NCBI GenBank assembly: GCA_032718475.1
Contig: JAUCBJ010007164.1
Span: forward strand, 1-64,000
Reading direction: 5' to 3'
Length of the DNA stretch: 64,000 nt
Source of the DNA: Nemertoderma westbladi
Lineage: Eukaryota; Animalia; Xenacoelomorpha
Part shown: positions 1 to 64,000 of the stretch, piece by piece
How positions within the stretch are numbered: position 1 is the first letter of the stretch
How the letters are laid out: every line of letters begins with the position of its first letter
Made by a program: the position numbers and the translations under genes
The notes under the pieces: generated by a model
What the model was told of the DNA's origin: nothing
The model's database searches: none
The model's input: only the letters and a program-made list of their open reading frames with translations

Positions 1-654
1 GTTAGGTGTGTAGGTGTTAGTTGTACAGTAGGATGTGTATTGTGTAGGTAAGATGTGTTAGGTTAGTTCTACATCCCCCACTGCCCTATCCCCATAGTAA
101 CACGTTCGTGGGGCCTTCGCGCAGGACGAGGCTCAGTTATCAGATACAGATTAAAACTGAGCAATAAATAAGAAATTTAACCAAACTGCCAATAAGAATA
201 AATCAAAGGAGAGAGGAAATTTGCTTAAATAATCAGATGGCACCAGCTGAGCCCAGTCAGCCAGTTGTTAATAATAGAAAAATATCGGCTGTAAATACAG
301 TTTGTTTTACACAAAGATGACAAGGGCGTTACATCCTGTTGTATAAGAAATATAAAAATGTAACACAAAATACAAGACTATCGGCTAATCGGGAGGAATA
401 TGTAACTAAACCTCCCTGACTGTAGTCCTCCAATAATTACCATGATTATTATTCATAAAATTTTAAAATAAGTATCATCGTGGTCTCTTTGAATACTAGC
501 TGGTATTTTATGTCCAATATAAAGCGCTTCATTTCTTCATCCATGTCGACTTCCTCAAATTCCGAGTATAAATAAATAACAATAACAAAAAAACATAATT
601 ATAAACAGATCAGAGCTATCCAGCTATCGGTATCTCCTCCCAACACAACCAACT

Positions 655-1225
655 CTCTATCCGCCTCGAGCATCGAGAATACGAGAAACTCGATCGAAAT
701 ACCTGCTCATCCCAGTATCCGTCCGTAGTCACCAGACCGCTGCGGTTTATTCCCGTATAACAGTAGAATTCCCGCAGCTTCCGACCCAATTCGACAACGA
801 ATTCGACTCACACTTTCGCGTGGCAGAGAACGTAATCCGGTGTGATACACGTCTGCCCGAGTTTCAACAATTTCCCCCAGGCGATCCCAGGATCCGGCTG
901 TCCGGGCCGCCGCTAAACCCAAATCGCAATCCTCGTCGATTCGTCCAGTCGTCGACGTAAGTCGGAATCTTCCTACCGCACTCCAAGTTGGGTGGCCTGA
1001 GTGAGGCATGAGGAACTTGGCAGTGGCCAGCATTACGATCCGACCGACCGCCGTATTCCCAGTGTAGTAAAGAATCTTACTGACAAGCAAGCAATTCCGT
1101 AGTATTTATTCCTCAGTTAATCGCATCTTGATGCCACTCGGCTGCTCGGGTCCAGATACATCGGACTGTCAGAAGCTGTTTAGTTAAAGACGTTGTTTAG
1201 ATGGCCTTGCCAACGACCAACGACC
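655..1225 (-). pseudogene. Decayed aldehyde dehydrogenase family 3 (ALDH3-like) fragment
   Basis: Minus-strand pieces in shifting frames read MYLDP..TTELL..ILYYTGNTAVGRIVMLATAK..IDEDCDL..IAWGKLLKLGQTCITPDYVLC..REF..YGNKPQRSGDYGRIL. They are collinear with ALDH3 (FYTGSTAVGKIVM / [21 protein letters not shown] / DYGRII). Contains frameshifts and stops, and no introns. Confidence 0.8.
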
Positions 1226-2034
1226 TGAAGACGGTACCGGTAACTATGTACCACTGTAACAGATAACAGTACCGGTACCGTACTGTAATCCTGTAGTCTC
1301 CTAGCAACCAGCTGATGCCAAGCCTAATAATTTTTGGGTAGATTAATTTATTATAACTGTAAGACAGTTACACAGATGCTGCACTAAGACCCCACGCAAA
1401 TTCAACTTGGAAAATTTCTAAAAACTTTTGCCAGACTACATATGTACCAAGTTTGGATATATTTTATCGAGATTTGGCTGAGTTATTAACGTTTAAAATT
1501 TGACACAACAGATCAACAGAACAACAGATGAACAGATCAACAGATCAACAGAACAACAGACACACCGATTGAGTTAGTGGTACCTGTATACTAAGCTCGC
1601 TTACTTTCGTCGCTCGCCCCACAATCCACAGTGCAAACTGAAGAATGCTTCAAATTTTTTGATTGAGAACTATTAAGATCTTTGCAGAACTTTGTTATAT
1701 ATCATTAATTCTGCAAAGATCTGCACTGATCTTACTAAAACTCCAGAGATCAGCCATGGTCTTACCAATCCTGCAAAGATCTGCACTGATCGTTACCAAC
1801 CATATTAAGATCATAGAGCAAAGGTGCCAAGATCTTACCAAGACATATAAAGATCTTATGCTAAGAGATCTATAAAGATCTCAGTGCAGATTGGTGATGT
1901 TGCAAATCTAGGGTTCATTACAAATTACATTAGGCCTATTTATTACATATCATAAGTATACCAGAATACCATAAACAATATACAATATACAATACAATGA
2001 TACATAACAATGTACAGTGGGTGGTATTAATGAA

Positions 2035-2900
2035 TACTTAAAAAGCTGCTCATTAACTTCTGCCACGAACTCACGTCCCTGATCTGACATCACGATCTCC
2101 GGCTCCGCCACCCCGTAGCGAGTCAACAATTCGAACAGAAATTCCGCAACGCGAGTCTTTTCCAGGAAGAGCCTTGGCTTCGGGCCATTTAGTAAAGTCC
2201 AGTCCGTACATGTCATTATATACGCATTTCCCTTCAGCGTCAACGGTAGCGGCCCTATTAAATCGATTCCAATTCGAGACCAAGTCTGGCTCTTAACTTG
2301 AATTGAATTAAGAGCAAGGTTCGAATTCAGTTTAGTTACACAAGATAGCCCACGAATGCCCATATAGGGGGGACTGGACGCAATAAAAATCCATCCCTCT
2401 CCAGGGGAAATTCGACGCAAATAACAGCTGATAATGCCCATATAGGGGGGGGGGGGGGGGGGGGGGGGGACTGGACGCAATAAAAATTCATCCCTCTCCA
2501 GTGGAAATTCGACGCAAATAACAGCTGATTACACTCAAAAATAAAACTGTAACCTGTTCTATTGTGCTTAGTTTATTGTTTTGGTTAAAATAACGTGCCA
2601 CTGTAACCTGCTCCTTTCCCTTTGAGAATTTAACATTTAGGAAGGATATTAATTCGCAGCCCTACCATTACCACTGCACTGTCAGCTCATGATTTAGTAT
2701 CTTTAATTCTGAATCTTATCTTAATTTTTTGCAGTTGGGGTGGGGCATTTGGCGCGGAAGGGGGTCATTACGCGCTAGGCGAGTATAGCCGGGGGGTTAT
2801 TACGTGCTAGGCGAGTATACCCGGGGGCTCATTACGCGCTAGGCGATTACGCCGGGGGGGGCGTACAGTATTCTACAGGGGGGCAATTTCGACTGGGACA
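2035..2900 (-). mobile_element. Ginger/GIN-like integrase transposon remnant (integrase core fragment about 2035-2300, terminus at 2900)
   Basis: rve motifs WSRIGIDLIGPLP..GNAYIMTCTD and YGVAEPEIVMSDQGREF, with frameshifts. The minus-strand end begins TGT at 2900 next to CCGG (2901-2904), as reported for Ginger1 ends and targets. Short GC-rich subterminal repeats lie at 2750-2860. The other end was not found. Confidence 0.55.
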
Positions 2901-3232
2901 CCGGGGCTGGCGGACACTGGCTGTCACTTATCCTGCGCCTGTCCTGCATTGTTTATTTGACATAATGTAGCGGCAGCCACACTCTTTAAATCACTTAGCT
3001 TTAAGTAGGCCTACCTGTCTGAAGTCTGCATGTGTGTTGTGCAATTCTTACTGGTCCGCAATGCCTAAATCTCTAAAATCACATACGGATTATTCTCCAT
3101 AGGAATCCATTACATACGCACATACGCATATGTACAGTACATACGGATACGGCAAATGCACACGGATACGGATACGGCGAAAAGTTATACCCCGGTACTG
3201 ATAGCCTGAGAGAACAGCAGTAGAGAAACCGG

Positions 3233-4209
3233 GGGTGTTTGAAAAAAGGTGGACTGGACACAGAAAACATGGACAATGGACAGACCAATCACGGGCGATT
3301 TGCGTCACACAGCATGTCCACCTTTTTCAGCTTTGTTGTCCACCTTTTTCAAATTTGAATAAGGTGGACTGGGTTGAGAAAGAACAGGCAATGAATTGAC
3401 CAATCAGATTGATTTGCACATTATAGCAGCTCTGTCCATGTTTTTTCAAAAAAATTCAGAAGGTTTGTATGGATTATTAATGTTATTATTATCCCCGTTA
3501 TTTGCGTCCACTTTCCCCTGGCCGCTTGGAGACAAGTCCACGCCCCCTGCAAGCCCCCCACCACCATCAACAATTGTCATTTAAATACACTGAATTAGAA
3601 ACGGCAATAATTACAAATAACCACGCCATCAATGTACTGTTCACTCTTCTATAAAAACATTTTATGTTTTATAAGGACAAACGTTTTATGCATACTGAGT
3701 AGAAACTAAAAATAAATGAATGATCATGCGTTCTAATTAATATAATCTATTGAAATGGCAATGTTCTAATAAATTACAAGTTTTAAGTTTGTCACAAAAG
3801 GACTTCTCACTGTATATCTATAATAATACAGTAATTATAATAGTACAATGAGTATGATATAACAGATGACTTGCGGCGAAGTGGCAATGAGGCGAGGTGA
3901 CCAGCACCCCTTCCAGCATGCCCATTATAAATAGATAATTGATACCTGAAAAAGGTGGACAGTCCAATCACTAATAAATAGCATTGCTTTAATACGTTTC
4001 TGATTGGTCAGACTATTATCTATGTTTTTTGTTCATGTGTCCAGTCCACCTTTTTCAAACACACATCTTATTCTCAATTATGTAACTAAGAAAGCGAAAC
4101 TTGAAAATGGTGGACAGACCAATTGCTACAAACTACTTTGCATAATGCGTTTCTGATTGTCTGTCCGTTGTCCATGTTTTCTGTGTCCAGTCCACCTTTT
4201 TCAAACACC
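3233..4209. mobile_element. Non-autonomous TIR element (Mutator-like MITE)
   Basis: TIRs of about 65 bp (GGTGTTTGAAAAA(A)GGTGGACTGGACACAGAAAACATGGACAA) flanked by the direct repeat GAGAAACCGG (3223-3232 and 4210-4219). The TIR motif also recurs internally. A 9-10 bp TSD suggests the MULE superfamily. Confidence 0.75.
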
Positions 4210-5144
4210 GAGAAACCGGTAGCATGGAACCTAACGGTAAATTTCTGGAGGACATAAAAATTCAAAAAAAAAGGACATCATGAGTGATTTAAACGGACAA
4301 TAAAAATTATTGCGTATGCAAAACTCCGCTGTTGCTAAAGATAACTTAGAGTATGGAAAAAACACAGTTGCTTGCCACTTACTGCATGTACAGTAAAACA
4401 TACCTCTTTTGTTTTATGTATACTGTAAATAACATGTTGTTGTTGTGAAAAGACCGCTGTGTGAGGGGGTGGGTAGGGTAACACATAAGGACTATAACCC
4501 CTTAAAGTACTACCGTTAAATGTACAGTGTAGTATTTCGCGCGCACAACAAATTATACTACAGTAACATAACGGGATTATTACCATAACGGGAATGGCAT
4601 ATTACGATTTATGCTTACAGTATATGGGTAGACTTACAATAAGAGTTGGCCTAGGATACGCTACAGTTTGGCGTTGGTAGTGATTCAAACAACTGGAAAT
4701 TAAAGATTGCTTTAACCAAACATGTGGCCTTTCATTTCCTGTAATACAATTAAATACGATATACAGTAGTAGAAAACAACACATAATTATTCCAAATAAT
4801 GTTAAGTCTGTAATTTAATACAATAAACTAGGCCTACATGTTCTGTATGTACAGTTTATGTGTAATACTGTAATACAGTAATTATAGTAAGCTTATAAAT
4901 AAATACCACAAACCTTATTTTAAACGCATTGTACATGCAATAAGTCATGTAGTTTGTTCTGTTAGCAACGGTAGGTTTTATTAACATTATTGTTAGGCAT
5001 TGTTATAGTTATAAATATTAAATATACAGGAGGCCTAACTGTTAGGCCGTACTAAATTATGTCTTCAATATACATACACTACATTATACAGTAGGCCTAC
5101 ACTGGATAAGTAAATAATAAATCAAAGCAGCACGCTAAACGGTT

Positions 5145-5512
5145 TGGGTGAAAATATCGAGGCTTGAAAAATATCGCTAATAAAAATATCGAATGTAATG
5201 ACATACTGTATATGAGTACAGTATTGACAAATATCGCGAATAAAAATTTATTTAGAGTAAAAATATTGCGAGTAAAAATATTGAGACTGGTGAAAATATC
5301 GCTAGTAAAAATATTGGGCGAGTAAAAAATATCGCGAGTAAAATAAATGTACACACAGGGCATACTGTTTGCAGTTAGTGCTTTTGCAAAATATCGAGAT
5401 ATTCTCACTCACAATATTTTTAAACTTGCAATAATATATTTACTCACGATATTTTTTGAACTCGTGATATTATTGATATTTTTCAACACGAGATATTTTT
5501 ACTCGCGATATA
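5145..5512. repeat. Small foldback of degenerate AAAAATATCGCGAGT repeats (MITE-like)
   Basis: Units run forward at about 5150-5345 and reverse-complemented (TTTTTACTCGCGATAT) at about 5390-5510. Confidence 0.55.
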
Positions 5513-6221
5513 CAGTATTCCATGTCTAGATATCACTATAACCCGCTAAACTACTAAAACTTCCAATAGTTCGAATAGGCCTACTCAATAACATTATAAA
5601 ATAACATTCATTGGGTAAATTTTCATACTACTGTATTATTACCAATAACAGAAACTTATGATTACAGTAACTATCAAAAAAATGTTTGCTGTTTGAGTTT
5701 TTATTATTAGAGAAATAAATATCGAACGAAACCAATTATTATTGTGGTGTAGGCCTTATATTTCGTATGGATACCATGGTTCGAGATAATGCAATACGAT
5801 GAGAGATTCCGCCATGTAACAACATGTCATAATCGATTTTCATACTTGTCGAGTAGTAAATAATGAGTATCGATAACAGTATTTGAAAGATAAGAAGCAT
5901 TGTTTGTAACTTCTCAAAATTTGGTGCAAAATTACCACAAATACAGTGGGTTTAAAAAATTAATTAATTTAAAACATCACGGGAAAGGAGCAGGTTACAG
6001 TGGCGGTATTTTCTAACCAAAAGAATAAACGAAACTTTATATCACTTGAGATCATTCCAGAAATGATACTATTCTGACTTGAATGACTATAATGTTGAAC
6101 GAGCAGGAATAGGAGAGGGGGAGGGGGGGGGGGGGGGGGTTGGGGAGGTCTCTGGACTCAATCAAAATTCATCCCTCTCCAGGGAAAATCGATACAAATA
6201 AAGCTGATACATCTAAAATCG

Positions 6222-7430
6222 TTCTATTGTAGGTTAAACTGTAACCTGTTATACTGTAGGTTAAACTGTAACCTGTTCTACTGTAGGTAAAACTGTAACC
6301 TGTTCTACTGTAGGTTAATCTGTAACCTGTTCTACTGTAGGTTAAACTGTAACCTGTTCTACTCTAGGTTAAACTGTAACCTGTTCTACTGTATGTTAAA
6401 CTGCAACCTGTTATACTGTAGGTTAAACTGTAACCTGTTATACTGTAGGTTAAACTGTAACCTGTTCTACTGTAGGTTAAACTGTAACCTGTCTACTGTA
6501 CAGTAGGTTAAACTGTAACCTGTTCTACTGTAGGTTAAACTGTAACCTGTTCTACTGTAGGTTAAACTGTAACCTGTTATACTGTAGGTTAAACTGTAAC
6601 CTGTTCTACTGTAGGTTAAACTGTAACCTGTTCTACTGTAGGTTAAACTGTAACCTGTTCTACTGTAGGTTAAACTGTAACCTGTTCTACTGTAGGTTAA
6701 ACTGTAACCTGTTCTACTGTAGGTTAAACTGTAACCTGTTCTACTGTAGGTTAAACTGTAACCTGTTCTACTGTAGGTTAAACTGTAACCTGTTCTACTG
6801 TAGGTTAAACTGTAACCTGTTCTACTGTAGGTTAAACTGTAACCTGTTCTACTGTAGGTTAAACTGCAACCTGTTCTACTGTAGGTTAAACTGTAACCTG
6901 TTCTACTGTAGGTTAAACTGTAACCTGTTCTACTGTAGGTTAAACTGTAACCTGTTCTACTGTAGGTTAAACTGTAACCTGTTCTACTGTAGGTTAAACT
7001 GCAACCTGTTATACTGTAGGTTAAACTGTAACCTGTTCTACTGTAGGTTAAACTGTAACCTGTTCTACTGTAGGTTAAACTGTAACCTGTTATACTGTAG
7101 GTTAAACTGTAACCTGTTCTACTGTAGGTTAAACTGTAACCTGTTCTACTGTAGGTTAAACTGTAACCTGTTCTACTGTAGGTTAAACTGTAACCTGTTC
7201 TACTGTAGGTTAAACTGTAACCTGTTATACTGTAGGTTAAACTATAACCTGTTCTACTGTAGGTTAAACTATAACCTGTTCTACTGTAGGTTAAACAGTA
7301 ACCTGTTCTACTGTAGGTTAAACTATAACCTGTTCTACTGTAGGTTAAACTGTAACCTGTTCTACTGTAGGTTAAACTATAACCTGTTCTACTGTAGGTT
7401 AAACTGTAACCTGTTCTACTGCGTAGGTTA
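6222..7430. repeat. 27-bp minisatellite (CTGTAGGTTAAACTGTAACCTGTTCTA), about 44 copies
   Basis: Near-perfect head-to-tail units without spacers. Each unit contains the inverted repeat AGGTTA-N5-TAACCT. Confidence 0.97.
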
Positions 7431-7556
7431 TTTTGACGAAGAGTCAAGATAAACTATTAAAGCTGTGTAATTTCTTTTACGATTATTTTGCAACTATTCT
7501 TGATTTATTATTAATTTATTGATTATTCTGTGTGACCATACGAACGACTAAAGAAC

Positions 7557-8654
7557 ATGGAATCAAAGCCTACATGGTCGAAATGGTCAGAACCAGCCAC
7601 CTTAGAAACTGACCCTCAGTGTGTTGATGAGCCTCTACCTCCGAACCTTGTAACCCAATGGCGGGAACAAGGTTACGCGTTAGTAAACGGGTTACTTCCA
7701 GAAACCCTCGTCCAGAAATGTTGCGAGGAGGCTCGGGAAATTCTTTCCTCTTCCGATCCAAACATAAAGGATTTCGGGAGTCCTGATGGCCGGATGGAGT
7801 TCCCCACGGGACTGCAAGGCTGTGACGATGTCGCATTACACCCTCGACTACTAGGAGCGGTAGCACAACTACTGGACATTCCAACCGCGAAGATCCGACT
7901 TACTCAATCAGATGTTTGGCCGAAACACGGGCAACCACCGGATAACGTCCACGACAAAGTGGACAACACGGACCAACGCATTCACTGCGACTACGGTAAC
8001 AACACGTTGGTGCACCCAGCCGACTGGGATCGTCCAGTTGCAGTGGCTGTTGTCGTTTACTACAGCGATGTCGCCACTTCTGGAGGACCCACTACAGTGG
8101 TCCCCCGACTGGGACCTACAGACCCCGTCTACCAGTACCCTCTAGTGGCCATGCCGGGGCAAGCAGGAGCGCCCATGTGGAACGACCGTGCCACAGTGGA
8201 GGCCTGGATGAAGGATAATAGACCAGAGTACTACGAGTTGCGGAAGCAGCTGTACAGTAGAGAGATGCCGGTTCGGTACACACAAGGCACTGTGCTGCTA
8301 TACCGGCACGATGTTTGGCACCGAGGCACTCCGTTGCTACCTGCACCCGCATTCCGTACCATACACTCTCTGAGTTACAAAGTAGCCGGAATAGATAGCT
8401 GGACCCAATGGAACCGCGGCTGGGCGTGGAGCATGTACCGTAGTTACGGGGATACAATGGTTCTGGAATCTCTTCTGTCCAGGATTTCTGTCGAACAAAG
8501 AACAGTGCTGGGTTTTCCGGAAATAAACGATCCATATTGGACAGAGAAGACCATCGAATACGTTAGCGCGAGATTCCAATACTTTGGAATGGACCTTGAG
8601 CCATATCGTCTGGCTCTACAACAGAGAGAAAGAAATATAGAACTTGGAGTATAA
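7557..8654 (+). CDS. Phytanoyl-CoA dioxygenase (PhyH)-family Fe(II)/2-oxoglutarate dioxygenase, single exon, 365 aa
   Basis: ATG-to-TAA ORF in a GC-richer island. It has the N-terminal WREQGYALVNGLL motif, HxD (IHCD), VVVYYSD..GGPT.VVP, and a distal His in GTVLLYRHDVWHRG, giving the PhyH facial-triad pattern. Confidence 0.8.
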   Translation: MESKPTWSKWSEPATLETDPQCVDEPLPPNLVTQWREQGYALVNGLLPETLVQKCCEEAREILSSSDPNIKDFGSPDGRMEFPTGLQGCDDVALHPRLLGAVAQLLDIPTAKIRLTQSDVWPKHGQPPDNVHDKVDNTDQRIHCDYGNNTLVHPADWDRPVAVAVVVYYSDVATSGGPTTVVPRLGPTDPVYQYPLVAMPGQAGAPMWNDRATVEAWMKDNRPEYYELRKQLYSREMPVRYTQGTVLLYRHDVWHRGTPLLPAPAFRTIHSLSYKVAGIDSWTQWNRGWAWSMYRSYGDTMVLESLLSRISVEQRTVLGFPEINDPYWTEKTIEYVSARFQYFGMDLEPYRLALQQRERNIELGV

Positions 8655-11425
8655 ACATTATACAGTACATTTAAATTAACTGTAATAAGGGTTTAAGGGT
8701 TCCTTTCAGTCATCGGTTTATTCAATGTGCATATTATCAAGGACTAGTACAGTAGAAGACCTCCCAAAAACTCAACAATAAGATAATAATACGAAATGGA
8801 TGAAGGTTTTAATTTCAACCCATCATTATTAGCGGTAGACTGACTAGAGACTGTCGATGGATTACCGTCTGAACAAAGTTTTGCTGCCGCTGAATGTTTT
8901 ATGGCCAATGGTCTACAGTAGTATGTACAGTATATCTGCCAAGTTTCAGCTTGAACGGATAACAAATAACGAAAAAAATTTCGGTTACCGCACGAAAAAT
9001 ACCTGATATGCCTCTGAACTAAACATATTGTAGGGCCTACTCAACTCCACATCCAAAATAGCGATATAGATTGAGACTTGTATGGTTTTGGGGCAACTTT
9101 ATAATTTGCTATATAATTTTTTATTTGTTTATTTTCAAAAATTTTCACATGATGGGTGCAAGGTGAAACGTTTAGTGTATTTGGGTGGAAGTGGAGTGGA
9201 GTGTAGTTGAGCGGATGTGGAGTGGAGTTTGGTGAAAGTGAGTCAAAGTGGGTGACATTCGGGTGGAAAGTTGGGTGTACTGTAGTAGGTAAAAACAAGT
9301 AGTATTTTTTTTAAGAAAAAAATTATAGAGACATAAATTCAAGCACTATAAATTCAGTTATTCAAGCAGTTTGTCCCCGATTCGCCCCACCTTTAAGTCC
9401 ATTCGCACCATATGACTTTATTTAATGTTTTACAAATGCTGTAATATCAACATCAATATCAAATCAAATCTATTATTCTGTTATTCCAATATCAAAAACA
9501 ATATAGGACATTTCAAAGTTAACACTGTTGTAATACAGTATGCATAGTGCTCTATAATAATATATATAATTAACAACTATACTGTGGTTGGATATGGATA
9601 GTACAGCTAACAGAAGGCAAACTACAGTCCGTGATGCCATCTCAGATTCTCAACTACTGTACATGTCCAATGATCCTTAACGGATCACATGATGATTTTC
9701 GAATGGATGAAATGTCTGAAAGTTAATTACACTTCTCCCATTTCGTTGTTTGTAATCAATTAGGCTGAATATTGGCATAACCTACTGTACATATAATGTA
9801 TGTACAGTACTAGAGACCACAGGCCAGGTCTATATGATTACGTTGATCAACATACGCAATTATCTACCTTAGTTTGATGAATTATTATTTCTACTACAGT
9901 AAGATCTGTACTGTATAACGATCTTATCGATTCTCGTAAAGATCTTCGCCATTTCTGTCATCGCATGTGATACAAGTTCTTTGCAGAATTTCTCTTGACA
10001 TGAACAGATCTTACCAGATCACATTTTAATTTATCAAAAATGTAAGAAGTTCTAAAAAAATTTCCGCTGTTTCGTTGCAAATTAATTAATATAAAGGTCA
10101 TGAAATTTAAAATAAAACTGCTGAAAATACAGTGTCACAATTGTTTTTCTTGTATTCTACAGTATAATACATTTAAAGGATAATTACATTATTATAAGTG
10201 CATAAAACATACTGTATGTATAACAAATAGAACTTAAGTCCATTAACTTTGTACTAATTACTGTACAGTATATACATTGCCATTCCTTATTACAGCAGAA
10301 GTTTCCAATGCGGTCGTTAAGGCTACGTGACCCTCCTGTGTATCAATACCGTTTTAATTTCCACCGCAACACCACAGCGCCAGTTTAGTTTGTACTGTAG
10401 CTTCATTAAGTTGGTGGTATGTAAAGGTATCTGGATCGTCTCTGTCTCTGTCTCTGTCTCTCCTTTGTATACATATTGTTATATTCATCAAAATTCCAGA
10501 TCAAATAGGCCTACGCAATCATTTCCTTAGCAACGTTCATTCGACGTCATCTCATAAACGTTAGATATTCGTTCTAAAATGGTGCGGGTCGATTCGCCCC
10601 TCGACCTATTCTCAACAAGTCTATTCCGGCCTATTCGAAGAAAGAGTCGCAGCCCCCCCCCCCCCCCCAAGACATTATAGTACTGTAGTTTAATAGCTAT
10701 GGAGTTTTACTATCCTCCTACCACATTTTCACACATGCGAGTCCATTATACCAACTACAGTAATTCCATTATTATTAATTAATTTCTCATGTATTTGTAT
10801 TGTACCACATTGTGTAATTGAGCATATTATTTTTTGCAGTTGGTTGTGGCCCTTGTATGTAAGTGTTTGCTTTATTTTATATATCATCTTAATGTGGGAA
10901 ATATATATACTGTTTATTCAATTCCAGTATTCGCCCCAGTAATATAATATACAGTATGTAATATAATAATGAATAGGGTCTATACTATGACTCACTACTG
11001 TATCACTGTTCAAATATTTTTAGCAAATTGAGGTATCATTTTTTATCATTCTAATTCAAAAAATCGAATTATAAAGGCAACAGGTGCACATGTTGGCTAG
11101 TGCGATAATTTACAAATTACAATTACGTGTACTGTACAGCTGTGTAGTATATTGCATACATAGTCCGACAATAGCAGATATATTATTAATGACAACAGCA
11201 TTGCCAAACTCATGGCATAGCTGACACACATAGCATACCTAATATAATCGCACAATAAAACAAATTCCCTCCACCAAGAGTAATATTGCACTTATTATAA
11301 ACATTGCACATATATACTGTATACGATATTCAATATAACCTACAGTACTGTACTTGCTCCTAAATACAATCGTACTGCACCGTTTACAGCAGCCCGCTTC
11401 CAATCCAAGCTAACGCTGATGGTCC

Positions 11426-12625
11426 TGTAAAAGCTTTTGCGGATATAATCAGTCCCCTTGCCCGCAAAGTACCGTTGTAGGTGTTTTAACGGACATAGAA
11501 GTCATTCTTCTATATGTGTGCTTTGGCGGACATGGCAAGGCACAAAACCCGCAATGCGTCAAATCCTCTAGCACAGTGTAGCCTTGATGATTCAGATTAC
11601 GACATCTAACAGCTGGTTGTTGGCATGGAAACGGCCGTTGGACACATGGTTCTTTGTTTAGCTTAACAGCCAATCAGGGCGATTTTTACTGTCGATGTGG
11701 AGATATTCTACAGATCGTGCTAGGCGTGTTCAGTCTTACTGTTTTCTGTGTTATAGTTTTGTTGTTTCTATCTAGGCCAAGAACACCGGCTCTAGAGTCA
11801 GTTCGTTTTCAGACTTTAGAAGAAACATTAGTAGGCTTAGATTATAGAACGTATAACTGTTATCAACCCAATTATCAGCGCAGTAGCGCAGCGGTACCAT
11901 CTGATATTGTTATAATCTTAACCTACCGTCTTAATGCTTTTACTGTTGTTATTATTTGTATCAGTTGGTTGAATATTATTACTTGGAGAACATCGATAAA
12001 TAACCCAAATTTCCCAATTTTCTTGATACACTACAGGTTAGAGAGACAGGTTACATATAGCGATTGCGACTTATATTATCGTGGTTTGTAGTGAATTTAA
12101 TGCTATTTGATAAGCACTACATGAGTCAATTGCTGTTCTCTTTATGTATGATAAAATTCATTGACGGTCGGCAGATTAGTGTGCAGTATTGTGCGTTACC
12201 GGTAGTGTGCATGATTGTGGCTGATAACTAAGCATTTCCTAAAGAATGCGCCTCATACGTGAATCATAAGCCTTACCGTCTTACCGTTGTGTTTAGTATA
12301 AGTCATATCTCTGTTTACCTAGATAGAGCGCCACGTCCTAAAGGAACTGTTAATATTTCCCGAAAGTGAATAATATTTGTCAGAAATTATTTATTAACGA
12401 TCAATCGAATAATACAGTAAGCTTACACTGCAATAAAATCTAAGCCCTCCGAATCCAGTCTCCCGGGTATATCCAGCGGGTGAATGGACGCGCACTAGGC
12501 TGGCTTCGGCTAATGTTGTGTTTATTGGTATTAAATACTTGTCATATGCTAAAGTCTATTTATAAACCAAAAGACATATAAATTTTGGCAGGTTAAACTG
12601 CTAAAGGTCTTCAAAAGCGCGTACA
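11426..12625 (+). repeat. E1 5' LTR (1200 bp)
   Basis: TGTAAAAGCTTTTGC...AAAAGCGCGTACA. Only about 4 substitutions versus the 3' LTR were seen by eye. CCAAT near 11670 and AATAAA near 12432. Confidence 0.97.
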
Positions 12626-12636
12626 ATAACAGTTAT
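12626..12636 (+). promoter_or_regulatory. Non-tRNA primer-binding site of E1, complementary to LTR positions 11853-11863
   Basis: ATAACAGTTAT abuts the terminal CA of the LTR and is the exact reverse complement of ATAACTGTTAT inside the LTR. There is no TGG-type tRNA PBS. Confidence 0.7.
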
Positions 12637-12979
12637 TGTCTTTATTGCAGTAAGCAATAAAGTTGAAAGTACCGGTCGACCGGTAAACCTGAACCGGTAC
12701 TGCTGTAGGTCCGTAGGCCCAACTGCCAGAATCGGTACTGCTGTAGGTCCGTAGGCCTAACTGCCTGAACCGGTACTGCTGTAGGTCTGTAGGCCCAACT
12801 AACCTAACCGGTACTTCCAGTATAAGTACATTAGTATTATTCGATTTTGATTATTGTATACCGGTAGGTCTTAGTACTTAATCAGGGAACGGCCGCCCTG
12901 GTTTTTTATTGAGATTCTACTTATTTCTGTCGGTTTTATTTACATGTAAGTTAATATTGAGCTGAAGACGTGTAAGTCT

Positions 12980-13560
12980 GCTCAGATTGTTCAGATAATT
13001 GTAGGCTGGACTGTTGTTGGACTGTTGTTGGGTCTGGAGAGATTGCGGCGTGTGTAGAGTCTGTCCGATAAAGTGCCAGTTAGTAAGTTGGGGCATCTTG
13101 AGTTGTAAGGTCAACCCCCTCCTAAAGAATAAGTCGTACTACCGTGTTAGAACGCATACTAACTAACCATTTTGGAATCTGCATATACTGTAGTTTATTT
13201 AGGCTTGATAGTAGTCTGCCAGCGTTTTAGCCTGTGTGTTTGTTTGTGTGGTCTGTTCAGGTACCGTAATAGTTATTACTCAGATATTTTGTAGGCTGGA
13301 TTGTTGTCTGGCTGTTGTTGGGTCTGGAGAGATTGCGGCGTATGTAGAGTCTGTCCGATAAAGTGCCAGTTAGTAAGTTGGGGCATCTTGAGTTGTAAGG
13401 TCAACCCCCTCCTAAAGAATAAGTCGTACTACCGTGTTAGAACGCATACTAACTAACCATTTCGGAATCTGCACATACTGTAGTTTATTTAGGCTTGGTG
13501 GTAGTCTGCCAGCGTTTGGTTTGTATTTTGTTTGAGTATTCTGTACGGGTAGCGTAATAT
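12980..13560 (+). repeat. Tandem duplication of about 290 bp in the E1 5' leader
   Basis: Two near-identical copies (TTGTAGGCTGGA at about 12999 and 13289). E2 has an equivalent duplication at about 47010-47580. Confidence 0.85.
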
Positions 13561-14866
13561 TTATTATTCAGAGTTTATGCGATTATTCGCAACATTCATG
13601 TCCCCAAGTTTATTCCTACAGTAATTGTGCTTGTTACACATACCGTTATAGTTAAATTAACCCCGGTACTACACGGGCTGCTTGGCGTAGGTAAAGACTG
13701 GTGACTTTGTGCTCCGGTCACTCCAGCAGATGCCGTGGTTCTTTTAACTGTTCAAGTATATTTAACTGCTAGTTATCTGTTTTAATAAGTACTTGTACCT
13801 AATTTAGGGTTTAGTGTACAGTGCTTTCCGAAAGTAATTAGTGTGTAGGCAGTGTATTGTGTTGTAAAGTGGTTAATAGGCACGTTGGATCTGGTAGTCT
13901 GCGGTAATTAACTTCCAGGTAGGAACACTCCGTGATACATAATGTAGTACCTATAGCGATACGGCTATAGGTCGTCAGACGGTGGTATTTTTCCTATCTG
14001 GACAGCGCAATATATCTACTACTACTTATTATTTTCAAATACCGTAGTACCCTGTCCGTTGTAATAACCAGAATTCTAACCCTTTGTTAGGCTGGTTTGT
14101 AGACTTCCTGTAAAATTACCCTAAAATTTCGTACGTAATATTTTTGTTGTGTTTAATTAGAGAATTAATCTCACCCGTATCGTAAGTAATTTGTAGTATT
14201 AAGTAACTTAGGTAAATTAGAATTATTTGTTTTAGTGTCCAACAAGTAGCACTTCACTGAGAGCGCACAGCTTCTGTGTAGTGACTCCCCCCAGAAATAA
14301 TAACATTTATTTCAAATATTGACAAAACCCATTTTAAACGGGTATATATATATTATAAATCAACTCAAACGATTTATAAATAGTAGGCCTGCCATACAAC
14401 AACTAGGTCTCAATATCAGTTGGACTACTGCTTAAATAACGGTAATAAAGTAGGTTAAAGTAACCAAGTAACCCTAAAATTTCAGAAATTCAATTATTCT
14501 AAAATAATTGACATACCGGTATTTACCATAGGCTTATTATATTTATTTCTATAAATTTGGGCTGAAATCATACCGGTATCCTGTAATTAATTCTAGTTCA
14601 TAATTATACTTATATATACTATAAGTGTAAGCTACATACCGGTATTCACGATAGGCCTATTATATATTTATATATATTTGTGCTAAAAATTATATACCGG
14701 TATTTTGTGACAAACCTAGTCTACCATACTTATATATACTATAAGTGTATACCGGTATTCTAATATATTGTAATTAATTACCGGTACGAGGCCAACGGTC
14801 ATACTGAATTACTAGACTTGCTTTAACTGTAACTATAGCAGTAAGCATTCAACTGTATAGCTAAGT

Positions 14867-17800
14867 ATGTCTGACACAAAGCAAAACCTGTCAGACAGTC
14901 TAATCGATACAACCATCTGTGACACAGATAGGAGTGTGGAGCGATTAAGAAAGGGGTTCAGCTCACTTCCTACTGAAAGAAAAGTCATCCCTCCAGTAGT
15001 AGTATCAGACCCTAGGCTAATCCAACACCGTAGGTCTATCATCGGCACTCGGGCCCAGGTCAAACGGAACCAAGAGGCAGCTGTCCAACAGCAGCAACAT
15101 CCTAGTCAAGAAACTCGTTCCCAGCGACCCGATAGCTCCAGTAGTTCGGATACTGTAGAGCTGACCCCCGAACGCAGAGTGAAGATGGCGGCTACAGCCT
15201 ATTCGGATCCCCTTCTCACCCTTCCTGCCGCAGTACTAACTACTATATTGATTGCGGTGGAGGAACACCAAGGCGATTGGGCGAGAAGTAAGCGAGCGAC
15301 CCAAGATAGTTATGCGGGATACGCCAGGGAAGAATTGATGTCTATTGTCGAGTCACAATGGAACTTTCCCGGACTCGGACTCCCGTTAGATTTGTCCGAA
15401 GCTACTTGGGAAGACATACACAGGATGGGAGTGACTAAAGATACGATGGATCCAGCTGTTTGGAAGAGGTCGGCAGCAGGATATGTGCAGGGATTCTTCG
15501 GCTCCTTAGAGCGATTAGAAGAACAACTGTTTCGACAACCCCAAGGACCTCAAGAGCAGGAAGAGCTGCTATATCAAGTACACGAAAGAACCCTACGCAT
15601 TAGACTAATCCTATCAGCCTTTGAGGAAACTTCCAAAAGAAGACAGGACACGTCGCTGCAAGTTGCTGTCAAGACTTGGTTCCAGCGGGTAGGTCTCAAA
15701 GTACAAGAAACGGCCCAGTGGAAATCCCAGCTGGCTGAGAGACCAACCTATGAAGAATCAACCGATGCCACCTTTTCTCAAGTGGAAAGCGAAGTGACCG
15801 CAGAGAGACCGCGAACGAGAGACGCCATAGACATCTATCTGTCAGATTATCAACGTTGGACTCAATCGATGCGGAAAGGTTAGCTGCAAACCAAGCTAAA
15901 TTTGATGAAAAACTCCGCCTCGCTAGAGTCCAGGAAGAACAAGTAAAGAAAAAACGGATAGAGGACCGAAAGGCAGCAGCAGTAGCAGCGGCAATGGCAG
16001 AAGCGGAAGCGGCAAAAGCGGCAGCGGCAGTGAAATCCGCAGCAGCAAAGGCAATGGCAGAAGCGGAAGCGGCAAAAGCAGCAGCAGCAAAGGCAGTGGC
16101 AGAAGCAGAACGGAGAGCGTCTGAAGAGACTACCCAACTGGAGTTGGAAAATCTGCAAGAGACGCAAGACTGCATAAATAAACAGTTAACTGCTAGTCAA
16201 ATGCAGATGATGAGTCGATCTACTCCCAAACGCCAAGGATACACATCATCGGAGGAAGGCGAGACCACCGATCCTGAAGGCGGAGGAAATAGATCTCGTC
16301 TAAGCAGGCGTAGAAAAACATCTCACCGTCACAAATTGCCTGATTTGCCCTCAGCGGTTAGAAGACAACTAGCTAGCACAGACTTAGGTAGTACAGAACC
16401 CACAGACCAAATTATTAAGGTCAAAAGACTCCCTATGATAGTTGATGAGCCTGAAATAATTAGGCCTGTCGTTCCCAAAGCCACTCCTGTGCTAGAGAAC
16501 CCTGTACTTCCAGTGCTTAACTCTAAATTCCCTCTACACAGTATTACACTGCCTGTACCCGGTAGAACAGTCCATGCGAATATCCCTGTCCTGGACACTG
16601 AGAGAGAAATCAAAGATTTGTCTCCCGTCGTCCCGCGTTGGCCCGCTACAATGTTGGCGACTCCCGCTTCGGCGGTTGAGTGGGTAGAGGAGGGACGGCG
16701 GGGGATGAATCTCCTGCTCGGACAGATGCAGGAGACTGTCCACCAACTTAAGGGAACAGTAAGGGAAAGTAGGTTAGAATTGCAAGAAGTGCAGCAAAGC
16801 ATCGCGCTAGAACGCGACAAATTAGTCAATATACAAAAGGGTATACCAATACCCCCTGTAACATTGTGTCAACCTGTTAGGTCTGAAGTATTACATGCGC
16901 AAGGTGTGGAGCCTACACGCATCTATACTGCTAGTGAAGTAGAAACTCCTATAGCAAACCCTATTAAGGGTGATTATAAACCTGTTGTTAATGATATTCC
17001 CTATAGACTTGATAATAATAACACGATGGCCCAAGAAAGCTTTACACGTCAGATGGCTAGAACAGAAGCCCGCCAAGCGGTCAAAGTGGGAGAGATCGTC
17101 AAATTCAATGGAGATGAGATGAAATGGTTACCTTTCAATGAATATTACAAAGATAGCATACAGAACTCTGTACTATCTAACGGAGAGAAGCTTAGATTCC
17201 TCATCAAGTGTTTGGAAGGACCTCCCAAGTTAATGGCGTTAAAGTTTATTGGACACCCAGATGGATTAAGACAAGTTTGGGATACATTAAACACCAGGTA
17301 TGGTAACAAGGATAACATAGCTAAGTATTTGTATGCAAAATTAGTAGCCCCCAGAAACTTCCTTAGTAGCGGGATTATAGAGTTTTCCGATGAGATTCAG
17401 GAGATCTGTAGACAATTGGACTGGTTAGGTAAGTCTCATGAATATCAGAGTTCCATGGTTATTGGAGCAGTAGTCTCTACTTTACCAAAGGGTGGAGTAT
17501 GTACACGCTGGGACAAGAAAGTGTTGTATATGAATGAGCAGCAACGACGAAGCCCTACCATGGCTGATCTCATGTCCTTCTTAGATGGTGAAGTAAAACT
17601 ACAACTCATCAAGCAGTCCAGAGAGAAAACATCGGAAAATAAGGTAAGTGAGAAACCCGTTTCTAGGAGAAGAGTAACACCAGTGTGTTACACTGACGAC
17701 GGCGAAAGCCAAGCTTCTCAAGAAGAAGACAGCGGGAAAGACACTGACCGATTTTACTACGTTAACAAAACCTCAAAGGACGTAAGTAAATACAAGGCTC

Positions 17801-20800
17801 GAACCAAAGATAGGAGAGAACAGGTTGCCAAGACTCCTCCTCAGTCTCCTAACAGAATGCACGGAAGAAAGCCCGAAGAAAGAACGAGAGTGCATCACGT
17901 TACCCAAGGTAAAGTGAGTAACACCAAACCAAACTGTGCGCTGTGCGACGGGCCCCACCGTTTGAGTGCGTGTGCTGAATTTCTAAAGAAATCCCTTGTA
18001 GACAGACGTGCAGTCATGTGGGATAAGCGGTTATGCTATAATTGCCTCAGATCAGGACACCAATGGCGAACCTGTTACTCTGACGTAAAGTGTGCAAAGT
18101 GTGGCGCGAAACATCACATCTTGTTACACAGTGAGTTCGAACGAGACAACCCGAGTCAGGTAAGTGAGCCCGAACTACATGTCCAATTCAGTGATGTAAA
18201 TGACACTGATCAAGAGTCTGAGATGGAAGGATTCTATACTGACGAATTCTCCGACGCCAACGAATCCTGTTACCTAATAAATACCGCAGTATATCGAGCA
18301 CTTACTTACGAAAAGGACACCGACAATGAGTTCCCCCCAACTACCTTTGCCAGACAACCATCTTGGAAAGCTCCAACTTCCAACGTAGGAATCAGAGAAT
18401 TTCCTGTAGTGCAGGTAAGAGTTCACGGTCCCAACAAAAGTTACATAGTGAACGCCCTCCTTGACTCCGGCAGCACAGGAACATTCATCGATCAAGAACT
18501 AGCCGAAGATATCTTTGCTGGACAACCCAAATTCCGGACTAAATTGAATATGTCAGGAATTATGCAGGTTTGGAAATCTACCATAACGGCAGATTACTAT
18601 GTAGGTGCGTTGTCTACCCCTCAGGATAAATTAGGAGCACAAAGTATAAGGTCAGTAAAAATGGTGGCTATAAAGAACTTCGCTACTACCCAAGTAGAAC
18701 CTTATAACTGGGACGAGGATGAGAGCATCCAACAGCTTAAGATACCTCGATTCCAGACAGATTATCCTGGAGTGCAAATACTCATCGGCCAAAACGCGCA
18801 TGAGGCGCTCGAGACATTGGAGAAACGGCCTGCTCAACCGCAGCCACTACAAACCTATGCGGTAAGAACTAGAGTAGGTTGGTACTTTACTGGACCTTCC
18901 CGCAGAACTCTCGAAGAGAGAATGCCACAAGAACGAATATATCAAGTAAACGATTGGGAAGTGGAGAGCAGTGAGGTGGACGAACTAACTGAGGGAACAC
19001 CATACTCCTCAGATAATGACGACATCTATCAACTCTTCGATGAAGAGAACACAATCGACCTACTTACAGAAAACAAAACTTGGAAAAACCAGGTGAACCT
19101 ATGTCAACTGATTCGCCCATCGGGACCCATTGATTACAATGACGAACTAAATGATGAGATAGAGCGCTACAACGCTAGAACTCGGGACGAACTCGCCGTA
19201 CGATTCTTTACTCAAGAATTGGTAGAGCCCAATTCATACGATAAGGCCCTATCGATAGAAGAAGAAAGAGCCAAGCAAATCCAGGAAACAACTACACGTT
19301 TTTTAAAAGATCAAGGTAGATATGAAATCGGCCTACCATTTCGAAAACGAGAACCTAGATTTATAAATAACAGACCCTTGGCAGAGAAAAGAATCACTCA
19401 ATTACATCGACGCCTTACGGCTAATGCTTCAGCTAAAGAAATGTACCAAACTCAATTGAAGAAATTTATTACAAAGGGATACGCGGAGCGTGTACCGGAA
19501 GGAACACCAGTAACTGAGAGAACGTATTACTTAACACATCATTACGTTCCCAAACCCGGTAAACCCCATGAAGTACGAGTCGTATTCGATGGCTCCGCTC
19601 TATATATGGGCCAATCCCTCAATTCCGAGTTGTTACCAGGACCCAACTTACTTCAATCTTTGTTGGGAATACTTTTAAGATTAAGACAATATTCCATTGC
19701 GTTCGCCTCCGATATAGAAGGAATGTTCTTACAAGCCAAGGCGCTGGATAGAGATAGAGACAGCCTAAGATTTCTGTGGTGGCCTGAAGGAGATCTCAAC
19801 CAGAAACCGGTAGAGTACTGGATGACCATCCAGGCTTTTGGGATCATATCAAGCCCTTCCAACGCCTGCTCCGTGGTGCGGACCACTGCGAATGACAACC
19901 GAGACGCCTTCTCCAAAGAGGTGATAGACAACATCAAGCGCGATATATACATGGACGACAATTTAAAGTCCCTTCCATCAGTAGAAGAAGCCATTGATGT
20001 CGCGAAAGGAACGGTAGAGTGTTTGAAAAGAGGTGGATTTCGACTGACGAAATTCACCAGCAACTCCCGTGAGTTTCTGGAAGCGATACCGGTAGAAGAC
20101 CGAGAACGAAAGACCTAGACTTAATAAAGGACGATCTTCCAGAAACCAAGACGCTTGGCTTGAAGTGGGACACAGAAAGAGATATCCTGTTTTTTCAGCT
20201 AAAGCAGCGAGATAATCCAGTTCGGACCAAGCGGATTTGTTTAAGTATCCTGAGCACTTATTTCGACCCATTGGGATTTATTAGCCCAGTTATATTGATT
20301 GCTCGGAGTTTAGTACAACAAATGTGGCTTGAAAACCACTCATGGGACGATCCACTTAAAGGAGAACTGTTAAAGAAGTGGATGAAATGGGAAGATTCTC
20401 TACCTGCCATCGAGAGCTTTGTAATTTCCCGTGCATATTTTGGTCATGTTCTTCCTACGTATTCCTATCAACTCCATGTGTTTGGAGACGCCAGCGACAT
20501 GGGAATAGGTATAGTAGCATATCTGCGAGTCGAAACTCCGGATGGAATCAAAGTCGCCTTGGTTACCTCTAAGGCATTGATTAACAACAAGCTAAAGGTT
20601 CCTCGAGTGGAGTTAAAAGCGGCTTTATACGCTACAGCCATCGGCCGGAACGTAACAGAACAAATCGACTATCCACTGGAGAAAACTGTTTATTGGACCG
20701 ACGCTTTACTCGTGTTGGAGTATATAACCAATGAAGTCTGTCAGTTCAGCGTTTTTGTTACTAACAGGGTAGCTATTATTCTTAGTCGCACAAAGATAGA

Positions 20801-22832
20801 TCAATGGAGACATTGCCCCGGTACGATTAATCCCGCCGATATCGCCTCCAGGGGAGCAACTCCACAGGAACTGATAGATACTCCAGACTGGTTGGGTGGA
20901 CCCGACTTCCTGAGTAAGGAAGAGGATGAATGGCCTCCTCACCTTACTACGGCGGAGATTAGACAAGCCAAGGGAGCGGAGAAAGTCAAACCTAAAACCC
21001 GGGCGAGTAAATCGAAGTTATTTAAACCGACTATCGATCTATCTGTATTACATACTTCCGGAAACGATGCTTCGGATCCACAATCCCTCGCCACAAATAA
21101 GTCTGTTGTGGAAATTAGAGATAGAGATTGGAAATCTGGAACACCAGACGTCTCGCAAGGAATCTCACCCCTGCTGCAGAGAGCAATGCATCACTACAGT
21201 TCCTGGAATCGGCTCTGTAAAGCCGTCACATATTTAAGGCGATGTTTTCATCATCACTACTCCAGGACGAAGACCATTAGTGATACCGCTCCATTGACAT
21301 ATGCGCAAGTTCATGTTATTAAAAATTTACCCAAATATAAGACATCCGACCGGTTTCTAAAGGAGAAAATCAGTTACCAGGAGCATGAAGAAACCAATAA
21401 GCAGATACTGAGACTCCTGCAATGCTATGAGGATTCCGATAAGTATTTCCTGTTGTTGAGAAATCCGCAGATGCGCTTAAGGGATCGCTTCTCTAGCACA
21501 ATGATAGATGGGTTAATACGTGTTGGAGGAAGGCTCACCAATGCGCCATTATCCTTTGACACTAAATTCCCCATACTCATTAGAAATCTTGAAGTACAAA
21601 TCAAGATGATTGTAGATGTTCACAGTAAACTTTATCATGCTGGTAGAGAACGAGTTCTTAGCGAAATTCGAACTCGCTATTATTTTGATAAACCCCGTAG
21701 AGCTCTGAACCAAGTTCTTAGGAACTGCATACCCTGTAGGAAAGCATTCAGTAGGCCTTTAACACAGCGAGAGGCAGAATTACCTAGGGAACGAGTAAGC
21801 TTCTATGAACCACCTTTTACTAATACTGGTGTAGATTTATTTGGCCCTATTGAAGTATATCGTGCTAGGACTATAGTCAAGAGATGGTGTGTCATCTTCG
21901 TATGCATGACTTGTAGAGCCATCCATCTCGATATGGTGAACGATCTATCTACCAACAGCTTCGTATTAAGTTTACGCCGACAGATCGCTCGCTTCGGGAC
22001 TAGTAATACCATGAGATCGGATAAGGGAACGAACTTCATTGGTGCCAACAACGAAATCCAGGCTTACGTGAAGGACTGGAACCAAAGACAGGTGGACGAT
22101 CAGCTAAGGATAACAGCGTCTAGCTGGACCTTCAACGCCGCCGACGCCCCTTGGTGGGGAGGAAGTTGGGAGAGATTAATTAGAAGTGTCAAGACCGCAT
22201 TTCACTTTATAGTGCCATGCCGCGCGTATCTCACCGACGAACTTTTGCGGACGTTAATGGAGGAAATAGCTGCCTATCTCAATGAGAGACCGCTTATGCC
22301 AGTCTTATCGAGTCCCGATTCCCTGGAAGCGCTAACACCCGCGCACTTTCTACTGAAGAAACCTGTAGCCATGCTCCCACGATTGGAGATTACCGACGGA
22401 GACGAATACTGCCGTCGAACTTGGCAACTTATGCAGTTGCTATCTCGTCGTTTCGCTGACCATTTCGAGAAACATTATCTGCCCACGCTACAACTTCGAA
22501 CTAAGTGGTTTGCGCAGCAAGAAAACGTCAGCGCCGGAGATATGGTGCTTATTGTAGATTCAGACCTTCCACGTAAACGGTGGCAGACAGGTCGTATCAT
22601 CGAGACTCACATCTCGGATTATGGTTTAGTACGCTCGGTAGAACTCGTCGTCATGCGGCGTAACTTCAAGAAGCCAGGCATAATCTTTGAGACGCAACAA
22701 CTCAACCGCCCAGTTGGTCGTTTATGTTTACTGGAAAGAGACCGAGAACTCTCCGGAAACTATGGAAGGCAAGACACTCTTCCCACGACCACCTCCCTAA
22801 TTCCTCAAACATCTAGGGACTCCCCAACGTGA
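14867..22832 (+). CDS. BEL/Pao Gag-Pol polyprotein (about 2650 aa), split by two 1-nt frameshifts near 15858 and 20108
   Basis: DUF1759-like gag (KFNGDEMKWLPF); three BEL-type knuckles (CALCDGPHRLSAC, CYNCLRSGHQWRTC, CAKCGAKHH); protease LLDSGS; RT (RVVFDGS, SDIEGMFLQ, YMDD); Pao RNase H (VFGDAS, PRVELKAA, YWTD, NPADIASRG); integrase (H..H..CIPC, GVDLFGP, SDKGTNF, WERLIRSVK). Confidence 0.95.
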
Positions 22833-24449
22833 TACGTCTGGAGTGGGTGCATGACTATATTATTCTATCTATTTTTATTATATTTTATATGAGAACGTTA
22901 TTATGTACTTTATTATAATCGTTTTATTTAATTTTATTTAGTAGAATGTTATTTTAGATTATTTAGTAGGTTAGTGCAATATATTAGTGTTTATTACGTA
23001 ATTACACATAATATATTTAATATGACGGCGAGAAATAATTCTTTCTTTTTCCTTACTGTCCGTATTATATTATAAATACGAGACTACATGTAAGATGACA
23101 TGTCAGTACTTATTAAAGAACAATAAAGCTCCTGCTATATTTAAGTATTATCGGTAGGCAGAGTATTAGGAATGCAAAGTTCAGATCCTCGTGTCTCGGC
23201 TAAACCAAGCTCTGGGTAGACCTTGGAAACGACTTGCCTCTTCACACTGACATTGCTTCGTGCGATATTGCTCTTCTACTTTATATTAAATAATACATAT
23301 AGTAGCGTGATGTCCCTATAACAGTAGCGTAAAACGCAAATAAATCTGTTAAACCTTTTGACCATCTGTAATTTTAGTCGATTAAGATATCGCGGCACCC
23401 ACCGATATACTTGAAAGACAAATTCTAGAATCAGTGGTTAACGTCCCCAGACAAGTTCTGGAATAAATCGGTGCCTATCTTAAATATTAATTTAATATTT
23501 ATTAAAATCTGTAAAATGCAGATCCTTTAAAATTTCTAGTCAATTAAGATATCGCAGCACTTACCGATACTCTTAAAAGACAATTTTATAGAATTAAGGA
23601 TCCTAGGTCCCCAGACATGCTCTGGAATAAAATTGTGCCAATTTTACCATCAAATAATAAAATTCACGGGAATAAAGTTAAATTCATATCTTAAATGAAT
23701 TTCATAAATTGTCATTTTGTGCAATTTATAACATTCCCAAAATTCCATTAATTAATAGATCATGGGAGCGGAGATTCATCCTATTGAGTGTATTAGAGTG
23801 CGAGAATCTCCAACATATAGTCAATAGCCGATAAAATTAATAAAATCATGTATAAAGAGGATATTGACAATTAAAGAATTACTATTAAATAGCATTCCAG
23901 ATCTGTATGCATGAGAATTACCCTAATTCTACCGCTAGCTTTCCATAATGTCACCATAGCAACACCCACGCTAGAATTAGAAGCAAGTTAAAAGAACAAT
24001 AGAAAGCTTGTCCCATTGCATAGCATAGAGAATACATAGCACACTGTTAGTATCCAAGGATACACAGTAATAACGTGACATTCTGGAAGGCACTGACTAA
24101 CGGACAAATGGCCTGTATGTGTACAATTGGTGACAGTTGTGTTGGAATTTGTGCGTTATAGGTGAATGTTACTGCTAAAGTATGTTTACAGTAGCTAGTC
24201 GCAATTGTAAAAGTAGCCCAACTCTCCTATAGAAAGAACCTAAAGTGGATCCAAGCCTTTGGGACGGACAGTGGAGTGACTTGTGCCGGTTATCGTTGTC
24301 GTGCTGTTGCTACATGTTGGCGTAAACACCGCGACGACGGTACATCGGCGCTGAGAATCCCACTGTCCGGGGGCAACGAGAGGTAGGCAGCGACGCCCGC
24401 TAGCCTAAACATAAACTCATTTCGATATTAATAAACTCAGATAGCAGAT
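22833..24449 (+). other. 1.6-kb non-coding pol-ORF3 intergenic region with conserved predicted RNA helices
   Basis: No ORF of 60 aa or more. Strongly conserved with E2 52454-54110, including an identical block of about 120 nt. Several stems show compensatory or G-U-compatible changes. Confidence 0.7.
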
Positions 24450-27400
24450 ATGACGGAGTTGATAGAAGATGATCTTGGTATCAGGGAGCGATATACTCTA
24501 CCTTTACAAGCATTTGTGGATAGCTTGATACGCGGTGAAGCCGATCCAACCATTACGGAGGGCGATGGTCGTTATATCGAACCGCCGATGTCCCAAGAGC
24601 AACTTACGCGTGAATTGGACTATCGAAAATTCACCACTCGCTATACGCATCGTAATGGTACGTATATGGACTTCTTAACTACCGGCCATCCTATCGATTT
24701 ACATGATACGGACGATGTAGACACCGAAAGGGAAATGGTTCTATTTAAATATCATACCCAGCGGAGTCGTAACGATAAACCGAGAATAGAACACGAAAAT
24801 TCTATTCGTAACAGACTGGAAAGAGAAAACGTTGAAGAACCGGATAAAAGCATCGACTTCAACGACTACCTGGAATTTTTGAGAGAAACCTATCTCAACA
24901 TCGCCAGTCAGCAGAACCTAGAGACTCGATATCCTCAAGGTATACATCATGACCCTATTGTAGAACTCAAACGGCTCTATTTCACTATGATGTATCTTAC
25001 CGCCGATCGTCCACTACCTGTTATCCCGGATAGTTTTGAACAAATGGAAGAATATTGTAAAACTGGAGAACGATCACCCGCGTTTCCTCTACAGGACGTA
25101 CGTCTTTGGTATTATTGTGACGAATGCCCTAGACCCAACCAACAAACTGAAAGACATAAACATCCGCGGAGACGTTGCGCTAAACACAGTTTTACGCGTT
25201 ATACTTACGGGAGTTTCGAGCGAAACATGTTCGACGTATCACCTACGATCGCTCGTCTTAAACGATCACTGAATAAACCCATGATCAGAGTTCCGGAATA
25301 CTCGGTCAGGCCTCCTCATTCCCTAGTGAGACCTCAAACTCTTGATCCTAACAGTATCACTGATCCTCCCGAACTCTATTCACTGTTCAAAGATTTAGTG
25401 CTACCCGAACAATTAATCGGTGGTGCTCCGGTAGTGGGTTCGTTAGACATTCGCCCATCCTACTTAGCCGGATTGGGACGCGGGCATCTAATATCGCCAT
25501 TTGATCCTTACAATCGTCCAGGATTAAACCCGATGCAACCCGCCACGGAAGTCGAGGAGAGCGTTATAAGAAACGCTTTAGACGCTATTCGACAGAAGAT
25601 CGGAAAGGGAACACAAGATTGTTTAGAGAAACGTAAATTACAACAACAAGTCCAATCGGTGAAGGAGTTAGCCTTGCCACAGTTCGATAGAGAATCCAAA
25701 ACCTCGAGGAGGACATCGAGCTTGGACGCACGTATTCTCTACAAGAGTTTCTAGATGAACGCTTACCGAGACAAGCGGAAGAAAATCTACTCGAGGAGAA
25801 ACACATGAAAATGGACGAGAGAGAAGAAGCCGCTTTAGCCCAACCCAAAGCTCAAATCCTTATGACAGATCTCTACTCTAAAACCGTCCGTCATCCCTCG
25901 ATGGTTCCACATTTCGGAGACAAACTCTTCGCGACGATACAACCCCAACCGGTTGATATCAGTACAGGATCGCAAAATCTTATCGCTGACGCCCCTATGT
26001 TACAGCGTCCGCCGATCGAGGCGGCTCGTGTTGACGGTATACTCGTTGAACCTCCGGACAATCGATCGGATCTTGTCCGTCGTATGGTACACGATGTCAA
26101 CATACGCGCTAGACCTTTACAGAACTCGTTTTATGGGATTAAAGACCACCCTTATTACGTTAATCTGACTCAGTATTATATGGTAAAACCAGAAGACCCG
26201 ACGCATAATTTAAAGTTTCTACCACTAATAAATCCTCTAGACGTTGTCGAACTCGAACAATTGCAGAAACATCTGGATCAGTTAGTAAAGGTAAACTCAT
26301 TCAGAAAACCATATAACATTTCTCGAATCGAGAAGGATATAAAACCTCCTTATAATCTCGATGGATTTATTAAAACTCGATTAGTCCATTGGAATCTAGA
26401 TGTATTATTTGAAGAAGAGAAAATACAAAGATATGGAAATGTGGAGACGTATACCACTCGGCACATGAAGTATAGTGATCTCCCTGACGCTAACCAATGC
26501 GCCACCTTGTGGCATCCAGTAGGGATGACCCTAGAGAACGCCACCAAAGAGTGGAATGAAACTCTTAATGTCATTGAGATGTATGGAGTTGTCACCTACG
26601 ATAATGAAGGTAGCGTTCCGGTCGGGGAACTAGGAACTACGCGCATGATCCACATACGCGGATTAGCTGGTTCTACCCACGTGTTTACTCGAGCGTGTTC
26701 CGACGTGATTGATTATTCCTTTGAAACTCTCACCGAAACGCAAAAGAATCTCCGACATGGACAATTCGAACTCGCGCAGCGTTACGTCATTGACACCGAA
26801 CGCAAACCGGCCATGGGTATCGATGGATCGATGTTACCCCAGCCCGTACTCGAGATGTTGTTCAACGAAAGAATCCTTAAAATCGGCTCAGCTGTTTATG
26901 GAGATCTCCAAAACGCAAAACGACTTTCGGAATATGGAAAATATCCCATATCCTTTCGTGGATACGCAGCTGATTGCTCCCTGGGCAGAAGGTCGAGGTT
27001 TCTTTCGCACCATGTATGCTAATACGTCCAGCAGCATTACAAAGGTGCAACGAACTTCCATCGGACATCTTGCCTTTCAGGAATACGGATGGAATTTCAA
27101 AGTCGGAAATCCCATCAACTATCAACAAGTATACGGAGACCATTATTCTCGATTATACTTTGATGGACCATTGACCGCACCTGGCGCCATGTATAGCTTC
27201 ATGAGTGTTCCACTCCGTCCCTCCTTAGCTATCTACACGATCTTTGAAAACACCGCACTTTCCGGTTGGCTAGCCGATGTGTGCAGTCGTACTATACGCG
27301 CCCATCCATTAATACTTGGGACCAAACTCGCTAAGCTAGATGAACATAATAAATTCCTCCGCTTCGAATGTTTCCGGCGATTTTTAACCCCGTTCCGCAA

Positions 27401-28709
27401 CGTGGATAGCCAATTTAAAGACCGCGCTTTGACCAAGCTCAGCCTAAGAAACTCAGCTGCAGAGAAGTTAGATAGCGCTGGATTTGCCATTTTCAAAGAG
27501 ATTTGTATATCGAACTTGCACTCCTCTGTTATACAAAGACCTCGAATCCCCACAGGTTATTCTGTCGTGGAAATTCAGACAATAGGTCCACTTGAAGAGA
27601 CAGACACGCCCACCTCAGTTATGCACTGGGAAGACGAACCAATATGCCTAGAATCTGAGGAGATTCAGCCTATCGCGCCCCGGAACAGCGACAACGATTA
27701 CATCCTAGAATGGTATCAAGGTCCACAGTGTCTCACTGCGTACGATTATCGACATGCCAACTATGTTTCTAGGCAACGTTGTCGGTTATGCGCATCGAGA
27801 GACCATGTTACGCCCATGGACACAAACGTCCGCTGTTCCTATTTCCAAGAACAACCGACGATGGAAATTTATTGCGCATATTGCAGACTCAATAACTTGC
27901 ATATTTTTGCGGTTTGCCCTCAATTTATGACTCAATGTCAACATTGTCAACTAAAGGGACACGCCAGTTTCGATTGCCCTTTTAATCACGATTTGGAAAG
28001 CGTAGATGAAATGATCACACTACGTTACATCAGAGCTTGGGAAGCGAACGCTGATTTACATTGTGATTCGCGCCATCGCTATTATCTTGGACGCGCTTAC
28101 GAAGGAGTTTATGCGTTCCATCCTTATCTATTCGCTTCTGTCGAACAGAAATCACGCATATCGAGTTACGAACTACTGAAGCGCGTCGGAGAATGTATTT
28201 CAACCAAGTTCGTACGCAAATTTCTCAGGAGTGTTAATCCTAGCGACCTTCATTCATATAACCTAATCAATTTTATCCGTCAGGATCCGGACTATGGAGA
28301 CCTATTTGTTAACTCACACCCCGAGTTACAGGAAGTATATCGACGGCCTTACGAATACCGAGCCCGCGAACGCGAGTTGGAAAGAACCATTAAACCCAGG
28401 AAGTTTCTGACTGCCTATGGTCCACCCACGGCTCTCGTTCAGACCACTTGTAAAGGACCCGTAAGAGCGGCTGTCCTAAAACGCGCTCTCAAGGCCGTTA
28501 GACCCCTCTCCCCCGACGTTGATGTCAATCAACCCGGCACTTCGACTGGCGGATACACCGACCATAATCCTACACCCTCTGATGCAATCATATTGCACCC
28601 TTCACCCAGGAGTTATAGCCCTCCTTGTAAAGTGGCTCGCCCCAAAGAGAAAAAGACTCTGGCCAGCTTTAAAAAACTGCGTAAACGCCGTCCACGCAAG
28701 AAAGACTAA
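24450..28709 (+). CDS. E1 ORF3 (about 1419 aa if two 1-nt indels near 25693 and 26940 are corrected): DEDDy/WRN-like 3'-5' exonuclease domain, Cys/His zinc knuckles and a basic C-terminus
   Basis: ExoI-like VVTYDNEG; ExoII-like LPQPVLEMLFNERILKIGSAVYGDL; then FVDTQ..SIGHLA and an ExoIII-like PLRPSLAIYTIFE. Knuckles: CRLCASRDH, CAYCRLNNLHIFAVC, CQHCQLKGHASFDC. Tail KKLRKRRPRKK. The E2 homolog has the A that is missing at 25693, supporting a single ORF. Confidence 0.75.
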
Positions 28710-28779
28710 CTGTTTAGAGTATTTACGTATATTAGAAACTGTGATTTTTGTATATTTATAGACTTGAATCCCATTTTCT

Positions 28780-28787
28780 GGGAGCGG
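28780..28787 (+). promoter_or_regulatory. E1 polypurine tract GGGAGCGG
   Basis: Directly abuts the TG of the 3' LTR. Identical in E2 (55414-55421). Confidence 0.7.
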
Positions 28788-29987
28788 TGTAAAAGCTTTT
28801 GCGGATATAATCAGTCCCCTTGCCCGCAAAGTACCGTTGTAGGTGTGTTAACGGACATAGAAGTCATTCTTCTATATGTGTGCTTTGGCGGACATGGCAA
28901 GGCACAAAACCCGCAATGCGTCAAATCCTCTAGCACAGTGTAGCCTTGATGATTCAGATTACGACATCTAACAGCTGGTTGCTGGCATGGAAACGGCCGT
29001 TGGACACATGGTTCTTTGTTTAGCTTAACAGCCAATCAGGGCGATTTTTACTGTCGATGTGGAGATATTCTACAGATCGTGCTAGGCGTGTTCAGTCTTA
29101 CTGTTTTCTGTGTTATAGTTTTGTTGTTTCTATCTAGGCCAAGAACACCGGCTCTAGAGTCAGTTCGTTTTCAGACTTTAGAAGAAACATTAGTAGGCTT
29201 AGATTATAGAACGTATAACTGTTATCAACCCAATTATCAGCGCAGTAGCGCAGCGGTACCATCTGATATTGTTATAATCTTAACCTACCGTCTTAATGCT
29301 TTTACTGTTGTTATTATTTGTATCAGTTGGTTGAATATTATTACTTGGAGAACATCGATAAATAACCCAAATTTCCCAATTTTCTTGATACACTACAGGT
29401 TAGAGAGACAGGTTACATATAGCGATTGCGACTTATATTATCGTGGTTTGTAGTGAATTTAATGCTATTTGATAAGCACTACATGAGTCAATTGCTGTTC
29501 TCTTGATGTATGATAAAATTCATTGACGGTCGGCAGATTAGTGTTCAGTATTGTGCGTTACCGGTAGTGTGCATGATTGTGGCTGATAACTAAGCATTTC
29601 CTAAAGAATGCGCCTCATACGTGAATCATAAGCCTTACCGTCTTACCGTTGTGTTTAGTATAAGTCATATCTCTGTTTACCTAGATAGAGCGCCACGTCC
29701 TAAAGGAACTGTTAATATTTCCCGAAAGTGAATAATATTTGTCAGAAATTATTTATTAACGATCAATCGAATAATACAGTAAGCTTACACTGCAATAAAA
29801 TCTAAGCCCTCCGAATCCAGTCTCCCGGGTATATCCAGCGGGTGAATGGACGCGCACTAGGCTGGCTTCGGCTAATGTTGTGTTTATTGGTATTAAATAC
29901 TTGTCATATGCTAAAGTCTATTTATAAACCAAAAGACATATAAATTTTGGCAGGTTAAACTGCTAAAGGTCTTCAAAAGCGCGTACA
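28788..29987 (+). repeat. E1 3' LTR (1200 bp)
   Basis: Near-identical copy of 11426-12625, followed by TSD GGTCC. Confidence 0.97.
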
Positions 29988-30138
29988 GGTCCTACATTAC
30001 AAATTAGCACCACCCTACAGCAACAACAACAACAAAAAAGAAAGAAAAACTTAGTATAAAGAAAAACCCGTGGAAAAAATAGTTAATTTTTCCCCACCCC
30101 ATTCCATCAACCCATTTTTTCCCGCCTTATCTTAAATG

Positions 30139-30680
30139 ATCCATGTAAGTATCTGTAAGCTCCATGTAAGTATCTGTAAGCTCCATGTAGGTATCTGTAA
30201 GCTCCATGTAAGTATCTGTAAGCTCCATGTAAGTATCTGTAAGCTCCATGTAAGTATCTGTAAGCTCCATGTAAGTATCTGAAAGCTCCATGTAAGTATC
30301 TGTAAGCTCCATGTAAGTATCTGTAAGCTCCATGTAAGTATATGTAAGCTCCATGTAAGTATATTTAAGCTCCATGTAAGTATCTGTAAGCTCCATCTAA
30401 GTATCTGTAAGCTCCATGTAAGTATCTGTAAGCTCCATGTAAGTATCTGTAAGCTTCATGTAAGTATCTGTAAGCTCCATGTAAGTATCTGTAAGCTCCA
30501 TGTATGTATCTGTAAGCTCCATGTAAGTATCTGTAAGCTCCATGTAAGTATCTGTAAGCTCCATGTAAGTATCTGCAAGCTCCATGTAAGTATCTGTAAG
30601 CTCCATGTAAGTATCTGTAAGCTCCATGTAAGTATCTATAAGCTCCATGTAAGTATCTGTAAGCTCCATAAGTATCTGCC
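30139..30680. repeat. 21-bp minisatellite (CCATGTAAGTATCTGTAAGCT), about 25 copies
   Basis: Direct tandem units, which also give the artefactual MELTDTY ORFs. Confidence 0.95.
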
Positions 30681-31725
30681 TAACCCTAAGATGAGGTCAC
30701 GACTCTTGCTTGATAACAAACGACGAAATTTATTTATTGAAGGACAGATGACGAATCTGCTATCAAGGAAACGACTACGTATCCCCCTGTACGCGTTACA
30801 AACGAGAAGAAAATGGAATTCGTCTTCTACAGTACTAGACCACTATCACACATCGGACCGTCGTACCACCGTCCAGTTTCTATCATTAATTCATAGGAGG
30901 AACAGCGAAACCTAGCTAACAGCCGTCCCAATGAAATATGAGTCCATCCAGATAATACTCGCTTGAGAAATATAGCTGTCCCTTCGAAGAATCACGGATA
31001 GATCCCCACCAGGTCTGAATAAATTGATCCTGTAACCTTAATTTAATTTCTAGCATATGTAATTGCATTCCCGTTGTCAATACAATTACTCTTGTCATTC
31101 CATAACCATGAGAACCCCAATGAATTAAGCAGACCCCTGACTGAAGCCGCCCAGCCCAACAACTCACCCGTACCTTCCACCAGTATGTTGTATAACTGTT
31201 TTGGTAACCTAGCCTCAGACATTTTCAAGAGCTTAAACCAGTACCTAATGATCCGTAATTTCCAATCAATCACCAAAGGAAAGTATCCAGTTTCACCATA
31301 TGCCGCAATGTTTGGCCAGCGAGAAATCAATAAACGAGAACTTTAGAAAATATTGAATTAAGACAAAATAGGCCCTTTCTGCTTCTCAGCTACTCACTCA
31401 CTCACTCACTCACTCACTCACTCACTCACTCACTCACTCACTCACTCACTCACTCACTCACTCACACTCACTCACTCACTCACTCACTCACTCACTCACT
31501 CACTCACTCACTCAGCTAGAGTTCTCTGTGCCAAGTTGAATATGCCAGTGAATGAAAAAACAATTCCTAAGTATTCATAATCATTCCGCACATTCATAAC
31601 CTACCCGTTAGGGGGCGTTCATATAACATATACACCTACATACAACCAACGTTCATTTGCTGCCAGACGTCCGAAACACTAGAATATCAGACTTACTCAT
31701 ATTAACTTCCAGATTCCTATAATCG
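30680..31725 (-). mobile_element. Decayed non-LTR retrotransposon (CR1/L2-group) ORF2 3' fragment
   Basis: Minus-strand pieces LEVNMSKSDILVF, DYEYLGIVFS, AAYGETGYFPL..IIRYWFKLL, IKLRLQDQFIQTWW and a C-terminal EDEFHF segment. Frameshifted and interrupted by (ACTC)n. Confidence 0.8.
31392..31514. repeat. (ACTC)n microsatellite, about 30 units
   Basis: Visible tetranucleotide repeat, flanked by CTCAGCTA on both sides. Confidence 0.95.
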
Positions 31726-32269
31726 GCATCGCTACTTGTATTTTTCGGCGAAATTTGGCAAATTTTGGTGCTAGCACCAAATTTAGTACCCATCACCAAA
31801 AAGTACAAGTTTGCGATGTCCAGTGCTGTTTTCATTGATTCCATCGGATTCAGGATCTTCATAAACCCGTATAAAGCAAGAAACAATATGATACTATCTA
31901 CTGATCAATTTGCTTATTTTCCAAAATTTGGTGCTGGCACAACAATTTTCACCCACCGGCGAAAATTACAAGTTTGAAAACTCTTATGAAATTTTTACTG
32001 ATTCCATTGAATTCAGAACCCTGACAAACCCGACGAACCCCTGACGAAACCAGAACCCCCAAAAAACCCCAATTGCGTAAAAAACAAGTTTCAAACAATC
32101 AATTTACAAAATTGACATACAGTATTTCAAAATTTGGTGCTGGCACCAAAATTTGTCACCCGCCGAAAAAAACAAGTTTGAAATTTCGAAATCAATTTAT
32201 ATGAATTCCATCCAATTGCTAACACCAAAAAAACGGTGTAAATCAAAAATAGAGATGTTACAGTTCATA

Positions 32270-32517
32270 TTTAATGAAATGTAATTTTCAAAAATCGTCT
32301 CAAAAAAGAGCCAAAAGTAGGGTTAAAAAATTGGTGGTATAACTCGAAAACTACCCAATATTTTTGAAAACGGTTTTCACTACTAGGAAGACAATAGATT
32401 TTTAGGAAAAGTCATAAAAATTCAGATTCCCAACTGCGTTTGTTTTAGAATTATAATAAAAAAACCACGGGGGGGGTGTCATATTGACCCCCCCCCCCCC
32501 GGGTTTAATAGGGTTAA
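32270..32517. mobile_element. Possible end of a non-autonomous piggyBac-like element
   Basis: Ends ...AATAGGG followed by TTAA (32514-32517), with a G-run/C-run subterminal palindrome. The other end was not identified, so the start coordinate is approximate. Confidence 0.3.
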
Positions 32518-32740
32518 TATTGTTTTGAAAATGTTCAATAATGCTTCCTTGCAACGTTCAGAACTGTTGGTTTGAACTGTTGGTTTGAACTGTGCTTGAA
32601 CTAAAAGTGTAGTTCAAATATATAGTTCGAACGAATATTTAACCACTGCTAAATAGCTGTCAATCATTCACTATTAAATGATAATATGGTAAAATGCCCC
32701 CCCCCCCCCCCCGGACAACTGACCACCGCTGCGTTACTAC

Positions 32741-32887
32741 TAGTAACGTACACGGAGTATGCTTATAGAGCATTCCTCCGCCCACTAATGTACTAAGTGA
32801 GTTACCGATACGTAGGACATAGCATGTAAAGTTATGCATATTTTATTATCGTTGTGTCAATATAAATGGAGGATTATAACAACAACA
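32741..32887 (+). repeat. Gypsy 5' LTR remnant (5'-truncated)
   Basis: Matches 58474-58634 apart from two short insertions in the 3' copy. Confidence 0.85.
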
Positions 32888-32889
32888 TA

Positions 32890-32906
32890 TGGCGCAGTGT
32901 GTAGGA
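32890..32906 (+). promoter_or_regulatory. Gypsy primer-binding site, tRNA-Ser-like (TGGCGCAGTGTGTAGGA)
   Basis: TGG-initiated, 2 nt after the LTR CA, and close to the complement of invertebrate tRNA-Ser 3' ends (..TCCTACCGACTGCGCCA). Confidence 0.75.
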
Positions 32907-32973
32907 TCGTCTAAATGCTGAAATGGGACGTGCAGTAAAACCATAGACGATAAATAACATTAATAGGCCAAAG

Positions 32974-33773
32974 ATGCCGCCTCGGAAGAAACCAACCGCC
33001 ACGGATGACGACGATCTACCGACTATATCCGCCGAAATCGAGTCAGCCATCACTAACCAGATTTCCGACACCGAGGCCCGTATGATGGAGTGCCTCGACA
33101 ATATGTTGCGTTATTTTTCTGCTGATATGACAGAGAAAATGGACGCCTTTATGACGGTGATTAAACCTACGGCGTTACCTTCCGCGACATCACCGCCACC
33201 TCCGCTTACCGGTACCGACGGGCACCGGGACCGGTACCGGTACACCAGTACCGGCTCCACCATTGTCTACCCCACGCCGAAGGGTTCCGGACACATCAGT
33301 TTTTGAAAAAATCGACGGTGATGTCGATTATGTCCGTTTCCGGCGTTGGAGACAACACTGGCGAGTTTTTGCCTTGCGCGAACAACTGGAGTGTTTCGAT
33401 CGATCGGTCCAGGTGTACACTTTAGTGACAGCTCTCAGTTCACAGTTACAGGACCTTATTAGAGTGTCACTGCGCATTGATGTCGATGACATTACGATAT
33501 CAACTGAGGTAATTCTCGACAGACTCCTACAGCATCTACGCAACAAGCGATCAGTTGCTGTAGACGCAATACGTTTCCGTGAACGGAAACAGCAACCACG
33601 GGAAACATTTGATTCCTTCCGGGTTGCGTTGGACGATCTTGCTGACAACGCGGAGATATGTGGGCATTGCCGTGAAACCCAGATGGTTACTCAGATTCTG
33701 GTCGGCCTCCGTCATCCCGAAACTCGCTCCAAGTTGCTGAAGATTCTCCCAGCACCCGGCCTGGACGATTGCG
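32974..33773 (+). pseudogene. Gypsy gag, N-terminal part (frameshifted, cut by the foldback insertion)
   Basis: FRERKQQPRETFDSFRVALDDLADNAEIC is a retrotransposon gag motif. The frame LDDC continues as VRICQAME after 43610. Confidence 0.85.
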
Positions 33774-34859
33774 CAATAGTATCTACATCATTGTCCAGAA
33801 TAGGGTGTTTCCCTTCACTTCTATGGGGCTTTCTATTATTCCTACCTGTCCCAAATACGTTGTCTAATGATTTCCAACCTGTCCAATATAGGGGCATCCA
33901 ATCAAATCATCATATGAGCCAACTCCTCTTCATCGGACCAATACCAACATTCCTAAAGTTATGCATCCTGCTTATTGGCTATATAATGTAAAGGTTAATG
34001 GAAAATTCCACTGATATATAATCCAAGTGTCAACTACGAATCCAGGGCTCATTATAACAACCTATACTGGACAGAGCAACGTATTTGGGACAAGAGCTGG
34101 TTGAGGTATATGTACAGTGGAAATTCCCATTCTAAATAAGGGCATTTGGAATACTTGTTCCCTAGTTATGGTTAAAGATATACTGTGGGTGCCTTGCAAA
34201 TGGCCTGTAAGACTGTGATGCATTATAGGCTATAGTGTCACCATAGTCACGTTATTTAATTTCATGTTGTACAATTTATTCATATTGTGCAATTTATCAT
34301 GTTGTGCAATTTATTCATTATGCAATTTATTCATTGTGCAATTTATTCATGTGGTGCAATTTATTCACTTATAATAAATCTAAATACATTCGTATATTAA
34401 TAATTAAATGACAATCAAATTAGTGATATCGCAACCTCCTCCCCCGGACTCAACTTCATCCCAAATAGTCCTTAATAAGTCTTAAATTTGAATCAAATAG
34501 GTTGTGAGTGTCCCATATAGGGTGTTTGTGTCCCATATAGGTTGATTTTGTCCAAAATAGCCTGTAGCTTTATCAAAATTATTTCAAATAGTTTTTAAAT
34601 GTAAAGGAATACTGAAAAGAATATTGACTTCATAATCATAGCTTTAATTCCAATTTGTCCCAAATAGGTTGTTTATGTCCCATATAGGGTGTTTGTGTCC
34701 CACACAGGGTGTTTTTATACCAAATAGCATGTAACTTTCTCAAAATGATTTTACATAGTTTATAAATATGATGGAAATACTCAAAAGAAAATAGAATCCA
34801 CTATCATACATAGCTTTAATTTAAATTTGTCCCAAATAGGTTGTTTGTGTCCCATATAG

Positions 34860-37572
34860 CGTCACCTTCAAGGCAGAACCCCCTAAGTCGATTTTTTTCG
34901 ATTTTCATGTTTTTGACTTTTTGGGTAATTCGATATCGGCTTTTTCGTCTGGCAGAACCCCGAAGCTTTTCTACCAGCCATTTTTGAGTTATAAGCCAAA
35001 GACAGTTCCCCGTAACTTATGCCCACTTCGAGGCAGAACCCCCCAAGTCTATAATTGGCTTGCAAAACACCGTAAATTCAAGTATATGAAATTCAGTCCA
35101 CCTGGCAAAACCCCTTAAATTAGAAATAACATCATGTAAAACCCCGTAAATCAGAAACAATAGCCTGGCAAAACCCCGTAATTTATCATTTATACTGGTT
35201 TGTATTGCGGCCAGGACACAAATATTAATGAGGGACACAAACATTATTGACCCCCCCCCACCCACACCCCGGCTGGTATACCCCCATATTTTCAATTTAC
35301 CTCCTACCACCACCATTCATTTTACCCCCCCCCCCCCCCCCCTCCCCGATTCCTATCTCCCCCTCATGTTCATCATTTTTTTACTCCTACTCCTTCCCTT
35401 TTTACTAACAACATCGTTTATTGTTTTGGTTAGAAAAAACATCTCTGTAACCTGATCCTTTCCTTCAATTGGCAATAACATAGTTTATTGGTTTGGTCAG
35501 ATTAATATGTTATTATTTATTGTTGTTATTTTATTGCTTGACAGTAATGAGAATTGTAATACTGTAATATATTGTATGTATATGGGTGGTAACATGAATC
35601 ATACTAAGTGCGAAGGGCGATAGTGCCCATGATTAATGTTTGTGCCCTTGATTGATATCTGTCCCTCGTTTATTGTTTGTGTCCCTCATTAATGTTTGTG
35701 TATTTCATTAATGTTTGTGTCCCTCATTAATGTTTGTGTCCCTCATTAATGTTTGTGACCCTCATTAATGTTTGTGTCCCTCATTAATGTTTGTGCCCCT
35801 CATTAATGTTTGTGTCCCTCATTAATGTTTGTGTCCCTCATTAATGTTTGTGTACCTCATTAATGTTTGTGTCCCTCATTAATGTTTGTGTACCTCATTA
35901 ATGTTTGCGTCCCTCATTAATGTTTGTGTCCCTCATTAATGTTTGTATCCCTCATTAATGTTTGTGGCCTTGATTGATATCTGTCCCTCGTTTATTGTTT
36001 GTGTCCCTCATTAATGTTTGTGTCCCTCATTAATGTTTGTGTACCTCATTAAATTTTGCGTCCCTCATTAATGTTTGTGTCCCTCATTAATGTTTGTATC
36101 CCTCATTAATGTTTGTGCCCTTGATTGATATCTGTCCCTCGTTTATTGTTTGTGTCCCTCATTAATGTTTGTGTCGCTCATTAATGTTTGTGTCCCTCAT
36201 TAATATTTGTGTACCTCATTAATGTTAGTGTCCCTCAATTAATGTTTGTGTCCCTCATTAATGTTGTATCCCTCATTAATGTTTGTGTCCCTCATTAATA
36301 TTTGTGTCCCTCATTAATGTTTGTGTCCCTCATTAATGTTTGTGTCCTACATCAATGTTTATGTCCCACATTAATGTTTGTCACCCTGATTAATGTTTGT
36401 CCCACATTAATGTTTGTGGCGCTGATAAATATCTATCCCTCATTTAATGTTTGTGGCGCTGATAAATATCTATCCCTCATTTTGTTTTTGTCCAAGTTGC
36501 TATAAGTTACTCTAGGTTGCCGGACGTTTTGGACAATTTGGTCAGCAACTAGCAACTTAATTTGAGCAACATTAACTTTTAGTCTCCGTTATATGAGGCA
36601 TCTTTAACAGCAACAAAGTTCGCGTTTACATAGAGCAACTTGATCGGCAACCTGAAATGCTTACTAAGTTGCTGATAGAGTTGCTCAGAATGTTGCCACG
36701 TACTGTAGAAAAAACAGGTCTTTAATTATTCGTCATGACGTAATGTAAGTGAACTTTACTTTAACGTAGCTGTAACCCTGTAGCTAGACTTTGTTCTTAC
36801 TGTAGAGTACCACCCATGGCTATATTTTGTACTTAGAGTTCCGCTTTCTTGAATCTAAATTTTCTTCTTATAGTTCTGCATTTGGCTACATTTTGTTCAA
36901 TTTGTATTGATACATGATTCTAACTACAGTCCCGTACTTATTTTAGAAGCAATTAATACCAAAATATCAAAAACTTATGGAGCCCTTTAGAATTTTGAAT
37001 TCAACAATTTCCAACATGTGCGTGTATGTTAGCTATATTGTATGTGATTATTTGTTATTATTGCGTTTACAGGTAATACTAACACCTGATCATGTGCTAG
37101 TTAACATGTTAGATAGCACGTATTAGCTAATAACAAATGCGCACATGTATTACGTGCGCACTACGCACTAAATAATTAAGGACGTACGATACGCCTTGGC
37201 TATTATTTGATATATTTTGCGTGTTTTTTGTAAAAATTCGGACTTATGGTGTTTTACCAAATTGAGGATACCTTGTTTTCTAGGCAATACCCCGCAACTA
37301 TCGTATAGTTACGGGATAATACCAGAAAATGGTGTTCCCCCTTGTTTTGGCAAAACACCATAAGTCCGAATTTTTACATAAAAACCGCAATATATTTCAA
37401 AGGTTATTCTAAATCAAATTGAAAGTTTAGTTATATGAATTCTATATATATTTAGTTATCAAAAAACACAATAACAAGTAAACTGAGGCATCTCTTTAAA
37501 AAATAAACAGTTTTTATCGATTATCTCAGAACTACAAAAATCGACTTAGGGGGTTCTGCCTTGAAGGTGACG
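34860..37572. mobile_element. 2.7-kb non-autonomous TIR element nested in the left arm of the foldback
   Basis: TIRs of about 38 bp (CGTCACCTTCAAGGCAGAACCCCCTAAGTCGATTTTT and its reverse complement at 37536-37572). Subterminal GGCA(G/A)AACCCC repeats. It interrupts a satellite unit at CCCATATAG|GGTG. The TSD is ambiguous. Confidence 0.85.
35630..36480. repeat. 19-bp minisatellite (TCATTAATGTTTGTGTCCC), about 40-45 copies
   Basis: Direct tandem units. Two inverted units also occur at about 35213-35250. Confidence 0.93.
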
Positions 37573-40500
37573 AAGGGTGTTTGTGTCCCAAATTGCGTGT
37601 GACTTTCTCAAAATGATTTTACATAGTTTATAAATATAATGGAATAGTTAAAAGCAAATAGAATTCACTATCATAGCTTTAATTTAAATTTGTCCCAAAT
37701 AGGATGTTTTTGTCCCATATAGGGTGTTTGTGTCCCGTATAGAGTGTGAATTGCTTATAATAATTTCAAATATTTTCTAAATGTAATGGAATACTCAAAA
37801 GAATATAGAATTCACTACCATAGCTTCAATTTCAATTTGTCCCGAATAGGTTGTTCATGTCCCATATAGGGTGTTTGTGTCCCATATAGGGTGTTTGTGT
37901 CCCAAATTGCGTGTGACTTTCGCAAATGACTTTACATAGTTTATAAATATAATGGAATACTCAAAAGAAAATAGAATTCACTATCATAGCTTTAATTTAA
38001 ATTTGTCCCAAATAGGTTGTTTTTGTCCCATATAGGGTGTTTGTGTGCCAAATAGCGTGTGACTTTCTCAAAATGATTTTACATAGTTTATAAATATAAT
38101 GGAATACTTAAAAGAAAATATAATTCACTATCATTTTTTCCTTTAATTTAAATTTGTCCCAAATAAGTTGTTTGTGTCCTGTATAGGATGTTTCTGTCCT
38201 GAATAGGGGAATACAGCTTGCCAACACATTGTTGCTGAATAGGGTGTACATTTCTTATAATGATTTTAAATAGTTTCTAAATGTAATGGAATACTCAAAA
38301 GAATATAGAATTCACTATCAGAGCGTTAATTTAAATTTGTTCCAAATATGTTGTTTGTGTCCCAAATTAGGTGTTTGTGTCCCATATAGGGTGTTTTTGT
38401 CCCATATAGCGTGTGACTGTCTCAAAATGATTTTAAATAGTTTCTAAATCTCATGGAATCATCAAAAGAATATAGAATTCACTACCATAGCTTTAATTTC
38501 AATTTGTCCCAAATAGGTTGTTTTTGTCCCATATAGGAGGGTGTTTGTGTCCCGTATAAGGTGTGTTTTGCTTATAATGATTTCCAATAGTTTCTAAATG
38601 TAGGGGAATACTCAAAAGAATAGCGAATTCACTACCATAGCTTTAATTTCAATTTGTCCCAAATAGGTTGTTTTTGTCCCATATAGGAGGGTGTTTGTGT
38701 CCCGTATAAGGTGTGTTTTGCTTATAATGATTTCCAATAGTTTCTAAATGTAGGGGAATACTCAAAAGAATAGCGAATTCACTACCATAGCTTTAATTTC
38801 AATTTGTCCCAAATAGGTTGTTTTTGGCCCATATAGGGTGTTTATGTCCCGTATAAGGTGTTTGTATCCCAAATAGCGTGTGACTTTCTCAAAATGATTT
38901 TAAATAGTTTCTAAATCTCATGGAATCCTCAAAAGAATATAGAATTCACTACCATAGATTTAATTTGAATTTGTCCCAAATAGGTTGTTTTTGTCCCATA
39001 TAGGGTGTTTGTGTCCCGTATAGGGTGTGTATTGCTTATAATAATTTCAAGTAGTTTCTAAATGTAATGGAATAATAAAAAGAATATAGAATTCACTATC
39101 ATAGCTTTAATTTCAATTTGTCCCAAATAGGTTGTTTTTGTCCCATATAGGGTGTTTGTGTCCCGTATAGGGTGTGAATTGCTTATAATGATTTCAAATA
39201 TTTTCTAAATGTAATGGAATACTCAAAAGAATATAGAATTCACTATCATAGCTTTAATTTAAATTTGTCCCAAATAGGTTGTTTATGTCCCATATAGGGT
39301 GTTTGTCTCCCATATAGGGTGTTTGTGTCCCAAATTGCGTGTGACTTTCTCAAAATGATTTTACATAGTTTATAAATATAATGGAATACTCAAAAGAAAA
39401 TAGAATTCACTATCATAGTTTTAATTTCAATTTGTCCCAAATAGGTTGTTTTTGTCCCATATAGGGTGTTTGTGTGCCAAATAGCGTGTGACTTTCTCAA
39501 AATGATTTTACATAGTTTATAAATATAATGGAATACTTAAAAGAAAATATAATTCACTATCATTTTTTCTTTAATTTAAATTTGCCCCAAATAGGTTGTT
39601 TGTGTCCTGTATAGGGTGTTTCTGTCCTGAATAGGGGAATACAGCTTGCCAAACACATTGTTGCTGAATAGGGTGTACATTTCTTATAATGATTTTAAAT
39701 ATTTTCTAAATGTAATGGAATACTCAAAAGAAAATAGAATTCACCATCAAAGCTTTAATTTCAATTTGTCCCAAATAGGTTGTTTTTGTCCCATATAGGG
39801 TGTTTGTGTGCCAAATAGCGTGTGACTTTCTCAAAATGATTTTACATAGTTTATAAATATAATGGAATACTTAAAAGAAAATATAATTCACTATCATTTT
39901 TTCTTTAATTTAAATTTGCCCCAAATAGGTTGTTTGTGTCCTGTATAGGGTGTTTCTGTCCTGAATAGGGGAATACAGCTTGCCAAACACATTGTTGCTG
40001 AATAGGGTGTACATTTCTTATAATGATTTTAAATAGTTTCTAAATGTAATGGAATACTCAAAAGAAAATATAATTCACTATCATAGCTTTAATTTAAATT
40101 TGTCACAAATAGGTTGTTTATGTCCCATATAGGGTGTTTGTGTCCCAAATGGCGTGTGACTTTCTCAAAATGATTTTACATAGTTTATAAAGAAAAGATA
40201 TTTTTTTTATTATTCCATTATATTTATAAACTATGTAAAATCATTTTGAGAAAGTCATACGCTATTTGGGACACAAACACCCTATATGGGACACAAACAC
40301 CCTATATGGGACATAAACAACCTATTTGGGACAAATTTAAATTAAAGCAATGATAGTGAATTCTATATTCTTTTGAGTATTCCATTACATTTCGAAACTA
40401 TTTGAAATCATTATAGGCACTTCACACCCTATACCGGACACAAATACCCTATATGGGACACAAACAACCTATTTGGGACAAATTTAAATTAAAGCTATGA

Positions 40501-42900
40501 TAGTGGATTCTATATTCTTTTGAGTATTCCACTACATTTCGAAACTATTTGAAATCTATTATAAGCACTTCACACCCTTTACGGGACACAAACACCCTAT
40601 ATGGGACACAAACAACCTATTTGGGACAAATTTAAATTAAAGCTATGATAGTGGATTCTATATTCTTTTGAGTATTCCACTACATTTCGAAACTATTTGA
40701 AATCTATTATAAGCACTTCACACCCTTTACGGGACACAAACACCCTATATGGGACAAAAACAACCTATTTGGGACAAATTGAAATTAAAGCTATGGTAGT
40801 GAATTCTATATTCTTTTGAGTATTCCATGAGATTTAGAAACTAATTAAAATCACTTTGAGAAAGTAACACGCTATTTGGGTCACAAACACCCTATATGGG
40901 ACACAAACAACCTATTTGGGACAAATTTAAATGAAAGCTATGATAGTGAATTCTCTTTTCTTTTAAGTATTCCATTACATTTCGAAACTATTTGGAATCA
41001 TTATAAGCACTTCACACCCTATACCGGACATAAACACCCTATATGGGACACAAACAACCTATTTGGGACAAATTTAAATTAAAGCTATGATAGTGGATTC
41101 TATTTTCTTTTGAGTATTTCCATTATATTTATAAACTATGTAAAATCATTTTGAGAAAGTCATACGCTATTTGGCACAAAAACACCCTATATGGGACAAA
41201 AACAACCTATTTGGGACAAATTTAAATTATAGCTATGATACTGAATTATATTTTCTTTTGAGTATTCCATTATATTTATAAATTATGTAAAATCATTTTG
41301 AGAAAGTCACACGCTATTTGAGACTCAAATACCCTATATGGGACACAAACACCCTATATGGGACATAAACAACCTATTTGGGACAAATTTAAATTAAAGC
41401 AATGATAGTGAATTCTATATTCTTTTGAGTATTCCATTACATTTCGAAACTATTTGAAATCATTATAAGCAATTCACACCCTTTACGGGACACAAACACC
41501 CTATATGGGACACAAACAACCTATTTGGGACAAATTTAAATTAAAGCAATGATAGTGAATTCTATATTCTTTTGAGTATTCCATTACATTTCGAAACTAT
41601 TTGAAATCATTATAGGCACTTCACACCCTATACCGGACACAAACACCCTATATGGGACACAAACAACCTATTTGGGACAAATTTAAATTAAAGCTATGAT
41701 AGTGGATTCTATATTCTTTTGAGTATTCCACTACATTACGAAACTATTTGAAATCTATTATAAGCACTTCACACCCTTTACGGGACACAAACACCCTATA
41801 TGGGACAAAAACAACCAATTTGGGTCAAATTGAAATTAAAGCTATGGTAGTGAATTCTATATTCTTTTGAGTATTCCATGAGATTTAGAAACTAATTAAA
41901 ATCACTTTGAGAAAGTAACACGCTATTTGGGACACAAACACCCTATATGGGACACAAACAACCTATTTGGGACAAATTTAAATGAAAGCTATGATAGTGA
42001 ATTCTCTTTTCTTTTAAGTATTCCATTACATTTCGAAACTATATGGAATCATTACAAGCACTTCACACCCTATACCGGACATAAACACCCTATATGGGAC
42101 ACAAACAACCTATTTGGGACAAATTTAAATTAAAGCTATGATAGTGGATTCTATTTTCTTTTGAGTATTTCCATTATATTTATAAACTATGTAAAATCAT
42201 TTTGAGAAAGTCATACGCTATTTGGCACAAAAACACCCTATATGGGACAAAAACAACCTATTTGGGACAAATTTAAATTATAGCTATGATACTGAATTAT
42301 ATTTTCTTTTGAGTATTCCATTATATTTATAAACTATGTAAAATCATTTGGAGAAAGTCACACGCTATTTGAGACTCAAATACCCTATATGGGACACAAA
42401 CACCCTATATGGGACATAAACAACCTATTTGGGACAAATTTAAATTAAAGCTATGATAGTGAATTCTATATTCTTTTGAGTATTCCATTACATTTAGAAA
42501 ATATTTGAAATCATTATACGCAATTCACACCCTATACGGGACACAAACACCCTATATGGGACAAAAGCAACCTATTTGGGACAAATTGAAATTAAAGCTA
42601 TGGTATTAAATTATATATTCTTTTGAGTATTCTATGAGATTTAGAAACTATTTAAAATCATTTGGAGAAAGTGACACGCTATTTGGGACACAAACACCCT
42701 ATATGGGACACAAACACCCTATATGGGACACAAGCAACCTACCGGTATTTGGACAAATTTAAATGAAAGCTATGATAGTGAATTCTATATTCTTTTGGGT
42801 ATTCCATTACATTTCGAAACTATTCGAAATCATTATAAGCACTTCACACCCTATACGGGACACAACACCCTATATGGGACACAAACAACCTATTTGAGTC
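37573..42900. repeat. Satellite of about 147 bp with 20-bp subrepeats, in two head-to-head arrays (inversion centre about 40192-40211)
   Basis: The unit contains 2-4 copies of TCCCATATAGGGTGTTTGTG plus an AT-rich block. Orientation flips near 40200. There is a 1051-bp higher-order repeat (40876 versus 41927). The array starts at about 34500, before the nested insertion. Confidence 0.92.
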
Positions 42901-43610
42901 AAATTTAAGACTTATTAAGGACTATTTGGGATGAAGTTGAGTCTGGGGGAGGAGGTTGCGATATCACTAATTTGATTGTCATTTAATTATTATTATACGA
43001 ATGTATTTAGATTTATTATATGTGAATAAATTGCACCACATGAATAAATTGCACAATGAATGAATTTGCACAACATGAATAAATTGCACAATATGAATAA
43101 ATTGCACAACATGAAATGAAATAACGTGACTATGGTGACACTATAGCCTATAATGCATCACAGTCTTACAGGCCATTTGCAAGGCACCCACAGTATATCT
43201 TTAACCATAACTAGGGAACATGTATTCCAAATGCCCTTATTTAGAATGGGAATTTCCACTGTACATATACCTCAACCAGCTCTTGTCCCAAATACGTTGC
43301 TCTGTCCAGTATAGGTTGTTATAATGAGCCCCGGATTCGTAGCTGACACTTGGATTATATATCAGTGGAATTTTCCATTAACCTTTACATTATATAGCCA
43401 ATAAGGGAGATGCCTAACTTTAGGAATGTTGGTATTGGTTCGATGACGAGGAGTTGGCTCATATGATGATTTCATTGGATGCCCCTATATTGGACAGGTT
43501 GGAAATCATTACACAACGTATTTGGGACAGGTAGGAATAATAGAAAGCCCCATAGAAGTGAAGGGAAACACCCTATTCTGGACAATGATGTAGACACTAC
43601 TACTATTGCG

Positions 43611-45515
43611 TGCGTATCTGTCAGGCCATGGAAAATAGCGAACGCGATGAATCCGTTCTCGCTTCCGGCAAACCTCCTGTCTCTATAAGGTTTCAAACTA
43701 TAAACAGTCCAGGAGCAACTCAGTGGGTCGACCCCCAAACTCGGAGTCAAAGTCGAATAAAACTTTCTCCCCCAATTCCACTTTGGATAAATGCCGCAAT
43801 TGCGGTGGTAAACCGCACTCTAATAAAGATAATTGTCCAGCCCGGTCTGCCACATGTCTCAACTGTGGGCGATTGGGCCACTATAAAAAGTTGTGCCGGT
43901 CCTCCTCTTCTAAACCTAGCGGACGAAACGGATGCGTTTCAACCATTATTGCCGCAACCTCGTCTTCCAGTGACAATGGGGACGACGCGATTTGTAAACT
44001 GTCGTACATTTCAATCACCATCGAGGACACAAACTTGGACGAGTCCCTCGGTAAGGTACATCGTGCGCTTCCTGACAGCGGCGCCTCTGCTACTCTTCTT
44101 AGCGGGAAACTATTCGCACAACTCGGGGGTAAACGGTGCAATCTTCGTACAACCGCGTGTTTAAATCTCCTGGCTGCCGATGGTTTACCTCTGGAAACTA
44201 TTGGGAGGTTCGATGCTGCTGTATCATACAATGGTGTCCGTGCAACTACACAGATTGTAGTTGCACCCGAGGTAGACGGTATGATACTGTCACGCACCGT
44301 CATCACCGACTTGGGGATTCTTCCCCGTAACTTCCCCGCGCAAATCGTCCCGATCCCAACCGCAATGCATTCGTGTGGGACGCTTAGTTCCTGTATTTCT
44401 CGTAAACCTAGCGAGTCTTCATCTCCAAACACGCCTGCAATGCAGCTACTGCGCGAGTTCATGGACGTGTTCGACGACGATTCCGCCCCATTACGCCACA
44501 TGGACGGCCCACCTATGCATATCCTTTTGAAAGGCAATGCCACTCCATATCACGTAAATGGCGCGCGCCCGATTACATTGGCTCTGCACAATGAAGTGAA
44601 GCAACTCCTCGATAAACTTACATCGCACCGAGTCATCGAACAAATCGATACTCCGACTGACTGGGCTCACCCTATGACAGTCACCCGTAAGCCCAGCGGT
44701 CAGTTGCGCCTCTGTGTTGATTTGCGTCGCCTGAATGACCAGGTTCGCCACCCGTACTACCCATCCCGTCACCACGTACGGTTGTGGCGGGAATAGACAA
44801 CACGGCCAGGATATTCACTGTCCTGGATGCCGCATCTGGTTATTGGCAGATTCCCTTGGACCCCGCCTCTCAGGAACTCACAACGTTTATGACGCCATGG
44901 GGCCGTTTTAAATTCCTAAGGAGCATCATGGGACTCGTATCCTCTGGAGATGAGTTTAACCGCCGGGGCGACGACGCACTTCGGGGACTCCGGGGTGTTA
45001 CTAAACTCGTAGATGACATTATCATTTACAGCGATACTCTAGAAAACCATCTTCTAGCCATCCGTGATGTATTACAACGATGCCGGGACCATGGCATTAC
45101 TTTGAACCCGCGAAAAATTCAACTCGCTCAGCCCTCAGTTAAGTTTGCGGGCTATATAGTATGGGGAGGGCATTCATTCCGATCCTAACAAATTAAAAGT
45201 GATCTCAGCCTTCCCATGTCCACATAATATCACGGATTTAAGGAGTTTCATCGGATTGGCAGAGCAATTAGCTCCATTTACGGACTCATTAGCGTCCATA
45301 ATGGCGCCACTGCGACCCCTATTGAGCCCAAAGGCTCAATACATCTGGACTCCAGATCAGCAGCGGGCATTTGAAGCAACTAAATTGGCCCTTACTACTA
45401 CACCAATCCTAGCTCATTTCGACACCGTACTGCCAACCAGCCCAGATGCGCTTTCACGCGCGCCTGTCGACAACCCGTCGGATGACGACATCGTGGATGA
45501 CGGCAAGATGGCGCA
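43611..45515 (+). pseudogene. Gypsy gag C-terminus, protease and RT (frameshifted; RNase H core deleted)
   Basis: Twin knuckles CRNCGGKPHSNKDNC and CLNCGRLGHYKKLC, LPDSGAS, LRLCVDLRRLN, LDAASGYWQIPL and LVDDIII. PILAHFDTVLPT joins directly to PDALSRAP. Confidence 0.9.
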
Positions 45516-46725
45516 TGTAAAAGCTTTTGCTGAATTGTCCAGTTATTTTTCCTTATTTTTCCCGTAAAATACTCTGTAGTTGGTTTACCAGGCATAAAAA
45601 GGCCGTGTCCTTGCTGTACTGGTGTTTTAGCGGACATAAAAGCTATTTCTTCTGTATTTGTACTTTAGAGGACATAATCCGTAATTCCGTGACGTAAAAG
45701 CTCGATACTCTTGAAAACAGTGTCGCTACCATGACGACGGCTAGCAGCTGATATTGCCACGTCGACGTTTCTTTGTTTCTTTGTTCTCTCGTTGTTCAGG
45801 TTGACCAATCAGAGCGTTTGTTGTCTCTGTGTTGGAGGTATACAGAAACTCAGTAGTTCAGTGTTATGTTTTGCCCAGAGCCTAAGAACCGGCTTTTGGC
45901 ACCTCCGTGTTTTCAGTTTTTAGTCCTACACTAGTAGGCTTAATTATAAGGACATATATCCGTTATCACTGATGTCTGATGACTGATGTCTGCATACTGC
46001 ATACTGCAGTACTGCATACACTGCATACTGTGTAACACTGTGCATACTTTATATTGTTATACTGCTATTTACTGTCAGTTCTTCATAATATGGTTGATGA
46101 ATTATTATATTTGGAATAACGACAAATAACCCCGAAAACCCAATATTCTTGATATACCGAAGGTAAGAGAGAAAGGTTACAGATAAATGATTGCGACCTA
46201 TGTTGAGTGGTTTGAAGTGAATCTAATGTTATTTGATAGACCCTACATGATTCGGTCCGTGTTCCTTTTATATGTGACTAAAATCAGTGAAGATCGGCAG
46301 ATCAGTGTGCAGTATTGTGCAGCATTGTGTATGAGTGAGACTGATAACGAAGCATTTCCTAAAGAATGCGCCATATATGTGAATTGTAACTAAGCCATAT
46401 CGTTGTGAGTAGTTTAAGTCATAACTCTTTTTATATAGATAGAGCGCCACGTCCTAAAGGAACTGTTAATATTTCCCGAAGGTGAATAATATTGTCAGAG
46501 ATTATATAATACTGTCAGTCGAATAATACATTAGGCTTACATAGCAATAAAATTAAGCCGTCGAACCCAATCTCCCGGGTATATCCAGCGGGTGAATGAT
46601 CGCGCACAGATTGGTTTCGACTAGTGTAGTGAATTAAATACTTGTCATAGACTAAAGGTGATTTATTATCTAGAAGACATCCTAATTTGGCGGGTTAAAC
46701 TGCCAAAGGTCTGAAAGCGCGAACA
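45516..46725 (+). repeat. E2 5' LTR (1210 bp)
   Basis: TGTAAAAGCTTTTGC...AAAGCGCGAACA, near-identical to the 3' LTR. Confidence 0.96.
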
Positions 46726-46737
46726 ATAACGGATATA
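46726..46737 (+). promoter_or_regulatory. Non-tRNA primer-binding site of E2, complementary to LTR positions 45955-45966
   Basis: ATAACGGATATA abuts the LTR and is the exact reverse complement of TATATCCGTTAT in the LTR. Confidence 0.7.
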
Positions 46738-49024
46738 GCTTCTTTATTGCAGTAAGCAATAAAGTTGAAAGTACCGGTCAACCGGTAAACCTGAACGGTA
46801 CATCTGTAGGTCGGTAGGCCTAACTGTCCTAACCGGTACTTCCCGTATAAGTACACTAGTATTATTCGATTTGATTGTTGTATACCGGTAGGCTGTTTAA
46901 GAGATTAGGGACTGTACACCCCTTGTTTCTTTTGGAGCTTACTTATTTCTGTCAAGTTTTATTTGTTTGTAGGCCAGTATTGAACAGAAGGCGTGTAAGC
47001 CTGATCAGATTGTACAGACAATTTGTAGGCTGAGCTGTTGTCTGATTGCTGTTAAGTCCGAATGAATTGCAGTGTGTGTAGATCACCTGTCCGATTAAGT
47101 ACGGTTAGGAAGTAGGGGCAGCGAACGCTGTAAGGTAAACCCCCAACTAAAGAATAAGTCGCACTACTGGGTTAGAGCGCATACTCCCTAATCATTTCGG
47201 AGTCTGCATGTCCTGTAGTTTATTTAGGCTTGAGAGTAGTCTGCCATCGTTTAGTCTGTACTTTGTTTGTGTAAGTCTGTACGGGTAGCGTATAATTTTA
47301 TTTAGATAATTTGTAGGCTGGATAGTTGTCCGGCTGTTATTAGGTCTGAACGGATTGCAGTGTGTGTAGATCATTTGTCTGATTAAGTACGGTTAGGAAG
47401 TAGGGGCAGCGAACGCTGTAAGGTAAACCCCCAACTAAAGAATAAGTCGCACTACTGGGTTAGAGCGCATACTCCCTAATCATTTCGGAGTCTGCATATA
47501 CCGTAGTTTGTTTAGGCTTGATAGTAGTCTGTCAGTGTTCGGTCTGTATTTTGTTTGAGTAGTTTGTACGCGTAGCGTAATATTTATTATTCAGAGTTTA
47601 TGCGATTATCCGCAACATTCATTCCCCAAGTTTGTTCCTACAGTAATTGTGTTTGTTATACATACCGTTATAGTTAAATTAACCCCGGTACTACACGGGC
47701 TGCTTGGCATAGGTAAAGACTGGTGATTTTGTGCATCGGTCACTCCAGCAGATGCCGTGGTTCTTTTAGCTGTTCAAGTATATTTAACTACTGATTATAT
47801 GTTATACAAGTACTCGTACCTAATTTAGGGTTTAGTGTACAGTGCTTTCCGAGAGTAATTAGTGTAGGCATTATATTTGTGTTGTAAAGTGGTTAATAGG
47901 CACATTCGATTAGCTCTATTAACTTCTAGGTAGGAACACTCCGTGATACATAACGTAGAACCTATAGCGATACGGCTATAGGTCGTCAGGCGGTGGTATT
48001 TTCCTATCTGGACAACGCAGTGTATTTACTACTACTTATTATTTCAAATACCGCATTACCCTGTCCGTTGTAATAACCAGAATTCTAACCCTTTGTTAGG
48101 CTGGTTTGTAGACTTCTTGTAAAATTACCCTAAAAATTCGTATTTTGTGTTTTGTAAATTTTTATGTTTATTTAGAGATTGTAATCTCACCCGAATTGTA
48201 CGTAATTTGTAGTATTAAGTAACTTAGGTAAATTAGCATTATTTGTTTTAGTGTCCTATAAGTAACACTTCACTGAAAGCGCACCGCTTTGTGTAGTGAT
48301 TACTCCCCAGAAATAATAACATTTATTTCAAACATTGACAAACCCATTAAAACGGGTATATATATATTATAAATCAAATCTAACGATTTATAAATAGTAG
48401 GCCTACCATAAAACCATTAGGTCTCAATATCAGTCGGATTACTGCTCAAATAACGGTAATAAAGTAAGTAAGGTAACCAAGTAACCCTTGAAATTCAGAA
48501 ATTCAGTTATTTAAAATAATTGATATACCGGTATTTACAATAGGCTTATTATATTTATTTCTATAAATTTTAGGTTGAAATCATACCGGTATTCTGTAAT
48601 TAATTCTAGTTTGTAATTATACTTATATATATACACTATAAGTGTAAACTGCATACCGGTATTTACGATAGGCCTATTATCTTTATTTCTATAAATTTAG
48701 GCTGAAATTATACCGGTACTTGTAATTAATTCTAGTCCAGAATTATATATACTACAAACTGTAAGCTGTATACCGGTATTCCGATAGGCCTATTATATAT
48801 TTATATATATTTGTGCTAAAATTATACCGGTATTCTGTGATAAACCTAGTCTGTAATAATAGTTATATATACTATAAGCATACCGGTATTCTAATATATT
48901 ATATATATCACGCTACACTGAGTAGCAGTATCGGTAATTAATTACTAGGCTAGCAGTTAATACTGAATTACTAGACTTGCTTAGACTGTAATATAGCAGT
49001 AGGCATTCAACTGTACAAACAAAA

Positions 49025-52000
49025 ATGTCTGACACAAAACGGGCACTGTCAGATAGTCTTTTGGAAGGTGTTAGAATCAGCCTTAGACTTGGACAGGGTC
49101 TTGAAAGGAAGATGGCAGAGGCAATGGCAACAGCAGAAGCGAAAAGAAAGGTGGCAGAGGCAATGGCAACAGTAGAAGCGGAAAGAAAGATAGAGACACC
49201 TGTACTCCCAGAACCTGCCTATAAATTCCCTTTGTACAGTACTAAATTACCTGTGCCCAGTAGGACTGTTCCCGAGTCCGAACCCATCCTGGACGCCGAG
49301 CGAGATATTAAGAATTTATCGCCCGTCGTCTCTCGCTCGCCCGCTACAACGTTGGCGACTCCCGCTTCGGCGGTTGAGTGGGTAGCTGAGGGACGACGGG
49401 AGATGGGTCTCCTGCTCGAGCAGCTGAGGGAACACTGTTTGTGCTCCTCTCAGCAGGTCCGGGAAATGGAAGAGACTGTTCAGCAGCTCAAGGGAACAGT
49501 AAGGGAAAGTAGGTTAGAGTTGCAAAAGGTGCAGCAAAGTATCGCGTTAGAATGCGATAAATTAGTGAACATACAAAGGGGTATAACACCACCCCCTGTA
49601 ACAATGTGTCAACCCGTTAGGTCTGAAGTATTTCATGCGCAAGGTGTGGAGCCTACACGCATCTATACTGCTAGTGAAGTAGAAACTCCTATAGTAAACC
49701 CTATTCAGGGTAATTATAGACCTGTTGATAATGATATTCCATATAGAACTGATCATAATCCGAGAAATTTATATACCGATAACTCGATATTAAATAGCAC
49801 GATGGCCCAAGAAAGTTTTACGCGTCAAATGGCTAGAACCGAAGCCCGGCAAGCGGTAAAGGTGGGAGAGATCGTTAAGTTCAATGGAGATGAGATGAAA
49901 TGGTTACCTTTTAATGAATATTACAAAGATAACATACAGAACTCTGTACTATCTAATGGAGAAAAACTTAGATACCTCATCGAGTGCTTGGAAGGATCTC
50001 CCAAGTTAATGGCGTTAAGGTTTATTGGACATCCAGACGGATTAGGACAAGTTTGGGATACACTAAACATCAGGTATGGTAATAGGAATAACATAGCTGG
50101 GTATTTGTATGCAAAGTTGGTAGCGCCCCGAAAGTTTATTAGCAGCGGGATTATAGAGTTTTCCGATGAAATTCAGGAGATCTGCAGACAATTAGATTGG
50201 CTAGGTAAGTCTCATGAGTATCAGAGTGCTATGGTTATTAGAGCAGTGGCTTCTGCTTTACCGAAGGGTGGAGTAGGTACACGCTGGGATAAGAAAGTGT
50301 TATATATGATGGAACAACAACGACGAGACCCTACCATGGCTGATCTCATGTCATTCTTAGATGGAGAAGTGAAATTACAGCTCCTAAGGCAGTCCAGAGA
50401 GAAGACATTGGAAAACAAGGTAAGTGAGAAACCCGTTTCTAGGAGAAGGGTAACACCAGTATGTTATACCGACGACGGTGAAAGCCAAACTTCTCAAGGA
50501 GAGGACAGCGGGAAAGACACTGACAGATCTTATTATGTCAATAAAATGCCTAAAGATCAGGTAAGTAAATCCGAGTCTCGACCCAATGACAGAAGGGAAC
50601 CGGTACAAAAAACCCTTCCTACGTCTCCTAAAAGAATTCAGGTGAGAAAGCCCGAGGAAAGAACAAGTGTGCACCACATAGCACAGGTTAAAGTAAGTAA
50701 CATCAAGCCGAAATGTGTGCTGTGAGACGGGCCCCACCGTTTAAATGCGTGTGATAAATTCCTGAGGAAATCACTAAAGGATAGACGTGAAGTCATGTGG
50801 GATAAGCGGTTGTGTTATAATTGCCTCAGACGAGGACACCAACGGCGAACCTGTAACTCCGACGCAAGGTGTGCACAGTGCGGCGCAAAACATCATGTCT
50901 TGTTGCACACGGAATTTGAACGAAACAGCCCGAGTCAGGTAAGTGAGTCCGAACTACATGTCCAATTCAGTGATGTGAACGACACTGATCAATCTGAGAT
51001 GGAAGGATTCTATACGGACGAGTTCTCCGACCAAAACGAATCCTGTTACCTAATAAACACCACCGCAGTGTATCGAGCACTCGTGTATGAAAAAGACACA
51101 GACAGCGACCTCACCCTAACTACTTCAGATCAACAACCATCTTGGAAAGCGCCAACTTCCAATATAGGAATCCGAGAATTTCCTGTAGTCCAGTTACGGG
51201 TCCACGGACCTCAGAAGAGCTATATAGTGAACGCCCTCCTGGACTCCGGTAGCACAGGAACATTCATCGATAAAGAACTAGCCGAAGTCATCTTTGCTGG
51301 ACAACCCAAGTTCCGAACCAAGCTAAACATGTCAGGAATCATGCAAGTTTGGAAATCTACAGTAACAGCTGATTATTATGTAGGCGCGTTGTCCACCCCC
51401 CAGGACGAACTAGGAGAACATAGCATAAGGTCAGTGAAAATGGTGGCTATAAAGAACTTCGCTACTACTCAAGCAGACCTTTATAATTGGGACGAGGATG
51501 AGAGCATCCAACATCTTAACATACCTCGATTCCAGACTGATTATCCTGGAGTGCAAATACTCATCGGCCAAAACGCGCATGAGGCGCTGGAGACATTAGA
51601 GAAACGACCTGCTCAACCGCAGCCACTACAGACCTATGCGGTAAGAACTAGAGTAGGTTGGTACCTTACTGGACCTTCCCGTAGAACGCTCAGGGAAAGA
51701 CTGCTTCAAGATCGCGTCTGCCAGGTGAGTGAATGGGAAGATGATACTAGTGAGGGAGACGACCCAACTGAGGGAACACCACACTCCTCAGATAATGACA
51801 ATCTTAGCTCCAATGTAGATCAATGGAGATATTGCCCCAAGAAGTTTAATCCAACGGACATCGCTTCCAGAGGAGCAACTCCTCAAGAACTGACAGATAC
51901 TATAGACCGGTTAGGTGAACCCGACTTCCTGAGTAAGGAGAATGAATGGCCTCCCCATCTTACTCCGACTGAGATTAGACCAGCCAAGGGAGCGGAGAAA

Positions 52001-52453
52001 GTCGAACCTGAAACCCGGACGGGTGGATCGGAGTTATTTGAACCCGGGATAGATCTGTCGGTATTACATGTTGCCAGGGACGACGCCGTGGATCTGGGCC
52101 TCCCCACCGCGAGTGGATTCTTCATGAAGATCAGAGAGAGCGATTGGAGCTCTGGAACATCAGACGTCTCGCAGGGACTCTCACCTCTCCTGCAGAGAGC
52201 GACGGACCACTATAGCTCCTGGAATCGGCTTTGTGACGCCGTCATATACTTTGAGCGATGTTTCTATCGTCACTATTCCAGGACGAAGAGGAAACCTGGA
52301 ATTGTATTCAGGATGCAACGACTCAATCACCCAGTCGGTCGTTTGTGTTTACCGGAAGGGAATGGAGGACTCTCCGGAAACTGTGGAAGGCAAGATTCTC
52401 ATCCCACGACCACCTCCCTAATCCTTCAAACATCTAGGGACTCCATAACGTAA
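49025..52453 (+). pseudogene. E2 Gag-protease reading frame with in-frame deletions of RT/RH and IN; one internal TGA (50723-50725)
   Basis: ORFs 49025-50725 and 50795-52453 share a frame, and the TGA replaces a TGC (Cys) of E1. Junctions near 51800 and 52289 skip E1 about 19020-20779 and 21272-22668. Confidence 0.9.
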
Positions 52454-54110
52454 CAACATATGGAGTGGGCGTGTGACTCTATTATTTTATATTATTTTAT
52501 TATTTTTATATTTACGTATGTATTACTATGTAATTTTATTATAATCGTTTTCTTTAATTTTATTCAGTAGAATGTTATTTTAGAGATTATTTAGTAGATT
52601 AGTGCAATATATTCGTGTTTATTGCGTACGTAATTACGTATATATTATATTTAGTGCGACGGCAAGAAATAATTCTTTTCCTTCTTCCTTACTGTCCGTA
52701 TTACATTACAAATACGTAACTACAGTAAGATGAAATGTCCGTACTTATTAAAGTACAATAAAGCCACTACTATATTTAAGTATTATTGGTAGGCAGAGTA
52801 TTAGGAATGCAAAGTTCAGATCCTCGTGTCTCGGCTAAACCAAGCTCTGGGTAGACCTTGGAAACGACTTGCCTCTTCACACTGACATTGCTTCGTGCGA
52901 TATTGCTCTCATACCGTATATTAAATAATACATATAGTAGCGTGATGTCCCTTTAACAGTAGCGTATCACGCAAAATAAATCTGTTAAACCCTTTGACCA
53001 TCTGTCATTCTAGTCGATTAAGATATCGCGGCACCCACCGATATACTTGAAAGACAAATTCTAGAATCAGTGGTTAACGTCCCCAGACAAGTTCTGGAAT
53101 AAATTGGTGCCCATCTCAAATATTAATTATTTAATATTTGCAAATCTAATAAATCAAATCTGTAAAATTCAGATCCTTCAACAATTCTAGTCAATTAAGA
53201 TATCGTAGCATTTACCGATATTCTTAAAAAAGACAATTGTCATAGAATTAAGGATCTTGTGTCCCTAGACATGTTCTAGAATCAAAATATGTCCATTTAA
53301 TTATCAAATAATAAAATTTCAGGGAATAAATTTAAATTCATGCCTTTTAATGAATTTAATAAATTGCCATTTTTACGCAATTTATAAAGTTCCCAAAATT
53401 CCATTAATTAATAGATCAAGGGAGCGGAGATTTATCTTATCATGCGTATGAGTGTGTGAAAGTCTCCCAAACATAGTCAATAGCCGATAAAATTCATAAA
53501 GTCATGTATAAAACAGAACATTGACTATTAAAGAATACTATTAAATAACATCCCAGATCTGTATGCATTGGAATCACCCTAATTCTACCGCTAGCTTTGC
53601 ATAATGTCACCATAGCAACAACCACGCTAGAATTAGAATTGAGTTAAAAGAACAATAGAAAGCTTGTCCCATTGAATAGCATAGGGAATAAATAGCGCAC
53701 TACTAGTATCCAAGGATACATAATAATACAGTGACATTCTGGAAGGCATTGACTAACGGACAAATGGCCCGAATGTGTGTAATTTGTGACAAGTTGTGTG
53801 TGTGGTATTTGTGAGTTTATAGGTGAATGTTACTGCTAAAGTGTGTTTACAGTAGCTAGTCGCAATCGTAAAAGTAACCTAACTCTCCAAGGAAAACCTG
53901 AAGTACATCTAAGCCTTTGGGACGGACAGTTGAGTGACTTGTGCCGGTTGTCGTTGTCGTTGTGCGGCTACGTCGTTGGCGAAAGTACAGCGGCGACGAC
54001 ACATCGGCGCTGAGGATCTCGTACTGTCCGGGGGTTGATTGGGGTAGGCAGCGACGCTCGCTAGCCTAAATATGAACTCATTATAATATGGATAAACTCA
54101 TATAGCAGAT

Positions 54111-55344
54111 ATGGTTGAGTTGATAGAAGATGATCTTGGTATCGGGGAGCGATATACTCTACTTTTACAAGCGTTTGTTGATAGCTTAATACGCGGCGAC
54201 GTTAGTCCAACTGCTGCGGAGGACGATGGTCGTTATATCGAACCGCCAATGTCCCAAGAGCAGCTCACGCGTGAGTTGGACTATAGAAAATTCGCTGCTC
54301 GATATACGCAGCGTAATGGTATGTATATGGGCTTCTTAACTACTGGTCATCCTATCGATGTTCGAATGAAATTCGAATGCGAAAATTCTATTCGAAATCG
54401 ACTCGAAAGAAAAGACACTAAAGAAACAAATGGACGCGGTAACTCCAACGTATATTTGGAATTCTTGATAGAAGCATTGTAACAACAAATAAATATCACC
54501 CGCGTTTACCCTACCAGACGTGCGTCTTTGGTATTATTACGATAAATGCCCTAGACCCAACTAATAAACGGAAAGACATAAACATCCACGTAAACCGAAA
54601 CTTGTTGAAGTATCACCCATGCTCACTCGGCTCGAACGATCCTGGAGTAAACCTACGATCAGAGTCCCGGAATACTCGGTCAAACCTCTTCATTCCTTAG
54701 TTGGACCTCAGACCTGCGATCCTGGTGGTGTCGCGGATCCTCGCGGACTGTATTCACTGTTCAAGATCTAGTGCTACCCTAACAATTAATCGGTAACACT
54801 CCGACAGTGATTTCTAGCTAGCCGCCCATCTTACCTAGCCGGATTGTGACGCGGACACCTAATATCACTATCCAACCGTATGGTCGTCCCCGTTTAACGC
54901 GATACAACCCCTCATCAAGGTGAAGGAGAGCGTTGTACGAAACGAGTTAAACGCTATTCTATAAAGATCAAAAAAGAAACCTGCGTTTGTTCAGATAAAC
55001 GTAAGTTATAACAGTAAGTCCAATCGATAAACGAATTGGCCTTATCTCAATTCGATTGGGAAATCCAGAATCTCTAAGAAGTTATCGAACTTGGACGATC
55101 CTATTCTCTGCGAGAGTTTTTGGATGAACGTATCCAGCTACGAGCGGAGGAAAATCAGCTCGAGGAGAAGCATATCGAAACGGCAGATACCTCGACCATA
55201 AACCTACACCTTCTGATGCAATCATATTGCATCCTTCACCCAGGAGTTATGGCCCTCCTAGTAAAGTGGCTCCCCCCAAAGAGAAAAAGACTCTTGCTAG
55301 CCTCAAAAAACTGCGTAAACGCCGTCTGCGTAAGAAAGACTAAC
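54111..55344 (+). pseudogene. E2 ORF3 remnant (stops and indels; exonuclease and zinc-knuckle region deleted)
   Basis: MVELIEDDLGI matches E1 MTELIEDDLGI. The junction near 55180 skips E1 about 25810-28548. Confidence 0.88.
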
Positions 55345-55421
55345 TGTTTAGAGTATCTTTATGTTTTAGAAACTGTGATTTTTATATTTTATAGACTGAA
55401 AATCCCATTTTCTGGGAGCGG

Positions 55422-56660
55422 TGTAAAAGCTTTTGCTGAATTGTCCGGTTATTTTTCCTTATTTTTCCCGTAAAATACTCTGTAGTTGGTTTACCAGGCA
55501 TAAAAAGGCCGTGTCCTTGCTGTACTGGTGTTTTAGCGGACATAAAAGCTATTTCTTTTGTACTTTAGTATTTAACTTTAATTAACTTGTATTTGTACTT
55601 TAGAGGACATAATCCGTAATTCCGTGACGTAAAAGCTCGATACTCTTGAAAACAGTGTCGCTACCATGACGACGGCTAGCAGCTGATATTGCCACGTCGA
55701 CGTTTCTTTGTTTCTTTGTTCTCTCGTTGTTCAGGTTGACCAATCAGAGCGTTTGTTGTCTCTGTGTTGGAGGTATACAGAAACTCAGTAGTTCAGTGTT
55801 ATGTTTTGCCCAGAGCCTAAGAACCGGCTTTTGGCACCTCCGTGTTTTCAGTTTTTAGTCCTACACTAGTAGGCTTAATTATAAGAACATATATCCGTTA
55901 TCACTGATGTCTGATGACTGATGTCTGCATACTGCATACTGCAGTACTGCATACACTGCATACTGTGTAACACTGTGCATACTTTATATTGTTATACTGC
56001 TATTTACTGTCAGTTCTTCATAATATGGTTGATGAATTATTATATTTGGAATAACGACAAATAACCCCGAAAACCCAATATTCTTGATATACCGAAGGTA
56101 AGAGAGAAAGGTTACAGATAAATGATTGCGACCTATGTTGAGTGGTTTGAAGTGAATCTAATGTTATTTGATAGACCCTACATGATTCGGTCCGTGTTCC
56201 TTTTATATGTGACTAAAATCAGTGAAGATCGGCAGATCAGTGTGCAGTATTGTGCAGCATTGTGTATGAGTGAGACTGATAACGAAGCATTTCCTAAAGA
56301 ATGCGCCATATATGTGAATTGTAACTAAGCCATATCGTTGTGAGTAGTTTAAGTCATAACTCTTTTTATATAGATAGAGCGCCACGTCCTAAAGGAACTG
56401 TTAATATTTCCCGAAGGTGAATAATATTGTCAGAGATTATATAATACTGTCAGTCGAATAATACATTAGGCTTACATAGCAATAAAATTAAGCCGTCGAA
56501 CCCAATCTCCCGGGTATATCCAGCGGGTGAATGATCGCGCACAGATTGGTTTCGACTAGTGTAGTGAATTAAATACTTGTCATAGACTAAAGGTGATTTA
56601 TTATCTAGAAGACATCCTAATTTGGCGGGTTAAACTGCCAAAGGTCTGAAAGCGCGAACA
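55422..56660 (+). repeat. E2 3' LTR (1239 bp)
   Basis: Copy of the 5' LTR with about 27 extra bp near 55560-55590, followed by TSD GCGCA. Confidence 0.96.
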
Positions 56661-56665
56661 GCGCA

Positions 56666-57896
56666 CTATGTACGTGCCGTCACTCGCCAGACCACTACCA
56701 CAATTGCCGGTGGCGACAGTGCCGCACTCACGGACCCAGTACTTACCAAACTGTCGAGCATAGCAGCTGCTGACCCCCTATATATGGAACTCATTTGCGC
56801 CGTCGAGCAGGGTTTCCAGCCAGAGTCCCGTACGAAACCCGGCGGCTTACAATACTGGTCTACGCACAACCAGTTGACCACCTCGGATGGTCTGGTGCTA
56901 TTGGGCCACCGTATCGTGATACCATTTGCTGCCCGCAAGGACACCCTATCCCAACTGCACGCATCCCACCAAGGCATCGAAAAAACAATCCGCCGTGCTC
57001 GCCAATGTGTTTATTGGCCCGGAATAACTAATGACATTAAACAAACTGTGGCGCAATGCCACACCTGCCTCGAGATGCGTCCATCTCAGATCCAGGAACC
57101 TTACCCGACCCGTCCTTTCGAAGATATTAGCGGAGATTTCTTCATGCTGAGTGGGAAGAACTATCTCGCCTTGGTGGACCGGTATTCCGGGTGGCCCGAC
57201 ATCGTTAAATTCAATACGCCACCTGACGCCACACATACAATTATGGCTCTAAAGAACTGGTTTGTCCAATACGGCGTTCCAACACGGTTACGATCAGACG
57301 GAGGCACGCAATTTACTGCTCGTGCGTTCACTCAATTCCTGAGTAACTGGGGTGTTAAACCCGTCACTTCCTCCGCTGAATACCCTCAGGGCAACGGGCA
57401 TGCTGAGGCCGCGGTCAAGGCCCTTAAACGTCTCCTTGACAAGTCGGGTGGCAACATTGATAGCGATGCTTTCCGCGACGGCCTCTTAGAATTGCGTAAC
57501 GGGCCCCGAGAAACCGGTTTATCACCTGCTGAAGTGGTGTTTGGCCATCCATTACGATCGCGCGTACCAGCTCATCACTCAGCGTTTTCTACCCAAGTCC
57601 AACAAACCCGGACACTTCTAGACGAGACATTGCCAAGTGTCCAAAATAAACGCATTGCAAGATACAACCGACGCTCTCGTAGCCTGCCTGAAATAACTGT
57701 TGGAACCCCCATAATTATTCAGAACCAAAAGACACGGCGATGGGATCGGCGCGGAATAGTCGCGGAGGCAGGTGAGAACCGCAAGTTTTCCATCCAGACA
57801 CCATCCGGACGTGTTCTCATCCGGAATAGGAGACTAATTATTCTGGACACTTTCATCCGAAAATCCAAACCCAGCTTCACCACCCCCTCCGGATAG
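56666..57896 (+). CDS. Gypsy integrase (continuation of pol after E2)
   Basis: HASHQG..YWPGI..CHTC zinc finger, ISGDFF, LRSDGGTQF, GNGHAEAAVK, SPAEVVFG and RNRR. Confidence 0.92.
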
Positions 57897-58347
57897 TTCA
57901 CCCGAGTTATCATCACATTCCCGGCGAGACCCCTCGGTTACAGAAGCTGAGGTGGGTCCAAGATATGGAAATCGTTCTCGGACACCGGGCTCTGAATCTG
58001 TACCTGGCCCAACCGAAATTCGGAATCGCTATCCGGATCGAAATCGGAAAATTCCGGACAGATTTGGCTCAACACCAGGCGTGGCCACAATACGTACGAA
58101 ATCCCAACCCGGATCTACAGCGCGGCCCCTCACAAGTTATATTCATAAAACTTTTCACACTTTTCTGGTGAACAAGGCTCCACTTAAATGGGAAACTTAG
58201 TAGGCGCGTAGTGTCTCTATCCGAAAAGTATACGAGACGGGTCAAACCCAAACTATGAGTAAAAACTGATAGACCCAGAATTCACATCGGTTTTAGTTCG
58301 CACTAAGCTCGGTGCTACATATGGGTTGCAACGAGCTCGAAGGGGGG

Positions 58348-58634
58348 TGTCGTATTATGCACAATGACTACGATGTATAAAAGCACATCACGGATATATG
58401 GCTCGCCCCAGAGGATCAACTATCAGACTGCCTGATCTGAACCCTTGGACAGATATCAGTAGTCACTAGTCAGTAGTAACGTACACGGAGTATGCTTATA
58501 GAGCATTCCTCCGCCCACTAATGTACTAAGTGAGTTACCGGTACGTAGGACATAGCATGTAAAGTTACCCGGTATGCATATTTTATTATCGTTGTGTCAA
58601 TATAAATGGAGCAATGAGGATTATAACAACAACA
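58348..58634 (+). repeat. Gypsy 3' LTR (about 287 bp)
   Basis: TGTCG..AACAACA after the PPT GAAGGGGGG. The 3' half matches 32741-32887. Confidence 0.85.
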
Positions 58635-58639
58635 TATTA

Positions 58640-58762
58640 ACTAAAAAAAAATAGTTAAAAAAAGTAAAAAATTCGTTAAAAAAGTAAAAATTCGTTAAAA
58701 AAAAGTAAAAATTTGTTAAAAAAAAAGTAAACAATTAGTTAAAAAAGTAAAAATTTCGTTAA
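58640..58762. repeat. A-rich tandem repeat of about 21 bp (AAAAAAGTAAAAATTCGTT), 5-6 copies
   Basis: Visible degenerate tandem units. Confidence 0.8.
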
Positions 58763-60319
58763 CCCTCCCCCGGTAACGTGGGGTAAAATAATACCCCACC
58801 CCAAGCGGATAAATTTTGATAGTTTTCGACAATCTCTTATTACAGTATTATCTGATTATGTATGTCCAGCTTCATAGTACTGTAGTATCTTCCAAAAAAA
58901 ACTTGTAATCTACCGATTGTGTGGGTCAAACCCATAAAATGTTGTTTATTGAAAAATGTTATGGCCCTTTAATTTGAAAACAACTTAGTTATAGGTACAA
59001 GCGACAAGATGGGGTATAAAAATACCCCATTTGTTGCTGTATTTGGTATTGAATAAATGTTATGGTGATCGTTTAGTGGTGCTTTGTGACTCATTTTGGT
59101 TTCATTCGAACCACAATGGTCGATTTAGTTGTACTAGACACTAGACAGCTAGAGGCTGAGAGGTAATGCTCGATCGGAGCTCCGGCTCCGGCCATTTTGG
59201 CACCTCCGGCTCCGGTAAAAATATTGCCGGAGTTAATTTTTTAATAAAGTATTATATTTCGTGCATATTCTAATCTGAACAATTATTTACACTATAAGTA
59301 CTGTCAGACTGTAGTACAGCTTCAATATCAAGCATAATACTGCAGTATTTACTTAAAGTCAATGACTGACTGACTGTACTGCAGTAGGCCTACTGGCAGA
59401 CTGGTACTGGCCTGCTGGCTGACTGGCCAGCTGGCTGACTATTTACAGGTAGGCCCTACTGTAAAAAAATTGTAAATGCTATGATTGTACACTGTACCAC
59501 TGCAGCCATTTACTGCTGTCATGCAGTCATGCCAGCATACTGTATGTACTGCAGTACTGGCAGACTGGTACACGTACTGACGTACGGTAGGCTACCTACA
59601 GTACACTACACACCTCAACCACAGTCTGAGAAGTTAGTGAGTTAGGTACTGTAGGTAATTTTTAGCCGTCAGCGTCAGGCCGTCTGTCCGTGATAAATCA
59701 GTCGGTGAGAAGTCAAAAATTGGACTTGAGTCCAAAATTGGACTTCGACTCCAGTTCAAGTCCTTTTAACTAATTTTCTGAAAATTTGTGAAAGAAAGTC
59801 AGATTAATTAATTAACTCAATTTTAAAAATATTAGTGAGAAAAAGAGCCTTTTTCAAAGAAATATTTTTTTAATATTAACAATTTTGATGTTGCATTCTT
59901 GCATTTACATTTATTATGTAGATTCAAGGTACCGGTAAGCTTTGAAACACTCAAACTTCAGAACTTGTAAAATAGGAATGCAAAATTGTTCTTATGAGCT
60001 GCGCGATTTTTTGAGATATGCATGACATATAATACTGTAATAGGCCTACTAAGACTAACATGAGCTGCTCGATTGTGTATGGATTATGATGTGGTGGGGG
60101 ACATCGACCGTTTTTTTAAATTTTTTGTTTATTTTACTCAGATCAGCAGATGACTGACTAATAGTACGTCAAATATAGTTTCAGAAATTTTTGGGGAATT
60201 ATTTATTGTCCGGTCTGCCGGTTGTAGAACTGAGTCAGAAACCGGTGTATTTTTGCAATGTTTTTTTCCAATGCGATAGATTACCGAAAATTGCATACAC
60301 TGTTTTGTACAATGACCAG

Positions 60320-60960
60320 TCAACAATCTAGTTAAAAATTGGGTGTCAAATATTCGTGATATTTTATACACTATTGGTTATAATAACTATGTGTGGGATC
60401 AGCAATCAGTTGATGTGCTGGCAAGACATTTTATTTCGAAAATCAAATTGCGGCTACAGGACCAATACAAACAGTTGTGGTGGAGTGAAATTGGTAATAG
60501 CTCGAAGGGTAACCTTTATTTTGTTTCACATTTTGGTGCAATACCATACCTTGATACATTACCTTTACAATCACATAATACTGCGCAAACGCATCTCACA
60601 GATTCGGTGTTCATCTCATCAGTTAGACTGTTAGAAGTTGAGCGTCGTCGTTGGTACAATGTAGAATGCTCCAACCGATTTTGTCAAATGTGCAATAACA
60701 ATAGTATAGAAGATGAGTTTCATTTCCTTTTAGAATGCAGTGCTTATGGCAGTATGGCTTACTCAGAGTTGAGAGTAAAGTATCTTGGAAATTACTTCTC
60801 AAGGTACCCCACCAAATTAAAATTATCCCAATTATATGCATGTTTATATAAAGACTCTGCTAAAAAAATGGTGAATCTAGGCTTATTTATAATTTATGCT
60901 TTTTTGAGAAGAAACACTTTATTAATTAATTACGTGCTCATTATAAATTTCAATTTCTAA
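60320..60960 (+). mobile_element. Non-LTR retrotransposon (CR1/L2-group) ORF2 C-terminal fragment
   Basis: WVSNIRDIL..IKLRLQDQYKQLWW..SSKGNLYF..RFCQMCNNNSIEDEFHFLLEC. Homologous to the fragment at 30680-31350. Confidence 0.8.
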
Positions 60961-61491
60961 ATAATCGATATTATTACTATAATAATGGTTGAACGGTTTA
61001 TTGTTTATATTTGCTCTGCTGGGCCATGCAGCCATTCTGTTATATTATAATCCGGTACGGTAATTGTATTTAATAATGTATAAATTCATGTCTAGTCTAA
61101 TTTAAGTACTGTATAGTGTATACTGTCAGACTGTAGTTGTGCAATTTTAAGTAGACCCTTAATTGGGTAGGTACAGTTAATTGATTAAATATACTACTAC
61201 TATTAATGTTAATTACATTGCAATATAATTAAGGATCAAAGCAATATACACTTTTATTGACTCTTACATCTTACAACCGTAACGTCTAAATGTAAATATA
61301 AATTAAAATATGAATTACCGGTAATATTAAATTATTAGCCTACTGTATTTATGCCTAAACTGCTAAATTATCAGATTATATTTATATATTTGGTTTATGT
61401 TGGTTGACCTGCTCCTATACCGGCAGAGCGGCTATGATACTCTCGTAAAATGTTAAATTGAATTAGTGAAGAACTGACTTTCGGCGTCACA

Positions 61492-62683
61492 ATGAACGTT
61501 GATTCAAACTCCGTCCGCCGTAGAGAACTATCATCATCTTCCTACCCAGGGGAGAACCACTCTGTTGCCTCAATGCCACCTGTTGCCGCTGCGACACGCC
61601 CAGACTACTACCGCCACAACGGTGGCGCCACAATGAGTCTCAGTAACTATGACTCGGCGGCTGTTGTTAACGACTCCACTTTGCAGCGCGCCTCCTACTC
61701 CATGTCCAACTCTCGCGGTGTCGGTATGGACGAGCGACCGATCTATCTGAACCGCGATCAATCCAATGCAAGTAGCCACTCGGGTGGCAAATTAATCCCA
61801 TTGAGAATTCTACTACTGGACGGCACTGCGCCGGTGTTCGATCTGCCCGCGAAATCGACCGGACGCGCGATTCTCGAAACAGTCTTCGACCACCTCGACC
61901 TCGTAGAAGCAGATTACTTCGGGCTGCAATACGCTGCCGATTACTCCGGAAGTATCTATTGGCTCGACCCCGATAAAATAATCTCGAAACAAGTAAAGAA
62001 CCCGTCGAGTATTCTATTCCGTTTCGCCGTCAAGTTTTACATCCCGGATCCGGGGCAACTCCACGACGACTTTACTAAATATATATTCGCGTTACAAATT
62101 AAACGCGACTTGTCCGTCGGTCTGCTGCCCTGCGGGGAGTCAACCGCGGCCCTGATGGCCAGCTTTATCGTACAAGCCGCAATCGGGGACTACAACGACA
62201 ATCTCCACAGCTACATCTACCTCGCCCACTTCAAGTTCATCCCGGAGCAGACGGAGGAGTTCCTTAAGCGCGTGGTTGAGTACCACAAGGAGCACGTTGG
62301 TCAATCGAGTGAGGACGCGGATTACAATCTGCTTGACATCGCGCGGCGGTTAGAGATGTACGGGTTGCGTCTCCATCCCGTGCAGGATTACGATGGGGTG
62401 CTCCTCCACGTGGCAATCAACCACAGTGGCATCATCGTCTTCCAACTGCACCAACGCATAAACCACTTCAACTGGGCGAAGATCCGTAAACTTACGTTTA
62501 AAAAGCGATACTTTGTTGTAAAGCTGCACGCTGAAACCTCTGGTTACTATAAGAACCGGGTTCTGTTCCTCATGTCTTCTCGGAACGCATGCAAACAGTT
62601 CTGGAAGGATTGTGTGGAACATCACGCATTCTTTCGACTCACTAGAAGTCTTCCTCAACGTAAAAGAAATGTCTTTGCTAAAG
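61492..62683 (+). CDS. First coding exon of a FARP/Cdep-like FERM-domain protein (gene probably continues after the intron)
   Basis: Complete FERM N/M/C region: LLDG..LDLVEADYFGLQY..WLDPDK..FAVKFY.PDPGQL..ALQIKRDL..ARRLEMYG..FNWAKIRKLTFKK..FWKDCVEHHAFFRL, closest to the FARP1/2/FRMD7 pattern. It ends at a strong donor AG|GTAAGT (intron starts 62684). Confidence 0.88.
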
Positions 62684-64000
62684 GTAAGTGAATATCGTTG
62701 ACTTAACTGACTTTATTGTTTGATATACATTTAATGTTTGTTTCATATATATATATACGGTAGGCCTACTGGTAAGTATTTCTGTATTTCATACACTAAT
62801 GCCATTAATTTCAATTTTCCAACATTAACATTATACCTACTAATTTATCTGCGCAGGGTGATGTATTGTGTAGACAGTGACGTATTGCGCGGCTTAGTCT
62901 TAACTGCGTTTAAAAATGTCTTTGTCTCTATTTTTCGTCGCCATTTAAAAAAATTTGTTTTTATTGTCTCAGATATTTAAAATGTAGTTAAAATTTAACT
63001 TACTAGTTCTGTGTTTTAGATTTCGGCCTACGGCCTCAGTAGTTGTACAGATTTATTTGCTTCAGGTAGGGCTATTATATCCGTATTCCGTTCTCTAACA
63101 GACAATATTTAGAGTATAATGTAGTACCGGTACAATACAATATAGTATAAAATAGTGCATTAGAATTCTATCAATATACCGGTACAGGGGTTGATATACG
63201 GGGGTTATGCTGACACCTACAATACGTAACGTCCCTGCAGGTGAAATGCAAGGTATACCAGTATTGGTCTATTGTATCAAGGACTTCTAGAACATAGTAT
63301 ACATTCAGGACGCGATGCTCGCATACAGTGTTAATTTTTTTAGAGGCCGGTATTCATTATCTTAGTTTCTTAGTTTATAGATATAGTGTAGCTAAATAAA
63401 AGAAATGCAGTTGCAATACTACACTATTGGCGAAAATTATACTACAATACTATTACAAAAATTACTAATACAAAAACTAGCTATAGTAGCAAAAATTCGT
63501 TTATGGGTACACACACATACAACAATAGTATCGCCTATTACATAGTAAACAGAAACTCAGTGGAAATTTCTCGCAAATTTAACAATCAAATAGTTTAGGA
63601 CGCCTTGGTTTTAATCTTAACTTTTTATTCTAGAACTTGTTTCATCAAGTTAAAAGATCATGTACATACTAGCTACTGTTGTAGTTGGGCACTACTATGT
63701 TATGGGTACCCACTTTTTGACCATTTATTTGACAATGTTAATGGAATTATCTTGAGGTTTTTTGTCTTAGAATATTAATGTCATCTTCTGTTAGACGTTA
63801 GCTATTGTTTTTTTTATGGTAGCTAGTGATTTATTTTAGGTAGCTACTGTTTTTAAAATTACAAAACCAAATTTTTGGTACCTAATTTTTGATCAATTTT
63901 ACCATGTTATTTTATATTATCATGATGTTTTTCGTTCTAGAACATAAATTTCACCTTCTGAGAGAGGTAACCTATTATTTTTTATTAAGGTAGCTAGTGT

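Follow-up and report, generated by a model that had tools for sequence, protein, structure and literature searches.

How does a BEL/Pao retrotransposon prime its reverse transcription when no tRNA site follows its 5' LTR? In the ICTV profile the family is described as tRNA-primed, with an 18-nt primer-binding site (PBS) for tRNA-Arg or tRNA-Gly and a genome of 4-10 kb (PMC8742986); the original prediction for the present locus had started from the same description. The question is raised by two elements, E1 and E2, situated in a 64,000-nt stretch of the Nemertoderma westbladi genome, the whole of which was analysed and is called here the window. As predicted, the sequence after the 5' LTR was found to be without TGG in either element, and the 18-nt site for tRNA-Arg or tRNA-Gly was absent from both.

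We consider it likely (probability about 0.78) that E1 and E2 prime minus-strand synthesis with 11-12 bases of their own LTR RNA, in a Tf1-like manner; this reading was made from comparisons of sequences. Most likely we are dealing with a known mechanism, self-priming, that is new for a superfamily described as tRNA-primed.

Elements E1 and E2

The coordinates of the features of E1 and E2 are given in Table 1. Both elements were filed as BEL/Pao because of their protein domains. The LTRs have the form TG...CA and are flanked by short target duplications. Gag was recognized by a Pfam match to DUF1759 and by a triple Cys-His box in the translation. The order protease-RT-RNase H-integrase was accompanied by the BEL-specific domains Peptidase_A17 and DUF5641, most of pol having been lost from E2. 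Peptidase_A17, DUF5641 and the integrase were Pfam matches as well, and the protease motif and YMDD were read in the translation. The top-scoring homologs carry PF05380, and no close relative was found, the best proteins being 33-39% identical.

Three Cys-His boxes, the order of the pol domains, DUF1759, Peptidase_A17, DUF5641, the TG...CA ends and a 5-bp duplication are shared with Belpaoviridae/Semotivirus (Bel, Pao, Tas, Suzu, Sinbad). Unlike the members described in the ICTV profile (PMC8742986), E1 and E2 lack a tRNA site; three extra ORFs bring E1 well over the size range of the family. The Pfam search gave no chromodomain match, a domain expected in the polyprotein of a Ty3/gypsy chromovirus. 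E1 and E2 are not members of the Tf1/sushi group and are like it only in their way of working.

Both elements are young insertions and represent two subfamilies that are ~80% alike. We counted 4 differences per 1,200 nt between the LTRs of E1, and two substitutions and a 30-nt indel between those of E2. Neither copy is intact, which the original prediction had overlooked: in E1 the pol frame is interrupted between RT and RNase H, and E2 is without RT, RNase H and the integrase core. E2 would be mobilised in trans. The extra ORFs of E1 had no match to a Pfam family above the cut-off and no hydrophobic, membrane-like stretch, so they are not envelope-like; the last one (666 aa) has 21 cysteines and one weak zinc knuckle. 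They are kept in part in E2 (~54000-55440).

Two observations concern the leaders. Each holds two tandem copies of ~290 nt (12991-13572 in E1, 47016-47595 in E2), and an ORF of 340 aa without a Pfam match (14861-15883, + strand) overlaps the start of the gag ORF of E1.

Table 1. Coordinates of the features of E1 and E2 in the window.
Feature	Position	Strand	Basis or remark
E1, BEL/Pao LTR retrotransposon	11426-29987	+	LTR comparison; 18.6 kb
E1 target-site duplication GGTCC, 5 bp	11421..11425		second copy 29988-29992
E1 5' LTR, 1200 nt, TG...CA	11426..12625	+	99.7% identity with 28788-29987
E1 putative self-primer, 11 nt	11853..11863	+	copy in 3' LTR at 29215-29225
LTR arm of second LTR-leader helix, E1	12403..12415	+	partner 12834-12846
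Sole AATAAA of E1 LTR, likely poly(A) signal (putative function)	12432..12437	+	E2: 46546
E1 PBS, non-TGG, directly 3' of LTR	12626..12636	+	
9-bp hairpin immediately 3' of PBS, conserved in E2	12640..12662	+	sequence, folds
E1 gag (DUF1759, three Cys-His boxes), protease, RT as far as YMDD region	15754..20118	+	Pfam, translation
E1 RNase H (Pfam Peptidase_A17), integrase, DUF5641	20073..22832	+	frame differs from gag-RT frame
E1 three extra ORFs (439, 443, 666 aa) after pol	24435..28709	+	Pfam, translation
Purine-rich tract preceding E1 3' LTR	28780..28787	+	same in E2
E1 3' LTR	28788..29987	+	
E2, BEL/Pao copy	45516-56660	+	LTR comparison
E2 target duplication GCGCA	45511-45515 and 56661-56665		
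E2 5' LTR, TG...CA	45516..46725	+	
E2 putative self-primer, 12 nt	45955..45966	+	copy in 3' LTR at 55890-55901
E2 PBS, non-TGG	46726..46737	+	
E2 gag-protease remnant	48992..52453	+	non-autonomous copy
E2 3' LTR, TG...CA	55422..56660	+	

Complementarity Between the PBS and the LTR

The original prediction had stated that the nucleotides directly following the 5' LTR, 11 in E1 and 12 in E2, are the exact reverse complement of a site within the LTR, and we confirmed this for both elements. The two LTR sites are homologous in the E1/E2 alignment and are situated 773 nt (E1) and 771 nt (E2) from the LTR end. A PBS of ~11 nt complementary to the element's own LTR, which is a feature of Tf1/sushi elements, is therefore present in both. 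The PBS differ at position 6 (A in E1, G in E2) and position 8 (T in E1, A in E2), and each difference is compensated by a complementary change in the LTR, as had been claimed. Position 12 also differs and pairs in E2 only. The helix begins exactly at the LTR boundary, the next pair on the 3' side of the primer, C against the last A of the LTR, being mismatched in both elements.

From the base composition, the expected number of chance matches per LTR was 0.0011 for E1 and 0.00024 for E2. The real score was attained by 0/200 shuffles for either element, and by 2/200 (E1) and 1/200 (E2) pseudo-PBS positions. The likelihood that two random changes per site would land on paired positions with complementary letters was P ~0.002, a value that refers to one contrast only. 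The complementarity in E1 and E2 is real and well beyond chance.

Other copies of the family were represented in two DNA runs. Among the matches listed, the likeness to E1 ended at 11864-11865 and resumed near 11915 at contig joints. Since the likeness stopped at the same place in the E1/E2 alignment, the conserved block ends just past the primer site. No rows covering the primer or the PBS were present among the 40 listed of the 368 contigs aligned to E1. A conserved 30-nt word of the LTR had 0 metagenome matches. Viral contigs contained no relative. We found no tRNA genes in the window or in 15 comparison loci, and the Rfam search showed no ribozyme or known RNA in positions 11300-15800 (best E 1.6) or in six relatives.

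Folding of the Primer Helix

The computed probability of the primer helix varied with the position at which the RNA was made to start. In E2 it was 0.96 for an RNA starting at the primer, 0.32 with 25 nt of upstream sequence added and 0 with 60 nt. In E1 it was 0.15 for a start at 11853 and 0 with either 25 or 60 nt added. The low values in E1 are due in part to a local hairpin of its PBS, which is near-palindromic and may form 7 bp at -2.6 kcal/mol; this property was missed in the original prediction. The primer site of E2 is not palindromic.

A start of the RNA at the primer is thus favoured by folding, and a weak signal of pairing upstream of the primer (Fisher combined p 0.009, 2/25 elements individually, the elements being related to each other) points the opposite way. 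A TATA box at a fixed spacing from the primer was not found. The missing fixed TATA box, taken together with the weak upstream pairing, hints that the RNA may start further 5', unlike in Tf1.

We also observed two more LTR-leader helices. The first one (Table 1) has its counterpart in E2 at 46519-46529 with 46859-46869. In the second one, positions 12427-12437 are complementary to positions 12641-12651 of the leader, and the helix covers the only AATAAA. Both are invariant between E1 and E2, with no covariation, and both cross the primer helix; long-range pairing may therefore serve other ends. Because the partner of the AATAAA exists only after the 5' LTR, the leader pairing is a candidate mask of the 5' poly(A) signal. 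The extra helices may form an alternative fold that masks this signal, which keeps a structural explanation alive.

Self-Pairing in Other BEL/Pao Loci

An alignment of pol led to 101 distant BEL/Pao loci, 80 of them taken from 562 metagenome candidates and 21 from prokaryote bins. Being metagenome or bin contigs, the comparison loci may be chimeric. The 21 loci (L081-L101) are situated in bins with sponge-, clam- and insect-associated names and are probably contamination from the host animals. A usable LTR end, fixed by the divergence of the two LTR copies, was available in 18/101 loci; the others were without a second LTR, ended inside it or were too short. The preset rule accepted a match of at least 10 nt at an offset of 0-3, either contiguous or split by GT[AG]AG...YAG.

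Four of the 18 loci had a TGG site (L002, L096, L100 and, on a re-read end, L034); their own-LTR score was 4 nt and none of them self-paired. Among the 14 non-TGG loci, on the other hand, 12 self-paired over 10-14 nt, ten of them by the preset rule. Each of these ten was exceeded by at most 1/200 pseudo-PBS positions and at most 1/200 shuffles. Relaxing the rule post hoc brought in the two further loci, L084 (11 nt at offset 4; 0/200) and L049 (donor GTACGT; 11 nt). L025 and L048 gave no self-match, with uncertain LTR ends; the former has neither TGG nor a self-match at 1100-1170 and groups with fish proteins beside the TGG-type L034.

We then compared every PBS with every LTR in a 20x20 matrix under the relaxed rule throughout. 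All 14 self-pairing elements had an own-LTR match of 10-14 nt, and 0/380 comparisons with foreign LTRs reached 10 nt. The complementarity first noticed in the window was in this way found again in other family members. In a set of 25 elements there were 21 different 10-nt cores, all starting with GT or AT, and 19/25 matches were 10 or 11 nt long. The helix started 0-4 nt from the LTR end in 14/14 elements with a fixed end, and it had no G-U pair, given that only exact matches were scored. The independent self-pairing loci support the original proposal that priming in a BEL/Pao lineage is tRNA-independent.

Primers Split by a Predicted Intron

In 7 of the 12 self-pairing loci (L046, L049, L053, L064, L083, L087, L091) the helix was complete only across a GT-AG intron. 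The 3' part of the primer follows a pyrimidine tract and YAG, and the 5' part precedes a splice donor located 71-697 nt upstream. In the six split loci with donor GT[AG]AG, the 7-31 YAG sites of the LTR were ranked by pyrimidine content; the acceptor came first in five loci and second in one. For the donor-side letters of these six loci the joint chance was ~1e-12, a value overstated because the loci are related. Splicing is therefore predicted from the sequences of the split relatives to join the primer.

Since the complement exists only after removal of the intron, the primer site in these relatives would act as RNA and lie inside the transcript. For the intron to be inherited, minus-strand strong-stop DNA would have to stop 3' of the joint; the upstream part of the LTR would then be copied from the unspliced 3' copy. 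A strong-stop DNA ending 3' of the joint is what a Tf1-like cut of a self-primer predicts. In L046 both splice sites are kept in both LTRs, the LTRs being only ~78% alike.

Class B, the loci with no fixed end, gave ten more split matches of like form, compared to 6/3720 positions in the null, as well as three plausible contiguous matches; all of these were picked by eye. Labels in this class were given only to split matches of the ACA|GT type and to the three contiguous matches at plausible ends, and they serve as supporting evidence only. The background in class B included many contiguous matches of 10-13 nt at non-LTR positions (~13 expected from 8144 positions).

One more locus, L037, has an acceptor before the 3' part of the primer in one LTR and a joined primer in the other (1-326 and 6924-7103). 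Its LTRs are 88% alike and differ in the state of the intron, possibly a loss of the intron caught in one contig or possibly a chimeric assembly.

E1 and E2 themselves are without an LTR intron. A search for a split primer gave no candidate with a strong donor, and the matches obtained under relaxed settings were no better than the contiguous site. A candidate intron further 3' in the LTR, noticed by eye, was dismissed, since copying into strong-stop DNA should purge it.

Position of E1 in the BEL/Pao Tree

A tree of 41 rows was built from RT, RNase H and integrase by a quick search under LG+C20, with near-duplicate and unlabelled loci left out. A branch with SH-aLRT 99 separated all 18 self-pairing comparison loci from all 7 TGG loci. 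Three named proteins with no PBS label, from a killifish, an oyster and a brachiopod, fell on the self-pairing side as well. The priming label required one change on the tree compared to a mean of 6.4 for shuffled labels.

E1 is attached by a long branch between the self-pairing and the TGG groups, with support 90. FastTree joined E1 to the long insect and nematode branches, which belong to the TGG-side group, and a tree constrained to have E1 in this group was 8.6 lnL better (p-AU 0.66). Given the long branch and the better likelihood of the rival placement, the evidence from the relatives may not transfer to E1 by descent. E1 shares its origin with the self-pairing group or represents a second origin; the two placements are indistinguishable.

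Proposed Mechanism

The position and length of the match, its perfect pairing, its covariation and its exclusion from TGG elements are direct observations. From them we infer the following cycle. Transcription would start at or shortly before the LTR site, which would fold back onto the PBS. A cut of the RNA immediately 3' of the helix, for which the RNase H of RT is the probable enzyme (an RNase H region is present in the sequence of E1), would leave a free 3'-OH on the first base past U5. Extension from this end would yield strong-stop DNA, which would run through U5 and R as far as the cut and then jump to the 3' R. Finally, the plus strand would copy the primer into a new PBS. Such regeneration of the PBS from the primer is established retroviral logic, and it would keep both sites in perfect Watson-Crick register. 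The designation "Tf1-type" used in the original prediction holds for the geometry and is putative for the chemistry.

In many relatives the primer would be assembled by splicing out the LTR intron, and E1 and E2 would represent an intron-less state. On balance we lean towards a wider reading, held less firmly than self-priming itself. In a large BEL/Pao lineage of aquatic animals a self-primer of 10-14 nt, built by the host spliceosome, would have replaced the tRNA; splicing would license replication, and the cut of the primer would hide the intron from strong-stop DNA. E1 and E2 would either belong to this system as its intron-less form or have invented self-priming separately.

Alternative Explanations

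The primer might be RNA of the element acting in trans, such as a short or spliced LTR transcript, an LTR small RNA, a second packaged genome or a processed 3' end. We regard this as unlikely, though all the covariation data fit it. Folding in cis is weak for E1 and is lost when 5' sequence is added, and E1 and E2 have a loop of 760 nt, compared to ~50-240 nt in the relatives (primer site or second exon to LTR end). The steady length of 10-14 nt and the strong cis fold of E2 (0.96), on the other hand, suit the geometry of Tf1. In addition, full-length strong-stop DNA made on a spliced 5' R would purge the intron at once, whereas L046 keeps it at ~78% identity of the LTRs.

Slightly less probable again is a regulatory role of the helix, in poly(A) choice, packaging or a dimer switch, the actual primer being a fragment of a host tRNA, or some other host RNA, with partial pairing to these bases. 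Priming by half-tRNAs is known in copia lineages, as described in a part of PMC6317226, and the two extra LTR-leader helices, one of them over the only AATAAA, cross the primer helix. These two helices, however, do not covary, and no single host RNA could pair with U as well as A at PBS position 8, or with all 21 different cores. The start of the helix within 0-4 nt of the LTR end in 14/14 elements and the lack of G-U pairs among the exact matches scored fit templated copying better than a structural helix, in which G-U pairs are expected at some frequency.

It is very improbable that the complementarity arose by chance, the DNA being AT-rich, or through an artefact of assembly. The E1 PBS is a near-palindrome and the window provides only one evolutionary contrast, but the expected numbers of matches were 0.0011 and 0.00024, and foreign LTRs matched in 0/380 comparisons. 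The E2 site is no palindrome, and each copy has the LTR site in its 5' as well as its 3' LTR.

Relation to Known Systems

Self-priming, as the preferred reading, likens E1 and E2 to Tf1/Tf2 of Schizosaccharomyces pombe, to Tf1/sushi elements and to the Tcn1 chromoviruses, all of which have, in place of a tRNA site, a PBS complementary to ~11 nt of their own LTR RNA. Unlike Tf1/sushi elements, E1 and E2 have the pol of BEL/Pao, another superfamily, and a loop of ~760 nt. Tf1/sushi elements have extra U5 pairing beside the cut site; here direct pairing past the 3' end of the primer (bases after the primer compared with the U5 end) was detected in 0/25 elements at p<=0.05. Other departures from a host tRNA primer are the Cer element of C. 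elegans, said to encode its own tRNA-like primer, and the Tor elements of tunicates, for which priming by spliced-leader RNA is reported.

According to passages of PMC7175516, the PBS of Tf1 binds the first 11 bases, and the cut by RNase H falls between the 11th and the 12th base; an intron-split primer, as in the BEL/Pao relatives, is not described for Tf1/sushi in these passages. Excerpts of PMC6317226 and PMC6934838 report self-priming for Tf1/sushi and Tcn1 and predict it for the plant TAR copia lineage. The TAR lineage (Houba, Osr-1) of plant Ty1/copia is a case outside gypsy in which self-priming was, as here, predicted from sequence (excerpts of PMC6317226). Since TAR belongs to plant copia, a separate superfamily, the two cases probably arose independently. 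Fungal GalEa copia elements and the TRIMs of bivalves likewise have no canonical PBS after the LTR, and they have a local hairpin of the internal region, compared to the long-range LTR match in E1 and E2 (excerpts of PMC6934838).

No report of self-priming in BEL/Pao or of a splice-built primer was found in searches of the open full-text literature, in line with the claim of novelty made in the original prediction; a prior mention in subscription papers, supplements, Repbase or GyDB is possible. The words "primer," "priming" and "tRNA" are absent from the BEL/Pao survey PMC3118150. The PBS is not discussed in the accessible portions of PMC554778 and PMC6238403, and those of PMC13524379, PMC8233318, PMC12451622, PMC4558846 and PMC3601003 contain nothing on BEL/Pao priming.

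So far, self-priming has been shown only in Tf1, which is of the gypsy type; for copia there is a prediction in a single plant lineage. The BEL/Pao case, if true, puts it in all three LTR superfamilies and bears on which came first, self-priming or tRNA priming, a question discussed in a portion of PMC3601003. A splice-built primer, if true, would tie the replication of a retroelement directly to host splicing and would explain the persistence of an intron inside an LTR. Annotation tools that seek only tRNA sites would score such elements as having no PBS. The signature also yields exact, testable coordinates for the RNA start, the splice joint and the cut site.

Other Features of the Window

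E2 is inserted in a gypsy-type element, with gag, protease and the start of RT on its left (43651-44796) and an integrase (rve) on its right (56634-57896). A foldback-like element of 9.8 kb (33777-43599) has terminal inverted repeats of ~1.1 kb that are 90% alike; its interior holds arrays of 147-bp units in inverted orientation.

Two long uninterrupted host ORFs were observed. One of them (61462-62691) has a FARP-like FERM domain, and its identity to the proteins found does not exceed 50%; the other one (7536-8654) has a weak match to the PhyH dioxygenase. Such ORFs suggest a fast-evolving animal with few introns. Two tandem arrays, one of 27-nt and one of 21-nt units, occupy positions 6090-7450 and 29993-30795, the latter array starting right after the 3' target duplication of E1.

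Follow-up and report, generated by a model that had tools for sequence, protein, structure and literature searches.

A giant BEL/Pao retrotransposon from Nemertoderma westbladi with a probable self-primer in its own LTR

A 64,000-nucleotide stretch of Nemertoderma westbladi DNA (GCA_032718475.1, contig JAUCBJ010007164.1, positions 1-64,000, forward strand; the window) carries two related LTR elements, E1 and E2, and raises the question of how an element that lacks a tRNA-type primer-binding site (PBS) starts reverse transcription, and whether an exonuclease-like accessory gene in E1 has any part in making the primer. We consider it probable that reverse transcription of E1, a young BEL/Pao element, and of E2, a gag-protease-only derivative, is self-primed by the element's own RNA and not by a tRNA.

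E1 occupies positions 11426-29987 (+), as delimited at first pass, a length of 18,562 bp (Table 1). Its two LTRs are 99.667% identical in an LTR-LTR alignment, with four mismatches (11485, 11620, 12143 and 12183). The hallmark regions of BEL/Pao elements are present in order, namely DUF1759 (6.7e-13), Peptidase_A17 (1.5e-36), Integrase_H2C2 (2.1e-7) and DUF5641 (6.6e-19). Weak matches were observed for the protease (profile Asp_protease_2, E 0.0058) and RNase H (Pfam RT_RNaseH_2, E 0.077), and the reverse transcriptase (RT), which has no profile match, was assigned solely from a YMDD motif read in translation. E1 is a young BEL/Pao LTR retrotransposon and a true recent insertion. No slippery heptamer was found where ORF1 overlaps the next ORF, and the pol frame is broken relative to RT near 20100. 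Membership of the Tf1/sushi clade (Ty3/gypsy chromoviruses) was ruled out on the BEL/Pao-specific Pfam families in pol.

Table 1. Positions of the features of E1 and E2 within the window.
Feature	Position	Strand	Remarks
E1 target-site duplication GGTCC, 5 bp	11421-11425 and 29988-29992	+	both flanks
E1 5' LTR	11426-12625	+	1200 bp, TGT..ACA
CCAAT box and TCAGT initiator-like motif	11670-11674 and 11730-11734	+	60 nt apart; candidate promoter
Predicted self-primer ATAACTGTTAT	11853-11863	+	exact complement of PBS
AATAAA, predicted polyadenylation signal	12432-12437	+	sole AATAAA in E1 LTR
PBS ATAACAGTTAT	12626-12636	+	directly abuts E1 5' LTR
Leader, 2.2 kb	12637-14866	+	hairpin, palindrome, tandem repeats, duplication
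ORF1, N-terminal part of gag reading frame	14867-15883	+	overlaps next ORF in different frame
gag (DUF1759), CCHC knuckles, aspartic protease, reverse transcriptase	15754-20118	+	profiles; RT by YMDD
Peptidase_A17 region/RNase H, integrase (Integrase_H2C2, DUF5641)	20073-22832	+	profile matches
Internal PPT core copy 1 GGGAGCGG	20972-20979	+	conserved in E2 at 51988
Internal PPT core copy 2 GGGAGCGG	23764-23771	+	conserved in E2 at 53420
ORF3, ~1,420 codons	24450-28709	+	frames 0/2/0; three 3' ORFs form one gene
RNase D-type (DEDDy) exonuclease-like region of ORF3	26552-27311	+	profile-profile match; second break inside
CCHC zinc knuckles of ORF3, retroviral-type double	27780-27990	+	3' of nuclease-like region
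3' PPT core GGGAGCGG	28780-28787	+	abuts 3' LTR
E1 3' LTR	28788-29987	+	1200 bp; primer sequence copy at 29215-29225
E2, 11.1 kb	45516-56660	+	LTRs 45516-46725 and 55422-56660
E2 primer ATATCCGTTAT	45956-45966 and 55891-55901	+	complement of E2 PBS
E2 PBS ATAACGGATAT	46726-46736	+	abuts E2 5' LTR
E2 gag-protease ORF	48992-52453	+	one stop

The ICTV profile of the Belpaoviridae (PMC8742986) describes genomes of 4.2-10 kb whose 18-nt PBS is complementary to tRNA-Arg or tRNA-Gly and whose third genes are env-like. E1 resembles this family in its DUF1759 gag, its PR-RT-RH-IN order and its Peptidase_A17 and DUF5641 regions, as well as in its TG..CA LTR ends, LTRs of up to 1.2 kb, short polypurine tract (PPT) before the 3' LTR and short target duplication. 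It differs from the profile in having no tRNA PBS, in a third gene, ORF3, in which no membrane segment was found, and in its size of about 18.6 kb, which bears out its description in the first-pass annotation as a giant BEL/Pao element.

No TGG occurs within 20 nt after the 5' LTR of E1 or E2, a tRNA-type PBS is absent, and no tRNA gene was found in the window. The PBS of E1 is the exact reverse complement of an 11-mer within its own 5' LTR, and that the 11-mer recurs in the 3' LTR (29215-29225), as had been claimed before, is correct. In the whole window this 11-mer is observed three times, once in each LTR (+) and once as the PBS (-), against a chance expectation of 0.08; three occurrences were reached in 0 of 100 shuffles. 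Likewise, the E2 11-mer is found only as two LTR copies (+) and the PBS (-), with 0.10 expected and three occurrences again in 0/100 shuffles. Primer and PBS match at 11/11 places in both elements, with letters that differ between E1 and E2 at 2/11 places. Primer positions 4 and 6 covary with PBS positions 8 and 6 (A-T to T-A and T-A to C-G) in this comparison of two family variants in one window, and the E2 pairing stays perfect because both pairs changed on both sides. The primer-PBS data from E1 and E2 thus represent strong sequence-based evidence for Tf1-like self-priming, and the earlier claim of tRNA independence is upheld by the pairing of the PBS with its own LTR and by the two compensatory double changes in E2.

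The first-pass annotation had described the PBS as self-complementary. This holds in that the PBS pairs exactly with the element's own LTR. It does not hold as palindromy: the E1 PBS is near-palindromic across the LTR edge (ACAATAAC-A-GTTATTGT) and the E2 PBS is not, indicating that the self-complementarity is incidental. Since a near-palindromic PBS resembles its own complement, the match could in principle be fortuitous, or an artefact of palindromy where the LTR edge is AT-rich. However, the exact 11-mers lie only at the expected places, at the chance levels given above, and the E2 pair is perfect without being palindromic. We regard this explanation as scarcely credible.

Covariation demonstrates pairing and not priming, and the LTR-PBS pairing might be a real RNA structure that acts as a circularisation, dimerisation or packaging switch, while some cellular RNA, for instance a piece of a tRNA, primes close by. 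Hairpins and palindromes abound in the leader: it contains a 9-bp hairpin (12639-12661), the palindrome TACCGGTCGACCGGTA, tandem repeats of 38 nt (12691-12815) and a duplication of 290 nt (12991-13572). The fold of its first 300 nt has a z of -3.46, with an equally good fold in 0 of 200 shuffles, and a second non-coding stretch lies at 22833-24449, in agreement with the long structured non-coding regions noted at first pass. There is also precedent in LTR elements that use internal tRNA pieces (half-tRNA PBSs; available part of PMC6317226). Against this explanation, the paired site begins with the base that immediately follows the LTR, precisely the position required of a PBS; the two letter differences between E1 and E2 would be incompatible with a cellular primer common to both; and the 38 bases after the PBS, identical in both elements, contain no TGG-type site. 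We therefore judge a structural role without priming to be unlikely.

In Tf1, an 11-base primer is made by a cut of the element's own RNase H (available part of PMC7175516). By analogy, self-priming of E1 would begin with pairing of the LTR 11-mer in the transcript to the PBS, either by fold-back or between two packaged RNAs. The element RNase H would then cleave just 3' of the 11-mer, at about 11863/11864, and synthesis would proceed from the new 3'-OH through U5 and R. The primer would template the plus-strand copy of the PBS, so that the two would stay complementary in progeny. In the minimum-energy fold of 11853-12700, the primer is not paired with the PBS (z -1.49). Homology between the E1 and E2 LTRs ends 2 nt past the primer, and 5 of the 15 deletion joints listed for other copies start at 11864-11865, which fits a strand-transfer point there.

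We also considered where the transcript may start and end. As stated at first pass, CCAAT and TCAGT motifs, including a second TCAGT at 11798, all lie upstream of the primer; their counterparts are kept in E2 (CCAAT at 45805, TCAGT at 45850 and 45858). The CCAAT-60 nt-TCAGT arrangement makes a primer internal to R plausible and suggests that it would lie approximately 120 nt inside the RNA in E1 and approximately 95-105 nt inside it in E2. If the primer is internal, an extra step is needed to end plus-strand strong-stop synthesis. The position of the AATAAA is conserved in E2 (46546), and if it serves as the polyadenylation signal, U5 would be about 170 nt long.

These features resemble those of Tf1/Tf2 of Schizosaccharomyces pombe and the Tf1/sushi group, in which a tRNA PBS is absent and the PBS directly adjoining the 5' LTR can pair with 11 bases of RNA derived from the element's own LTR (available part of PMC7175516). 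Unlike Tf1, which belongs to Ty3/gypsy, E1 is a BEL/Pao element and not a chromovirus, is three times larger and has an extra gene; its RNase H cut is proposed by analogy. The Tf1 primer consists of the transcript's initial 11 bases according to the same part of PMC7175516, whereas that of E1 may be situated some 100 nt into the RNA. E1 and E2 also resemble plant elements for which self-priming has been predicted where a site 0-5 bp downstream of the 5' LTR has a complement of 10 bp or more within that LTR: both have an 11-bp complement and a PBS directly after the LTR. The same criterion underlies the predictions for Tcn1 chromoviruses and for TAR, Houba and Osr-1 copia elements (Neumann et al. 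2019, available part of PMC6317226). Those lineages are plant and fungal Ty3/gypsy and Ty1/copia elements, and the E1 call has compensatory changes in addition.

Full-text literature searches found no description of self-priming in BEL/Pao, and to our knowledge descriptions of it are so far confined to Ty3/gypsy and Ty1/copia lineages. E1 combines a BEL/Pao pol and a Tf1-style self-primer signature with compensatory changes at nearly twice the described size. It also has two internal copies of the PPT and, under selection, an accessory gene of 1,420 codons whose type has not been described for BEL/Pao. Self-priming would make the element independent of the host's supply of tRNA and exempt it from silencing based on tRNA fragments.

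E2 has a 5-bp target duplication (GCGCA) and LTRs with 1 mismatch in 1073 aligned bases. It fuses an ORF1-type N-terminus to gag in one frame. RT is missing from it, as is the greater part of both RH-IN and ORF3. E2 is a non-autonomous, gag-protease-only derivative that recently transposed without the ORF3 gene. As proposed at first pass, it keeps the cis signals, namely its LTRs, primer and PBS and three PPTs, and has no RT; gag and the protease are retained.

ORF3 of E1 is broken twice, near 25692 and at 26909-26922. Among the 40 variants listed across copies, 31 are synonymous in its frame, versus 7 and 5 when the other frames are read, which marks ORF3 as a genuine gene on which purifying selection acts across copies. 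We compared a profile of ORF3 and P0004, its sole database relative, with a profile of 10 RNase D sequences using hhalign, and observed a match (probability 85.8%, P 5.4e-6) that spans 48 columns around motif II; among 100 column-shuffle controls the highest probability was 3.6%. The motif II Asp of the DEDDy set aligns in this confident part, while motif III (Y-x3-E in ORF3, Y-x3-D in RNase D) and motif I (D-x-S in ORF3, D-x-E in P0004) align only in a relaxed, low-confidence part. In a search with an HMM of the 10 RNase D sequences, ORF3 ranked first of 223 targets, at only 5.4 bits. The family profile PF01612, for DEDDy 3'-5' exonucleases of the RNase D/WRN type, gave no match to ORF3 at E up to 10, curated libraries gave none for an exonuclease, and P0004 scored 11.9 bits against PF01612 (E 0.2), below the 23.6 cut-off. 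As regards the fold, two single-sequence AlphaFold2 models have mean pLDDT of 30.2 and 31.3. The knuckle-matching part of P0004 matches HIV-1 nucleocapsid. The exonuclease ORF reported at first pass is thus borne out as an extra gene, the middle part of which is likely RNase D-type (DEDDy) exonuclease-like.

RNase D-type enzymes shorten the 3' tails that structured RNAs carry, as far as a duplex. Such an activity would suit the scheme proposed at first pass, in which the primer lies inside R, the ORF3 exonuclease shortens RNA in the 3'-5' direction as far as the primer-PBS duplex and so creates the 3'-OH, and E2 is served in trans. The scheme is consistent with the RNase D-like region beside nucleocapsid-type knuckles, with the internal primer suggested by the CCAAT and TCAGT motifs and with the selection on ORF3. 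Rotifer Terminons offer a precedent, as giant retroelements with accessory DEDDy-type nucleases for which 3'-end processing has been proposed; they belong to the Penelope-like elements, are telomere-associated, have neither LTRs nor integrase, and are likened to ORF3 by description (available part of PMC6431247). However, nothing connects ORF3 to priming, Tf1 requires RNase H alone (available part of PMC7175516), and E2 moved without the gene. Trimming in cis from the 3' end to the duplex would remove the R-U5 template, and motif I of the window copy is the low-confidence D-x-S. Furthermore, in same-species DNA runs the alternative form at the break inside the nuclease-like domain accounts for a depth of only 57.6/173,641 in X1 and 0/80,309 in X3; the break is common to almost all depth, and still the family is young and highly abundant, and E1 and E2 are young too. 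We find it very doubtful that ORF3 makes the primer. Just as improbable, in our estimate, is the broader idea that a BEL/Pao lineage exchanged tRNA priming for self-priming and simultaneously gained an RNase D-like/zinc-knuckle RNA-processing protein that either cuts element RNA back as far as the primer-PBS duplex or in some other way shapes primer or strong-stop ends; if true, primer supply would be fully element-encoded and shared in trans with gag-only derivatives like E2. With self-priming by RNase H as the preferred reading, ORF3 probably acts on RNA or cDNA, either in end processing or as a chaperone, and would be provided in trans and dispensable in cis for priming; this nuclease and zinc-knuckle gene is a candidate retroelement-encoded factor for the processing of RNA or cDNA ends.

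The PPT was said to be duplicated, and we observed three copies of its core per element at homologous places (20972, 23764 and 28780 in E1; 51988, 53420 and 55414 in E2), against a chance expectation of 0.12. The two internal copies may act as extra plus-strand start sites on a very long genome. Lentiviruses and Ty1 have central polypurine tracts, which E1 resembles in having exact internal plus-strand copies of its 3' PPT core. Unlike those systems, E1 has two internal copies, one of them inside pol coding sequence, as putative primers. The internal copies persist in E2, a deleted derivative.

E1, the longer of two related elements in the window, has direct repeats of 1200 bp that are 99.667% identical when the window is compared with itself (four mismatches, at 11485, 11620, 12143 and 12183). 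Both LTRs start with TGT and end with ACA, and GGTCC is found on either flank of the element. Given the near-identical LTRs, their termini and the flanking GGTCC, E1 is a bona fide recent LTR insertion. Pfam matches occur in the order DUF1759 (gag), aspartic protease (weak), Peptidase_A17, Integrase_H2C2 and DUF5641, and on these domains E1 is assigned to BEL/Pao; the first-pass annotation of an 18.6-kb BEL/Pao element thus stands, with a length of 18,562 bp. The reverse transcriptase (RT) was not recognized by Pfam or by PDB sequence searches and is visible solely as a YMDD-bearing stretch between the protease and Peptidase_A17. The gag-pol frame is interrupted twice, at ORF1/gag near 15754-15883 and at RT/RH near 20100. 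Programmed frameshifting was rejected for both overlaps because slippery heptamers and homopolymer runs are absent from them, and the interruptions are therefore regarded as lesions. About 800 codons lie ahead of DUF1759 in gag, and this N-terminal extension has an Ala/Glu/Lys-rich repeat with units of 15 and 42 nt.

The shorter element, E2, is 76-90% identical to E1 over the 3' half of the LTR, the leader, part of gag-protease, 490 bp of RH-IN, the spacer and two fragments of the 3' gene, which in E1 is ORF3. The LTRs of E2 differ by one mismatch in 1073 bp, plus 154 bp with indels, and its target duplication is GCGCA. Its coding content is gag-protease alone, with one in-frame stop. The differences between this gag-protease and that of E1 fall 56/54/176 by codon position (163 synonymous versus 123 non-synonymous), and this third-position excess indicates that the gag-only lineage has retained gag-protease under selection. 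The ORF3 remnant of E2 has six indels and differences of 38/26/47 by codon position, which is little bias and points to decay. E2 appears to be nested within an older retroelement, since its 3' end adjoins an ORF of a different retroelement that encodes Integrase_H2C2 and rve domains.

Coordinates of features in the 64-kb window
Feature	Element	Position	Remark
Whole element	E1	11426-29987	
LTRs	E1	11426-12625, 28788-29987	
CCAAT box	E1	11670	
TCAGT motif	E1	11730	
Primer 11-mer	E1	11853-11863, 29215-29225	5' and 3' LTR copies
AATAAA	E1	12432	one per LTR
Gag repeat	E1	15979-16134	
PPT core, internal copies	E1	20972, 23764	
ORF3 pieces	E1	24435-25754, 25691-27022, 26709-28709	three ORFs forming one gene
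Whole element	E2	45516-56660	
CCAAT box	E2	45805	
TCAGT motif	E2	45850/45858	
AATAAA	E2	46546	one per LTR
gag-protease	E2	48992-52453	
Integrase_H2C2/rve ORF		56634-57896	adjoins E2 3' end
ORFs on both strands		6467-7453	
Neighboring ORF		7536-8654	
21-nt tandem array		29993-30795	core 30140-30678
FERM ORF		61462-62691	

The PBS of E1, that is, the 11 bases directly after the 5' LTR (ATAACAGTTAT), is the exact reverse complement of ATAACTGTTAT inside that LTR, which we call the primer, and therefore also of the identical copy in the 3' LTR that had been noted before. The 64-kb window contains this 11-mer at three sites, exclusively the LTR copies and the PBS, against 0.08 occurrences expected by chance; three occurrences arose in none of 100 shuffles. 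The 11-mer is uninterrupted in E1 and E2, which speaks against a primer assembled by splicing. With the same outcome, the PBS of E2 (ATAACGGATAT) pairs with ATATCCGTTAT at the homologous LTR site. Two pairs are compensated between the elements (A-T to T-A at primer position 4 and PBS position 8, and T-A to C-G at primer position 6 and PBS position 6), and pairing is 11/11 in each. A cellular primer common to E1 and E2 was rejected, as the PBS letters differ between these relatives and each set matches its own LTR. The 20 nt that follow the LTR hold neither a tRNA-like site nor TGG in E1 or E2, and ARAGORN found no tRNA genes in the window. The pattern agrees with the criterion for self-priming applied to plant elements, as described in the excerpted text of PMC6317226. 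No primer or PBS position is among the 40 differences listed, of 350, between DNA-run contigs and the window. The minimum-energy fold of 11853-12700 did not contain the primer-PBS pairing, and, because an Rfam scan of E1 gave no match, we place no ribozyme at the primer. On sequence evidence self-priming of E1 and E2 is well supported, and the predicted tRNA independence is upheld. The self-complementarity of the PBS that had been proposed as a further feature is seen as a near-palindrome in E1, but the E2 PBS is not palindromic, and we therefore regard it as incidental.

The CCAAT box and TCAGT motif reported upstream of the primer are both present in E1, 60 nt apart, and both are conserved in E2. 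If they act as a promoter, they would place the primer approximately 120 nt (E1) or 95-105 nt (E2) inside the RNA, in line with the internal primer proposed in the first-pass annotation. The position of the single AATAAA in each LTR would leave a U5 of approximately 170 nt. Homology between the E1 and E2 LTRs ends 2 nt past the primer and restarts near 11970, with 11864-11970 being unalignable. When contigs from public DNA runs were compared with the LTR, 5 of the 15 joints listed begin at 11864-11865, and other copies in these runs have 47-111 nt deleted or replaced from the same point on. These breakpoints may be the footprint of a cut and the first strand transfer.

We compared contigs of four public DNA sequencing runs with 25600-27100 of ORF3. 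Over this stretch, length differences between the run copies and the window copy are confined to two places, 25692 and 26909. At 25692, most of the depth in each of the four runs belongs to the alternative form. At 26909-26922, the window sequence has two tandem copies of a 7-base unit; the alternative form makes up about half of the depth in runs X4 and X5, 57.6 of 173,641 in X1 and 0 of 80,309 in X3. The 26909 break is thus nearly fixed in X1 and X3, the runs that carry the source species label. Read with frames 0, 2 and 0 before, between and after the two breaks, the 40 ORF3 variants listed, of 220, include 31 synonymous changes and 30 at third codon positions; the other two frame sets give 7 and 5 synonymous changes. 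This mostly synonymous variation in the 0/2/0 reading argues that ORF3 is a real gene that has evolved under purifying selection and is twice broken in the window copy. The E1 family is extremely abundant in X1 and X3, with summed contig word depths of up to hundreds of thousands, and its contigs there are shattered to approximately 100-150 nt (over 11300-13300 and 25600-27100). X4 carries a second species label and has diverged copies of the family.

Searches of ORF3 pieces against Pfam, NCBIfam and PDB sequences returned nothing beyond a weak zinc knuckle, and word-indexed protein homology searches gave no match. In a protein atlas, the top three hits of the middle piece are PF01612-bearing clusters (score 0.88, 143 shared features, weak by the atlas guide), and the next piece had no match. 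Two single-sequence AlphaFold2 models have a pLDDT of approximately 30, and single-sequence hhalign gave P 0.03. Smith-Waterman alignment yielded z 0.56 against Pol I. With E. coli RNase D it reached z 4.07, a score attained by 5 of 1000 shuffles; we discounted this result because, among 21 other protein pieces from the window, one outscored ORF3 (65 versus 63). An exhaustive HMMER search of 1.84 billion representatives found a sole relative (E 1.4e-4), P0004, an unnamed 648-aa protein with a single member, from a 9.4-kb contig. Over 173 residues it aligns with ORF3 at 29% (E 2e-12), and a second aligned stretch covers the zinc knuckles (E 3e-4), with the same order of a nuclease-like region followed by a double CCHC knuckle. 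Alone, P0004 has a below-threshold PF01612 match (E 0.2) at the nuclease-like segment, and its knuckles give a match to HIV-1 nucleocapsid (E 2.4e-4). A profile of the ORF3 region and P0004 was compared with a profile of ten RNase D sequences (the E. coli protein and nine plasmid-borne ones, hand-picked among the 30 records listed of 67 that matched). The two profiles agreed over 48 columns at motif II with a probability of 85.8% (P 5.4e-6); the best of 100 column-shuffle controls reached 3.6% (P 0.012). In low-confidence parts of a relaxed alignment, motif III of ORF3 is Y-x3-E, where RNase D has Y-x3-D, and motif I, D-x-E in P0004, is D-x-S in the window copy. In ORF3 there is thus probably an exonuclease-like domain of the RNase D type, with nucleocapsid-type knuckles after it. 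The exonuclease ORF of the first-pass annotation is retained as a probable domain of this kind by profile-profile comparison, although curated libraries gave no match to it.

That annotation had also proposed that the ORF3 exonuclease may make the primer by trimming RNA back to the primer-PBS duplex. We found no link that supports this, and consider the model, which would rely on a few unbroken master copies, very improbable. RNase H suffices for priming in the Tf1 precedent, according to the excerpted text of PMC7175516, and 3'-5' trimming to the duplex in cis would destroy the template between primer and PBS. Moreover, the 26909 break, which lies inside the nuclease-like region, is present in almost all source-species copies, though E1 and E2 are young, and E2 has its own primer and PBS letters with a decayed remnant in place of ORF3. 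The selected gag-protease and decayed ORF3 of E2 would fit an accessory factor supplied in trans, if ORF3 acts at all.

BEL/Pao elements in the ICTV profile have genomes of 4.2-10 kb, tRNA-Arg or tRNA-Gly primers and env-like third genes (PMC8742986). E1, in contrast, is far longer, has no tRNA-like PBS, and has a third gene that we do not regard as env-like because it lacks a hydrophobic segment. In the excerpts of PMC6317226, Tf1/sushi elements are described as self-priming, and the Tcn1 and TAR lineages are predicted to be so. The papers listed in a full-text literature search, judged by titles and abstracts and by excerpts of PMC6317226 and PMC3601003, contain no description of self-priming in BEL/Pao, and the terms PBS, self-prim and exonuclease never occur in the main text of the BEL/Pao survey PMC3118150. 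DEDDy nucleases are reported as accessory genes in rotifer Terminons in the excerpted text of PMC6431247. E1 would represent an unusually large BEL/Pao element that is primed in the manner of Tf1 and has a new accessory gene. A 24-base leader pattern had 0 matches in metagenome contigs, 0 of 20 were confirmed for the RH-IN protein in the same kind of contigs, and the RT gave 0 loci in viral contigs.

The PPT core GGGAGCGG adjoins the 3' LTR of E1 and has two further, internal copies, so that the duplicated PPT noted earlier is present as three cores. All three are kept at homologous places in E2; 0.12 occurrences per strand are expected by chance. Central PPTs are extra plus-strand start sites, and by analogy the internal copies in E1 and E2 would provide additional plus-strand starts. 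The long structured non-coding region that had been described corresponds to a 2.2-kb leader in E1 with hairpins, tandem repeats and a 16-nt palindrome, the first 300 nt of which fold with z -3.46. As had been stated, E2 retains the cis signals (primer, PBS and PPT copies); of the enzymes it encodes protease alone.

The 21-nt tandem array starts 6 nt past the 3' target duplication of E1, and its core has approximately 26 near-perfect copies, decaying on both sides. Elsewhere in the window, long ORFs lie on both strands of one segment, the minus-strand ORF matching DUF4236, and the neighboring ORF has a weak PhyH match. An unbroken 409-codon ORF has complete FERM N, M and C domains.

Follow-up and report, generated by a model that had tools for sequence, protein, structure and literature searches.

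The window, that is, the whole stretch of 64,000 nucleotides analysed here, contains an LTR retrotransposon of 18,562 bp, referred to as E1, with a third gene, ORF3, placed on the forward strand after pol and ahead of the 3' LTR. E1 is a young BEL/Pao element. Its 5' LTR (11426–12625, +) and 3' LTR (28788–29987, +) are each 1,200 bp long, run from TG to CA and, when aligned, show 4 mismatches in 1,200 positions; the target-site duplication GGTCC on the left (11421–11425) recurs as five identical letters at 29988–29992. The gag-protease(-RT) open frame (15754–20118, +) matches Pfam DUF1759 (E 6.7e-13) and, weakly, Asp_protease_2. This frame has its own pair of CCHC knuckles. The pol open frame (20073–22832, +) comprises the Pao-type tether/RNase H region and the integrase, with Pfam E-values of 1.5e-36 for Peptidase_A17, 6.6e-19 for DUF5641 and 2.1e-07 for Integrase_H2C2, and RVT_1 is absent from the Pfam matches of E1 at E≤0.1. 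We take Peptidase_A17, DUF1759, DUF5641 and Integrase_H2C2 to be markers of BEL/Pao; LTR ends, target duplication and gag-pol domains of Pao type are all found in E1. No tRNA genes were detected in the 64-kb window.

A second element in the window, E2 (45653–56660, +), was recognised with tblastn and blastn as a deletion derivative related to E1. Its LTRs (45653–46725 and 55588–56660) differ by 1 mismatch. E2 retains both ends of ORF3 and lacks the stretch corresponding to 25810–28548 of E1, which holds the exonuclease-like domain and the knuckles described below.

ORF3 of E1 spans 24450–28709 (+) in three frames separated by two breaks. The open frames cover 24435–25754, 25691–27022 and 26709–28709 (all +) and, with the first ATG (24450) taken as the start, sum to about 1,419 codons. 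The first piece extends from this ATG to break 1 (24450–25692, +, frame of 24435). The second (25693–26915, +, frame of 25691) includes the exonuclease-like domain's N-terminal half as well as an unrecognised stretch, and the third (26919–28709, +, frame of 26709) continues to the stop codon. At break 2 the frame changes within a 7-nt tandem repeat (26909–26922, +). Contigs from other copies differ in length from the window both here and at break 1 (about 25692), and neither difference is a multiple of three. Both frame breaks in the E1 copy are real. A preliminary description of this DNA, made from the letters alone, had supposed two indels in an ORF of about 1419 aa occupying the env position; all of this holds, and every motif it quoted is present.

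We further examined the parts of ORF3 outside the exonuclease-like domain. Pfam recognises nothing in about 730 N-terminal residues, in line with the approximately 700 aa of unrecognised N-terminus in the preliminary description. Three Cys/His knuckles of the form C-x2-C-x4-6-H-x4-10-C were located with a regular expression over the third-frame translation (27780–27977, +; individually 27780–27836, 27873–27917 and 27936–27977), and only the last of them resembles Pfam zf-CCHC_3 (E 0.0022, below the family cut-off). The protein ends in a basic, NLS-like tail with 12 K/R in 22 residues (28641–28706, +). The knuckles and the tail had both been noticed before, as had the lack of a transmembrane helix. 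In fact, the peak 19-residue Kyte-Doolittle mean is 1.21 over all three pieces, and ORF3 is therefore without a membrane helix; the hydropathy of the three pieces likewise reveals no envelope-type signal peptide or membrane anchor. No internal paralogy of ORF3 with gag or pol was found by BLASTP at E≤0.01.

These features bear on whether ORF3 might be an envelope-like membrane glycoprotein. Nothing except its position downstream of pol speaks for such a protein, whereas the missing hydrophobic stretch, the basic NLS-like tail, the zinc knuckles and the absence of any Pfam envelope family speak against it, and we consider it extremely improbable. Envelope identity was rejected as contradicted by hydropathy, tail and knuckles.

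The exonuclease-like domain occupies 26558–27320 (+) when read through with X at break 2. Within it, a core from the proposed ExoII helix to the 'DTQ' strand (26837–26999, +) was matched to RNase D by hmmsearch, hhalign and BLASTP. The proposed ExoII motif LPQPVLEMLFNERILKIGSAVYGDL lies at 26834–26908 (+) and FVDTQ at 26955–26969 (+). An RNase D-only profile, built in this analysis from 25 sequences, scored the domain at 14.1 bits with an i-E-value of 2.2e-6, a value that none of 3000 shuffles equalled (best shuffle, 6.6 bits); like the other profile tests, it is not independent of the motif spotting in the preliminary description and carries that circularity. A mixed profile of 29 sequences gave 8.9 bits, which 1 of 2000 shuffles reached, and the score of block II (ExoII) alone was reached by 1 of 3000. 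Moreover, hhalign of the core against RNase D returned a P-value of 8.4e-4, a probability of 23.9% and 34% identity over 50 columns, and the best BLASTP segment against E. coli RNase D had an E-value of 0.029. Apart from the break-2 repeat, the ExoII Asp and DTQ are spaced as they are in E. coli RNase D. The aligned portion amounts to about 50 of about 250 domain residues, and hmmalign placed only the core. Judged from these alignments, the ExoII-to-DTQ core is RNase D-like, and the supporting match is significant.

The same description had read ORF3 as encoding a DEDDy-like 3'-5' exonuclease. That reading is supported for the core; in the flanks, the proposed ExoI and ExoIII are not significant. 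The proposed ExoI is TYDNEG (D-x-E; 26594–26611, +), a candidate that neither the profile nor the PSSM chose; the best position of the ExoI core PSSM is VIDTE (residues 113–117 of the domain read-through), with a score reached by 752 of 5000 shuffles, and the ExoI block scores were reached by 1097 of 3000 and 429 of 3000. For ExoIII it had proposed the variant PLRPSLAIYTIFE (Y-x3-E; 27210–27248, +). This is the best PSSM position, a weak one whose score 314 of 5000 shuffles reached, and the block searches recovered neither TYDNEG nor PLRPSLAIYTIFE. A look-alike, PLTAPGAMYSFMS (Y-x3-S), lies at 27168–27206 (+). The ExoIII block score was equalled by 243 of 3000 shuffles, and block III of the RNase D-only profile had no match. 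The canonical Y-x3-D was not found in the domain, where only these Y-x3-E and Y-x3-S forms occur, and the fourth acidic position of the tetrad would be E or S instead of D. The ExoI–ExoII and ExoII–ExoIII intervals each exceed their RNase D counterparts by about 40 residues.

Searches beyond our own profiles gave a mixed picture. With ESM Atlas features of second-frame residues 255–408, which make up the domain's N-terminal half, 28 of the 30 named hits were PF01612 clusters (best score 0.91), sharing 150–168 features with the query, a range that the tool's text assigns to distant relatives or chance; the C-terminal half of the domain gave no usable match. None of the ORF3 read-throughs matched PF01612 in Pfam even at E≤10, so that the gathering score was not reached, and phmmer of the read-throughs against the PDB returned no exonuclease. 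The Pol I exonuclease profile was not significant (551 of 3000 shuffles as high), and a small-exonuclease profile did not match the domain. AlphaFold2 models from single sequences, with no alignment, had pLDDT values of 30.3 and 31.3. A search among 1.84 billion representative proteins, using a read-through with about 10 residues out of frame, found no relatives of ORF3. Word-indexed protein searches with the second-frame translation and with read-through residues 255–620 gave 0 matches each, and no relatives were present among 110 (second-frame query) and 20 (third-frame query) pattern matches on metagenome contigs. With no detectable relative among the 1.84 billion representatives, ORF3 counts as an orphan protein, one that is large, under constraint and carried by a repeat of very high abundance.

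Such results might also be expected if the exonuclease likeness were one short segment arisen by chance or convergence, and ORF3 were a protein peculiar to its lineage, with a different fold and a structural or nucleic-acid-binding role, for example a second nucleocapsid-like chaperone. The lack of Pfam and PDB matches, and of relatives among the representatives and in the two word-indexed searches, fits this explanation, as do the low hhalign probability, the small aligned fraction, and the CCHC knuckles with a basic tail, which are typical of nucleocapsid proteins. However, no shuffle attained the RNase D score with its low i-E-value, the spacing across the core is identical to that of RNase D, and an unbiased, Atlas-wide feature search drew nearly all its named hits from a single Pfam family. 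We regard this explanation as unlikely.

Copies of ORF3 are very numerous. In four public runs, X1, X3, X4 and X5, we found 22,564, 6,918, 88 and 354 contig pieces, respectively, covering 24450–28709, and all 30 of 30 bins of ORF3 were covered in each run, also under a second organism label. Among the 40 listed of 177 variable sites in the domain (26450–27428), 32 are third positions, 34 are synonymous and 6 are non-synonymous. The neutral expectation is 22–33% synonymous, which gives a binomial p of 1.4e-11 for 34 of the 40 listed sites, and these proportions indicate that the domain is under strong purifying selection. The variation shifts its codon phase exactly at break 2: before 26916, 20 of 23 listed sites are third positions in the frame of 25691, and after it 12 of 17 are third positions in the frame of 26709. 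The break-2 repeat is the sole length difference among those listed in the 979 nt of the domain. For ORF3 as a whole, third positions account for 24, and synonymous changes for 25, of the 40 listed sites (from 979). Deletion joints spanning the domain are also present in the sequencing runs.

We weighed these data against the possibility that ORF3 stems from a host gene captured once and since decayed, or is a neutral pseudogene without a role for the element. Two frame breaks in E1 and the loss of most of ORF3 from E2 would agree with decay, but thousands of diverged contig pieces, from four runs that carry two organism labels, together cover the whole ORF, and the excess of synonymous and third-position changes, together with the phase shift at break 2, is contrary to neutral evolution. 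Such decay is very improbable. Neutral evolution and a one-off capture had been named in the preliminary description as outcomes that would overturn its proposal, and the data show neither. ORF3 is supported as an accessory gene kept by selection across many copies. It is dispensable in cis, as the ORF3 of E1 is broken and yet the LTRs differ at just 4 of 1,200 positions, and E2 has no domain and yet has a single LTR difference. Since copies with ORF3 absent or broken still transposed, ORF3 likely acts in trans.

Taken together, our preferred reading, to which we give a probability of about one half, takes ORF3 as a conserved accessory gene, other than an envelope gene, of a BEL/Pao family present in many copies; its product likely contains a 3'-5' exonuclease domain of the RNase D (DEDDy-like) type, very divergent in sequence, which would act in trans for the element by binding single-stranded nucleic acids and trimming them at the 3' end. 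The whole region would fold as a DnaQ-like domain, which requires an insertion of about 40 residues on either side of the core. TYDNEG may supply ExoI, and Y-x3-E may stand in for ExoIII, as in the rotifer DEED variant. The knuckles and tail could recruit the ORF3 product to RNA or cDNA in single-stranded form, perhaps within the nucleus, and the putative exonuclease domain would trim 3' ends; possible substrates are RNA or cDNA of the element itself, the replication primer and host small RNAs. Primer maturation, proofreading and silencing suppression, the roles suggested earlier, are speculation. A bolder version, which we consider quite improbable, makes ORF3 a 1,400-residue trans factor in which an RNase D-derived exonuclease, nucleocapsid-like knuckles and a nuclear tail trim or destroy the 3' ends of small or primer RNAs, as an anti-piRNA/siRNA device or a primer-making enzyme. 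If it were true, a trans factor against silencing or for priming could help to explain the very high copy number of the family.

The domain may instead descend from RNase D and have lost its cutting activity, serving alongside the knuckles as an RNA-binding or protein-recruiting module, like EXD1 and Maelstrom in the piRNA pathway. This is a serious possibility, though we think it rather unlikely. A core that matches RNase D between unrecognisable ExoI and ExoIII motifs, a fourth acidic residue that would be E or S, and selection that is strong nonetheless speak for an inactive derivative; Maelstrom and EXD1 are described as inactive DEDD derivatives, and Cys-His motifs as present in Vesta ORF3s, in the available text of PMC5408684. 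On the other hand, the ExoII Asp and the D-x-E candidate TYDNEG are both present, a Y-x3-E motif would still allow metal binding, and the authors of the rotifer study, in the same portion of text, deem the DEED ORFs possibly active (PMC5408684).

The preferred reading, a divergent RNase D-type accessory protein, has its closest precedent in bdelloid rotifers, as the preliminary description had rightly noted. The Juno and Vesta LTR retrotransposons carry an RNase D-like DEDDy ORF3 in which DEDD has become DEED (Rodriguez, Kenefick and Arkhipova 2017, PMC5408684), and a DEDDy-type ORF is also found in the rotifer Athena/Terminon retroelements (Arkhipova and Yushenova 2019, PMC6431247), as far as the accessible parts of both papers go. 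On the same basis, the Juno/Vesta gene and ours are both a third, non-envelope, RNase D-like ORF downstream of pol; the DEED tetrad there has its counterpart in the candidate Y-x3-E here, Cys-His motifs occur in some rotifer ORFs and three knuckles in ours, and function is putative in both cases (PMC5408684). The differences are also clear from that text. The rotifer ORFs have 'strong homology' to DEDDy exonucleases, whereas ours falls below Pfam detection; their host clades are Juno, Vesta, TelKA and Mag, whereas the host here is BEL/Pao; and within the genome they show no departure from neutrality, whereas the present domain is strongly constrained (PMC5408684). Compared by description, our ORF3 is further distinguished by its length of about 1,419 residues, its approximately 730 unrecognised N-terminal residues, its three knuckles and its basic tail.

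Exonuclease-type third genes of LTR retrotransposons have so far been published for bdelloid rotifer Juno/Vesta elements and Terminons. By their titles and abstract openings, none of the listed papers combining BEL-Pao with exonuclease seems to report such a gene; a search joining 'BEL Pao' with ORF3 found no papers. If our reading is true, an independent class of retroelements also keeps an exonuclease-type gene under strong selection, which would speak for a requirement, arising repeatedly among retroelements, to trim or bind 3' ends, as opposed to a peculiarity of rotifers. ORF3 offers a concrete protein for testing effects on replication priming or small-RNA silencing.

Among cellular proteins, E. 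coli RNase D (rnd, PF01612) shares with ORF3 the ExoII helix followed by the 'DTQ' strand, at equal spacing and with 34% identity over 50 columns, whereas ORF3 has unrecognisable ExoI and ExoIII motifs, no HRDC domains and inter-motif gaps about 40 residues longer. Metazoan small-RNA pathways employ the DEDD proteins Mut-7/Nibbler/EXD1 and Maelstrom. By description, these are animal proteins tied to transposon RNA biology whose domain derives from DEDD, as proposed for ORF3, and some are inactive binders; however, they are host genes, whereas ORF3 is transposon cargo. Maelstrom also carries a Cys-His zinc motif, according to the available text of PMC5408684. Measured against these systems, the rotifer DEDDy ORF3 is the known precedent, from which the BEL/Pao host and the degree of divergence set the present gene apart.

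The window is eukaryotic DNA rich in repeats, and its young element E1 shows the LTR features of BEL/Pao retrotransposons over 18,562 bp between the outer LTR ends. The direct LTRs (11426–12625 and 28788–29987, 1,200 bp each) begin with TG, end with CA, differ at 4 positions and are flanked on each side by the short target-site duplication GGTCC. Among the long + strand frames, Pfam matches were obtained to DUF1759 (E 6.7e-13), Peptidase_A17 (“Pao retrotransposon peptidase”, 1.5e-36), Integrase_H2C2 (2.1e-07) and DUF5641 (6.6e-19), a set that marks BEL/Pao elements; RVT_1 was not listed at E≤0.1. The gag-PR(-RT) and RNase H-integrase frames, which differ in phase, overlap by 46 nt at 20073–20118, which may reflect either programmed frameshifting or, besides the two breaks in ORF3, a third one. 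A spacer of 1.6 kb separates pol from the third gene, ORF3 (24450–28709, + strand), whose stop lies 78 nt short of the 3' LTR.

Several other features of the region were also recorded. A 340-codon open frame at 14861–15883, upstream of gag and overlapping it, has no Pfam match, and most of 14901–16493 is missing from the related element E2. The long 5' leader of E1 (12626–14860) contains a tandem duplication of about 230–290 bp at 12999–13517, with a counterpart in E2 at 47016–47561. Satellite arrays are located at 29993–30795 (21-bp units), 6090–7500 (27-bp units), 35589–36400 (19-bp units) and, across about 5 kb, 37554–42664 (147/148-bp units); the 21-bp units begin immediately past the right target duplication of E1.

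ORF3 is open in three frames (24435–25754, 25691–27022 and 26709–28709), with the first ATG at 24450, and the architecture given in the preliminary description was recovered throughout. Its four quoted motifs are present at 26594–26611, 26834–26908, 26955–26969 and 27210–27248, three Cys/His knuckles lie at 27780–27977, and the NLS-like tail has 12 K/R among the final 22 residues. The N-terminal part of about 730 residues matches no Pfam family. No membrane helix was found, and since the mean hydropathy of 19-residue windows does not exceed 1.21, ORF3 is not an envelope protein despite its env position. The two frame breaks were likewise located, break 1 near 25692 and break 2 within a 7-nt tandem repeat at 26909–26922. 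At each of them, the length of contigs from other copies departs from that of the window by a number not divisible by three. In two public sequencing runs, X1 and X3, much of the contig depth shows break 2 in the form seen in the window.

Six public runs, belonging to four studies and two coded organism labels, contain the ORF3 stretch or part of it. Four of the runs were compared over the whole ORF3; each covered 30 of 30 bins, with 22,564, 6,918, 88 and 354 contig pieces at 85–99% identity. Depth in the run tables is not copy number, and it is the thousands of distinct, diverged pieces that indicate many ORF3 copies. Of 979 variable sites along the full ORF3, the 40 with the best support fall at third (24), first (11) and second (5) codon positions, and 25 of them are synonymous. 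We further compared the domain by itself (26450–27428, 979 nt, likeness 80 or more), for which 40 of 177 variable sites were listed, chosen by support and independently of codon position; only these were counted. Third positions account for 32 of the 40 and synonymous changes for 34, while neutrality predicts a synonymous share of 22% for all changes or 33% for transitions only (chi-square p 2e-9; binomial p 1.4e-11). Moreover, 20 of the 23 listed sites 5' of 26916 occupy the third codon position when read in the frame of 25691, and 12 of the 17 on the 3' side do so in that of 26709, so that the periodicity changes phase at break 2 and confirms the frames independently. Among the length differences listed, a single one falls in the 979 nt. 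The domain is thus under strong selection. Neutral evolution and a one-off host capture had been named in the preliminary description as grounds for rejecting its reading; the former disagrees with the synonymous excess and the latter with the diverged pieces in four runs.

The preliminary description read this domain as a DEDDy-like 3'-5' exonuclease, and we compared P0006, a read-through of the domain with X at break 2, with RNase D as annotated in the E. coli K-12 record and with 29 PF01612 domains from 61 genomes of the same phylum, adding 20 domains each of Pol I and of small exonucleases. The 29-sequence profile gave 8.9 bits, a score reached by 1 of 2000 composition-preserving shuffles, and the RNase D-only profile (25 sequences) gave 14.1 bits (i-E-value 2.2e-6, one target), with 6.6 bits as the top of 3000 shuffles. 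The aligned stretch joins profile positions 64–109 to P0006 residues 131–178, running from the ExoII Asp helix to the “DTQ” strand, and its sole insertion falls exactly at the break 2 repeat. The same region was aligned by hhalign to the 29-sequence alignment (34% identity over 50 columns, P 8.4e-4, probability 23.9%), and the DTQ segment ranks first in BLASTP against E. coli RNase D (E 0.029). In an unbiased protein-language-model feature search (Atlas), residues 255–408 of the second piece (the frame of 25691), which include ExoII and exclude DTQ, retrieved PF01612 clusters in 28 of 30 named matches; the top score was 0.91, with 150–168 shared features, a range that, by the tool's calibration, fits a distant relative or chance. 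The tests of this core draw on one local signal that was first seen by eye, and are therefore not fully independent.

Neither of the flanking catalytic motifs finds support. The Pol I exonuclease profile was non-significant (551 of 3000 shuffles), the small-exonuclease profile did not match P0006, and the C-terminal half had no usable Atlas match. The ExoI block score on P0006 was reached by 1097 and 429 of 3000 shuffles in two tests, and the ExoIII block score by 243 of 3000 in one test, with no match in the other. TYDNEG had been taken as ExoI; the PSSM instead prefers VIDTE at P0006 residues 113–117, with 752 of 5000 shuffles reaching its score. The proposed ExoIII, PLRPSLAIYTIFE, is indeed the top position of an 18-column PSSM, but 314 of 5000 shuffles equal it. 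It resembles PLTAPGAMYSFMS, located 14 residues upstream, which has identical P-L-x6-Y spacing; these two adjacent strings of 13–14 residues (27168–27248, common pattern P-L-x6-Y-x3-(S/E)) may have arisen by duplication of the candidate motif within the gene. At +4 from the tyrosine, the residue would be E or S in place of D. With TYDNEG as ExoI, the motif intervals are about 102 (ExoI–ExoII) and 107 (ExoII–ExoIII) residues, compared with 57 and 66 in E. coli RNase D, so a complete domain would need two insertions of about 40 residues each.

The database searches speak against an exonuclease. DNA_pol_A_exo1 was absent from Pfam matches of the separate ORF3 pieces and of the read-throughs with X, even at E≤10, and no exonuclease appeared among phmmer matches to all PDB chains. 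The middle part of ORF3 had no phmmer match at E≤0.001 among 1.84 billion representative proteins, and neither word-indexed searches of 5.8 billion clusters nor metagenome scans yielded an ORF3 relative. AlphaFold2 was for this reason run only without an alignment and gave no confident fold (mean pLDDT 30.3 and 31.3 in two runs). The observation of ORF3 is thus confirmed and its exonuclease interpretation partly supported: we give descent of the region from an exonuclease domain of the RNase D type a probability of roughly 70%, while continued activity as an exonuclease is a candidate property to which we give somewhat less than even odds.

The second BEL/Pao element, E2 (45653–56660, about 11 kb), bears on the role of ORF3. 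Its LTRs (45653–46725 and 55588–56660) show 1 difference, and the letters at its two ends, TTCTTC and GCGCAC, show no matching target duplication. It is 72–89% identical to E1, relative to which gag, pol and ORF3 all carry internal deletions; both ends of ORF3 are kept, and the part corresponding to E1 25810–28548, with the domain and knuckles, is missing. Deletion joints resembling those of E2 are present in public runs. The broken or deleted ORF3 of E1, E2 and the run copies indicates recent transposition with a defective or absent ORF3, consistent with a product that works in trans, or with one that helps without being required. Most likely, ORF3 encodes a trans-acting accessory protein, which would use its knuckles and basic tail to bind single-stranded nucleic acid and its exonuclease-like domain to trim or hold 3' ends. 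A primer site for a tRNA 3' end would start with TGG. The sequence directly 3' of the 5' LTR (12626–12662) lacks this start and contains a perfect 9-bp hairpin (12640–12648/12654–12662), so that priming in E1 is possibly unusual and a primer-processing role conceivable; nothing tested speaks for that role. The 9-bp inverted repeat is partly kept in E2. The best-conserved part between the two elements is the pol-ORF3 spacer (E1 23090–23492, E2 52725–53128), with 94–96% identity against 72–84% for coding parts; it has no long ORF and may act in cis, for example as an internal promoter, a splice acceptor or an RNA signal for ORF3 expression.

For a retrotransposon ORF3 with an RNase D-type exonuclease, the full-text literature yielded only one paper, on rotifers. 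A search for an ORF3 of BEL/Pao retrotransposons found no paper, and among the papers listed for BEL-Pao together with exonuclease, none seems to treat such a gene, judging by titles and the starts of abstracts. According to passages of that paper (Rodriguez, Kenefick and Arkhipova, PMC5408684), RNase D-like DEDDy ORF3s with DEED in place of DEDD occur in Juno/Vesta LTR elements and Athena/Terminon retroelements, some carry Cys-His motifs, no departure from neutrality is seen inside the genome, and catalysis is unproven; the idea of 3'-end processing is restated in a passage of Arkhipova and Yushenova (PMC6431247). The E1 gene follows the same logic of an exonuclease-type third gene, but its host element is a BEL/Pao one, its protein is much larger and has knuckles plus a basic tail, its domain is too divergent for Pfam detection, and that domain is under strong selection.
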